Position numbers and translations under genes: made by a program. DNA of 64,000 bases. Origin: Haplodiscus bocki. Lineage: Eukaryota. Where the stretch lies: positions 7,874,001 through 7,938,000 of the forward strand of contig OZ296654.1 in assembly GCA_965655095.1 (NCBI GenBank). The letters run 5' to 3'. Each line of letters begins with the position of its first letter. Position 1 is the stretch's first letter. Positions 1-64,000 of the stretch are shown piece by piece. Below the pieces are notes generated by a model. The model had not been told where the DNA came from and made no database searches. It worked only from the letters and a program-made list of their open reading frames with translations.

Positions 1-215
1 ATACAAAATACAAGGTCTAACAAGTAAAAGAGATTAATGTAGGGCTTATTGTTTATATATAATTTAGTTAACAAAAGTCTTAGGAATAGATTTTAGAAAT
101 AGTGTTTCATATTTGTACTATCAAACAATTTCTGGAATATAAATGACATTGCGAAAAATAACAATCGACAATAGCGTAAAATATATTCCACAAAGTGAAC
201 AAACTCAATCTATTT

Positions 216-217
<2 letters not shown>

Positions 218-268
<51 letters not shown>
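218..268 (+). repeat. (GA)n microsatellite, about 25 units
   Basis: Directly visible; it produces the ERERER run of ORF 195..389. Confidence 0.97.
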
Positions 269-270
<2 letters not shown>

Positions 271-385
271 TTAAACCAAACACAATAAAGAATAATTCAA
301 TTCCTCGTGAACAAAACAAAAAGCTTTCACTGAATAATAAAAAATTTATTGTAAAAATTTCAGCAGAAGGTTTTAAAATTATTAA

Positions 386-1464
386 ATGATGAATAACGAA
401 TTATTACTTTTAATTAAAAAACATACTGATAAATTGATCGATCAAACGAGAACTCCTTCTCAAGAAACGCTTGAATTTAAAATGAATAAGCAAATGGGAT
501 CTTTTTCCTTTAATCCTCCAAAAAATTTATCAGAAGGAAAATGGCTATTGGGAGTGACTTCTTTGGGAGAAACCAATTCTGTTTTTAATATAAACAATGA
601 AAACAAAAATTTTTCAATTTCAACACCAGGTTATTGGTCTGCCAGAGGAGGTGTGGAAACAATTAATGAACTACGAGATTTATTAAGTCTTAGAGAACAA
701 AATGACATTAAATTACATGTAGAAGAAGTTAGGAAAAGTGGAAATCAAATAAAAATAGGAGATAAAAAAATAAATTATCTGACCTTGATACTCGTAAAAA
801 CGAGAAAATTGATCTCTTGAAAAACGCAGAATATAACGATCTTGAAGACATGGTTTTTAGAACGGAATTAGCATATAGCGAGATTGAAAAAATACTTGAC
901 ATTAAATATATTGCAACATCGGTTACTGGATATACTCTTCCTCCAGGAATTTATGAAATTAATGATATTAATTCAATGTTAGAGTCATTACTTCCAGATG
1001 ATGTAAAAGTAAATATTACAATTGATGATATTAGATTAAGATCAAAGTTAACCACTAATAGAACAATTAGGTTTACTAGAAAATCTTTTTTTTATACTAT
1101 ATTAGGATTTACCCAATCTAATTCAGGTCCACTAAATGAAATTGAACGATTTATTTTATTGATTCCAGGCACATATGAAAGCAATAGACCTATTAACATT
1201 ATAGGAATTGACAAAATTCACTTAAAAAGTGATTGTATTAATGGATCAATTGTTAATGGTGTCAGAGAGCCAATTTTATACTATTTTGGTCTTGATACAC
1301 TTCCTGGTCATGAAATATATAAAGAATCAATAATTAAAACTCTCAAAAAGATGAATAAATCTGTTCTCTCTCGGATCATATTCTATTTAGATGGCGATGA
1401 TCACAAACCGGTTAATTTTGACAGTGAGACGATAAGTTTTACTTGTCAATTAATTAAAATATAA
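386..1464 (+). pseudogene. Polinton minor capsid (penton)-like protein, copy 1, frameshifted near 770-820
   Basis: ORFs 386..820 and 817..1464 join. Motifs GKWLLGVTSL, LPPGIYEINDIN, TILGF, IHLKSDCINGSIVNG..PILY and VNFDSETISFTCQL follow the pattern of Polinton single-jelly-roll minor capsids. Confidence 0.7.
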
Positions 1465-1467
1465 TAA

Positions 1468-2566
1468 ATGAACTTAAATATGATTATTCCCAAAACTGAA
1501 ACAGAAGATTTATTACTGTTATTTACTAAAAACTGTGAAACCCTTATTAAACAAACTCGCACAAGACGCCAAAAAACACTTGAAATCAAACTTTCCAAAT
1601 CAAGAGAGACATTATCATTTAAACCGTTTATTAACCTTGGTCTTGATTTTAATTGGATGCTTGGTTTAATGACTTTAGAGGTTTACAATTCTATTTTTAA
1701 TATAACACATGAAAACAACAAATTCGAACTTCATACAGATACTTTTGATGAGTTTTCACTTGAAGAATTAAACGATGAGCTTGAAGAGATCGTTAATATT
1801 TCAAATAATTCACACGAGCATCTACAAGATGAAATAATCGGACCACGTATATTTTCAGCATATAAAAAACTAGAAACAGGAAAGAGACGGACTGATGGTT
1901 ATTACATGTTTTTAATGGGTTATGCTAGATCTCCATTTCGAGATTTTGAAAGTTATCTTAGGATTGTAGTTGGATTGGATGAAGACGATATTCAGTTAAT
2001 TTTGAAACAATATAATTCAAATTTCGTTACTTATGAAAAATTACCTGGTATTTACTCGGTTAAAGATATTTCAGAGGTTGTTTACACCATGGGTGATCAT
2101 GAAGGGACCTTGAAAATTGAATATAATGATATTCACATGAAAACAAAACCTATTTTAAAACGATTTGGAGGAACTTTTGGAACGCTAAGACTTGATGAAA
2201 AATAGTTGTTTAATACATTATTAGGAGTTACACCATATTGGGATTATAAACTTACTAAGGCCATCCATGCTGATAGTCCGGGTGTATATACTAGTGATAA
2301 AAATTTGAATTTATGTAAAATAGATAACATTCAATTAAAAAGTGATGTTATTAATGGCTTTGTAGTAAAGGGAACACAGTAGCCTAGACTTTTTAGTTAT
2401 GTGCTAGACAAACCGAGTGCTTTCAGAATGTTTTGCGAGCATGAAACAATACACTAAAAAAGCAAGTCTGTTTTGAAAAGTATAACATTTTACTTAGATG
2501 AATCATGAAGAATTTACCTTTAATTGAGAAAGGTTGACTTTTACATTACAATTAATCAAAAATTGA
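1468..2566 (+). pseudogene. Polinton minor capsid (penton)-like protein, copy 2
   Basis: ORF 1468..2205 (WMLGLMTLEVYNSIFNIT, LPGIYSVKDI) is clearly homologous to copy 1. Homology continues past the stop at 2203 (TLLG, IDNIQLKSDVINGFVVKG, KSVLKSITFYLD, TFTLQLIKN). Confidence 0.68.
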
Positions 2567-2574
2567 ATAATTAA

Positions 2575-2990
2575 ATGAGCTTTCAAAAATTTAAAACGGA
2601 TAATTATTGTGTTGGCGGTAGACATAGATCTGCTACAAAAAACATTTCTGGTGATATAACCTCTAAAGGCAGTAAAATACTAGTTGGTCATTGTTCGATT
2701 TCAAGTTGTAATAGAAAAAAATCGATGACTGTTAGTGATAACACAATGATAGGAGAGGATCTTAGTAATTTTTTCAAGAATTAAGTAATAAAGGACTATA
2801 CGTATCAAAAAAGATGGCAAAAAACGTTCAAAAAAATCCTTCACGAGCTTTGGATATTACAGCAAACAGTGCTACAGCAGCTGCAAGTAGAAATCCTAAT
2901 AATGTATTATCAACATCCCTTGAAGTGATCAATGTCTATCACACGGGCAGAGGGTTACACTTGGGCAAAGTTGGAAAATTCACGCTTATA
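2575..2990 (+). pseudogene. Small basic Polinton protein with an N-terminal Cys motif and an amphipathic segment (core/membrane-lytic-like)
   Basis: YCVGGRH...GHCSISSCNRKKS, then DLSNFFKN*..KGLYVSKKMAKNVQKNPSRALDITAN. One in-frame stop at 2782. Function is inferred only. Confidence 0.45.
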
Positions 2991-2993
2991 TAA

Positions 2994-3545
2994 ATGGAAC
3001 AAAGAACAGATAGATTATACCCCACAGCACCATTAGAAAAAAATGATTTAGAACAACGATTAGAAAAAAAATTAAATGTAAATAGTTTTAATAACTCAAA
3101 TAATAACATTAAGGACATGATTACATACTTCAAAGACAAAAACTATAAATCAAAAAATATATATGAAAAATACAAAACGTGAACTACAGTATTAAAATCA
3201 TTTGATACAATTGTTATTATTGCCAAAACATCAGTTCTATTACGTTGAGTCTCACGGGAATTGGTTTGATAGCGATACCGATATCAGCTGTAACAGCATG
3301 TGGAATCAATGAGTAACAAAGCAATATATGAGATAGTTATGCAGAAACATAATATATACAAAAAACAATATGAAAGAGACCAACAAACATTTGTATCTTT
3401 TGATAATTTATATCGGAAAAGTTTGCAAGATAATTTAATGGATTAAAGTGAATATGAATCTCTATTTAGTATTTCTACTAGATATTTGGATGAAACGAAA
3501 AATGAACCTTTTTTTATAAATATGAACGTAAAAAAAATTAAATCA
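2994..3545 (+). pseudogene. Hypothetical Polinton membrane protein (disrupted)
   Basis: Starts MEQRTDRLYPTAPLE and continues past stops into hydrophobic stretches (FDTIVII; LSLTGIGLIAIPISAVTACG). Confidence 0.45.
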
Positions 3546-3626
3546 GTTTAGTAATAATAAATTAAAATTCAACTTATGACCTAGAACTGTTCTGTTTAAT
3601 GAAATGAGAACTGTTCTGTATTATAA

Positions 3627-4372
3627 ATGGATCGAAACTGTACTGCATGTAACATGAAGATAGATTCAAAAAATTAAAGAAAGATACAACTGTTTGTAAG
3701 GGTCGTTACAATATATATATAAAAAATGAAAATACAATATTAAAACCTTAATCCAAAACCAACATCCAAAAATCGAAAATGTTAGCACTAACAATAACAA
3801 TCGAACACTATTGGTTGGCCCTAGTTTTTCGGGTAAAACTTCCCTTATGTTGAAAGTTCTTTCACGAATACCACTCGATCGAGATTATTTATATAATCAC
3901 CAAATAACCTCCTGAACAGTATTCCAATTCTAAAATCAAAATTAAAGAAATAGAAGAACTAAAACCTCTCAAGGAATATGAAAATGCTATCATAGTTTTT
4001 GATGATATCTTAGGCTTATCAAATAGTAGATACATAGATGAGTTTTTCATAAGAGGAGGACATAATATTTTAGTTATTTATTATCTATCACAACCTTATT
4101 TTGATTTACCAAAAAGAACTAAACGAAATACTAGTAACAACATAATTCTGTTCAACCAAACATTAAAAGATATTGAAAACATATACAGAGACGTTGGGGG
4201 ATACGATATGAGTTATGATGAATTTGAACAATTATGTAGAAATACATGGAAAGAGGAATATAAGTATCTTTGTATTCATAGATCTAAAAAGAGAGATCAA
4301 GGACGGTATTGTTTTTGTAATGAGAGCAAAAAGACATATACAGAATGCACTCCTGAAACGAAACCTTTTTGA
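3627..4372 (+). pseudogene. Genome-packaging ATPase (A32/FtsK-HerA type), frameshifted; missed by the ORF track
   Basis: Hand translation gives Walker A TLLVGPSFSGKT (GPSFSGKT at 3817-3840), Walker B AIIVFDDILG, then FFIRGGH and YYLSQPYFDLPKRT.RN. Frameshift and stop near 3885-3910. Confidence 0.88.
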
Positions 4373-4381
4373 TTAACATAA

Positions 4382-5248
4382 ATGTTGTACCCAATTGAAA
4401 ACAGAGATGATTTGGAAAATTTAAACGAGTTAGTCTCGTTAAACAACCAAGCAAAAGCAGTAAGATTATAAGATAGATTAGGAATACAAAATTTTCACGA
4501 GGACATGAAAATAGTATTCGAACCAGTTAATGATACAATTAAAAAAAAACCTCTGAAGATTTAGCAAAAAACCATGATGTCAACTTCTAAAGAGAACAAC
4601 AAAGCACTAGAGAAATTAAACGACAAACTTTTAGAAAGAATGAATGATAGAGGTATAATAGCATCTTATTTATCATCTCCTTTATCTAAAATTACTAATC
4701 CTGAAAATACTAGTCAATTTACAATAGTAAAAGATTCTAATTCAAATAGAATTAATGATTTGCTGATACACAACTCAATACCAGTTACTTTATATGACAA
4801 TTTGTTAACATTTCGTGAAACAGGTAAAATATTTGAATTGAACGGGTAGCTTTTGAAAATAATAACCAATAAAAACAATAATGTTGATCTTGCTAGTTTA
4901 TCGGATAAAAAATTATTGTATGATTTTGCAAAGTAAATGTAATTCGATGTAAAAGGTCCGGGTATTGAATCTACTCGAGATCGTACTCTTATAAGATTAC
5001 TTAAATCACCTAGTATAATGGTTTCTCCTTCGAGTGTTTCCAAGAAATCTTTCTCAAAAATAAGATTTTTGTCATCTGACCCTAATGAACTTTGTGATAT
5101 ATTAAAATTGTTAATACAAAAAAAAGAAGCTGGTAAAATATCTTAAATAATTAATAAAGAAATCGTTGCTATAGTAGATAAATTATTAAAATACAAATGC
5201 ATATCTACGAAACAACATAAATTTCTGCTAGATAGATGTTTAAACTAA
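4382..5248 (+). pseudogene. Conserved Polinton hypothetical protein with a C-terminal DPNEL...L.LL.....AG motif
   Basis: Includes ORF 4574..4849. The 3' part translates as FLSSDPNELCDILKLLIQKKEAG..INKEIVAIVDKLL, a motif I recall from Polinton genes. Several stops. Confidence 0.5.
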
Positions 5249-6341
5249 ATGAAAATTATGAAGTTGATCGACGAATCCTAAAATGTGATTATATTCGTTA
5301 TTGACCTGCAGAGAAATCAACAATAAACACTCTTAATAGTCAAATATATATCAACATACCTAGAGAAGATTCTGTTACTTCTTTCTTAAATAGCTATCTT
5401 CATTTAAATTTCGATGTTTTAGATGGTGCTACTGGCAACAGATTTGTTGATGGTAATGATAAAAGACTGGTTAATTCATGTCCGATTGCGTCATTTAGCA
5501 ATTACAAATTGACAACGTCATCAGGAAAACATCTAGAAGATATTAGCCACGCACATATTGTTTTTTTAATGTATAAGCTATTGACTAGCTCTAAAAATAC
5601 AGATGATTTGTCTCTTGGATTTGACCGAGATAGAAATAGTGATAATTCTGTTTTGAACAAAGATAATGCAACCATCACTGGTAAAACTAAAATTACTAGT
5701 ATTGAATGGTATGTACCACATTATACCCCATCAATTCCCCAACAAGCTATATTATCTGAACAGATTTTAAGTAAGTCACCTACAGAGCTTCATTATGTGG
5801 AGAGATCCGTTTTTATGAAAGAAGAGAATACTCAGAATTTATGGACTTTTGACTTAGGGACTCCAGAAGGAATAAACGTTCCTATAAGGATGATTGTAGG
5901 TTTTCAACAAAGAAGACAGACAAGACTAACAAAATTTAAACGATGATACTTTCTTAGACCTCCAGTAACAAGTAGCCAATGCATATTGGGACCGAAACAT
6001 ACACTGACGCTGGTATATTATTAAATTATGATGATGATGATTATTCTCAAAGATATGGTCAAACTGAAGAAGCTTTTAAAGCTCTAACAAAAGATGATAT
6101 CCTCCAACCATATATATCAGATCATGGTTTTAGATCATCTATTAGTGCTAATGATATTGGATATGATTTATACGTTTTTGATATACAATATCAGAAAAAC
6201 CTAAAATCTGCTCAACCAATTAAAGTAGAGTTTAAATTTTCTGAAAAAAGTCCTGCTGGGATATAAGGTTATGCATTAGTTTTAACAAACAAATTGGTTA
6301 GCATAAGCTCAGATGGGCACACACACTTTGATTTAATTTGA
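5236..6341 (+). pseudogene. Major capsid protein (double jelly-roll)-like, disrupted
   Basis: Reads MFKLNENYEVDRRILKCDYIRY...SQIYINIPREDS..LNSYL.LNFDV, then ORFs 5509..5946 (IEWYVPHYTPS, VPIRMIVGFQ) and 5979..6266 (YDLYVFDIQYQK, IKVEFKF). Beta-rich, and its position among virion genes fits. Confidence 0.72.
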
Positions 6342-7175
6342 GTTTAATTTTTTCATTACATCTTTATTTTCTTTCATTGTCAAGTTAGTCTTCGTCAGTA
6401 AGGCTCCATTATATCTTTCTGGTAAATAGTCAATGCGATAACTCGCTATTGTATCAATAATAATTTCTTTAATTTCATATAATTTGTAAGACCAATTAGT
6501 TGTATCTCCTTTTGAAAAAGTTCTCCTCAAATCTGCTGTACGAACGAGATAATGAACTTTGGTTTTATTTTCTTTCGTTTGTCCAATAAATTATGGTAAA
6601 CATATCCTTCATTCCTTTTCAAAGAAGCTTGTTTTGGTGTTAATTTGGTAGAAGAATGTATTCAATTACTATATTGTTTCGTTATTATAGGTAATACATC
6701 AATCCAATTACCGTCTCGTATTTCAAAAACAGGCTTTTTTTAGAAGACTTCTTATGCTTTTATTAAAGCGTTCTACAAAACAGCACCTAATGAGCTATTT
6801 CTAGAATATATTTTGATATTATTGTTATTTAAGAAATTTTGAAAAACACTGTTATAAATTTCCTTTCACCGATCAGTTCCGATTAAATTTGGTTTTCTCT
6901 TGGATGATATAAGAATAATTTCAGAAGAGTCTTTTACTGTTTGAGCATTTTTATTTCTGAGAGGAATTGTCCACCCATATTTGTTGAAAAATCAATCACA
7001 ACTGAAACATATCTATAACCTCTTATTTTCAGGACCGTAATCTTTTAGGTCTAACATATCTAAAGACCAAATGTCATCAATATGATAAACATCAGTTTTG
7101 TTTCTCAGGTAATTCTTTTTAGGTGGTTTGAAAAAAAAATTCATCTATTAAAATTTTGATTGTTTTCTGAGTCAT
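6333..7175 (-). pseudogene. Retroviral-type DDE integrase of the Polinton
   Basis: Minus strand from ATG 7175 reads KPPKKNYLRNKTDVYHIDDIWSLDMLDLKDYGPENKRGYRYV.VVID, with later GAVFVERFN and WIDVLPI fragments. The C-terminus is ORF 6333..6530 (FSKGDTTNWSYKLYEI). Multiple frameshifts. Confidence 0.85.
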
Positions 7176-7179
7176 TTAT

Positions 7180-7753
7180 ATTCGAGTTTATCCTCAAGGA
7201 TTTTTCTATTTCTCTAAGTTCAGGATCATACTTTGACCCACGAAAGAAATAAGGTAATCCAGGACCGTTATAATTATAATCATAAACATTATCAAGTATT
7301 GGCGCTTCCTCATTAACAACGTAATTAGGCCAAAATTTAATTCTTCTGTGGAGACCATCATCGCGCTTATCTTGATCTTGATGACTAAAACTTTTGTTAT
7401 AAATCTTGTTTAAATTGTGCTATCATATTTTCTTTATAATTATACCTAAAATCATCATCATCATCATCATCATCAAATGTGACCTAGTCAATCATATTTG
7501 TAACTATCCTAAAATATGTTTGCAAAAACCCATACACTGGTAAAACATCTACACTTCCAAATATCATCTCCCAAAAAGCTTTCTCAAGTATAATACCTTC
7601 ATTCCTAGTTAGTTTTCTTTGTAGAAAATATGATGGCCAAAAACCAATCACTTATCTATGTAAATGCCTACTAGTATAAAGATGCTTATTCCATTGTTCT
7701 TAAGTTATAAATCTCTCACAAAGTTGACAATATGTATCGTTAGAGAGTGCCAT
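7180..7753 (-). pseudogene. Hypothetical protein with an N-terminal C2H2-like zinc finger and a poly-Asp tract
   Basis: Reads MALSNDTYCQLCERFIT*EQWNKHLYTSRHLH. The (TCA)n run at about 7452-7474 encodes poly-Asp on this strand. Confidence 0.5.
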
Positions 7754-7918
7754 TTAGAAATTGATGTTTGTCTATTCAGTTTTTAAAAACCCCCAATATA
7801 TTTTTCGTAAAAATTGTTGATATGTTTTTCAAAATTACACATGGTACAAATTTTATTATGTTTTCACTGAAAAAGAATTTTTATTTGAATAAATTCATCC
7901 ATAATAAATAGACTCAAA

Positions 7919-10900
7919 ATGGAAAACAGCCGCAGATGTGATGTTTGTAATACTGATGTTCATCGAGCATCATTAGCTAAACACTTAAGGAGTGAAAAGC
8001 ATTTGGAAAATGAGAAAAAAATGATTTTATCAGAATGGCTGTCTAAAGAACCTATTAGAAAGAAAATTAAAAAAAAATAAAATCCTAAACTTTTAAAACA
8101 AATAGCAAAAGAAAATATTAAATTAGCTGATAAACAGTTGAATGAAGAATTAGCTGAAAAGATGATTAATCCTTATTATTTTACTGATATAAACTTGAGA
8201 AATGGATATAATATAAATTTAGATAGCCATCATATCAGCCAAGCTAATTCTAAAGTAACTATTGAACCCAATTATCCGGAAATTGGTAATGAATTCAGAT
8301 ATATTAATAAAATCTTAAAGGAAATGGCTATTATTTATGCTAGACTAATAAATCAATAAAAATTTAAATATCAAACAATATTTTCAGCAAGAATTGATAA
8401 GCAAGATGAAGATAGACAGACGTTAGATGAAACTGAATTATTTATTAACTTAAATATTAATCAAAATTTAACAGAATCTGATATTGATAATATTGATACT
8501 AAATCTACATTCGAACAACAAATTTAAAATCAAGAAATGAAGGATTCTGGTTGGAGAACTGATAATATTATTTCAATGACAATATATTTCTACAAAACTG
8601 GTGAATTAAATGGTTCAAGTTAAATAAAAATTCCTTCGAGATCAGCAGCTATATTAAATATTGAAACTAATGATAAATTTTGTTTTATTCGGTCTTCTTT
8701 GGCTCACCTTCATCCTTGTGAAAATAGTCATCCAACAAGAGTAAAAACTTATAAACAATTTTTCAATGAATTAAACATTCAAGATTTTGATTTCACTAAT
8801 GGATTTAAATGTAGTGACATGCATAGATTTGAGAAATTAAATAACTTATCTACTAACATATTTGAATTAAATTTTTATCAAGATCAAAATAGATGGAAAC
8901 CTAAATTGACTCCTATTGAGATTAGTAAAAATGAGTCAGATAGAGTTGTTGACTTATTAATACACGAAAATCATTATGCTCTCATTATAAAAAACTAAAT
9001 ATATCTTTAGGAAATCGTAAAAAAAATTTATATGTAGACGGTGTTTAAATTCTTATACAAATGGACATGCTTTAATGAATCATAGAGAAAAATGTGGAGA
9101 ATAAGATATATGTACTATTAGAACTTCAAATGAATCTCATCTTTATTGGAAAAAAAACAATTTCATAAGAATCCATTATATTTTAGAATTATTGCAGATT
9201 TCGAAGCTGATAATAAAATTGATGATTCTAGTACAGGTAATAAAACAACTAATATTTATAATCAAAATCCAATATGTAAAGCTTATTATATAATATCTGA
9301 ATTAGAGGATGTTTTGAAAAGTGGTTATTATAATTCAAATTTAGATCATAATAATGTAGACTGGTTTGTGGATGAAATTATAAAACTTGAAAACAAAATG
9401 GCTTTCTATTTTAAAAACACTAATAAAGATATTATAATGACTGAAGAAGATGATGAGGATTATAGAAGTAATAATGTTTCTCGATTTTGTGAAAAAGAAA
9501 TTTTAATTGATAAGGTTAGAGATCATTGTCATTTGATTGGTTCTTCCAGAGGTTCAGCACAGCAGTCATGTAATATTAATGTTACACCGAAACAAAGTAT
9601 TTTTATTCCATTTAAATTTCCAATTTGTAATTACGATTGTCACCTATTTTTTAAGAAGTTAGTTGATAAAAAGAATGATAAAGTAAAAACTGATATTATT
9701 CCTCAATCAAACGAAGAATATATTTCGATAGCATATGGTTGTATCAGATTCATCGATTTTTATCAATGGGATTAGATGAATTAGTTAAAAAGTTAGATAA
9801 CGACGATTTCAATATTTTGAAAACAGAATTTCCAGATACATGGCAAAATTTAAACAAAAAATTAGCTTATCCAAATGAAATTTTCAATAGCATTGATGAT
9901 TATAAAACACCTGTTGATAATTTGAAAAAAGATGACTTCTTCAGTTCAGTAAATAAAAAAACAAATGCCCTGATGATGGTGAAATACAACGGACAAACTT
10001 ATTAAATTATTTGATATTAAAGACGGAGAAGAATTAACACAACTATATTTAATAAGTGATGTAATTTTATTAGCTGACGTTATTGAGAAATTCGTTAAAG
10101 TATCTACCAAAGAATATGGTATAAATCCTCTATATTTTGTAAGTTTACCTGGGTATACTTATCAATGTGCTTTGAAAAATACTGATATTAAAATACAAAC
10201 ATTACAAGATAAAGATATGATTTTTTTAATAGAAAATAATATACGAGGCGGCATTTCATCCGTATTGGGAGATCGTTATGTAACAGCGGATGAAAACAAA
10301 AAGATATTATATACAGATGCCATTAATCTGTATGGAGACTCAATGAGTCAACCTTTACCATATGATGAAATCGAGATGTGGCATAGTCATCCCCATCTTT
10401 ATATGAAAATCAAAAGAAATTTTGAACACTCCCGGTGATGCAGACACAGGCTATTTTGTCGAAGTTTATTCAAAATATTCAGATAATATAAAACAAAAAC
10501 AAAAAATTTTCCAGATGCTCCTGAAAATAAAATATGTAATAAAAATGATTTTAGTGATTTTATGAAAAAAATAAAACCAGATATTTATACTCAAACTAAG
10601 AAATTAATTTGTGATTGGACTGATTAAAAAAATTCAATTCATTATAGGTTGTTAAAAATTTATGTTAGACATGGTATGTTAGTTCAAAAATTCATGAAAT
10701 TATTTCATTTGAATAGAGTAAGTGGTTAGAAAATATGTGGGATACAATACTCAGAAACGGAGACCTAAATATCAATTTCGAAAAGATTTCTATATATTTT
10801 AGTAAACGCCATATACGGTAAAATTCTCGAATGTGTTCGTGATCGATGAAAATAGAATTTTTCAAAAAAATGAACATAAGAAAATTATAAAACAACAATC

Positions 10901-11562
10901 AAAATTAACATTCAATGGCATTCATAAATCATATGAAAATAGTGACAGCTATAATTTTGTGTACAATGAAGTTTTGATGGATGATAAAACAATTTATGTA
11001 GGATTTGCTGTATTAGAATTATCAAAGCTGCATATGTATGAATCATATGACAAATTACAGCCTTATTTTGGGCAGGAAAATATTCAATGTCATTCTATGG
11101 ACACTGACAGTTTTGTTTTGAGTTTGAAAAGAAAATATTATTATAGAAAAAATTATTAGGGACTAAAAAAATTTAGAGGATATATTCAATTTTAGTAACT
11201 TAGATGAAAATCACGAATTATTCAGTAATAAAAACCAAAAAGTAATCGGCAAATTTAAAAAAGAAACCCCTAAAGAAGAATTGGATTGATGAACTTGTTT
11301 GTTTGAGAAGTAAAATGTACGCTTTTAAATGTGGAGATAATAGTAAAAATAAATCCAAAGCTATTTCTAAACCTCATTAAAAAAATAAATTTGATGAATA
11401 TAAAAAAGCTTAGATGGTGAAGATTATCAAAAAGAAAGTGATAATTACATTCTTCGATCACTCACTAATGAAATATAACTTCACAAAAAAAATCAACACT
11501 ATCAGTTTTTGATGATAAACGAAAATATATAAATATTAAAAGAAAGTTTACCATTCAATTAA
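7919..11562 (+). pseudogene. polB: Protein-primed family B DNA polymerase (pPolB), heavily fragmented
   Basis: N-terminal CDVC...KHLRSEKH finger; IIADFEA (ExoI); RDHCHL.G..RG.A...CN insert; NYDCHLFF (ExoII); IRGGIS; ILYTDAINLYG.SMSQPLP (motif A); NAIYGK (motif B, about 10805); MDTDSFVL (motif C); FDDKR near the end. Confidence 0.92.
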
Positions 11563-11842
11563 TACTATTAAATGGTTACAGAAGTATGAGAAAAATTTGA
11601 AAAATCAAGACATGTTAAAAATAATGATAAATCTAAAAAAAATTATTTATGAGGTGAAAGAAGAACTAGATATTATGATGGAGTTCAATCTAAGCAACAT
11701 AAATGTAATAAAAATAATATATTGTAATTTTATATTTTAACAGAATTGTATAATTCAATATAATATTATATTTTCAATTTCAATTATACTTAATTTTATA
11801 ATTTATCATAACCCTATATTTTATATTCAACAATATTTAATA

Positions 11843-12426
11843 AGTAGTGTGGGAAACAGAATATGACGTCAGGCGTAAGGATCGCACATTTTGATTAAAA
11901 AATAAAAAATTCATAGCAGAGTCCCTACACAGGGTATATGTATATTTTACATTATTCAAACCCGTAATTGAAATTTTTTAATTTTACATCTGTGATATAG
12001 TATAATTCCATTTAATTATTAACTATTCTGTACGAATTATAGTTTTTCATCATTGATATTATAAGTTGTGTTACCCCATTGATGTAGTATAATTTCAAAA
12101 TTTTAATTTTACATAATTTTTTCCCATAACCCCATTGATAAAGTATAATTTTACTTAATTTTCACTGTTTTCAAATAATTTCACTTGATTTTCACTGTGT
12201 TTTTTTTTCCTGTAACCCATGGATATAGTATAATTTTATTAATTTTTATAGTTTTAAATTTGTGTAATTTTTTCCTGTGTTACCCCATTGATAAAAAATT
12301 ATATTTTATTTAATATTTTATTTAATAATTATGCCCCTGTGTAGGGACTCTGCCATGAATTTTTATTTTTTTTATTAAAATGTGCGTCCCCGGCGTCTCG
12401 CGTCATATTCTGTTTCGCACACCACT
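11843..12426. repeat. Fold-back terminal region: 92-bp inverted arms (11843-11934 and 12335-12426) around AT-rich subrepeats
   Basis: AGTAGTGTGGGAAACAGAATATGACG...GCAGAGTCCCTACACAGGG matches the reverse complement of 12335-12426 at roughly 80%. About six copies of CCCATTGATATAGTATAATTT-like units lie between the arms. Confidence 0.88.
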
Positions 12427-13466
12427 AACGGTGTAGTCTGACATTTTTGATTGCGTAATTGCTTTTCCGGAATACGTTAAAGCAAAATTGCATGTAATTG
12501 TTTTTCCATTTTTTCGGCATCTAAATGTGCCTCATACCAAGTTATCACTTCGAAAATTGTCAAGTTCCACCGGTGATCAGAGGTTTTCCCCGGTGGACCA
12601 CCGATGGCCATTCAATGAATTCTAGATAACCTGCTCGAAACTTTTCCCACCAGTGGCCAGGTATTGACCATACATGGCCACAGGTTGGTTCAATGGAATT
12701 GCCATGGCCATCGGTGAGATGCCATGGAGTCTCAGCACGGGTTAATCTTTTTTCACAACTTTGAATTTTCAGAAGAAATTGCAAAAAGTAAAAGTAATTT
12801 TAACATCCTATTTTAATACATTGATTTTCAAATTTAGTAAATTCAAACATGATTCTGGGATAGTTTTCAAAACTTGTCCACCAACAGATGATATCAGCTG
12901 TTGCAGAAACATCACAGGCATCTATTGATGAAATGAAATTCCATAATTTTTTTTAACGTTACGAAATTCTCAAAAGAATTTGGCCAAAAACGCATTTTTT
13001 TAAGTTTTTGGCCCTATGCGTTGGAACTTTTTCCAACAAACACCATTATAATCTAAAAATTCTAAGAATATTTTGTTTCAGGTACTTTTGTCCAAAACGA
13101 TTATTCCCGAAGTTCTCCGTGCTTAAAGTTGACTTATGCATTAAAATTGTAGCATCAATTAAAATCACTACTGCATAAATTGCTTAAATTGCACTGCTGC
13201 CAAGCAACTGTACAACTTCATTTCGAACTTTACAATTTCTGATGTTTACAATCAACGCGACTACAGTGTCCGAAAAAAGACAAGAGGTGTTCCTATAAAA
13301 TCAAAAAATTCCCCATGGATGGTAAAAACCAAAGAATTCGAAACAATTTGATTAATTTTTATTTCTCGCAGCATATGTATTATGCAAGAAAAATTATTCA
13401 TTCAGTAGGGTCGTTTTTGTTTTTTTTATCTGACCAAAACTGCCAACTCTTTTTATTCAAAAATAA

Positions 13467-13537
13467 ATGACAGCAGTAGGGTTAGGACAACACCGTTCTC
13501 AAGTAGTAGGTTTGGGGTTCGAGTCTCTGTCATGCCA
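13467..13537 (+). pseudogene. Degenerate tRNA-derived segment (SINE head or tRNA pseudogene)
   Basis: Complementary ends ATGACAG/CTGTCAT, A-box-like GCAGTAGGGTTAGG, B-box GGTTCGAGTC and a 3' GCCA. The cloverleaf is imperfect. Confidence 0.45.
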
Positions 13538-13559
13538 AATTTTTACGATTTATCCTTAA

Positions 13560-14520
13560 CATTTTTTGATACGCGAAACTAATGACACACTAAACGGTTC
13601 CTTTACAAAGTTTTTCGGCACTGTGAGACAAAAAATTTTCGACGGAAAATTGTAATACCCCCTGTTATGCATAAAATTTTTCGATACACCAAATTCTCTG
13701 AAACATTGAAGGAATGCCCACGAAATTTTTCGGCACTAAGAGACCAAAAATTTTCGACTGAAAAACGTGATACCCCCCCCCCCCTTTCAACCATAAAATT
13801 TTTCGAAACGAGAATTTTTCTCAAAAACAGTAGGATTTCCTTACGAAATTTTTCGGCACTGTGAGACATAAAAATTTCGACTGAAAGTCGTGATATGCCC
13901 CCTCTTATCCATAAATTTTTTCGATACCAGAAATTTTATGGAAAACAGAAAGGTTCCTTTACAAAAATTTTCGTTTCCGTCCTGTGAGACAAAAAATTTC
14001 GACAAAACCGTGATGCCACGCCCCCTCATATGCATGAAAATTTTCGATAAAAGAATTTTTCTGCAATACCAAAGTGTTCTCCAATGAAATATTTCGATAC
14101 AGTGAGACAAAAACTTCGACGGAAAATCGTGATACCCCCCCCCCCCCTCTTATCCATAAAATATTTTTCCCTACCAAAAATTTTCTGAAACACAGATTGG
14201 TTCCCTGGCGAAGTCTTTTCGGTCCTGTGAGATAAAAAATTTTTCGACAAAAGCGTGAAGCTTCCCCCCTTCTTTGCTTGAAACTTTTCGATACCAGAAT
14301 TCTTTGGAAACCCAGAAGGGTTCTCCCACGAATTTTATCGGCACTGTGAGACAAAGATTTTTCAACGGAGTTTAGTGATATCCCCTTCTTATGCATAAAA
14401 TTTTGCGATACACGAAATTTTCTGAAACACCGAAGTGTTCCCCAACGAAATTTTTCGGTACTGTGAGACAAAAAATTTTGAACGAAAAGTCGTGGTACCC
14501 CCTCTTTTGCATAAAATATA
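13560..14520 (+). repeat. Tandem array of about 8 diverged ~120-bp units
   Basis: The core TTTTCGGCACTGTGAGACAAAAAATTTTCGAC...CGTGATACCCCC recurs near 13612, 13728, 13850, 13975, 14093, 14216, 14336 and 14452. Confidence 0.93.
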
Positions 14521-15078
14521 GAAATCAGTGCTGGAATTGATGTTTGTAGAAAACTTTCGCAAACTAGATTTTAAACAATAGTCTCGTTTTTAACTGAGGG
14601 CAAATGTTGATCAAAATATTTGTGTTCCTGCGAAAAATATGCCGGTGCTAGCCGGCCGTCTTGTTTGACATGCAACTACCATGTTCAATCAACTGCCATG
14701 TGACTCCATACGTTGCCGAAATTCAAATACACCACGTGAAATAACCCTCAAGTACCCGAAATTTCCAGAACGAACGTATTGCAGATGAAATGTTTGATCA
14801 TCGCTGATTCTCAATTACACTTCAAATTTCGAGACCCAAAATGGGCGAGCAATGCAGTTTTAGACATTTTTAGCAGACGAATTACGACAAAATTTCATTA
14901 TTTGTGACACTTCACAGTCTTACAATTCTTACGTTTGAATGAGAAGCACACTGAGGTCATTTTTCACAAAATTTGACCTTCTTTTCGTCCTTCATAGGCT
15001 AGCATTATCAAAAAACTGATTTGTTTAACCAGCGGCAGATTGTGCGTCATAAAAGCTGACCGAAATTTTTTGTCAATG

Positions 15079-18000
15079 CTATATTTGTAAACAAAAGATG
15101 ACCTGAAAGTAATGCTTGCTCCGGCTGTGAGTAAACAAATAATGAAAGACTGACTAACCACTTGAATATTTTCCTCTTCGGTGATGAACCGCTTGCATAC
15201 TCGGTTGGCTATTTCCTAAAACACACAAATTCCTCACTTTTTGCAACTTGGTAACGGAACCAACGAAACTTTTTGTTGACTCCACGGACGTTCACCGTGA
15301 CTTGGGATCTCTTCTGTTAATCCCCCCCCCCCCACTGATTTCACTCCACCCCCCCCCCCCTCCCACACCATAATGGATATGCGAAATAATAAGTGGCGTA
15401 ATGTTTCAACTCACGCGCGAGTGAATTTTAGCCAATCAGAGACGAGTTCGCTTCTGTGTGGAGGAGGAGGAGGAGGAGGAGGAGGAGGAGGAGGAGGAGG
15501 AGGAGGAGGAGGAGGAGGAGGAGGAGGAGGAGGAGGAGGAGGAGGGAGGAGTTAAATTTTGAGCTTCTACAGTTGGGGGGCGGGGGAGTTAACAGCAAAG
15601 ATCCGTGATTTGATTTGAAAACTAGATTTAATTAATGATTATCTTGAAATGCGCGCTTAAGAGGTGCAGTAGCACTCCGATATTTTGTGACAATAGCTGC
15701 TTAGAACTTTGTAAAAATTAGAAAAACGTGAGGCCCTATTCAAAGAGTATGGCTAGAAATTTATTTTAAAAAAGCAAACTCCGGAAGGCAGCAAATGGCG
15801 GAATTTTTTAGGAGGTAACCATTGCAAATTTTCGTGATATCCCCCATGCCTATTCCAAAAATTTTGTGACACTTCCGGTGAATCCCTATATTATCCGCCA
15901 TTATTGCCAACTTACCAGGCATGCTCTTTGGTTTCCCTTTGCATGTTCATTTTTTCTCAAAACACCCAAAACTTTCATGTCAACTCACGTTTATCATTTA
16001 TTTGACTACCAGCATTTCTAACATCCGCCACCTTTGCCAACATACCATGCATGTGTTTCGACTGTCCCTTGCATTTTTTTCGAAAAGAGGAGAACCATTG
16101 CGAAAATGAAAGATAGGCGCCATGTGCATTGCGCGACGGCTTCGAGCATTACCACTTCTGCAAGAAAGCAAAGACTAAAGTCGACGCTGCAGCTTAAGTA
16201 CAAACAAAATTCAGACTAACTTGTCGAAAAAATTTCATTCGGTGCCTTAATGCCATAAAATTTGAGAATATTAATCACTTGTCATCAATTACCCAAGGCG
16301 AAAAGTGAAAATGATGCAGCTGTTCCCAAATTAGTCCTATTCACTTGCAGGTGACCATCATGCAATTTTAAAGTCTTACAGGTTACTAAGATTTACAATA
16401 ATTTTCAGAAAAATTTCCCCAGAAAAAAGCCTTAAGATAGCTGCCGACCTCGTTTAATTCCCCTGTAATGAGTCAACACTCGGGTATCCATATTAAAATA
16501 TCACAACATTGCAAGCGACCTTCTCATGCTGAATTTGGAAGGCTATGCAAGAGACAATTTTCTACCGAAACTTCCGGGTTTGCAAACCCGTCGTTTCACC
16601 CATTCGAGAAGTATTGAAATTAGGAAGCCACTGGCAACTGTAGAGTAGCCACATTACAGTTGCAGTAGAACGTATAGGTTAAAAGTTTGCTTGAAAATTC
16701 AATTTTCCGAACAAATACTTGAATTTCGGGAAAATTTTTGATTGTTGGAAAAATATTCACAAATCCGGACAGTACATAGGACAAAATAATTAAGAACTCA
16801 GTAGACCACTTCCATACAAATTTCAGGACTGTAAGGTACTCCTTCGAGGTAAAAGTCAAAGCGTACAGGAGAAACGCTCCAGGTTGGAAAAATCCTAAAA
16901 GCCGAGAGAAGTTTTTTTCAAGGAGTTTTCTTGGGCCAAAAAACGCCGAAAACAGCACAAAAAAAATCTCTTTTACTTATGATATCACCCACTGATCTTC
17001 GGAGTCTTGTTGCAAAATAGAGGGATTCGGATCAACCCGTTCGAACACGTTTGCACTGATGAAGAGACGGATAGAAATGAATTTTTCGATTTTTCGCGAA
17101 TATTTTCGCCAAAACTCCTTGAAAAAAATCCGCGAATAGTCGACAAAATAGTAAATGAAGTTCTTTTTGTTGTTTCATCAATTTGATAGCATTGCTAGAA
17201 CACGTGAGCATTATGAGCCCTAAAAATAGCGATTTACCACTTGCCATCTGAAAAAAAAAACAGCATTTTTCAATTCTTTTTAAAATCCAAGCATGATGAG
17301 CGACAGCCTTAACAGCGTATTTTTACATGAAACAGGTCCATTGGACCAATAGCTAGAAAGTAATTGGGGCTCGACGTTCATAACGCAGTGGGCAAATTCC
17401 AGGTTTTTATCGTTAATCATTCCACAGCTGAAACGAATTTCGGAAATTTTTTTTGCATTATCTAAAGGCAACTTTCACTGCAGTACTTTTTACCACATTC
17501 CACCCTTTTCCCACAAAAATTATGAAGCTTCAAAGCTGAAGGATTTCGAAAAATGTCGTCTCCGCGAAAAAAAACCAAGTTGAAACAATAAGGCTTCACT
17601 CGAAGCGTTGAAAAATTTATCGAAAAATTAAAAAAAATTTGATTTCGAAAGATGTGAAAATTTCTGGAATTACAAAAACCAGTCAAAATACTCCACAGTG
17701 CCTTAAAATTTTCACGTATTCGAAAAGTTTCGCGAAAAAAATCTGTAAGAAAGCAAAAATAAACTTTTTGGTGTATAAAGAATGGATAATTTTGTAGTAA
17801 TTGATAAAAACGCGAAACATGTTCTAAAAAGTTTGGTCGCAGTGGGGATCGAGCCTGGACCCTTGTATTGAAAGAACGCCAGTGATTGATTTTCATTGTC
17901 ATTCACCACTAAGCTATGAAGTAAAACGCGCCAGATCAAGGAAGCCTGCAAATGGACTGGCAGAGTGCCGCAGTAAATTTAATTAAAGTAAAAGCAGACT

Positions 18001-21000
18001 ACTGCACTGATTTTGACCTATACCAAAGTATCGTCAAAATAAAATTTTGTTTAACTTTGATCAAAGGAGTTGTTAATTCGGCACCCGATATAAAAATCAC
18101 AGGCAAAGAGCTCTCAAAATATTTGTAGAAAAACTTTTTCTACAAAAAATGGGGAAATGGAAAAACAGCGTATGTGGTATTCCAAGCCGGGCAATGCTTG
18201 CCCGCAATCCCGACAAAGAAGACTCGATATAAACATTTTTGTAAAACAACAGCTATTTCAACCATTGTACCATGGTGAAATGTGCTAAAACCGCATAGTT
18301 GTGTATAGTAATAGATGTTCTGAAAATATAGTAATAGATGTTCTGACCTCGCCATTGATATCATACAAAGTAGTGACGAATTCCTCGGCCACTGGCCAAG
18401 CTGCTATGTCTTCTGCAACCACGGAATGAGGAGGTTCATGCACTGCCCCAGCACAATTCGTACTATAGACCTGCAACAAACATAACAGACACATCAACAT
18501 ACGTGAGACATTGACAAAAACTCAAAAAAAATCTCAGTGATAGCATGGTTGATAAGAGGTCTCAAATCAAAATTGACACTTATAATCTTAAATGGTACTA
18601 AATCAACAACATAGCCGCGCAGAGCAGATAGGACTTGGGAAAATTTTGAAACTGCTTTTGATTTGCGCGCTCTCACCGCTACTTTGATGCTCTCTATGAT
18701 CCCTCCTGTACTCACACGCAGCTTTGCCGAGTTTCTCAAAAAACTGAAATTTCTCAAATATCCCAGGAAATTCCTTATTTCGGACGAGGTCGCAAAATTT
18801 CGTACGAATAATTATAAAAAACCGAGTAACACTATCAGTACTTCGTAAAACCAAAATTTTCCGAAGCTGAAGTCCTAACAAGAATGTTTGCGTTAGGGTG
18901 GGGAATTTACAGCAATTGCTTTGTCTTAATTAATTACGCTCCTAAGACTAGCAGCGTGAAGTTTCAACTGTACATAACTTCCATAACGCCCACCGTTGTC
19001 ACCGGCACCAGGCAAGGATCCCGCTGGATTAAATAATGCATTAAGCAACACTTCCTATGCAGCACAAAGTCACGGGGGAGAAGCTTGAGCATTCAGTCCC
19101 GAAACTATAAGCTATCGAGATTTAGTTTAATATTTTTATAGACTGACTAGTCACTAACTGTAACAGTAGCTCTTGGCACTAAGGAAGCGTCAAGTGGGAA
19201 TATGAAGCTGCACTCCATGTCATTCGCCACTCTTCTCAGCTCGTAGTTTGCTAAAGAAATTTCCTGAAACAATGACAAAACCAAATTAGTTGAAATTAAT
19301 AGTTAGTGTTACAAGAACTATATCAAAAACTGGAGTCTTCACAGACATCCAACTTTGCTTCATACAAATGCCAAAAATGAAATTAAGGGTACATTTTTTT
19401 CTAATATTGAACAACCATTTCACATGTTCTCCCCACAGCCAGAAAATGCTACTCACATCTGGCATATTTTGAAGCTGCAGTAGAAGACAACTGCGACAAT
19501 TTTTCACTTTTTTATACAATAGATGTTACAAACTCTTTTCAAACCTTTCTTCTGGCTACGTACATAAATGCTCGATAAAACATGAACATTTTTCATAAAA
19601 AATCACTTCTTTCTTGATTGAATAAATAAAAACAGAGACTTTTCCCTTCCGAAGTCCAACTTGGTCTTGAAAAACTAGGTCGTAATTCATCTACAAGAAC
19701 AACTTGATTCCTGAACACTGAAACATTCGTGCCCTTTATTAATCAAAAAGTTCTTCTATCGGATAACTGCAAAAAGAGAGTGAATGCTCGGTGCTGAGTA
19801 CTTGATTGGTGTGATTTTGGACTGTAACGAATCGGCCTTCGGGGTCGGCGTCGACAATTTCTAGACCAATTAATTTGGTTGAATGCACAGTTTCACTGCT
19901 GAAGTACTCTTCTGTTCGCAGCTTTCTCTTCTTGCTGCGATTCGCTGAGCTACCATCGCCCGCCGACTTGCGTTTACGGCCCGGAGAGGGAGTTATGTTC
20001 ATTCTGAAACATGAAACCATTCGCATCCCATTATAAGTCCGAAAAAACTATTAAATGAAAGTTTCATTTTCCGGATGCAGGGTTCTGCTTCTTACTCGAA
20101 AGTGACGACAGCCCTTACAGAATCTGTTCCCCATAGCGGTAGCTACGGTACCATATTTGCAGCCAATTGGTCTAGCAATGGTGGACTAGCAGCAGAAGTA
20201 TCCGAAACTTTCCAAAGGTCCTTTATTCATTTTTCCAGATGCAAAACTTGTCGAAACAAAATACTGGAAAGAAAATTTCTGCTGTAAGGCCGCAGTTTTC
20301 GAGAAGAAAGAATTGAACGACTCTTGATAATTTTGGCTAGGGAAATTTCCATATTTTTAAAAACTGACATTTTAAAAATTCGAGCTTACGCTTCAGACAA
20401 GAATGCAGCTTTCTGATGTCTGAAGTTGATCGAAGGTGCCATTTCATAGCTCAATTTTCAATGAATGCTTTGTAATTTGCTAACAACTTCTACAAAAAAT
20501 AGATTTTTCGCGAACGTATTTTAAAGTCGAAAGTCGAACAGAGAAAAAATAAAGAGTAACCTGGCTTCCTCGCTTTCGATCATCTTCCTGTAAGCGGAGA
20601 TCTCCAAGTCTAGAGTGAGTTTCTCGTCCAGCAGATCTTGATACTCGTCACACTGCTGCATGAGCTGATCTTTGAGACGGTCAATCTCTGCCCTCACGTC
20701 TGCCTCCATCTGCAACGCCTTGTTGCGCTCTCGCATCAAAGTTTCCTCTATCTCTTGCACCTTGTCGTCCCGGTTTCTCAACTGAAAATCACAAAATATA
20801 TTACAAGATAAGAAGACAAAAGGGGGTTGTTAAGAACTTTCAAAAATTAAGAAAATTGGAGAACTCAGTTGGTGCGTGTTTTTAGTCGGCGCTTTATTTC
20901 AGTGAAATGCCCGACAATTGAATGGCTCTGCTGAAGTACCAGTTTTAGCAAAAATATTTTTTGCTCATTAGGTATCCCCGTAGCCTAGTGGGTAGGACAA

Positions 21001-24000
21001 AAATTCAAACTCCAGAGGTCGGGGTTTCGAATCCCAATATAAGCTATAAGCTATGTTTTACACCAATATTATGTACAAATGTACCCAAAAATATACCAAC
21101 TACTTACCGTCATATAGATCTACCAAAATTTTTCTCAGCAGCCCCCTATGAATTTTTTGGTAGTTGAGACGAAAAACTTCAAAAATGAATATTGAATAAC
21201 CATTATTGAAGTCGAATTTTCTCGAAAACCAAAACTTTTTGTAAAGCATCAAAGCCTACCCCTCAAAGATATATTGAGCCTTACGGCAAAGCCGACTTGA
21301 GCGTTCCAGGATTAATTCCTGAAAACATAGGCAGCACGGTTGCAAGGAAAATGAAATTACCAACTAGAGAAACCCATGTTGCTCGAAAGCTGCTTTCAAT
21401 TTTTCTGCGACGATTTAGACCCAAAATTTAGGCCCAATAAATAGATAAATATCAAGGTTCATTTACTCTACGAACTACAGTGGTTGCTCAAAAGTTTCGA
21501 TCGATTAGGATAACCTCATAAAAACCAAGTTCACTCCGTTAAAGCTAATTTAGAAAAATGTAGTAGGGACACTAAGATGAATATCAGGATGTTTTTTGTT
21601 TCAATTTTAACACTTTAGCGGAAAAATGCTTCATTTAAACGCGAATAACATTAAAATTCGTCAGATCACAATGATTTATTTTTTTCACATGAAAAATGTT
21701 CACGTCATGAGTAAAAAACGTTTCTGCCAAACCGTTCAACAATACATCTCCGCAAAAAATTAAAGTTGATAAAACTGGAGGAGACTTGAATCTCTGAAAT
21801 TATGACATTTGTTGCCTAATATGGTCAGTACTGAGTTTTTTCTCTGTTAAGTTCAAAATAGAGAGAAAATGATAAAAATGGAGTGCGCAAAAGATTATAC
21901 AGAAGCAGAAATTTCAGAAATAAAAACATCGATTCGTAAAATTCCATGAAACTTTTGTCCTTATAATATCTCTCTAAATCAACTTCTTACGGGAAAAGTG
22001 AAACTTGGTTTTCAAGAGGTAATCTGAATCGATCCAAAACTTCAATCACCCAATGTATAATACTACAAGCCAAGAATGGCCACAGTCCGCTCCGCCTGAA
22101 TGGGTGAAAACGCTCGTAGGACAGAGTTGATTTTGATATTTGAAAAAAATCACTTTGGTATATTTTTGGCAAAAAAAATATAGCTTATGCTGGGATTCGA
22201 ACCCTGAAGTTGTCGATTCGCTAGATTTTATAAGGGGGATATAAGGGGGAATCATGAAAAATTTTGGACCAAATTTTTTCGACAATAAGTAAATTTTTGG
22301 CATGGTTTCCGGTATGAAATGTAAAAAAAATTGGTATGAAATGTAAGAAAACATAGGTTATGCATGGATCGAAACCGCTACCTGTCGATTCATCAGATTT
22401 AATAAGGGGTTATCACGAAAAAATTTTCTGACCAAAAATGTCATTTTTTGGAAATAGGTAGATTTTGGTATATATTCTGGTGTTAAATTTACAAACATAT
22501 AGCCTATACCAGTATTAGAACTCGCGAACTGTGGATTCGGAGCCTTTTTGTTCTACCTAGTGGGCTATATGAATGGTAAACACGAAAAATGTTTGGACCT
22601 AAGGCCCAATATTTTTTTTGCAAATCGGTAGATTTTTGGTATTTCCGGTATAAAATGAAACGAGCGAAAACTTTCGGTATGTACAAAAGTGGTATCAATT
22701 TTTGCCTTTTTTTTGTCTCAGTGCCGACAAGCGTCGTAGGGGTACCATTTTGTGTCTAAAAAACTTAAGGTACTGAATTTTCATCTACTTCAAAGCGAAA
22801 AAGTACTTTTTGGAAGCGAAAGAAAGGAAATACCATAAGAGTAAATAATAAAAACTATTCGCTTCACGTGATCGCTCAGCCGGACACGAAAATTTGGATA
22901 GACCATAGCGGTGTGGTAATATTTTCGTGTCAATTTTTTTGTCTCACAGTACCGAAAATTTCTAAGGACACTCGATATTGTGAAAAGTGAAAAATCGTTA
23001 TACTAGACGAGAGCTTTACAAAAATATCTGACATTCGCGTTTTTGACGTTTCGCAAAATGTGGGGCTGGGTATCACGAAAATTTTTGGTTTTGGCGTTCT
23101 CAAATAGAAATAGTGTTCACCTAAGATCTCAAAAAAATTTGGAGTTTGCGTTTTCAAAAATTTTTGGTATGTACAAAAGGAGGTATAAAACTTTTTTCGG
23201 AGTTTTTTCGTTTCACAGTGCGAAAGACATCGTAGGGGACCGTTACGTGTTTAACAAAATTGTAGCTTCTAAAGATTTTTGGCTAGAGCAAATGGGAGGT
23301 ATCACAATTTCAGTCCGGAAAACTTCGTTGGGGGATCTTTTTGTCACCCTGTAGAATTTGGGCCGCCTTAGGAAAGTTTTTCCAGCTCTGCAAGAAATTT
23401 GTTCATTGTGAACTAAAATTGGATCGATCCGAAGCTAGGAAAAACAAGAAAAGTCACTGTAATAGTCGGGCACTTTTTCTTCTAAGAAGCGCCGACTAAA
23501 AAGAACGAATCTTCATTTCTCGTCCTCAAAACAGGCAATAATGATACATACAAGTTCGCAAAATCGTTCCTTTTTGATGTGTGCCAACACAATATGCTGC
23601 CTTAAAAGTTAGCAGCCCACTTCGATACTTAAATAAGTAAATCATTAAATAATTGCAATGTATGTAGTGTACATAATGGGTGTAAAGTGTAAATAATGGA
23701 TGTCGTTCACCATTTCATTGAGATGAGTGACTTCCTGTAGCATCTTATTGTTATCGAATTGCAAATCATTGATAGTCTTTCTGCCCTGAACGAGCTCCTT
23801 GTCGCGATCAGTGTTGGCCTGATTCAGTTCTTGCAACTTCTGCTGGTAGTAGTTCTCCTTTTCTTGCTTGTAGCCCAGCATCTTGTTCTCGTGGTGGTTC
23901 CGCAAGTCTTCCAACAACTGCTCAATTCGGTTGTTGGCCTCGGAGTCTTTGCGACGCTCCATCTCTTCGATTTCAGTCACTTTCAAAATCGAACTTTCTT

Positions 24001-27000
24001 TAAGAGTCTGAAACATCCTCTTGCGATAGGTTTTACCAAAACTACCTTTTGAAGTACTCATTTCTTCGAATAAAAGCCGCCTCACGATATTTCAGTGTAG
24101 TTTGAATTTCGGTGCGGCTAGTAATTAGTATATCAGTCTAAATACCAAGCGCTCAAAAAACAGTGGAGGCAATTTATAATGTTATTAGAAAGGCAATACT
24201 CCACACTACAAACCCAACCGTTTTCAAATTATTCCATAATTACAACAAAAGAGAAGATAGTTTGATTATACATTTTTACGTCACCGTTGTGAATGATCAT
24301 GTAATCAACATATTTCAAGAGTAAAGAGTGCTGTTCGCTCTAACTGGCGGGATTATTTGATCGGATTAGAGCCGCGATTGAATTGAGACTGCATTCGAAT
24401 TCAAGCCACACCAAAGGTTGTTGCGGCCTTTATTTTTTTCAACAACCTTTGGTGTGGCTTGAATTCGAATGCAGAGGCCGCAACCAAAAAACGAATTCAG
24501 ACAAAAGTTGAATCCTGACACTGGAAGTTGAATGACAGTTTTAACCAGGGACCCCATTAATTCAGGGCCGTGATTTCGCATCATTTTTTTCGTGAATTTT
24601 GGACCAATCAGAAGTCGAGATTCGCGGTGATCTTAAGCTGTAATTAGTAAATTAGCGTGATTTTTGATTTATTGGCGTAAAATAGCGTGAATTTACTGGT
24701 ACCACTGGGGGATATAGGTAACATGGTCCTAATCTTTGCCATCATTTTTCTTGTCTGATATTTTATGACGAACTATATTTCTTCCGGATCAAAATGGAGA
24801 ATAACAATCCCAAAATTGTCAAAAATACTGCAGTGAAAAGCCAGAATTGGTGATTTCTGGGAATAATTTTAGCGTGATTTTCCAGTAAATTTAGCGTGAA
24901 ATAATACAGTCTCCGGATTTTTACAATGAATTCACGCATTAACACAACCATCAGATAAAGGCTTTGTACAGTAGTTACATAAATGTAACTTTATGCATAT
25001 TAAGATTTTTGGTTCACAAAATTCAATCAATTTTTTTCTTCCAGATGTTCGATGTTTTGGTCTCTTGGCTGATCAGACGGTCAATATATGTAAGATTACT
25101 AATATTAGAGACTTTTGAATGACGGAGACGATTCTGGTTCAACAGAAAGGCCCGGAGTTAGAAATAACCGGTAAAATTTTTGACGCAGAAAACGAACAGC
25201 TTCTATGGATTGGAAGCGACAAAAAAATACCGGCTACAAGAGCCAATTTAGACCCACAAAGAAAGAATTGTCGGAATGATCAATTGCAGGAGGTATCGGC
25301 CATCTCATGGTTGGATAAATTTAGCTTCCGATCAAATCCCAATCAATCAATGGGAAAAAAGTCCAATTTACATTTCACTGATAGCTCAAACAAGTGCAGC
25401 CACACTGACCGCCTATCCAAAGTGAAGCCGATCATCTAAAAACTGAATTCTATGGCAATGAAGATTGAAAAAGAGAAATACTGCAGCGTAGACGAAAACA
25501 CCATTCCATATAAAGGAATGAAATCGAAACAATATAATCCAAAACAGCTTAAAAAGTGTGGTTATTATAAATTATACATGATTTGCACGGGAAAATTTGG
25601 TACCAATGTCGGCACAAGTCTCAACACTGGAAAACAGACTGTACCTGGTGACAGCCGCGATAACGACCTACCGCAATTCAGTGCCCTTGTTAAGGGGCTA
25701 AGAAAAATGTTTCCCAATGCCAGCAACTTCAAATTGGTCTTCGGCAACTGGGTTTGCTTCCCTCTCCAGTTGAACAAATTATTTCGCTGTGGCATACAAA
25801 GTGTAGCAACTTTTTAGCTGAATCGTTCCAATGGATTGGAAGTTCAAGACGATAAAGCCCTGAGAACATCCGGGCCTTTGTAGCCAACACAAGCAAGTGT
25901 TCGGAACTCTCCACAAGAGTCAAGCGATAGAATTTCACACAAAAAAGTGGAAAAAACAATGCCCGGTTTAAATCCCGGAATATATGTTTCATGGGGCAAA
26001 CTGGCAATATTGGGCGACTTTCGTCATTGTATCGAATAAAAATAGATAATCGCAAACTCCTTTACCTGCGAATATTTTTTCATTGTGCCGATCTTGCAGG
26101 ATTCAATAGTTGGCTTCTGTACGGAAGAGATCCCCACGAATTTGCCCCAAATCAAAGAACGATGGATCTCTGGTATTTCAAAGGTAAAATAGCATCTGCT
26201 TCATGCATGCACAAAAATTCAGGCAAGAAAAAAATAAAGTGGTATGTTACCGATTCTCAGATGTCGAATATGGTTATTGCTTGAAAAGACGCAGGGGCCA
26301 ACAAAACCTATTCCAGAGATGGAAGTAAGATGCCAAAACTACGCTCTCTGGCCCAAATTCGATGAAAAACATGGGAGATGCAATTTTCCTGAGCAAAGTC
26401 TTGATACAAACACGATGCAAAAAATGAAGCTTATTTGTTTCACAATGGAAAAAAACTTTCGAAACCTTCCACACGCAACAATCATTGATTTTATATGACT
26501 ACAATCAATGAATTGAAATTTTAGAAACTGATATACTTTTCCGTTGTAGAGCATAGAGTTACTTCAGGGTAGCGAACGGTATACCTTACTTCGAGTTATC
26601 CTACTGTGTTAAATTTTGCCGACCCAAGGACACTGAGTTTCATCCAAGAACCATGCGAAATCAATAAAACTTTTAGACATAGACAAAAAGTCATGCAGAA
26701 AAGGTATTGAAAATAGGCCCCTAGCGGATCTCCAATATCGAAGCATGCGAACGCTAAATTGAACGTCATTCCCAAGATGCTAGGATATATAACTTAAAGA
26801 TGCGGAGCAGCGAGTTAATTCGCGGCCGTTTACAGCCTTCTCGTAACGTTTTTATCAAAACTAAACGAGTCAAAATTTTTAGCAAAACCAAAACTTGGAA
26901 AGTTCAATTAACCATGATTTTTTTTGAAATTGTTTCTTTCTAACGGGTTTTCGGTGAAACGTTTATCTCACAATTTAAGATAGTACTGAACACAAGTCCC

Positions 27001-30000
27001 TCATCACATCATACTTCCACTGTACATGTACGCAAACAACCCGGGTAAAGTCACTTAGTCAGGCGAGGCAGAAGTGTCCGATTGCATTTATGTCCGGTCT
27101 GTAAAAAAAACGATCAAAGACGTACCTATAATAACTTCGGCCTTCGATATTAGAAATGTTAGAATGTATTTAAAAATGTATCTTAAAAAAGAACCGCATT
27201 TAAGGTAACCAATATGAAAGTAGACGTAGTTAAATCGGGGTAAGTCTTCATCAGATAGGTTTTCCGTGAGACAGACGGGTTATTTATCCCAAATTTTCCC
27301 GATGGCCGCATATGAATTGAGGCAGCGTTCAAATTATGATCGCAAAATTTAGCCCCAAAAAATGCTACAAGCCGCGGTTACAATTCGCTTAAATACGGTA
27401 CGAAAGAATAACTGTAAACATTTAGAAGCCATTATCGGATCATTTTAGCATTTGGCCTCGGTCAGTCGGTCAATCACACCCGTGTTTGAGAAGAAAAAAG
27501 TGAACTCTAGAGGCAATAACACAAGCTTAATGCCTTAAAAAGGAAGAACATTCTCTTGATGGCTATGAAACTCAGAACTCACCTCTTCGAAGACGTTTTT
27601 CTCAAAAGTCAATCTCTTCTCCAGTGAATTGAAGGCACTCTCTGCTTCAACACGTTTCTGCACCTCTAATTCAAGTTGCTCCCTAAAACACATTTTATGA
27701 GATCGAGCCGATGACAGCAAGTAGTGTAACACTCAAAACATCCTGTAGCACAATCAAAACCGTCAAAAACAACCACAGACACTTTTCGTTTTGGGCTAAA
27801 AAGAGACCCACGCCACATTACCACAGGACTCCCAAACTTCTTATTTTAAGCCAAACATCACCAAATCATGATGGGTTTAAACCCAATCTTGCAGATCTAC
27901 TTCCGTCGTATTTGGTTCCATTTCATGAATTCCAGAATACTTTAGAGTGTCTTTGAATTCAAACAACTTGTACCGTGCTGACTTACCTTACGCAGCAATT
28001 GGCGACTGCAGAAAAATTCAAAAACTTGATAAAAATTGATACAGCAACTTAAACATTGAAGAGAGGTAAAGCCGAAGATGTTATGATCGATTGGACTTCT
28101 ATTCCAATCAATTTCGAGACGCTATTAGATTTGCTGGGCTTCAGTTACTACTTTCCTCCCATACTTTATGTATAGAAGGAAAATCATTCATTCAACATTC
28201 AGGTTTTTTTACATCCAGTTTTCCATTTGCACAAGCAAAAATTCTATACTGAAAACTTTCATTTTATCAAATTGTTCCAAATTTGCCATAGAATCTATTT
28301 AAAGCATTTAAAGCTTTTTAAAAAATCGTTTTTGTTGCCAAGATTTGGGTGAAAAGAAAACTCGTACTTGGGAGTTTTAAGACCATTTTTGAACACGTTT
28401 CCGATTTTTCAACGTTTGATCCCTTAATAAGGAAGGCGGAAAATATCCCGGAGTTTTCCGGGCTCCCTCGTAATATTTGAACCACTTTTTCAATCTGCTA
28501 GAACGACAGTCAAAAAATCTTCAGATCTTGTCAATCGAAACGTGAATTGGTTGAATTACGCGGCAGCAATTTTTTAAGGAGATCAAAAGAAGCCTGTTAT
28601 CTTTTTGCCCGTACCTGCGTTGGATTGCACCATTGAGTGGATGCACCTTCGACTTGTTAAAACAAGAATTGAGATCTAAGTGTTTAAGCAAAAAGAGCAG
28701 CATGTACTTACTGGGTGGCGTGCAGCTGTCGTTTGAGCTCCTGCATCTCCAGGGAAAGAGTGGCCAACTCCTCACTCATCATCTCTCTGTCCTTCTGCGC
28801 CTTCACCAACTCAGCCTCTCTGTTCGCTCCAATCTTCTCCAGCTCTCTGTTCTTCTGAGTCAACATGTCACTCTTCTTCTCCAAATCTCGCAACCTAACA
28901 ACACACATACACATTTTCAACTCACGTCATAACATTACATCATAACATGTTTCTATGTCATTAATTCCAGAGCTATATATCCCAATTCTCCACAAGGTTC
29001 GTGAGTGGTATCGCATTTTTGGAGGACGTTCAAAAAGCCGAGCCATGTTTTAGCCTAACATTTTTTTGAGCTGTCAAATCTAATTTAGGTTCGCTTCTGT
29101 GGTTTCACTTGTCATTAAGCTGTCAAAGAAGTTTTCTTGGTCAATATACTGCAAAACTTTCTTATTTGTGCAAAAGCTGCAAAGGGGCCAAAATAGCACT
29201 AAACCGACGAAATGGATAAAACAACGTATTTAAGAACGAAAAAAATCTGAATATCGATATAGCAATTATGTTTGACTGAGGACTTTCTCGGACTGTAAAT
29301 ATCTTTCCAAAGTTCTACTAAATTTCAAATTTTTGACAAAGTTCACAAAATTGCAACAAATTTTCAAAACAAAAGCGACTATATCATTTTTTATCCAAAA
29401 AGTAACGACTTTTCAAACGCAAAGGACTCCAATGGATATTTGGATCTTTACGGGCGCCGCCGACTTGGGCCATTCCCGACTCCTTTGCCCTTATTTTATA
29501 TATGGACAAACTTTGACATTTTTATTAGCGGATCTGTTGAACGAAAAGTCCTCTTTTTTAGTGTCTCGAATTTTTTTCTGAGATCGCATCGAACAGTCTA
29601 TATTTCATTGGCTGACATGCTGATTGGCCCCTCTCAAAACGTAACAAAACAAAATTTTTGCTGGCACTACAAATTTCTGGCCGAAAATTGTCATTTCTCC
29701 CTAGTCAATTTTTTGGAAACCAGGATACACCGTACGAAATTTGTCATTTGAAAAATGGCTCTCATCCCCTACCTAGGTATTTAGAACTACTCAAAAGCGT
29801 TAGCGAGCGATTATTGTGAGCCTTAAGGGCAACGCCGATTTGGGTAGATCCCCTTTTGTTGATTTATTGAAGTCTGACAAGCACAAGCACTGACCGTGGG
29901 AATAAGTCAGCATTTTGAGTCCTCAACTTGTCATTCTCGGCTTCTAGACTGGCTTTCTCTGCCATAAAAGCAGCATTTTCATCCCGCAGTGTCTGCAACT

Positions 30001-30673
30001 CGCTTTCGAACATCTCACGCACATGACTTCGCTCCTGTGACGTCGTTTCTTCACTTCTCGATATACGAACCTGCACAAAAATCATTGATATGAGAAGCTG
30101 TTGAAATCATGCTTGAGTTTTTATTCAAACTGATGCTGCAAGATTGTCGTCCATAACTATAATTGCATAGCCAATAATTATTTTTCCAAGGGAGAATACA
30201 AAAAACTTGATGATAACCGAAGAGTCTCGAAAAAATTTCAATTCTCTAGTCTAAAATTTTTCCATGATATCCAATCTTTGCCTACACTTGATAAAGTCCC
30301 CTCGAATTTCAAAGTTTCTACATAATATTCCCTTCCCTTAGGTATACCAAAAGTTTTACAAAGAATTGCAATTATTTTGCGCCTTCCGACCAACTACTTT
30401 GCCCGCTCGCAGTTTCTTTTCCGCATACATTAAATTAAATTTCTTGTAAATCAGTATGAGTAACCCAAATAAGACGCTCAATCTTACCCGAAGAGTTTCA
30501 TTTTCGGTTTCCAAACGTCGAACCACATCAATGTATTGAGCCAAGCGAGAGTTCAGTCCAGCGATTTCTTCTTTCTCACGCAGACGGATTTCACGAGCAG
30601 GACTCAGAGGACTTTTGCTTCTTGTGGATGTAGTGGTTGTCGATGGCGAGGGTCCCACTCCTGCGCCAAGGTT
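15079..30673 (-). CDS. Lam: Nuclear lamin (type V intermediate filament, B-type-like); 11 exons resolved, first exon and start codon not resolved
   Basis: GT-AG exons 30673-30488, 30070-29895, 28894-28712, 27682-27583, 24007-23711, 20781-20561, 20003-19802, 19263-19159, 18470-18348, 15215-15159 and, tentatively, 15102-15079 splice in frame (1674 nt). Features: CDK1-site head SPLSPAR, coil 1[18 protein letters not shown], rod end [29 protein letters not shown], Ig-fold tail domain ([12 protein letters not shown]...[12 protein letters not shown]) and putative terminal CLQI. Confidence 0.93.
15305..15604. mobile_element. 300-bp MITE with terminal inverted repeats and an 8-bp target-site duplication
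   Basis: Left end GGATCTCTTCTGTTAATCCCC; right end (reverse complement) GGATCTTTGCTGTTAACTCCCC. Flanks are GTGACTTG (15297-15304) and GTGATTTG (15605-15612). Confidence 0.75.
15460..15551 (+). repeat. (GGA)n trinucleotide microsatellite, about 30 units
   Basis: Directly visible inside the MITE. Confidence 0.97.
20879..23502. mobile_element. 2.6-kb non-autonomous element with inverted termini in a lamin intron
   Basis: Left end TTTTTAGTCGGCGCTT...TGCCCGAC; right end (reverse complement) TTTTTAGTCGGCGCTTC...GTGCCCGAC. The interior has tRNA-like B-box repeats and reversed copies of the 120-bp unit (TTTTGTCTCACAGTACCGAAAA near 22937). Confidence 0.68.
24389..24474. repeat. Perfect 35-bp inverted repeat with a 16-nt loop
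   Basis: CTGCATTCGAATTCAAGCCACACCAAAGGTTGTTG (24389-24423) is the exact reverse complement of 24440-24474. Confidence 0.93.
25119..26498 (+). pseudogene. piggyBac (PGBD-type) transposase relic in a lamin intron
   Basis: [35 protein letters not shown] (degenerate DNWF), MG......L.SLYRI....[21 protein letters not shown] and remnants of the Cys-rich tail. Many frameshifts; no clean TTAA-flanked TIRs found. Confidence 0.8.
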
Positions 30674-32449
30674 CTGCCGAAACAAGAAACAACATTTTCA
30701 TCAGAGTCGGTGTTTAATGGAAACAAATATCAAAACATTGTCTTGATTAAAAGCGGTATAAAAGACATTGAAAATCGCCCTATTCAAATAAAGAAACGGT
30801 AATGATACATTAGTACTATATTGTAATTGCTGTGGATTTTCAGCCTTGACTGATGGGACGTCTTCCCGCTGAGATCCTTCACCTTTACCAATATCCAATA
30901 GACAGGAGCGTCAAGATTATACTTTTGAGCGGAACAGGTCGATGGTTTACATTTCTCACTGAAGTATCATTACCGGATTACAAAATAGATCGGTGTTTGA
31001 TAGATAGTCTAATTCGTTGAGCTGGAAGAATCCAGCCGTCAATTTTTGTTGGGAAAATGAGTACAAAAAACCCTTATACTCGATCTAAAAATTTTCAGAT
31101 CGAAGAAGTAAAATTTTTTGTAGACAGTTGTTTCCGACATTTTTTTCAAAATTGATTTTTCTTCAATTTTAGAATGACTATTGCTTTTCGCTAACTAAAA
31201 ACCGGAAACAAAAGGTTCAAAATTTCGTTAACGTCTACCCCTCAAAAGCGAAGAGGACTCAGCTTTTTCAATTTTTTTTCCATTTCTCAGCGCAGCATAC
31301 ATGAAAATTCATTGGTGTGGAATATCAAATTAGCACACTGTTTTATGTACTGTGTTTTCACTTTCACTGTCTTATGCGGACTATTAGTCAGAGTTTACTT
31401 TATGTCAACCAAAAAATCTTGGGCACATATTTATCAAGACATTATGCTTTTTTGTTACCAAAATCGACTACGATCATCAGGAAAAGCCCATGCAAATTTT
31501 GTCCAAGACAAATTTCTTTAAGCAAACAAAATGTAAAATGACATTGAATTCTCTGTTAGATATCGATAAACCAGGAACACAGAAGTACCAATAAAAATAA
31601 TGCGACCAAAAATGACCCGACCTAACATCGACAAGATTCAAACATCGTCCAAGAGTTTCAATTTGAGAAAACGTGAAAGCAAAAACATGCTATTCCTAGC
31701 TACATCAATACAAACCTCGGTTTTATCACGTCGAGAAATAGATCTCCTGGTTGCAGTTTGCATCGGCGTACTCATTCAGATGATCTCTGAAAATCAATCC
31801 GAAACTAATGAAGGAAATACAGAACATTCTGATGAAAGAGTGCGCATGACACATACTGGCCGAGTAAAGAAAAAGCAAGCCAACTTTACAACCTGCTGAT
31901 GTTCAATCATACACACATTAAATCAAGCCGCACTCTGATTGCATGTAATGCTGATTCACAGAATAATAGTCGCCAACTTAATTCTTGAAACGTCGTTGTT
32001 GATTAGCTTCAGAGGTTGAGTGATTGAATGTGTTTTTGATGACTGACGGATCTCTGGAGCTCCTCGATTGTTTTGATGCTGCAGTTTGACTGAAAGTAAA
32101 AGAGCAACCCAGACTGTTCTTAATTATACTATTATTCATTAATTCAATTCAATTTTTTTGAAAACAAATTCTTACGCGTAAGTATGAATAAACAGGTTCA
32201 TACGAGAAATTGAGAACACAATAATGAGGACCGTTCAATAGATAAGTCCAAACTAAACAGGACGCAAAAATGTGTACAGTTTTGGGCACTTTCTTAACAA
32301 ATTCAACTTCGCCTCTAGCAGCTTCACAAAAACCGAAAAACTCCGAATTCAGCTGTAAACTGATCTGCACTTACGACTCAATCTAATTGTTTAGATAACC
32401 TTATTAGGAGGTTCATATTGCACATGCCTCAAACGAAGGCGACCAGCAG

Positions 32450-33770
32450 TACAAAAAGACCAGCAAATGACAGAGAATATGACAATCACATGGTTGAATG
32501 AACGGGTGATCGAAAAGGATGCATCGTGTGCTCGAGAATCTGGCTTCCGGAAAGCATACCAGGAATTTCTTGACACCGCCGAACCAGTGCGGATTTTGTG
32601 ACCAAGACCGAACTGTTGCAAAGAATAGCAGGCCACCCGAACACGCGCAGCAAAATTTCTAAGCAGATGCACTTCAAAAGTACGGGACGCGGGACAAGGT
32701 TCGCATTGAAGGACAAAACCCGGGGGACCCCAACAAGGTTCCTCATGAAAAAGTCGTTGAACTGTAATTGTGGTATGAACCTAAGGAGAACGGACAATAA
32801 TCTATGTCACCGTCTCCTCTCGCGGAATGAAGGTAAGCGTCATTTGATTGTTGTTTCTCAGGAGAGAAACTTAGAGCTGATGAGAAACAGGAAAAAGATC
32901 ATGCAGAAGGTTTTCATGTAAATGATGAGGTATCTCCAATGGGATCGCGCACATTATCTTCTACATGCAGGGAGGATAACAATAATTCTGCTAAGCAAAA
33001 ACATGAAAAAATCATATTAGTGATGTGAACACTAGGATATTCTTTGACGTCGAACAAGCAATCCCGGAAACGATAAATAACATTCTAATGGTGGAAAAAC
33101 CGCTTCAAAAGAGGAACTTTCCTTCGTTATGACATTAATACTGTTCCTTCTGCTCATAGTTCTGAAAGTAAACACACTCCGGAACGATCCATTCCACATC
33201 TCAACATGGGATCTTTTATCAAATATTTTGATGAACTTCAGCAAAAACACCATAGAGCAACCAAATGTTAACCTCAGTTTTTTTCACCGGACCATGACTC
33301 CAGAAAACTCTCATTAACTTTTGTTTAAACTGAAAGCTACTCTTTCCGTGAGAAAATGCACCATTTTGAACGTCGGAGCATGAGTATGCATATAATTGAC
33401 TCGCTGAAGGTTGAGGCTACAGAGTCTAGGTCTCCAATGCACTACTTGCTGAACTAATTGAAAATATTTTTCACTCTTTCGTTGCTGTTGACTGGGCGGA
33501 TGATAACTTCCTCTCATTTCGCACTTCATGACCACCTTCTGTACCTTTTTTAACTAGTCATGGAGATAATTGCATGCCGACTTCAGAATCAGACAAGGCC
33601 AAATGACTTGATGGCTTCTAATTTATTGTTAAAGCAAAGAACCCAATTACTTAATGTAGTTTACTGGTATGGATCAACGCCTCATTTGAACTGGGTTTTT
33701 TACGCTTTGTCTGAAGAATGCATGATTCCTCCCGTGCACAAAACTGGCTCAGGTCAACACGTTTTCGGTC
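32450..33770 (-). pseudogene. Possible highly degraded hAT (Buster/ZBED5-like) transposase fragment
   Basis: Only scattered minus-strand peptides in plausible order: LALSDSEV (cf. PLSNNTV) and FLVCFPE...ILFDHPF (cf. F..YFPE...W..NPF). Weak. Confidence 0.25.
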
Positions 33771-34523
33771 ATACTACAGGTGCTACTGGTATATCAACCG
33801 GTGTTGGATAAACTTTCAGAGCTAAATTTTGAAGTTTGACCAAAAATTCTTCCGGTGATTCTGTTTTGTGATTAAATTTCATGTTTTCTAAGTTGATATG
33901 ATGTATTTCTTTCAAGTTTGGATTGCAAAAATGATTTTTCAACGCTGTTATTGTTAATTCTAAGTCTGCTCTGGTGTTTTGGTCAAGTGTGTGGAAAAAT
34001 TGTAATGCTGAGTCTTTTAAGTGTAGTTTCAAAAATCCTACTCGTTGTGCATCAGCAATTCCTGTTACTTCAACTATACTACGGAATAAAGATTCAAAAT
34101 CTGTCCAGTTGTCTGTTGAACATCCGCCGTATTTTGGTAGGCTTACTGTCGATTGAGCTGCTGCTGCCATTTTTGAGAATTACCAAGGTTTTCGAAAATT
34201 CAAGAGTGACGGGCTTATTTGAGCGGATCGAAAAATTACAGACAATGAATGACGGAATGAATCAGTTTAGAAAAAGGGGAATTTTAGTAGTTACTACCTC
34301 AAAATAAATTTACTACTTCGGCGCTGTGAGTTAAAGTGATGATTTCAATTAAGATGATGATTTCAAACAGTTTGAAAACAATCTGAGCGCTATTATCAAT
34401 TTTACTGCTTCTAAAACTCTCTAGGAGTAGAACGAATGTGAAACTTACAGGCAACCAAAATCGTTTCCAGCTTCATCTTTGCACTAGTGTTGAGTTAGAG
34501 TGTCGTTTGTATTTCCCAATAGA

Positions 34524-35452
34524 CGACCTCATGAGCTTGCAAATTTGGAGTGAAACCCGCTTTTTACTTTTCAACTCGAGGAAATGTCACTATCTCTTGC
34601 TCAAGGGACAGCTAAATTTTCCACCTGAAATATACTCTGAGGAAATTGCTGAGTGTACTCGAAATACTGACCTGGGTCTGGTGGTAAGTAACAACCTCAA
34701 ATGGACTGCTCATATAGAAACTAAGCTTGCAAAGGCAAACAAAACATTCCAGATGTTGAAGAGAAATGTCAGCAAATCTATTTCGCAATATTCAAAACTT
34801 CTCTTGTACAAGAGTACAATTATCCCCCAACTTCTCTATGCATCAGAGTGTTATTCTTTATCAAGAATGGATGTCAGAGCTCTAGAGGCCTTCAACAAGA
34901 AAATCGGCAAATGGATGTGCTATTTAGATTCCTACAAGGACAGATTATCTCACCTGCAAATTTTGTTTTTGACATATTTCATGGAGATGAAAGAAATTAT
35001 TCTGTTATCGGGTATTGTTACACACAAATATGATGTAAATTTTGATTACAATATTGTTATGAAATATGGGCGAAATGAAATACAGTTCTACTTACCTCAA
35101 ATATCCTGTGAATTATTACGTGACAATTTCTTTTATCGTGCCTGTTATCGAGCTAATGTCCTTTCCAAACACTTGAACATCACCGACAATGAAAATATCA
35201 AAAAGAAATTACTTACCCAAATGTGGAAAAAATTTGTTGAACAATATCAAGAAAACAACATCTGCTCATGGCACTTTGTTTGCCTATGTGTAACGTGTAG
35301 GAGCATCCACAGAAGACAGATGATCATGAATGCATAAATTATTGAAGCCTGATTCGACAGATATTTCAAGAGCAACAACAACGGAAACTGTTATCAATGA
35401 ACTCATTTAATGGGAGCAGTCCCCTCGCTTTGGGCGTAAATTCAGTATATAT
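34524..35452 (+). mobile_element. 5'-truncated CR1/L2-type LINE inserted into the leader of the second Gypsy copy
   Basis: Absent from the homologous position (about 54767) of the long copy. Flanked by ATAGA duplicates (34519-34523 and 35453-35457). Encodes an RT C-terminus (DLMSLQIWSE, FNSRKC, DLGLVVSNNLKWTAHI, LLYKSTIIPQLLYAS) and ends in (TA)n. Confidence 0.9.
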
Positions 35453-35814
35453 ATAGAAGTAGAGTTCCCAATCTTCTGGTTTTGTCAGGATCGTCCTGCT
35501 GTTTCTTCTATTTTAGACCAGTAGTCCAGAGATTCTTCAGTTGTCGTTGTGGATGATCACAGTGTAGCTCGTCGTCGCACACTCCTGTCACCATCTAAGA
35601 TCGCACCTCTTCTTCTATGTTTCGTAGTGTTTTCTTCAAGCCTGAGCGGGTATTTAGTATTCTCAAAGTATTTCAGATTCAATGTTCTTGTTGGATGCGG
35701 GGTCCCGTGGTTAGACTTGCTACAAGTGATCTGTTCTACAACTCTTCAAGCTATCGAAAAAATGGTTAGTTTTGCAGATTTATGAATTCAACTTTACTGT
35801 ACTGCGTCGCCGCT

Positions 35815-36087
35815 TGTTGAGTATCAAAATTGTTATGTGCTAAAGTTAATGATAAGAGATAATATAAATCATGAGGTATTTCCGTCATTTAACATATTTA
35901 TCTAAATTAAGCATCTTGCTGAGTTTAAGATAAGTTTTGAAGTTTGAAGTTCACTGGAGGAATGTGGCGCCATTAAATGATTGAAGGGTGATTAGAAGAT
36001 TAGATCAAATAATTTTGAGTTTAAATGGGCGTTCTTCTCATATGAATTTTGCTTTTTGGCATTCCGATCGTAACATGGAATGTTACA
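35815..36087 (-). repeat. LTR shared by the two copies (3' LTR of the long copy, 5' LTR of the truncated copy)
   Basis: TGTAACATTCC...TACTCAACA; preceded by the PPT and followed by the PBS-like AGCGGCGACGCAGTAC. Confidence 0.93.
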
Positions 36088-36849
36088 CTACCCTCCTTGC
36101 TGTCACTTCGCCGCTGGTTACATCATGAAGAAGGCGATGAAGTTCATCTGCTATGGAAGAAGCCAACCCAAAATTGCATTAGTATAATTCCACATTCCAA
36201 AACCAAAAGGTGTAGTCAATTACAGTATATTGTTTTCCAAACTGTATCCAAAACAGTAGAGTCTTAACCAATGTAGGAAGAAAAGAATAATGTATTGAGT
36301 TGAGATTCCATCAAATGTTTGAGGTGAAGAATATTCATTATCCAAAGAAGAAAAATTGTATCCAATAGAGTATCCAGAATAGTTGAAGAGGGTATTGAAA
36401 ATGTTGAGAACCAAAGAGGTCATCCAGAATAAGTGTTGTGAAGATTGCCAGCGCACAGTCTTCCAGTCCCAGAGAGAGTTTTTAAATTTTATAAATTTAT
36501 TTGCACCACAGTTGAAGTGAATAAAATGAGTTAAAGTTAAAGATAAAATGAAGTCAATTCTAATTGTTGTGATAAACTTAATAAATAGATCTTTTCAGGG
36601 ATTTGATGCGGGGGTGGCAGTTGACATTCCAGATTGTTTGATTTCTATATTTACCTCTCGGTATTGCCATAGTATTATCGGTATTGCCGTAGTACTATCG
36701 GTATTGGCGTAAAAAGCTGCAGAAGTTTCCAATACCCTACTACAATAATCTCAACCTTCAAGACACAAAGTACAACAACAGGCCACCTTCTTAGGTTCCA
36801 AAAACGTTTTGTATTGATATAAATCGGTTGCAAACAATATTTCTACAAT

Positions 36850-37610
36850 ATGGTCAAAAAAGGCAAAAAAAGTTCAACAAAAACCTGTCTATGCTCTACA
36901 TGCTCTGCTGAATTATCAGACAATTCCAATTCCATATTTTGCGATTCGTGTAATAACTGGCATCATGGGTCTTGTGTGAACTTATCTGCTGAAAATATTT
37001 ATTTCCTTGGGAGTAGTAATAAGCTTTTTTGGAAATGCAACAGTTGTGTTTCCATTAAGGTTACGCCACTTAATACACTAGAAGCGAAAATTGACTCCGT
37101 CCTATTCAAACTAGAAGAACCCAGAACTGAAATACAACCAGCTCAACCCTCAAAACCTATAGAAGTATTACAAAACAAAAAATATGATCATCACTATAGA
37201 GTTCGTATTTCCGGAATTAGTGAAAGCAAAGAAAAATCATTTATTGATAGACAATTTGCTGATAAAGAAAAAGTGGAAGAAGTCTTCAAAAAACTAAATA
37301 TCGATTGTCCAATTATCGAAACAAACAGACGTGGTAAATTCATTGAAGATCGCCAAAGAAAACTAATAGCTACTTTCTCATCACCATGGGATGCGCGTAT
37401 AGTAATATCTAGTGGAATTCAGAAAAAATTTTTTGAAGCCGATAAAAATCTTATTACAACGGATTTATCACCATCAGATCTTGCAATAGAAAAAAAAACT
37501 ATTATCAAAGCGCTATGAACTGATATCCAATGGTGTGACAAAAGAAACTCTGAAAATACGTTACTTGAAACTTTATCAAGGCAATAAAGAAGTAAACTTC
37601 GACTGACTAA
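36850..37610 (+). pseudogene. LINE ORF1 with a PHD finger and an RRM-like region
   Basis: CSTC...SIFCDSCNNWHHGSC...WKCNSC (C4HC3), then VRISGISES and TTDLSPSD. Frameshift in the A-run near 37490. Confidence 0.85.
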
Positions 37611-37619
37611 ATAAAGAAG

Positions 37620-40379
37620 CAAAATGCCTCTTAATCAATTGTCAGAGCCTTCTCTCACTTAATCGTCGCTTATCGTTACCATCAAAGGTAAATTTAATAT
37701 CCGCCGACATTGGTTTGTGCACCGAAACTTGGCTCGATGAGAATTTTACACAAAATATTTTTCCTGAAGGCAATTGTTCAATTATAAATCGTTCGGACAG
37801 ATATACTGGTACACACGGCGGTGTATTGGTTCTGTCTAGAAAATGTTTAAAAGTGCGCAAAGTATCTCTAAATGCCGATTTTATGTGCTCAGTTATCTAT
37901 AAAAATGTACTTATTATTACCATATACAATCCACCCTTTACCAGTGATTTTCGCATCAAAGATATTATTCTGACAGAGAATATCGACAAAACTATTTCCA
38001 AAGCCAAATGTGACAACGTTATTATTTGTGGTGATTTTAACAAGCGAAAAATCGATTGGAACAGCATGACTGAAAGCACAACTTCATAGTATCCCGTATT
38101 CCTCGAAATGTTAACTAAAAACGGCTATGAACAAATTATTACTTCACCCACCCATCATTCTGGAAATATTCTCGACTGTGTGTTCATAAATTATGGGTCA
38201 ACGCACTTTACCATAGATGAAAAATCATTTTCCGATCACTATTTTGTTGAGTTCGACATTCCGAGAACACACTCTTCATGTGACTCTACATCTCAGCCTA
38301 TACTGTCCCTTAAACCAGATAACCCAATAATAAATCAGTGTATCGGATCTAATTTATTCTCATTTTTTACACCTGATACGACTGCCTATTATTCCCACTG
38401 GATTGGAGAATTAACCTCCATTATTCAACCCTTCTTCAAACGTAAGCGGCAAAGAAGAACCCAATTTCCTAGCTTTTACAGTTCGCACACTATTCACATG
38501 CTCAACAAGCTCCATACTACACACAGAAGAATCAATCGACAACCAACGTATATTCCCACATCATCAGTTCAAATATTAACCACCAATGTACAAGAATCTA
38601 TTGCTCTTGATACCCATATTTTCATTGAAAAATTTGTAGACGCGAATCTGAACGTTAATGATTGCTATAAACTGATCAATTTTTTCCAACGTAGCAATAA
38701 ATTACCAGCTTTTATGACTCTAAACGATGAAATCCTAAATGATGATCTTAATAAAGCGAATGGTTTCACCAAACATTTTTGCTGTGTTTTTAAGAGAGAT
38801 AGTCTACCATTTTCTGATTTCTCTGAAAATACCCTAAACAATATTGAATTCACAATTCAAGACGTCGATAAGGCTCTACAACAAACAAAACGTGGTTCTA
38901 GTACAGATGCTATTAATGGTTGTTTCATCTTACAGACTTCTAATGCACTGGGTATCCATTACCATAATTTATTAAAGAACTTGTTAAAACACTCATATTG
39001 GCCAAATGAATGGAAGCAAGCTATAATAACACCCCTTCATAAATCTGGTAATATCGAATCGATATGTAATTATAGACCAATTTCTTGTTTATCAAAATTA
39101 TCATTAGTATTTGAGCGCTTACTGTTCAATAAATTATATGATTTCTTCTCCCCCAATTATCCGGCTCCCAATTTGGTTTTATGAGACGCAAATCCACGGT
39201 GCTACAACTAATAATTTATTTGCAGGCTATCTACAATAACGTTGACACAAATACAGATTGTTATGCACTTTATCTCGATTTCTCAAAAGCATTTGATAGC
39301 GTATCTCACGCGACGCTACTCGAAAAATTACGCCTTTTTGGTATTGGAGGATCTTTGCTAAGGTTGCTACTGAGCTACCTAACAAATCGCGTTCAATGCG
39401 TTAAACTCAACAATATTATATCAGCGTCATTACCAGTTACCAGTGGTGTGCCTCAGGGATCAATTTTGGGTCCACTCCTATTTTTGGTTTTTATCAACGA
39501 CCTGCCAACCCAAGTATCGCACTCAAAAACGTTCCTGTATGCCGATGATCTTAAGTTTCGTCATAACAACCTTCTGGAAATGCAAAATGATATATTAGCA
39601 CTTTCTCAGTGGTCACAGGTAAACAAATTATCATTCAATGCCAAAAAGACACAGTTCATTTCATTCGATTTTCGGTCTCAAGACTGCATCACAGATGTTC
39701 CAGTTCTTATCCTGGATGACCATGAAATATTTCTTCAAAAAAGCATGGTTTATCTTGGTCTATCTTTTTCAAGCAACTTAGCTTGGTCAAAACACATATC
39801 TGATCGTCTAAAAGCATGTTACATTAGAATTATATCCTTAAAAAGATGTCTACCGCTGCATATACATAGCCAAATCAAGACTAAATTGTATAAGACCTAT
39901 ATTTTGCCAAATTACTTTACGGGTCACAAGTTTGGTCCCCGAATCGGAAAGACCTATCTAAATTAGAACATTTCCAGAAAAACGTCTCAAAGTGGATATG
40001 CAAGGGTGCTACATACAAGACTAGATTAATCTCGTCCGGTTTACTTCCTATAAATCTTCTCCTGAAAATAAACGATCTGCTATTTCTCAACCGAATCCTA
40101 AATGGCATGTATTATTTTGATTTTCAAAGCTTTTTATCGATCACTTACCCCTGTGACAGTTTTTACTACAACACTAGATCTACCCTGAATCCCGTTCTCA
40201 AGGTTAAATCAACTCGTACAAAACAGGCCGACAATCACTTTTTCCAGCGAATTGTTTTCCTGTCAAACTGGTTGATGAAGGAGCACAATGTAGACTCTTT
40301 CGTTGAGCCTAACATCTTCGAACCTCGAGTGAAACAGTTGTTCAAACGTTTATTTGCATCAGATGAATATGTTTTATAA
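37620..40379 (+). pseudogene. LINE ORF2: apurinic-type endonuclease and reverse transcriptase, with frameshifts
   Basis: LCTETWL, HGGVLV, IYNPP, ICGDFN, PTH.SGNILDCVF, SDHY; then NYRPISCL, YLDFSKAFDSVSH, SGVPQGSILGPLLFLVFINDLP and LYADDLK. Confidence 0.93.
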
Positions 40380-40542
40380 TTTTTAGTTTGTCATATTGTT
40401 TAATTTTTAGTCCCTACGAATAGTAATAAAGTCTTACATACATACATACATACATACATACAATAAAAATGATCCGCTTGAAAAATTAAGAGAAATGGTC
40501 CCTTTTCCACGGTTGGGAAAAAAGACGTTCAATGTACACTTT

Positions 40543-42946
40543 TTAATCGCAGCGAATGTCACCGTGTGACTTGTAGTGTTCAGGCACATCAGGTGCCCTA
40601 TAGGTGTAATGCGTATCTGCTTGCCGAGGAGCAGACGCGGGCGACAGCGTGCGTTTAAGTGTTTCAGTCGCTGCATCAGTTGCGATTTTATTGAGAGTTT
40701 GCTGGGAGAGAGATATAGTCCGAGCCAATTGAGAATATTCGCGGGGCGCAGTATCTATAACTGATAGTTGAGTGTCGTTTGACTGTTCGAGTTCAACAGC
40801 AGTTTGAGATTTTTTCGGACAGAATAACCCACACCAAAGTGGCGTCTCATTGTGGCGGTGTTTATACCTATGATAAATCCCGACAACAATTACATGTAGC
40901 AGCATTGATCAAGTAAATGATATCAAGCTCATCACGAGAGAGTGTCTGATAGAGAGATGGGAATCAAATTCCCTTGAGAGCGATGGACGCAATTGCGTCA
41001 TTTTTGTCGTAATGGGGCGTGCTATTTCCAAAAGTTTTTTCGGGTCGCGCATTTTAGGGCTATCAAGTAGTGTTTCTTGCACTTCTTTTAACATTGCTAT
41101 TCCCGCTTCTGCTTTCGTCGATTAATAAGGCATGTCATCAATTTCAGGAAATTCACTCCACAATTCCCGTAGTGGGTCTGGGAATTTAACATTCACTTTA
41201 ATCGCTGGCAGTTCTTCACAAGTGCTAAGGTCTGACCGAATCTTTATATGGTCTCCTGACAATTGTTTACCACATTTCAATGTTATAATACAAATACGAC
41301 ATCCTGGATATTTAACAATACCGGATGATGTAGTTGACTCTGTATCTGATTCAAATAAAGTATAAGCAGTAGTAGCGGACGTTATAAGCCAAACTCCATA
41401 ACCTAAGTTTTCTAATTTTTTCTGTTGCCGGCAAAACTATCTGCTCCGTTTCACAAACTTGTAATGCTGCCACGCTATCTTTGAAGTACAACGTTGCCAA
41501 ACAGGAATCATGACCTGTTTCTGTAGCAATCATGTCTAGGCATATTTGATAACGTGACGATCCAATGAATCTACCAAGATCATATTCAGTCAAAAATGCG
41601 GTTTCTCTATTATTTTCTGAAATAGCTAGGTAAGGCGCTTCCAATTTCCATTTGATTGCCAAATCTGGTTCCAGTTGAGGCATAGGTACTGCAATTGCGC
41701 GGAATACCGTGAACGCTGAATCTTTCGGTGCTAGTGGAATTGCAATGCGCATTATGAATCCTTGTTCAACCACTAAAACAACTCAAAGTAATTGCGATTC
41801 GTAATAAGCAATGGTTTCATCCATTGGTATAGCTAATGAGAGTCGGTCCAATTTTCTCCATTGTTCCGATGCAACATTGTCTAAGATAGCTAGAAGTGCT
41901 TGTCTAGGAACAAGTGACATGGGTAAATAGTTATTCAGAGGTGGTTGTATCGAATTCATCATGTTAATTTTGTAAGTGTAAAGAGCACCTCGATAACTTT
42001 TGATGTTTGCGAATGTCAATGCCAGCAGCGATGAGATTGTATCATAATTGAAATTAATTTGCTGTCTTGAGAATAAAAGTTGGTCACAATCTCGCAGTAC
42101 ATGAATATTGTGTTGAAGTACTTCAAAGTGCTCTTCGGTAATTCTCCAGTTACGATTTTGGACTTCAAGCATTTCCTTTTGGACGGATTTAAGTGCTTCT
42201 AATTCCGTGGTAACCATGAAGAATTTATCATTCACTTGATTTCGTAATTTGAAAACATCCTGCGTTAGGCTTTCCGTAAATTCGGCAAGTTTCTCAATAT
42301 TATTTGCATTTTGTTTTGCTCTGTCATGACACGATCCAAAAATACCTCTTAATCCACAACTACCGCTTCCTAAAGCTATTCCGGATCCGAAAAGTCCTAC
42401 TGATGCAAGCGCCATTATTGCAAGTGGCGCTGCCCTCGGCTTCCCATTTCGAGCTTGAGCGGCTGCGTCGTCGGTGTTCAAGAATGAGGAAGTATAGATG
42501 CGAAGAGCTTCCAGCTCTTTCTCTGCAAGCGTAACTTCGTTCTCAACTGGATGTAGTAACCAATCTATATCGAATGTGGAATCATTTCGTTGGAAGTTTG
42601 TGGAGTAATCGAGGTGACATTGCCAGCTAGATGCGTCCCATAGAGGTGCAAGTATGTTAATATAGGCGCCCAATTCGGCACTCACGTTCATTTCAAACTT
42701 TGGAAATGGGACCAAAATGTCGACGTTTATAAATTTTTAAACTAACAGAATTTTTGTAACGGGATTGAAAATTTTTCCATTTGTGAGTACTGCACCAGAG
42801 TCTTGGTCAGCAATAATATCGGATTTCCATTCAGTCCGAGCAGTTATTGCACCCAATAGGAGCGAAAGTGCTGAAAAAAAATGTTGCGTGTGAAAAGAGT
42901 TGAGTCGTTTCACGGAAGATGTCGCGGAGAAAAAAAAACAATACAC
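40543..42946 (-). pseudogene. env: Envelope glycoprotein (class I fusion protein, errantivirus/baculovirus-F-like), disrupted
   Basis: Signal-like FFSALSLLLGAITA; basic cleavage site (RNGKPR) followed by a fusion peptide AAPLAIMALASVGLFGSGIALG; heptad repeat; Cys-rich ectodomain; TM-like SLVMSLISFT*SMLLHVIVVGIY. Spread over ORFs 42737..42946, 41783..42715, 41351..41773, 40909..41094 and 40543..40905. Confidence 0.85.
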
Positions 42947-43579
42947 CAGAAGGGAAAGTTATGAAGCAGTTTTTTTTGGGTGTGAAAGGAGAAATGCTGT
43001 TTGGTCTTTGTCCAGAATTTTGTATTTTTGTTAATTTAGTCGGAAAAGAAAACAATGTGTAAGAGAAATTCCGAGCGTTTCAGAGCTGCGCTGAGCAAAA
43101 CGTGCGTCGAAAAAGTCATTAATGGCCTGTTGGTGAAGTGTTGCGAGACTATTACCTGTGTCGGGAAGGTATGTATCGAAGGCATATTGGAAGGCTGTCA
43201 GGAGCCTGTTGATGAGCAACAACTTGCCAAGGACATGTCTTGGGTCAAGATGATACTGCTGCTTGGTATCCTCATTCTTTACTTCGTCTTTCGCCGAATG
43301 TGGTAGTTGTACTATGGTTACAAAGAGGCAGTGAAGATTTCGATGCTACTACTCGCAGTTACCATTTCTTTTAGCTTATATTTTAATCTGTATTTAATTG
43401 AAGTGTTAGTTTAAATTAGATTTGGTTCAATTTCGTACTTTATAGCGTCTGGAAAGAATCTAGCTAAGCACAGCCCCATGCTGTTGTAATCTGTGTTCGA
43501 GCTGAAAACAACCATTGATTGCTTCAAACTGTGTAGGGCTGGATCATTGGATCACTTATTCTGTTAAAACTCCTTTCAG

Positions 43580-44788
43580 ATTTTATGTGGGTATATCACT
43601 TGCGAAAGTGAAACACAGCGAAGGCTCGAGATTGTCAAAACAGTGGCTAAAATGACTACACGATTTGAAAATAAAATGGAAGGGAACCTGGAGAGAACAC
43701 TGTCCGAGGAGAACCTGATATCATTAGGATGGCTACCCGTCCCATCCATTGACGGATCAAATTGTTCCTCGTGGGCGGAAATTGTTATGAAAATGAGGGA
43801 ATCCGGTATGGATATTATAGTGGATGCGGATTGGCCCACTTGTCCGATTGTGGTTAGAAATCAGAAGGAATTTCAGGTAAGCCCCGAGTTTTGTGCAAAG
43901 GTAGCGGAGTCTAGTGGGAGAGTACGTTGGATAATAAATGTGCAGAAGGGATTTTTTGTCCCCAAGCAACAACTCTATGGAGCAATTAAAAGTCACGATA
44001 CTGACTTTACTAAGAAATCACGCGCCTATTCGTTCAATCTAGAGGGCCTAATAGACATGAAAAAGCCGGAAGCAATTACGTTGACTAAATTAGATGGGAT
44101 TATAGCATATGGACCGTGGTTTACTTCTGGACATATCGAAACTAGAGGGGATGACAGTATTACCCATGTGCCAATTGGAAGAAAATTAATGGTCATTGCC
44201 AAGCGTGGAAATCCAGCTCGAAGATTGGAGGCACTGATGACATCGGTGAAGTCGCTAGTAAACCTGTTGATGAAACCCCCGCCAAAGAGATTCGGTTGGG
44301 ATGTGAAGTTGTTTTTCACAAGTCCAGATGCAATTATGGTGCAACCTGCTCTTTGGACACATACTGTGATCATTTTCGGAAATGGGCCTTCTCTGGTTGT
44401 CGGATTTGAAGGTTTACTAAACAACGATGGCCTGCGGAGAGAGCAAGTTTTGAAAAGATTTGCCTCTGGTATCGAGCGCGAGAGGCAGACTCATCTATTG
44501 CAAATTTTACCGGACCACGCCATATTAAGAAGGTTAGAAACATCAAAGAAGAAGAAGACAGCCCTGTACGAGCAACTAGATTGTCTGCAACACGATTCAA
44601 AGTCCTCGCAATCCACTTCCAGCAAACGAAATTGTTTCGTAACCCGAAAAAATAGACGACTGTTGAATTTGCCACGTTGCCGAAGACGCATTGAACAGAA
44701 AATGGCGACGAAAAAAGGTAAAATTATCACTCGTAAAAAAAGAATTCTGCATTTTGATTCAAGGTATTTTCAAATGGACCCTGTCTAG
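43580..44788 (+). CDS. JmjC-domain Fe(II)/2-oxoglutarate oxygenase (histone-demethylase-like), antisense accessory gene of the Gypsy element
   Basis: Stop-free frame from 43568 to 44788. It contains WFTSGHIE (His 44132, Glu 44138), GRKLMVI, and SPDAIMVQPALWTHTVIIFGNGPSLVVGFE (His 44360), plus a basic NLS-like tail. The 5' end may be spliced; otherwise the first ATG is at 43652. Confidence 0.8.
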   Translation: MLCGYITCESETQRRLEIVKTVAKMTTRFENKMEGNLERTLSEENLISLGWLPVPSIDGSNCSSWAEIVMKMRESGMDIIVDADWPTCPIVVRNQKEFQVSPEFCAKVAESSGRVRWIINVQKGFFVPKQQLYGAIKSHDTDFTKKSRAYSFNLEGLIDMKKPEAITLTKLDGIIAYGPWFTSGHIETRGDDSITHVPIGRKLMVIAKRGNPARRLEALMTSVKSLVNLLMKPPPKRFGWDVKLFFTSPDAIMVQPALWTHTVIIFGNGPSLVVGFEGLLNNDGLRREQVLKRFASGIERERQTHLLQILPDHAILRRLETSKKKKTALYEQLDCLQHDSKSSQSTSSKRNCFVTRKNRRLLNLPRCRRRIEQKMATKKGKIITRKKRILHFDSRYFQMDPV

Positions 44789-45685
44789 AGAGAAAGAACA
44801 AGTGGACTATTGAAGCGCAAGAAAATCTGAAAAATTAACGGTGAGCTCACTCACGTATCTGTAAACGACTGATATCAAAAAAAATGTCAATCACAGTGTC
44901 GTCACTATGTTTGGAGAGCACTAAACTGTGAGCAACTTGGCCTGTATGGGCACGGGCTATGCGGCTCGTCTCAGATAGCGAGCGAAAAAAACAGGTAGGG
45001 AATGGTTGTAGTCGCTGTCTGATTTTACTGATACCCCGGGCGGGAAATTACTAAGTAAGCCCGCTTTTACAAGCCTCAATGTGGCGGCTAATTGTACCCT
45101 TCCTACAACAGGTAAGACCTTCCGTCAAGAAATGATGATGGTGGATTTTTGAATTTCTGCCAAAAAGTTGGAAAAAACCTGGTCTTGTTTTCCAAAAAAA
45201 CGGTAAAAATGACGATACGGCGCTGAGTTGTCTGAGGATAAAATGGCCCCGTTTTTTTTCTGACGGATATTAGGCAATAAAAGGTGCTTCAAAAGAAGGC
45301 CAACAGTAAGGCGAAAAAGCGTATCGTGGCGGATTTTTTTGGCTTTTTTTTTGCGGTCACAAAATTGAGAAAAAAAATATCGTCATTGAGACTAAAAATA
45401 TTATAGCATCAAATTTGATGGTCTTGTTTGTCCAAGCTATACAAGGCCAAAGAGCTGAAGGCATCTGTCTGCATTTATTCAGGGGTGGTGGTTACCATCT
45501 GAGAATTTTATCAGTGTCAGTTTTGTTTGTTTGTTTTTTTGTTTTTTTTTGTTTTTTTTTTGTGTAGCGTCTCGAGCGATGCAAGAGAAAACAACAACAA
45601 TGAAGCTCAATTTTGCCAAAGTGTAAAATGAAAAATTATACTGGTGGAATTAATTTGAAAATTAAAGTTACGATGAAAAGTTTTA

Positions 45686-46006
45686 TTACAGTGACTCGCG
45701 CTGATTATACCAAGCCACGGATTGCATGGCAAAGACGTCAAGGTGAATTAGCCAGTCGACAAGTGAATCTTGGCTAGCTGTTTCCGCGTTACGAGCTGCG
45801 CATGCGATCAACTCATTCCAAGCAGGGGTGTTCGGGAAGGTGGGGTTGTGCCAATACAATAAATGGCCATAATTCCATCGGTGGAATGTCAAAATCAGTG
45901 GGGGGTAGCCAAGTTCGCCGCCCATACCGACTAGTTGAACTCTCCCAAAAACATCGCAAACGTAGTATTCGTGGGAATAAAGCCAATTTAAATGGTGCTT
46001 TTTCAA
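45686..46006 (-). CDS. Accessory ORF C, unknown Trp-rich family (paralogue of A and B)
   Basis: 106 open codons; shares the LxW...W...L......P....W..L...A.......DW pattern with A and B. AATAAA overlaps the stop. No ATG at the aligned start. Confidence 0.6.
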   Translation of the reverse strand: MKKHHLNWLYSHEYYVCDVFGRVQLVGMGGELGYPPLILTFHRWNYGHLLYWHNPTFPNTPAWNELIACAARNAETASQDSLVDWLIHLDVFAMQSVAWYNQRESL

Positions 46007-46346
46007 AACTGAAACGTCTAAAAAAATTAGTATATACTTGAGGGCTATTTAGCTTCTCATATGCTAAAGAAGGTCTGAGTGCAAATTATAATGTTTGACT
46101 TTCATCAGGCAAACCTGACGCTAAAGAAAAATTTTCTTCTTATAAAAGAACAACGTACAAGTCCTAAATGGGATGTTGGAAACTCAGATATCGTGACTCA
46201 ATTAAAAGTGTTTTGTGTTTGTGATTTTTTTGCTTGTTTGTTTTTTTTTTCAAATTTCCAATAGATAAAGAACTAAAATATGAATATTCAAGAAAAAGTA
46301 GTTCCTTTTATAAGAGTAAATAGAGTTGTGCTGTCATGATCTGAAT

Positions 46347-46628
46347 TCACAGATGGCTTCGGCATTGTCTGGCCATCCAATCAAGGAGATCTTCAGCCAA
46401 GTTGAAGTCATGAGCCTAGGGAGCAGCGGCACTCATGAGTGTGCTCCATTCCGGTGATTCCGGGTAAATTGTAAAATCTTTGTATATGAGTTCTCCTTGA
46501 CTCCAATAACGGGTTGTGAAATCCACTCGGGGGGTGATGTATGAAAGGATCACTCTCCAGACCACAGGAACGCCGTGAAAATCACTTTTGTATCCAGTGA
46601 TGGGAATTCTCCAAAATAAACGACTCAT
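46347..46628 (-). CDS. Accessory ORF B, unknown Trp-rich family; in-frame TAG at 46416-46418
   Basis: CACCACC-ATG start with TATAAAA about 60 nt upstream. Homology to A and C continues past the stop (AHDFNLAEDLLDW). Confidence 0.6.
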
Positions 46629-46688
46629 GGTGGTGTCTAACTTTGAATGACTGAGCTAAGACTGATGATAGAAGTGGAAAATCTGTGT

Positions 46689-46695
46689 TTTTATA
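46689..46695 (-). promoter_or_regulatory. Candidate internal TATA box for ORF B
   Basis: TATAAAA followed about 25-35 nt downstream by TCAGT initiator-like motifs, then the ATG. Confidence 0.4.
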
Positions 46696-46754
46696 GAGGC
46701 TGATAAGATAAATGATGATTGATCCAAGATCATTAAGCGAGATCAAGTGTTCTG

Positions 46755-47060
46755 TTACAAGACCATGAAAAATAATGTGCGTTTTTGTGGCTGGTTGACA
46801 ATGATAACCCAGTCAGCAAAATTTTGCAGCTCGTCGTTATCAGCTTATTGCCTGGCGGAATCAATCAATGCACTCCATTCAAATGTATGCGGTAAGACAT
46901 TAAATTCATCAAACACCAGCATTTGGTGGTGCCACCTCTGTGTATAATGTCGAAGACATGGTGGAGTGAGTCCGCGATGTTCAATTCTTCTAATCGTGAT
47001 GTTTTGGAATATCTCGCATGTTAAAGTACGGTGATGATAGCCCCAAAAGAGGTTATTCAT
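46755..47060 (-). CDS. Accessory ORF A, unknown Trp-rich family; in-frame TAA at 46845-46847
   Basis: GAAA-ATG start. Homology to B and C continues past the stop (ADNDELQNFADW). Confidence 0.6.
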
Positions 47061-47447
47061 TTTCAGTCGTTTGAATGTACTGGAATATGATCTGAGGAGC
47101 GTGTCCGCTTTGCTATGGCAGTAAGTTGACCTATGAGGGCTTTAGTTTTGAATATTGAATTCTAATTTGACTTCTGATAAATTTTGAGTGGCTATTTTTG
47201 ATAAGAATTGATTGACAGCTAGTACTGCGAACTCTTATCTTAAGTAAATATTGAAGTCACTTGTATCAGACAGTAAGACGCCAAAGAGTTGATAAAGGTA
47301 TTTGCTAACTAATCGGTTGATCGCACTAAGTGTCGGGTTTGTGAAGATCGGTCAACGTCAGAATTGCATCAATTTTCGGTAGGCTGTGTATTATAAATAC
47401 TTCACTCAAAATTAATGGCTCTCAGCTCGATCGCGCGGTGGTCTCGG

Positions 47448-48020
47448 TTAATGATTAAGCGTTTTGAGCATTCCCTCAAAAGCTAATTTTCGTGCGTTAG
47501 CCATGTGGAATATGTCCATTCGCGTTTTCTCGTCATTCGGATTTTCTTCCGCGAGAAGAGTATTGTCAAGGTTAGAATTCACATGAACTTTCTGCAAGAA
47601 GATGTTGACCCGAATATCAGTATTGGCAAATAAGCACAGAATTATATTGAAAACTCGTGCCCATTCTAATTTATCAAGTCCACACCCGATTTGTGGTAAG
47701 TTATTTTCTTTAATTCCGTACGTTAACATATGACTTTTCATGCGACAGAGACTTTTTCGTAAGTTATTATAATTCGGTTTGTGATAATGTCTTTGTTTTG
47801 TTACCAAATTGTAAATCCAATTGCCATTTGGGCTTGGAAAGTGCGCAATTAGAGATCCTGCCTTTAAATTTCGATAATACGGGCGTAATTTTTCCAATTC
47901 AGGGTGTAATCGCACAAATTGTGTAGCAATTCCTGCTTACATTGCCAAGTCAGAAGAAACACAGTGTCCAAAATTTGCGGTTTTGTCTCGGAGTAAGTCT
48001 CCCTGTAAAATTCGAACGTT
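47448..48020 (-). pseudogene. TARG1/OARD1/DarG-type macrodomain at the C-terminus of pol
   Basis: VRILQGDLL....FGHCVSSDLAM*AGIATQF...WIYNLVTKQRHYHKPNYNNLRKSL......LPQIGCGLDKLEW. It is in frame with the post-integrase linker, with one stop at 47937-47939. Confidence 0.88.
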
Positions 48021-51000
48021 TTCAGGAAGGTCAACACTTTCAATTGAAGTAGCGCACATTTTCAGTTGAAAACTAGCTGAATAAATGTCGCTAGACGGAG
48101 GAGGCTGTCCTCGATTAGATCGTTCGGGATACCGTTTTTTCAAAAGAGACTTCTCTGGTGTCTTGTTTATGTTAGGAACTGAGATCCCCGATTGTGAAAT
48201 AGGTCTCGTTTTTTGTGCGGTATTTACTAATATTTTGTGTTTTTCTTCCTTTGATAGCGGGAGCTCTAGTTCTTGCTGATTTAGAAATTCATAGTAACCA
48301 CATTCAGTTAGTGCTCTCCTCGTGGGAATGTCCCGAAAATGGTCATAGCGATCGAATCTAAGTCTCTGCCGTGGCGGAGTTTTTGTTAATGAACTAGTAG
48401 GTGCAACAGGTATTTGCGACTGTCTGGTCATCCGTTGATGACGCGTAGGATTTTCCGTTGACAATGCGGCCCCCTCGTCATTTTTTGTGAGATAGGTTCG
48501 TTCGGTCGTCGGAGATTGCTGGGAGCTTGTGGCGTGTACCTGGATCGGGTCGTTTAGGTAAGTAGGTTCAGGAAAATTTTCGTCGTCCGATCTCGCGGTT
48601 TCGTCTGATCCAGGTACGGGTGGTGGTGGGAACGGGGGCACCGTGTCTGCCTCTTCAATAATTGCGGCTGGCTCTGCAGGTCCAGCAGGCGCTGGTTCTT
48701 CTGTCGTGGCTGGCGTTATTACACCACGTATTGTGTGTTGCACTTCGTCTGTTCTGTTATGTTCAATCGTCGGAACTTCTGGCATCTCGATGATGTCCTC
48801 GTTTAGTGAAGTTTCAAGCGCTTCATCGAAGATTTCGTGCTCAGATCGATATTTGCCCAACAAAGGGTCAAGTTTGAAGTCTTGTTGTGTTACGCTAATG
48901 TCTTCTACGTCATAATTAGGCGTAATCGGTCTTAGTGGTATGCGGTGGACACATTGCGTGTACGGTGTACCGACTTTTCTAATCAAGTAGATAGATTTGG
49001 TCAAAACTTTTTCATTTTTGTGTAATGAAAGCCATATAGTGCAAGATTTGGCTGCAAAATCACTTTGTGTCAATAACGAAGGTTTAGTAGTAAGCAATAC
49101 TGATTTTGTACTAATGGTTTTGCTGCTGCTTTTTTATCATAGTAGGTTCGATATTTATGATAAGCATCTAATAAGCGAGATTTGGTATGCGAAAACTTTT
49201 CCAGTAACGAATCCTGCAAATCAACTATATAGTCTGATGTAAGTTCTTTTTGAGCGAGTGTATGACTTCTAAATATCAGATCAATTGGTTTAATTGGCTC
49301 TCGTCCATGAAATAATGAACCAGGTGTGCATTCAATAGATGAATGATACGAAGTATTGTGTATAAATGTTGCAAGGTCAACATATTTGTACCACGTTGTC
49401 CATTTTTCGTCTGTATTGAGTTTCAGAATCCGCTTCAGTGCAGAATGAGATCTTTCAACTACCCCTATTGTTTGTGGATGCTTCAAAGAAGCATGTTGCA
49501 GTTTAATTTCCAAGAGGTTAGTGAGTTCATGCAACATTTTTGCAACAAAACTCGTTCCCAAATCAGACAAAATAATTTTAGGGATGTAACTATGTTGAAA
49601 AAATATAGAAACCAGGGCCTTTGCTATTGTTCCAGCATGTGCAGATGTTAAGGGTATTGCAAACAAGTATTTGGAAAAGACATCTATGCCTGATAAAACG
49701 TATTTGTAGATAAGCGACTGGAACGGGCCAACTAAATCCATTTGCATCATATCACCAGGGAAAAGTCGCTCCGATGATATAGGCTGCAAAAGTGGGTTTA
49801 ATTGTCTTTTGGAAACTCTTTTCAGGGTTGAACATGACAGGCAATTTTTGATGTAGTCCGTGAGGAACTCTGTGAATCCTGGAAAGTAGAATCTCTGTCT
49901 AAACTCTTTCGCTGTGCGAACAATTCCGAAATGTCCCCCTGTTGGTGAGTTGTGTATTCTGTAAACTACTTCTTTCCTCAGGTGTTTTGGCACACATATT
50001 TGGTAATGTGATATTTTTCCTACGTCATCGAAAAATTGACGGACCAAAATACTTTTTTGCATTTGTAGGCGCGTAAGATGTTTATAATATTTTCGCAATT
50101 CAAAAGATGCATATGTTAGGTCATCATTGCATCCGGTGTCAATCGATGTCATCACTTTTCGTAATACAGGATCTTTTTTCTGCTCAGTTTCAATATCTAA
50201 TGCCTTTGAATTTAAGTTGGACACTTGAAAATAATTCATCGGATCTTTTTCTTGTATTGAGTTTGTTTCTGTTGCTCTTTTTATAGCGTAAAGTTCGGGT
50301 TTTTGATCATACGATGCTGATTTCAGTCTTTCGTCCAAATTTGGAATCAAACTCTGTAGCGTATCATTAGATTGAATTTCTTCAATCAGGTCTTTAGTTA
50401 CAGTAGGTTTTGCTTCTACTTCTTGAACTGATTCTATGGCTAGCATTGATGCATCAGGTGTTTTTGCTTTCATGTCTATTTCTATTTGCTTCAACGGAAT
50501 CGAATCTACTAATTGGAGTTCGAGACTTTCGTTAGGATCTGTTTGCATTCTTGATAAAAAGTCTGCTGCAGCATTCGCTTTTCCTGGAATATGCGCTAAA
50601 ACTATGTTATACGCAATTACTCTATCCATAAAGTTCCAAAGCGAGGGATGGAGTGATTTTGATTGAAAAAAAATTGTTAGGTTTTTGTTATCAGTCAAAA
50701 CTATCACCGGTTTTTCTGCACCCAAAATGAAGTGTGAAAAATGTTCTATAGCGAAAGACAGTGCCAAAAACTCCTTACAGTATGTAGACATTTCCAATTG
50801 ACTTGTATTGAACAATTGTGAACCAAAGGAAACTGGTGCATACGCTTGTTTTTTCTTTCCATCCTTTACTACTAAGTAATCTTCTATCATTAAAACAAAT
50901 ACGCAACTGTAGTAACTAGCGTCGCATAGGATTACGTATTGTTGTCCTGGTTTTGCTAATCGCAGAGTTGTTTTCGTTGCTTGCAACAAGTCTTTCTTTA

Positions 51001-53161
51001 TTGTTTCGAAACGCTGCAAGTGGTCATCTTGTAAATCAAAATCAACGTCTTTGCGTAATAATTTATACCACGGCATCAAATTTTGTGCCAAGTTCGGTAA
51101 AAATGAACGGAAAAGTAGGACAAATCCTACCAAGCGTTTCACTTGTCGCACTGTTGCTGGTAGTTTCATTGTTTTCAGAAATTTTTCGATTTTCTCCGTT
51201 TCAGGTTTTAGTCCTTGAGGTGTTATTGTATTGCCAAGAAAATTAATTGAGGTCATTCCAAATTCACATTTATGTGGTGTCAATCGTAGTCCTGATTTTC
51301 TCAAAGAGCCAAATATTTGTCTAAGAGTTGGAATCCTTTGTTCAAATGTTTCCACTCGACATCCGATATCATCCATAAACTATGTACATAAGTTGGCCGC
51401 GAGGCAAGAATCAAGATAAGATCTGACAAATGAGCTAAATCCTGTCACTGATTTGTTTATTCCTTGAGCTAGTCTTGTGTAGGCGTACGTTCTCGAGGCA
51501 AAGTTGAAGGATAAGAGTTGGACTGATAAGGGGTCAGCCATCTGTACACAGTGATAAGCTTGTGAACAATCCAACTTAGTAAACAAGGTCTTTCCTGCAA
51601 AATGATGAACGGCGTCTGTCACATTTGAAATTGGGAAATTCTTATCGCTGTAATCATTTCGATGGAGGTGATTAACACGCCTCAAATCGATTAATATTCT
51701 CAGTTTCCCTGACGGCTTGCCTTGTGCAAATATTGGACTGCTATATTTAGAATTTGGTAAAAGTGTGACAATGCCATAATATTGCATTAGCGCTAATTCA
51801 ACTAAGATTTCATCTCTCAAATGAATTGGTGTTGGCGGATTTCGAACATAGACTGGTAAATCATGTGCCGGTGTTAATTTCACTTTCAATTCTGTATTAT
51901 AACCAACGTCGAAGCGATGCTTTGCAACAATGTCATAATATTCAAGCAAAAGATTTTGCATTTCAGCAATCTGAGCTGCATTTGATGATGATTTTGACCA
52001 GTCGAACTGTTTCAGAAATGTTTCTTTATCTTTTTCGTTAGACTGCGTATTAAGTGAATCACGTTGTTGTAATTCAGAAATGTTATCGAAAATTTTCTTC
52101 TGAACTGGGGGCAGATTTTCCGGGTTTTGACATGTTTCTGGTGTAGGAAGCCAAATTTTTTCGTACTCAGGCGATGGACGTTTGGGTTGTTGACTAATTC
52201 TGTTATTTCTAACTCGTAAAAATTGGTTTATTTGATTCAAAAGTTCACCATTTTTCATTTTGTCCAGTGCTAGGAGTTCCGGTCCAATTTCTATCATTTT
52301 TTCTTCCTCTTGTGGTGAGAGAAATTGGAAAACTGCTACTTGTTTGTTTTTCGGAAAGGTTATTGAATGATCATTGAGGTTGAGAGCCAATATGGATACC
52401 ATATTGTCTTTTCCGACTGTAACAACTGATGATGACAGTTTCAACTCCGTATTATTTTCATATTCTTCAAGTGGAATTATCATTCCTGTGTGTCCTTCAA
52501 GTTTTTTCGAAAATTTGATCTTTGTGTAGAAAATTTCTTGATTTTGTGGCTTGACAGTTGTTTTTTGGTACATAAGAACCGGATATCTACTTTTTGGAAT
52601 TTTACGTCTTCCTTCCTTGGGTTTTCTTATCTCATTGAGCTGATAAGTCATTTCTGGCAGTTTCAAAAGATTTTCGCCAGGACTGATTTCAATGTTATAT
52701 TTTTTGAAAAACGGGTTACCAAGAACAACACTATTCATTGAAGGAAGTATCAGAAAACTATCCTGAAAATTGTGGTCACTAACTTTGAATTTAACATCCA
52801 CCTGAGCCAAAACTTTTACTGTTCGCCCAGAGGCTACTTTCACATTCAAAAATGAGGCTTGTTGTAATTCGGAAATGGAATTAGGGGATTCCTCTTTCAA
52901 TTTTTGAAAAAAATCCGCTGGCATTGCGTTTGCACAAGCCCCTGTGTCAATTAGTGCTCTCCTGCGTAATTCATTTTCAAATTTCAATGGAATATACATA
53001 AGGTTTTCTCCTTCAAGCAGAAGAACTTCATTAATTTCATTATTAGTGGTTAAAGTCTTCTCTGGGTGCGTTCTTTGTTCTGAAGGTTCTAGAATGTTAT
53101 CTGTGGTGTGCAAAGTAAGGTTAATGTTTTTCTCTGGACTGGCTGACGTGTGTGGCTTCAT
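47448..53161 (-). pseudogene. pol: Pol polyprotein: protease, RT, RNase H, integrase, Pro-rich linker, macrodomain
   Basis: ALIDTGA; LRILIDLRRVN, TKLDCSQAYH, FMDD (stop just before it at 51380-82); ILCDAS, VLTDNK, NAAADFLSR; HNSPTGGH..CLSC, MDLVGP, SDLGTSF, VVERSH. Frameshift near 49075. Confidence 0.96.
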
Positions 53162-54416
53162 TAGTTTTTTGCTTGCGAGTTGAACGGTATTTGTCCACCT
53201 CTGGTACTGCTCTTTACTCTAGCTTTACAATTTCGAGAGTTATGGTTTGGATAACCGCAACTATAGCAAACTTTTTGTGAAAATGCAGTAGTTTCAATAT
53301 GCCCTCCTGAATTTCCAGTGTTTATTTTTGTTTCGTTACTTTGATATCCTTGCTGCTGAAAATTACTGTTATTGAAGTTATTGTTATAGTTATTCGAGAA
53401 GTTGCCTCTATTATTGCCTTTAAGGTTATTCCTCCCTCGATAGCTTCCTCCATTGAAATTATTACCATATCTGCCGCGATTTTGGTTTTTTTGATACTTA
53501 TTTGATACTTGATTTTGATAGTTTCGATTTTGATATCCTTGATTGTTTGAAAAGCCTCGATTTCCTCTATTTTGGTACGTTCGGCCTCTGAAATTCCCTC
53601 GCAAAGTTTGTTGTTCGTTGTCCTTATAGGTATTTGATGAATTTTGTTGCAGTGAATTAAGCTTTTCCGTCAAGGCAACAATTCTGTGTTCAAGGGAGTT
53701 TTAATTTTCAGACATTTTTGTGAGAACTGTGAGAAATTTTTCTGAAATTTCAGCGCTCATCTCATTAAATCCATCTCTTGACCAATCGTCAACTGGACAT
53801 AATTCTCTAAGAATCAGTTTTTGCCTTGCTTTTGTGCATAATTCTTGAATTGTTGCATCTCTAGTTCTTCCAGAAGTTTCAGTCTGATAAAATTTGGCAT
53901 TGTTTTTTTAAAGAGACGAATTATATGTCTTTCTCGTTCCATTTGTGAAAAATTCCCTGTGTTTTGATTTTCTCGTGTTTCACGATCGAATCTGTCCTGG
54001 TCATTTGGTACGTCTCCATCTACAGGTGCTACTGGTTTATCAACCGGTGTTGGATAAACTTTCAGAGCTAAATTTTGAAGTTTGACCAAAAATTCTTCCG
54101 GTGATTCTGTTTTGTGATTAAATTTCATGTTTTCTAAGTTGATATGATGTATTTCTTTCAAGTTTGGATTGCAAAAATGATTTTTCAACGCTGTTATTGT
54201 TAATTCTAAGTCTGCTCTGGTGTTTTGGTCAAGTGTGTGGAAAAATTGTAATGCTGAGTCTTTTAAGTGTAGTTTCAAAAATCCTACTCGTTGTGCATCA
54301 GCAATTCCTGTAACTTCAACTATACTACGGAATAAAGATTCAAAATCTGTCCAGTTGTCTGTTGAACATCCGCCGTATTTTGGTAGGCTTACTGTCGATT
54401 GAGCTGCTGCTGCCAT
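53161..54416 (-). pseudogene. gag: Gag with an Asn/Gly/Arg-rich region and a single CCHC zinc knuckle; one frameshift near 53850
   Basis: LPKYGG....WTDFESLF, FLKLHLKDSALQFF and ESPEEFLVKLQNLA are capsid-like; the knuckle is CYSCGYPNHNSRNC. Confidence 0.9.
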
Positions 54417-55108
54417 TTTTGCGAATTACCAAGGTTTTCGAAAATTCAAGAGTGACGGGCTTATTTGAGCGGATCGAAAAATTACAGACAATGAATGACG
54501 GAATGAATCAGTTTAGAAAAAGGGGAATTTTAGTAGTTACTACCTCAAAATAAATTTACTACTTCGGCGCTGTGAGTTAAAGTGATGATTTCAATTAAGA
54601 TGATGATTTCAAACAGTTTGAAAACAATCTGAGCGCTATTATCAATTTTACTGCTTCTAAAACTCTCTAGGAGTAGAACGAATGTGAAACTTACAGGCAA
54701 CCAAAATCGTTTCCAGCTTCATCTTTGCACTAGTGTTGAGTTAGAGTGTCGTTTGTATTTCCCAATAGAAGTAGAGATCCCAATCTTCTGGTTTTGTCAG
54801 GATCGTCCTGCTGTTTCTTCTATTTTAGACCAGTAGTCCAGAGATTCTTCAGTTGTCGTTGTGGATGATCACAGTGTAGCTCGTTGTCGCACACTCCTGT
54901 CACCATCTAAGATCGCACCTCTTCTTCTATGTTTCGTAGTGTTTTCTTCAAGCCTGAGCGGGCATTTAGTATTCTCAAAGTATTTCAGATTCAATGTTCT
55001 TGTTGGATGCGGGGTCCCGCGGTTAGACTTGCTACAAGTGATCTGTTCTACAACTCTTCAAGCTATCGAATAAATGGTTAGTTTTGCAGATTTATGAATT
55101 CAACTTTA

Positions 55109-55126
55109 CTGTACTGCGTCGCCGCT
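55109..55126 (-). promoter_or_regulatory. Primer-binding-site-like sequence
   Basis: AGCGGCGACGCAGTACAG directly follows the LTR's terminal CA. It has CGG where TGG is canonical, in both copies. Primer tRNA not assigned. Confidence 0.55.
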
Positions 55127-55398
55127 TGTTGAGTATCAAAAATGTTATGTGCTAAAGTTAATGATAAGAGATAATATAAATCATGAGGTAATTCCGTCAT
55201 TTGACATATTTATCTAAATTAAGCATCTTGCTGAGTTTAAGATAAGTTTTAAAGTTTGAAGTTCACTGGAGGAATGTGGCGTCATTAAATGATTGAAGGG
55301 TGATTAGAAGATTTTATCAAATAATTTTGAGTTTAAATGGGCGTTCTTCTCATATGAACTTTGCTTTTAGCATTCCGATCGTAACATGGAATGTTACA
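55127..55398 (-). repeat. 5' LTR
   Basis: TG...CA ends. My hand count is about 9 substitutions and 1 indel versus 35815-36087. Confidence 0.94.
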
Positions 55399-58300
55399 GA
55401 CAGTGGAACCGATTTTCCTCTGAGTCAATAGTAAAATAGCCCGCAGCAGAATTTTCGGTTTTCCAGTCGTCGAACACGAAAGACATTTCGGTTAAAAAGC
55501 GAAACTCTCAAAAAGCCACCCACTTGTCGAAGAAGTTTAAGCATCGAAAACCTGAACAAACTTCCAGAAAGAGCAATCAACTTTACCGATAGATCTATGT
55601 TCCTGAGCTCTGTCTTCGGGAGCGAAAATTCTCGTAAACATTTCATTGAAAAAAAACAGACGAGTCTAACCGAATGTGTACAAAACGAACACAAATAGCT
55701 AAGACATCGCCCCAAATTGAAAAATATTCGGTCCGAGTGAAGTTGTCTTTCCTGTAGAGAGCAACACTGAATCGGACGCAGTTGTGTGGCCAAAGTCTGC
55801 CAACATATACAAAAAAGTCTTTCCAGCACTGATAGTTTAACCAGCATTGTCAGATGAGGATCGGGATTTGTTTCTATTTCAGCTTCAACCGGATAGGATA
55901 AAACTGCAAAAACCAACAATTAAATCTGAAAACTAATTTTGGTTCAAAACTTTGTAGAACACCTAATTAGGCAGACCAAATTGGAGGCGAAAAAAAGCAA
56001 CAAAAATTCAGTCGAAATTAGGCTCTGATGAGCCAGACTGCGAAAGACCAAAATTTCAAACTTTTTCAGACGTTATCCCAGAGGAATGGTACATTATTAA
56101 TTGGTCTGAAAAACAGACGCATTAAACTGGCCTAATGTCTTGACGCTGGAAAAAGGCTCTAAGGAGAAGTCAGAACTTTCAAAAACACTACGCAGAGATA
56201 GGGAGCTGAGCGCAGCAAACCAGCTAAAACTTCAAAATGGGGTTAAGATTACACAACTGAGATTGCCCATGCACTGTGTTTCCAAAACTTGGAGGTACGC
56301 ACCGTAGTCAGGATGAAATTGGGGACACTTTTGGATAGTTCATTGTAGATGTGCGCCTTGATGTCGAAATCAAAACTCTGCTCCAATTGTTGCAAAGCGA
56401 AAATTTTGACGACAAAATAATCACGAAAAAAAAAGATACAAAAAGCTCAGGCGTTCAAGGAATGTACCTAGCGGGCCACAGTTTAACACGCAAATTATTC
56501 GTTGTGGCAATCTTGAACCCGTTAGCCAAAACATCCAAAACATATCAAAAACCTACAAATATCAAGAGAAACAAAACAACTTGGAAACAACCATGGCCTT
56601 CTGAATTTCGAACGGAGAAGCTTCTTTTGTATAGTCTCATGCAAACGTGACAGATCAGCCTATCCAAAAAAGTACAGCATTGTCTTGAAGGGAAAGTCGG
56701 GGGGGGGGGGATGGATTGTACTAGTTTGCTGACACCATCAAACACATTTAAAACCAATTTAGTTGCGTTGCTTTAGGTACCTCAAAATCTTTTCTAGGGG
56801 TTTTGGTTGGGTGGAAAAAAATTGTGTGCCAGCATGAGGGAAATATGAGAATTCTGCGTATCCCTAAAATTACGATTCGTTTCCTTTTTATGAAACCAGT
56901 CTCTTTTCTAAAGTCTTTCTGCAATCCCTGTAACCACAATTGGCGTACAAGTTCAAATGCTACTACGCACTCTTTTTTCCTTCCCTCCACAATAAGCTAA
57001 TTTATGCATTAATTTTCTAACCATATGTATTACCTTTAAAGTATTGCTGAACTTATCAATGCATCATCATCCATCGAACACCAAAATGCTGAAACACATC
57101 CGTGAAAAACAACAGTTATCGGTGAAGTCTGACATACACCATAACAGATTTGACGAAAACCGGCGTGCTCACCCAGAAATAATTCCAATTTTGGTGCTTT
57201 ATCTAGCGGCCCCACAGACAGAACCATGAATTAACCCGAATGCATTTGCAACGGAAGACTTCGATTTGATGCTTTTACCCCATTATTCTGTTCTACGCAG
57301 CATACAATCTGAATATTTTTGAGAAAAGATTTTTCTTGGGCGTATAGACTATAGCAAAACAGAATATCGGTAAAAAAATCATCGGTTAAAATCTAAGCTG
57401 TTTAAAGAACTTTCAGGTCGTAGAAAGTTCTTGGACTTCCATCCGTTTCCATCATTGTAACGATAACTTTCCAACTGGGTGGTTTGATTGATTTAAAAGT
57501 TCACCGTTTTTCATCCGAAGGACAAAAACTAGTGTAAAAGACAATTGTTAATTATTTTGAACTTCCTCATCTTTCATTCAAGCGACGAAACAACTACACC
57601 AGCTGAAAAGATATTTTCAGAAACCTTAGTTTTTCCTGGGAACCACTAAAAAAACTTGTCTGAATCGTCTAATAACCTCACTTTTTTTATCTTGAAGTGA
57701 AAAAGGTACATCAATAATTCTTTATATTGAGATTTTAATAATTCGAAGAACAACCAAAAAAGAGAAAATTACTAGCACCAACAGCACATTGGAAAATGGA
57801 AACTAAGCATATTGAAATCCAACGGAATGTAAAATCCCCAGAAAAAGATACAGTAAAAAAACAACGACTATCTTGAGGGTCCTCAAGGCATGATAATTGT
57901 CGAGTAGGCAAACCATGCAATAGTTTCACGGGAACTTGTCTTTTGTTTTTAATGTCTGCCGCCATTCTCGATATACTCAATTTTCCTGTGAAAAATTTTC
58001 GGAGACATCATGCTGCTTGAACGGAGCCACCACAGTTGCGATGGATTAGCGTTCACAATTTAATTGGTCAAAAAGCCCGGCAAGTAAGGACCTAATTGGA
58101 ACAGTTCAAGAGTTGTCTCTTACCACTGGCCACGTGACCACGCAAAGACCCAAATCAAACAAAACCGGACGCAAACAAAGCGCAAGAGATGAATTGAAAC
58201 CTCAAAACAGCGATTTTGTGATCGCAAAACAAAATCAGCAAACAGCTAAAAACCTGCACTTGCGCTTTCTTAAAACCTACCCCCGTTGAGTCGTATACCA

Positions 58301-61300
58301 TCCTGTGTTAAAAAATTGTATTTTGCAAGTCATAGCTCATCATGTCAAAAACTTAACTATCTTCGTCAAACAATTTCAGCGTTTATTTGGTGCTAAGCCA
58401 AAGCGTAAGTGTCCAGGCGTCAGTTTTCATTGCAAAAACTGGCAGCAGCTTATTGGTTTCAAATAAAATTTCTGAATTTTCATTTTGCTTACCTTCAGAT
58501 AACTGTCATTTTCTTTTGCCCCTTCGAAGGCCTCGATCGATGATGATAGACGAAACCAGATGGCAACAGTTGTTTCTAACTCACCTTTGTGCTGATTTTT
58601 TCTAGTGAATTCGCAAAATCTGCGTGGCTTTAATCCGTAGCTTTGTTTTGTTTGAATGTGCGAAACACGAAGTTTCATCATGTATAAATCCAACGGCTAG
58701 GATTGATATATAAATACAATCAAAGCAAAACTAGATTTGTAGGTTCTTTTTCAATATGTTAGTTCCGGGCTTTAGAATTAAAATTGAGAAAACTAATAGT
58801 CTACGCAAGATTTCGACGAAAATGTCAGCCAGAAGTTCAGTGGCACTGCAAAAATTACCGTCATTGGGTTGCAAAAGAAAGTGACAGAGCGAACAACAAA
58901 TCTTTTCGAAAACAACCCGATGTTGACAGAAGTCATCTCGATGCAGAAATTGTTCGAAAAATTTAAGCCAAAAGCTTCAGCAAAAGTTGGGTTTGAAAGT
59001 CGACAAAAAAGGGACACTAACTGGTCCTTGTTTCATGTTCAGCCGAAAAAGATTCGAGTATGATTGATACAATTGAAGACTGGTCTACCTAAAAACACTC
59101 AAAACTAATTTACCGTCTTTTCAGACGCTAATAGAGAAGTCAAGTTTGTAGTTCACGGGAAGGTTGAGGTGAAAAATCGACGTGTCTCAAAATCAATGAC
59201 ACTTTTGCCTTTCTCGTCACTCAATACCGCAAATTCAATTTTAGGAAGACTTTTCAAAGTTTTCAGAAGTCAACAGTCTGCCTCAAATAGAAAACAATCG
59301 AATAACACTTTGATTGAAGAAGTATGTTGAGCTGAAGTTTCTTGAGTTTGAATATTGCGGTTTGTCAAGACAAACAGCGCTTCCTGGTTTTTTTTAGTTC
59401 ATTTTGATTCGACTACGAGAAGCAAGTTGTATCCCCTCGAATTGATTGTTGCAATGTTCCAAAAACATTCAGACGAACCACTTTAAGGTTGGTTTTGGAG
59501 AAACAAGAGTTTTAAAAACCATATAAGTCGATTCAAGAAGTTTTTCATCCACGATTTTGGACTAAACCGATTTTATTGCAGGAAAGGGATCAATAGTTTT
59601 GCGAAACTATAACTCCTCAAACTGTAGCAACGTTTCAATTGTGACCTTTGGTGAAATAGACCAAACTTCTAGTGCTGGCGAAGATTGTGTTTGATTAGTG
59701 AAATGTGTCATTTTGTAGAACAATCTGGCTTTCTCGGATTATCAAGATCTTGACGAGAACAACCAACCCGAAAACTTGAAAATCAAAGACTCCAGCAAAA
59801 AGAGAAAACGATTTTTTAAACCTTGAAACAAGAAGTTTTGCCACAAGTTGTGGAAAACTTTGAGTTGGAAATTTGAAACAAATAGTCAAAAGTAATTCCA
59901 GTTGGTTGACACCTTCGAAGATTGAAAAATCCCATGCAAGGACTCAATCAAATGCTTCCTAAATTGATATCCTTCTACCCCAAAATTTTTTACTTGGTGA
60001 ACTTGAAGAAAGAAATTAGGCCCAAAGTCGCGGAGAAACAGAGTTTGTATCTCGAGATGAACCAAAAGACTACCTCAGTTTGCAATCTCCGGTCTATCAG
60101 AACACTCTTCCAAGGAACACAATAATAAATCTCTAAATTATTTCCTCCACCACAAGGTTCAGTTGTTTGAATTAGACCTTGATGTAAAAAATCAAACGTG
60201 TGGATGAAGAGAGGTTTGTGGTTGCATATGGACGTCACCCAAAATTGTTAGCTTTATTGGAATATTTGGACAACCAGAATTCCAAGGCAAGGAGATATGA
60301 TTTATTTTTATGTCGAATTCTCTTCTCTTCCACAACTTACTGGTAGTGGGTAGAGACCATCCTTGATTTAATCAAGCTTGAGGTAGTTGTATAGAGTTTT
60401 GAGTGTGAATTTCGAAATGAATCAATAACAACGTCAGTTTTCTGGATTCTCGAACGATCAGGTTTTCTAAAACGCCTTTTTGAGAGTAGCTTTTTAGGAT
60501 TAAGTTTTTTCGACTGAGACCTTGATGGCAGAAATTAGGCCTATAGTTACGGAGAAACAAGAGTTCCATGAGGGAGCTGAAACAATAATATTTGCAACCT
60601 TTGGAAATTTCGAATTATCAGATTCTGATGAAATGAAAAAAAAAACCAAAAGTCCTATTCGATCGAAATTTTTTTACCACCGTCGAGTAACCAATTGAAA
60701 TTTTTTCCTGGAATCCGAACTTTTAGTGAGGGATTTACATGAAAATAAATATCGAGATATATCGACAACAAAAGCTTTTTTTGGATTTATTGGACTGATC
60801 CGAATTGGATGCAAGGATCGAAAACCTTGATTTTTCATTGAAATTCTGCACTACAAAATTATCGTTTTCCCTTGACAATTTCATGGAAGAAATTGAGCCC
60901 CTAATAAAAGAGAATAAGAGTTTTAATATTGAGAGAAATTAAAAAATACCATTTCTTGGAATTCCCGGACGAGTAAGGTTCTGATTCGAAATTCAAAATC
61001 GTTCGTGTTTCAGTCAAATCAGCCACCGAAAGTGTAAAGCTCCAGTTGAGACTTCGATAGAGGAAACCGAATCTTCCACTTTTGAGAAGGCCGATTTCGA
61101 ATGTCGAGATAAATCAAAAGTCAAAGCGCAATTCAATTGTTTTGGGTTATTAGTGTTGTGACGCAGGGCAAAATTAAGAGATTTTACAAGCGAGAACTCT
61201 TTTGAAAGGATCATATTCCCAATTGAGACCTAAATGAAGAAAAAAAATGTGTTTCTTGGAAGAAAATGCGTTGCATCATCGAGAAAACCAAAACTAACTG

Positions 61301-62104
61301 CTGTTTTTGGCATTGTTTTTTTGGGGTTTGCAGAACTATAAATTCCGGTAGAAAATTTTTCAATTGAATAATTTTTTTTCACCCAAATAAACTGGCATAA
61401 AATAAAAAAATTTGATACCTAAAAGTAATTAAAAAAAGTTTCGAGCATTCACATTTGAAGATAGGTTTTTTCATAGTTATATAAAATTTCATTTTTTTTC
61501 GGTTCTTTACGAAAAATGGTAGCTTTTTCCCAACACATTGGAAAATCGTCAGAAGTAACAATTTTTTGGACTCAGGTTAATTTTTGAGAAAAAAGAAATC
61601 ATTTATAAACTGAACATAGCTTTTTATCAAGGAAGCCTAGCTTTTGCCAAAAAACATACGAATAAGTGAACGAGTGTCTAGTAATATGTACAAAATGTGG
61701 CTGACTGGGGTATTCGAATCCGCCACTTCAGGCCAGCTAGACATAGTGAAACCCATACATTTGTTTTCATGAAAGACACCATATGTTCATCGCTGCAGTG
61801 TGCGAATCATGCAAAGTCTGGAAAATGCGTAAATTCATGGAAAGGAAAAACTTCGAATAATTAATTAGTTTCTTCAATTAGAACATCTTTCCGGAAAAAA
61901 AGTTTGAGCAAGTTCGCAATTTTATGAAACCCCGTTCGCTCTCTCATTTTTTGTTTTAACGAATGTGTTGACGAGCATCTGTTGTCGTCTGAAAAATGTG
62001 AAGGACATTACAATCTACTAGAGCGGTCAGAGAAGAGAGGGGGCTGTACTTCCGTGAGTAAAAAAAGTGTGAGCTGATCAGGTAAGGGGAAGTTGGAATC
62101 CCTA

Positions 62105-62585
62105 ATGTATTAAGATAGGCTATAGCGAGCCGACTCGAGCCGAGAGCCGAGAAGGGTCTTCAGCCCTAGCCGAGAGCTCTCGGGTGATGAAATGCTCGAT
62201 TCTGATTGGCTGCCGAGGATTCTGATTGGTTGCCGAGTCGTGCCGGAGGCAGTACATGTATTAAAACAGGAAGCAGACTCAATGAATTAAAATAGGCAGT
62301 GCATGTATTGAGATAGGGAGCGGACTCAAAGTATTAAGGTAGGCGATGCATGTATTAAGAGAGGGAGCCGACTAAATTTAATAAGATAGGTAATGCTTGT
62401 ATCAAGATAGGGATGCATGTATTAAGGTACGCAATAGCATTCGGTAATGTATAAGCATGGGCTATAGTTCGTCCCAATGTATAGAGATATGGAATGGCTC
62501 ATTTTCGGCTTAATACAATGTGGAAAGATACTTCGGCAATGTATTAAGATAGGGTATAGTTCGGTAATGTGATATAATAGGATAT
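62105..62585 (+). repeat. Subterminal array of about 10 ATGTATTAAGATAGG-like motifs
   Basis: Copies near 62105, 62256, 62281, 62302, 62331, 62349, 62378, 62397, 62416 and 62539. Confidence 0.85.
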
Positions 62586-62909
62586 AGCTCGTTAATAGTT
62601 TAACAAGATAGTTTCAAATAAACGCGCAGACTGTAGCAGCTTGACTGTAGCAAAACAAATGAAAAAATGGCGGAAAATACGTAGCAAGTGTTGCTGATTA
62701 CGATATACCATATATGAGAAGACCAGCCATAAAAGGAAATATTAAACATAAAAGGTGCTGTCAGTACCTTTTTTTACGCGTGCGGGTGCTGATATGACTT
62801 AATGCTAAGTAAAAAGATTGTATTAATATTATGAAAATTTAATTAGAGTATATAAATATCAGCAGAGACATTGTATAACCTGCACATTTACTTTAGAGAA
62901 AATGAAAAA

Positions 62910-63308
62910 TTACAAGTAATTACTTTTGAATGAAAGTACATTAACATTTTGAACTCCTGTAGTTGCTTCTTGTCGGAATTTGAAGAGATCAAAAGCTGCA
63001 TTGATTGTATAAAAGCCGCATATATTTGGGTGAGACTGTAGGGGTGCTGGCATCATCTGCTTGTACTGTTGGTTGTTGTTGAGGAAACTGTACCTTTTAC
63101 ATTCAAGAGAGCCTGCAAAATACAATTCTTGTCAAAAATTTGCAATCATGATCCAATGTTCACCCTGCATAATGCTCGGTTGCGTGTTGATAATGGCAAA
63201 AGTGTCATTGTCAAGAGTTGGAACATTTTCTGAGGTGAACAAACCGAGGTACCGAAATTTGAGCAGAGGGATACGATTAATAATTTGTTGCAGAGCAAAA
63301 TTATCCAG
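62910..63308 (-). pseudogene. Adenain-type (Ulp1-like) cysteine protease of the Polinton
   Basis: FAIINTQPSIMQGEHWIMIA, YFAGSL (expected Asp replaced by Gly) and LQSHPNICGFY give the His/Gln/Cys catalytic pattern. One stop; start codon lost. Confidence 0.85.
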
Positions 63309-63310
63309 TT

Positions 63311-64000
63311 TTACACATTCTTTCCAACAAGAACAAATTTGTCAACTGCAACTGATGACAATCGTTCACCCGAAACAATGAGTTCAATAACGTTTTCAAT
63401 AACGGATGGGTAAATTAAAGCTCCAGTCTCAGTGGTTCTCCAACAATTTCAGATAGTGACAATTTTCAACAGCGTCCTGCATTGAATTCAAGTCAAACGC
63501 CAGCACATTGTGATCTTTGAAATCATCAATGGGGATTGAGAGAGCATCATCCTGAAAGTGCATTGCTTTCATGGTAGACACATATAAACGACAAATGACA
63601 ACAGTATCAAAAGCCACAATTGGTTGTAACCCTCTGAGTGTTCTAAATTGCCTGAGATCAAATTGTTGATGCCAGAATGGGTTTTCAGTAAAAGAACCAG
63701 TGAAGGCAGAGTTTGTGTTCATTGCAGTTGCGACTCGACGAATGGGAGCATTGTTGAAAATGTTTTCTTGAATGAATTGGTTTTGCCTCGCAGGTATGAT
63801 GAATGTCTTTGCCAAAGTCTCCAAATAATTTTTTCTACAGGAGCATAAGCGAGCGTGTCCATTCTCTTTTTGTGATAATCACCCTTGAGAGCAATACGAC
63901 GAGTGTAGAGTGAACAATCCACAATTCCAAGACTGACATTGGGTTTGTCGCTAATCATGTAAAAACTGAGTCTAGCTCTAATTAGACGCAATCTAAGTTC
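63311..64000 (-). pseudogene. Polinton major capsid protein (PY-type), C-terminal part
   Basis: ELRLRLIR...SLYTRRI, KTFIIP....FIQENIFNNAPIRRVATAMNTNSAFTGSFTENPFWHQQFDL and LAFDL. Frameshifted across ORFs 63719..63991 and 63429..63824. Confidence 0.85.

Follow-up and report, generated by a model that had tools for sequence, protein, structure and literature searches.

Three short open reading frames follow one another on the reverse strand of a 64,000-nucleotide stretch of the Haplodiscus bocki genome (GCA_965655095.1, contig OZ296654.1, positions 7,874,001 to 7,938,000), referred to here in full as the window. A preliminary description, made from the letters alone, held them to be diverged paralogues of a tryptophan-rich protein of about 100 amino acids, belonging to no recognised family and serving as accessory effectors. 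This raises the questions of whether the frames are genes, what kind of unit they belong to and what their products might do. The three motifs on which that description relied are all present on the minus strand where it had placed them, and the frames are as follows:

46755..47060, minus strand: paralogue A, 101 codons, with an in-frame stop at 46845-46847 (codon 72) in this copy
46347..46628, minus strand: paralogue B, 93 codons, with an in-frame stop at 46416-46418 (codon 71) in this copy
45686..46000, minus strand: paralogue C, about 104 codons, open, though it lacks the ATG that starts sister copies

That A, B and C are true paralogues is borne out by their proteins. With stop codons entered as X, local BLOSUM62 alignments score 75 (A-B), 94 (A-C) and 80 (B-C); shuffled controls have means of 25-27 and standard deviations of 4.5-4.8, and none of 5000 shuffles for each pair reached the real score. 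At the DNA level there is little similarity, as had been claimed, the scores being reached by 145, 291 and 128 of 300 shuffles. When profiles of the A and B classes are aligned separately and then compared, HHalign returns a probability of 94.7 (E 6e-8, 86 columns). The reported alignment of four tryptophans and two prolines stands in part. In a family alignment of 27 sequences three tryptophans (Trp 6, 61 and 83 in C numbering; 24/26, 25/27 and 23/24 rows) and one proline (Pro 56, 25/27) are strongly kept, whereas Trp 42 (19/27) and Pro 33 (20/27) are less so. Cys 15 (25/27), the single conserved cysteine, and Ala 68 (27/27) are also conserved, and were absent from the preliminary description. 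‘Trp-rich’ amounts to four to six tryptophans per roughly 100 residues.

The window copy is itself decayed, a point which the preliminary description missed along with the Ty3/gypsy setting and the variation of the array between two and four genes. Proteins of about 100 amino acids cannot be made from A and B as written here, both being interrupted by stops. These stops fall at one common alignment column, and a programmed signal was considered and rejected, since sister copies are open at this position in 28 of 28 cases for A and 28 of 29 for B; the coincidence is decay.

Each of the three frames has at least 150 matches in the 1.5-Gb genome, which, as that of an animal, encodes Wnt. A, B and C occur in order in 28 of the 29 closest sister loci, the remaining one having no A match. 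Conservation of the frames in sister copies had been named as one of two checks on the claim, and they are mostly open, with stop-free, full-length single matches in 27/29 cases for A, 22/27 for B and 26/30 for C, the window copy counted. Mean pairwise dN/dS, taken over copy pairs that are not independent, is 0.338 for A, 0.316 for B and 0.125 for C, and each gene has a lower value than any of the five alternative frames of its DNA; the control that comes closest, at 0.49 for A and 0.30 for C, is the antisense frame which shares third positions. Among the closest pairs B has a dN/dS of 1.1, as expected for decay after insertion. When 28 copies are compared with one reference (L006), mismatches amount to 3.9-6.5% in the ORFs against 9.7% and 15.4% in the spacers, third codon positions being the most changed within the ORFs, and 9 indel events are found in the ORFs against 224 in the B-C spacer. 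Together with conservation between element families (below), these values uphold the claim of selection on the protein. A, B and C have been kept by purifying selection while the elements replicated, and it is purifying, not diversifying, selection that was measured.

The surrounding DNA rules out a reading of A, B and C as host genes, since a multi-copy Ty3/gypsy LTR element encloses the ORFs. Its sequence identifies them as accessory genes of an env-bearing, errantivirus-like element, the env itself being a probable one. The word ‘accessory’ in the preliminary description therefore holds in the retroelement sense, the genes occupying the slot between pol and the probable env; ‘effector’ names a proposed function. 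From 5' to 3' the order is LTR, gag, pol-macro, A, B, C, antisense JmjC-like gene, env, LTR, and apart from the three paralogues the following features were mapped:

54906..55398, minus strand: 5' LTR, 493 nt, with a TGG-starting PBS-like sequence directly after it
53161..54416, minus strand: gag, in pieces here
47937..53161, minus strand: pol, comprising protease, RT, RNase H, integrase and a C-terminal extension, interrupted by stops and frameshifts
47448..47936, minus strand: TARG1/OARD1-like macrodomain (PDB E 1.6e-20), the end of the pol frame in uninterrupted sisters
43643..44788, plus strand: antisense JmjC-like gene, 381 aa, with His-x-Glu and a distal His
40543..42946, minus strand: probable env of class I fusion-like type, with RxxR, a hydrophobic peptide and a late TM segment; interrupted in this copy
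36559..40460, plus strand: LINE-like insertion (PHD finger, endonuclease, RT) between env and the 3' LTR, absent from the sisters mapped
35594..36087, minus strand: 3' LTR, 97.6% identical to the 5' LTR, with a purine-rich tract before it

The order protease, RT, RNase H, integrase is that of Ty3/gypsy elements. In sister copies pol forms one frame of up to 1923 amino acids, and in one of them (L075) RT, RNase H, integrase and Macro matches lie in a single frame; a sister gag frame of 420 amino acids gives weak matches to Ty3 capsid (E 0.025) and CCHC. LTR pairs are 99.2-99.4% identical in three sister copies, two of which have a 5-bp target-site duplication, indicating that the element family moved recently.

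Past the 3' LTR, at 33774-35593, lie a second PBS-like site, a leader and the start of gag, 99.6% identical to 54020-54769; this second unit is in tandem, truncated and shares the LTR. Its leader contains a 930-nt insertion (34524-35452) with a 299-aa frame that corresponds to the end of a longer multi-copy frame, which reaches 967 amino acids and has at least 131 matches. A search of this frame found no Pfam match, and the insertion is probably a 5'-truncated non-LTR element. Elsewhere in the window, positions 1-12400 form an AT-rich block (GC 25-29%) of fragmented frames, which look Polinton/Maverick-like by eye, with ATPase-like (3908-4372), capsid-like (5305-6266) and DNA polymerase B-like (8624-11159) parts; five frames of the block that were scanned gave no Pfam match. 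There is an inverted repeat at 11843-12426, a degenerate tandem repeat of about 120 nt in seven to eight copies at 13550-14519, with related inverted copies near 22922-23177, and a perfect 35-bp inverted repeat with a 16-nt loop at 24389-24474.

The neighbours of the array are informative. Lys and Asp motifs that are catalytic in TARG1/OARD1 align residue for residue with the macrodomain. The antisense gene encodes 362-381 amino acids across copies and its His-x-Glu...His set is invariant in the 10 rows where it is present; an atlas comparison scores it at 0.96 to JmjC clusters, while Pfam and PDB sequence searches with it were blank. It exists in three versions which are 38-49% identical (window 43643-44788; L070, L071, L074, L076), and one locus (L033) has no match to it. 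In five copies carrying these versions C is 90-100% identical, and env is 92-96% identical in the four compared. Thus, the antisense cassette appears to have been exchanged between copies by recombination, and three versions among copies with a near-identical C would fit the gain and loss typical of accessory cassettes. A sister env frame of 804 amino acids has RxxR at 172 and hydrophobic windows at 179 and 674. It gives no significant Pfam or PDB match, the best being E 0.91 to fusion glycoprotein F over the cleavage region, and by motif and position the frame of about 800 codons is probably an F-like env.

The array is older than the element families that carry it. All 20 divergent loci picked by hand adjoin a macro, pol C-terminal, antisense or env gene. 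One family (L032-L035, L050) has two paralogues, an A-type and a D gene, another (L037, L038, L041, L044) has four, of A, D, E and C types, and two loci (L036 and L048) carry A and B with a stub of C. Orthologous paralogues of different families are 40-63% identical with synonymous sites near saturation (pS 0.64-0.83, pN 0.22-0.38), and identity between paralogue classes is 16-38%. A FastTree phylogeny of 27 sequences, midpoint-rooted and resolving class-level groups rather than their deeper order, supports the A (0.96), B (1.0), C (0.99) and D (0.95) classes, each of which joins different families. Since the classes span element families, the duplications must predate the family split, in agreement with the old duplications first proposed. 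On this sequence evidence the tandem duplications that gave rise to A, B and C took place before the divergence of the element families in this genome, which have since evidently lost or kept individual members.

Amplification of the region is also seen locally. A tandem array at one locus (L049, G000:C12, about 67.75-67.81 Mb) repeats a unit of about 1.44 kb, consisting of a macrodomain, an A-type and a D-type gene, seven times in 10 kb with further matches nearby; several units are frameshifted, and the array is possibly a satellite or an amplified cassette. Tandem duplications of the A-B-C segment occur at G000:C7 39.92-39.93 Mb, C10 49.68 Mb and C1 63.97-63.99 Mb, with a spacing of about 2.5 kb on C7 and C10.

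The starts of the genes carry signals which bear on how they might be expressed. An A is found at -3 in every copy checked (29/29 for A, 26/26 for B, 29/29 for C). YAG occurs at -12 to -10 before the ATG in six of nine gene classes (background 0.095; P 5e-5, a value that is optimistic because the classes share ancestry), and at -11 it is missing in three of nine, including A of the window-copy family. In the window the sites are:

47080..47082, minus strand: YAG 22 nt ahead of the A start, compared with 11 nt in the A genes of the two other element families
46637..46639, minus strand: YAG 11 nt ahead of the B start, a candidate for a splice acceptor or an initiator
46009..46011, minus strand: YAG 11 nt ahead of where C would start; a branch-point-like motif lies about 20 nt upstream

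Branch-point-like motifs lie about 20 nt upstream of YAG in B and in both C classes, and YAG likewise precedes one variant of the antisense gene. Several of the sites also read like an initiator motif. The pattern suggests splice acceptors for separate subgenomic mRNAs, or internal promotion. A shared poly(A) site was tested and rejected. Uninterrupted env frames (L076 3627-6038, L074 3589-5946) lack an in-frame ATG over their first 70-90 codons, an indication that env, too, is spliced to a start lying further upstream.

The protein family remains without a name. A, B and C gave no clear match in Pfam or PDB, in accordance with the preliminary description, and a search of 1.84 billion representatives returned 33 matches, namely 29 short family members and four weak repeat-like proteins. 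All 13 matches looked up are ENA records. One (P0039) is identical to a locus in this genome, whereas the best matches here to two others (P0021 and P0027) are only 41% and 36-38%, so that at least one other assembly carries another family. Viral contigs and JGI metagenome contigs yielded nothing credible for the family. Structure prediction, which had been proposed as a check, gave confident models (A pLDDT 79.9; C pLDDT 91.4, pTM 0.81), but the accompanying fold search found no clear match among 48,161 PDB representatives. Both models have a beta-meander of four strands plus helices, with the elements in a common order. The hydropathy maximum is 1.06, no membrane segment or signal peptide is found, and no conserved catalytic set was seen in the family. 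The product would thus be small, soluble and intracellular, a domain that most likely acts in binding or as an adaptor.

What such proteins would do for the element can be proposed from their setting. The reading we tentatively prefer, and to which we give somewhat less than an even chance, is that A, B and C form an accessory cassette like those of complex retroviruses, its small binding proteins countering host restriction or silencing. A counter-defence role is suggested by the neighbouring putative ADP-ribose eraser and JmjC-like oxygenase, by the precedent of a demethylase in orchid Gypsy elements and by the accessory-type gain and loss. Each gene would have a short mRNA of its own for translation, produced either by splicing, with the acceptor about 9 nt ahead of a strong start codon, or by initiation at an internal site. 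The products would bind and neutralise host restriction or silencing factors, the paralogues being specialised on different partners; the JmjC-like oxygenase and the TARG1-like macrodomain, the latter by erasing ADP-ribose, would act alongside them.

Other roles have been weighed. A, B and C might instead regulate the expression or RNA handling of the element itself, in the manner of Rev or Tat, through an SH3-like beta part that binds nucleic acid or a transcription or export factor; this we consider unlikely. It is distinctly unlikely that they are highly diverged chromo, Tudor or SH3 domains acting as readers or decoys of methyl marks. Compared with profiles of this genome's own domains, for which the A versus B class comparison served as positive control (94.7), profile-profile probabilities are 0.14 for chromo (23 of 60 shuffles as high), 0.20 over five columns for Tudor (3 of 40) and 0.13 for SH3 (30 of 40), and 17 members gave no chromo, Tudor or SH3 match in Pfam at E up to 10. 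A place in the virion or in entry, as matrix-like proteins or as chaperones or partners of Env, seems quite improbable. The proteins have a single conserved cysteine and neither a signal peptide nor a membrane segment, in contrast to gL, which is a secreted disulfide protein, and the matches concerned are not significant. Moreover, a metazoan survey (PMC13524379) recovered elements with an intact env and at most 1000 nt between pol and env, which argues that such genes are not generally needed for env.

Finally, the frames might be passenger copies of a captured host gene, of little use to the element, or no genes at all. The window copy is broken in all three genes, and in some families no more than two paralogues, or truncated remains, are left, as this would predict. 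Against it speak purifying selection, conservation of the frames both within and between families, the confidently predicted fold and the finding of no copy outside an element among 50 loci inspected from the matches listed. It is largely refuted by dN/dS and ORF-versus-spacer divergence, and we regard it as very improbable.

The counter-defence reading has its closest functional parallel in lentiviruses, in which vpr and vpx are paralogues of about 100 amino acids between pol and env, expressed from their own spliced mRNAs as non-enzymatic anti-restriction adaptors. This is an analogy of function and not homology. No sequence or fold match to Vpr or Vpx was found, nor a Pfam VPR match at E up to 10, and the four strands of the A and C models are unlike the all-helical Vpr, a three-helix bundle, which places A, B and C outside the Vpr/Vpx family.

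Animal env-bearing Ty3/gypsy elements have been described as three-gene elements; the element here carries five extra coding units, three of them from a protein family without annotation or a clear fold match. With metazoan errantiviruses, as the survey presents them (PMC13524379), it shares the LTR-gag-pol-env-LTR plan, the RT-RNase H-integrase order, multiple copies and an env with a basic cleavage motif, hydrophobic peptide and TM segment as in F-type proteins. It differs in that pol carries a macrodomain and is separated from env by about 4.5 kb with four extra genes. That survey allowed a pol-env interval of at most 1000 nt, and hence would not collect this layout; the words ‘macro’, ‘accessory’ and ‘antisense’ occur zero times in its main text. 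Bdelloid rotifer LTR elements (PMC5408684) likewise capture extra ORFs after pol, according to that report typically on spliced messages, but each of these is a single ORF3 of a known type (env, GDSL, DEDDy, TM, coiled coil), and the Oikopleura Tor element (PMC4402516) expresses a downstream gene by LTR splicing or an internal promoter, a likeness which concerns env only. The plant Retand element (PMC11963269) has a long post-pol region with antisense ORFs, and an orchid Gypsy element with an AlkB-like demethylase (PMC9289625) has captured a 2-oxoglutarate oxygenase, proposed to counter host surveillance. Both, however, are plant elements without env, carry TRP28 or AlkB instead of JmjC, and have no sense-strand paralogue array reported in the portions available (PMC11963269, PMC9289625). 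A tandem paralogue array of unknown fold in LTR elements was not found in the literature searched.

The family has so far been seen in one genome and in ENA assemblies. A broader proposal, which we hold to be possible but rather doubtful, is that these elements represent an invertebrate Ty3/gypsy lineage that independently evolved the layout of a complex retrovirus, with a modular cassette directed against the host, in which pol bears an ADP-ribose eraser, the antisense JmjC gene is exchangeable and two to four genes of new fold, on their own spliced mRNAs, encode antagonists or decoys, like Vpr and Vpx, of the silencing of transposons by the host. If A, B and C do counter silencing, they would stand for a separate origin of retrovirus-like accessory genes and offer small, well-folded handles on the contest between animal retroelements and piRNA, chromatin and ADP-ribosylation defences.
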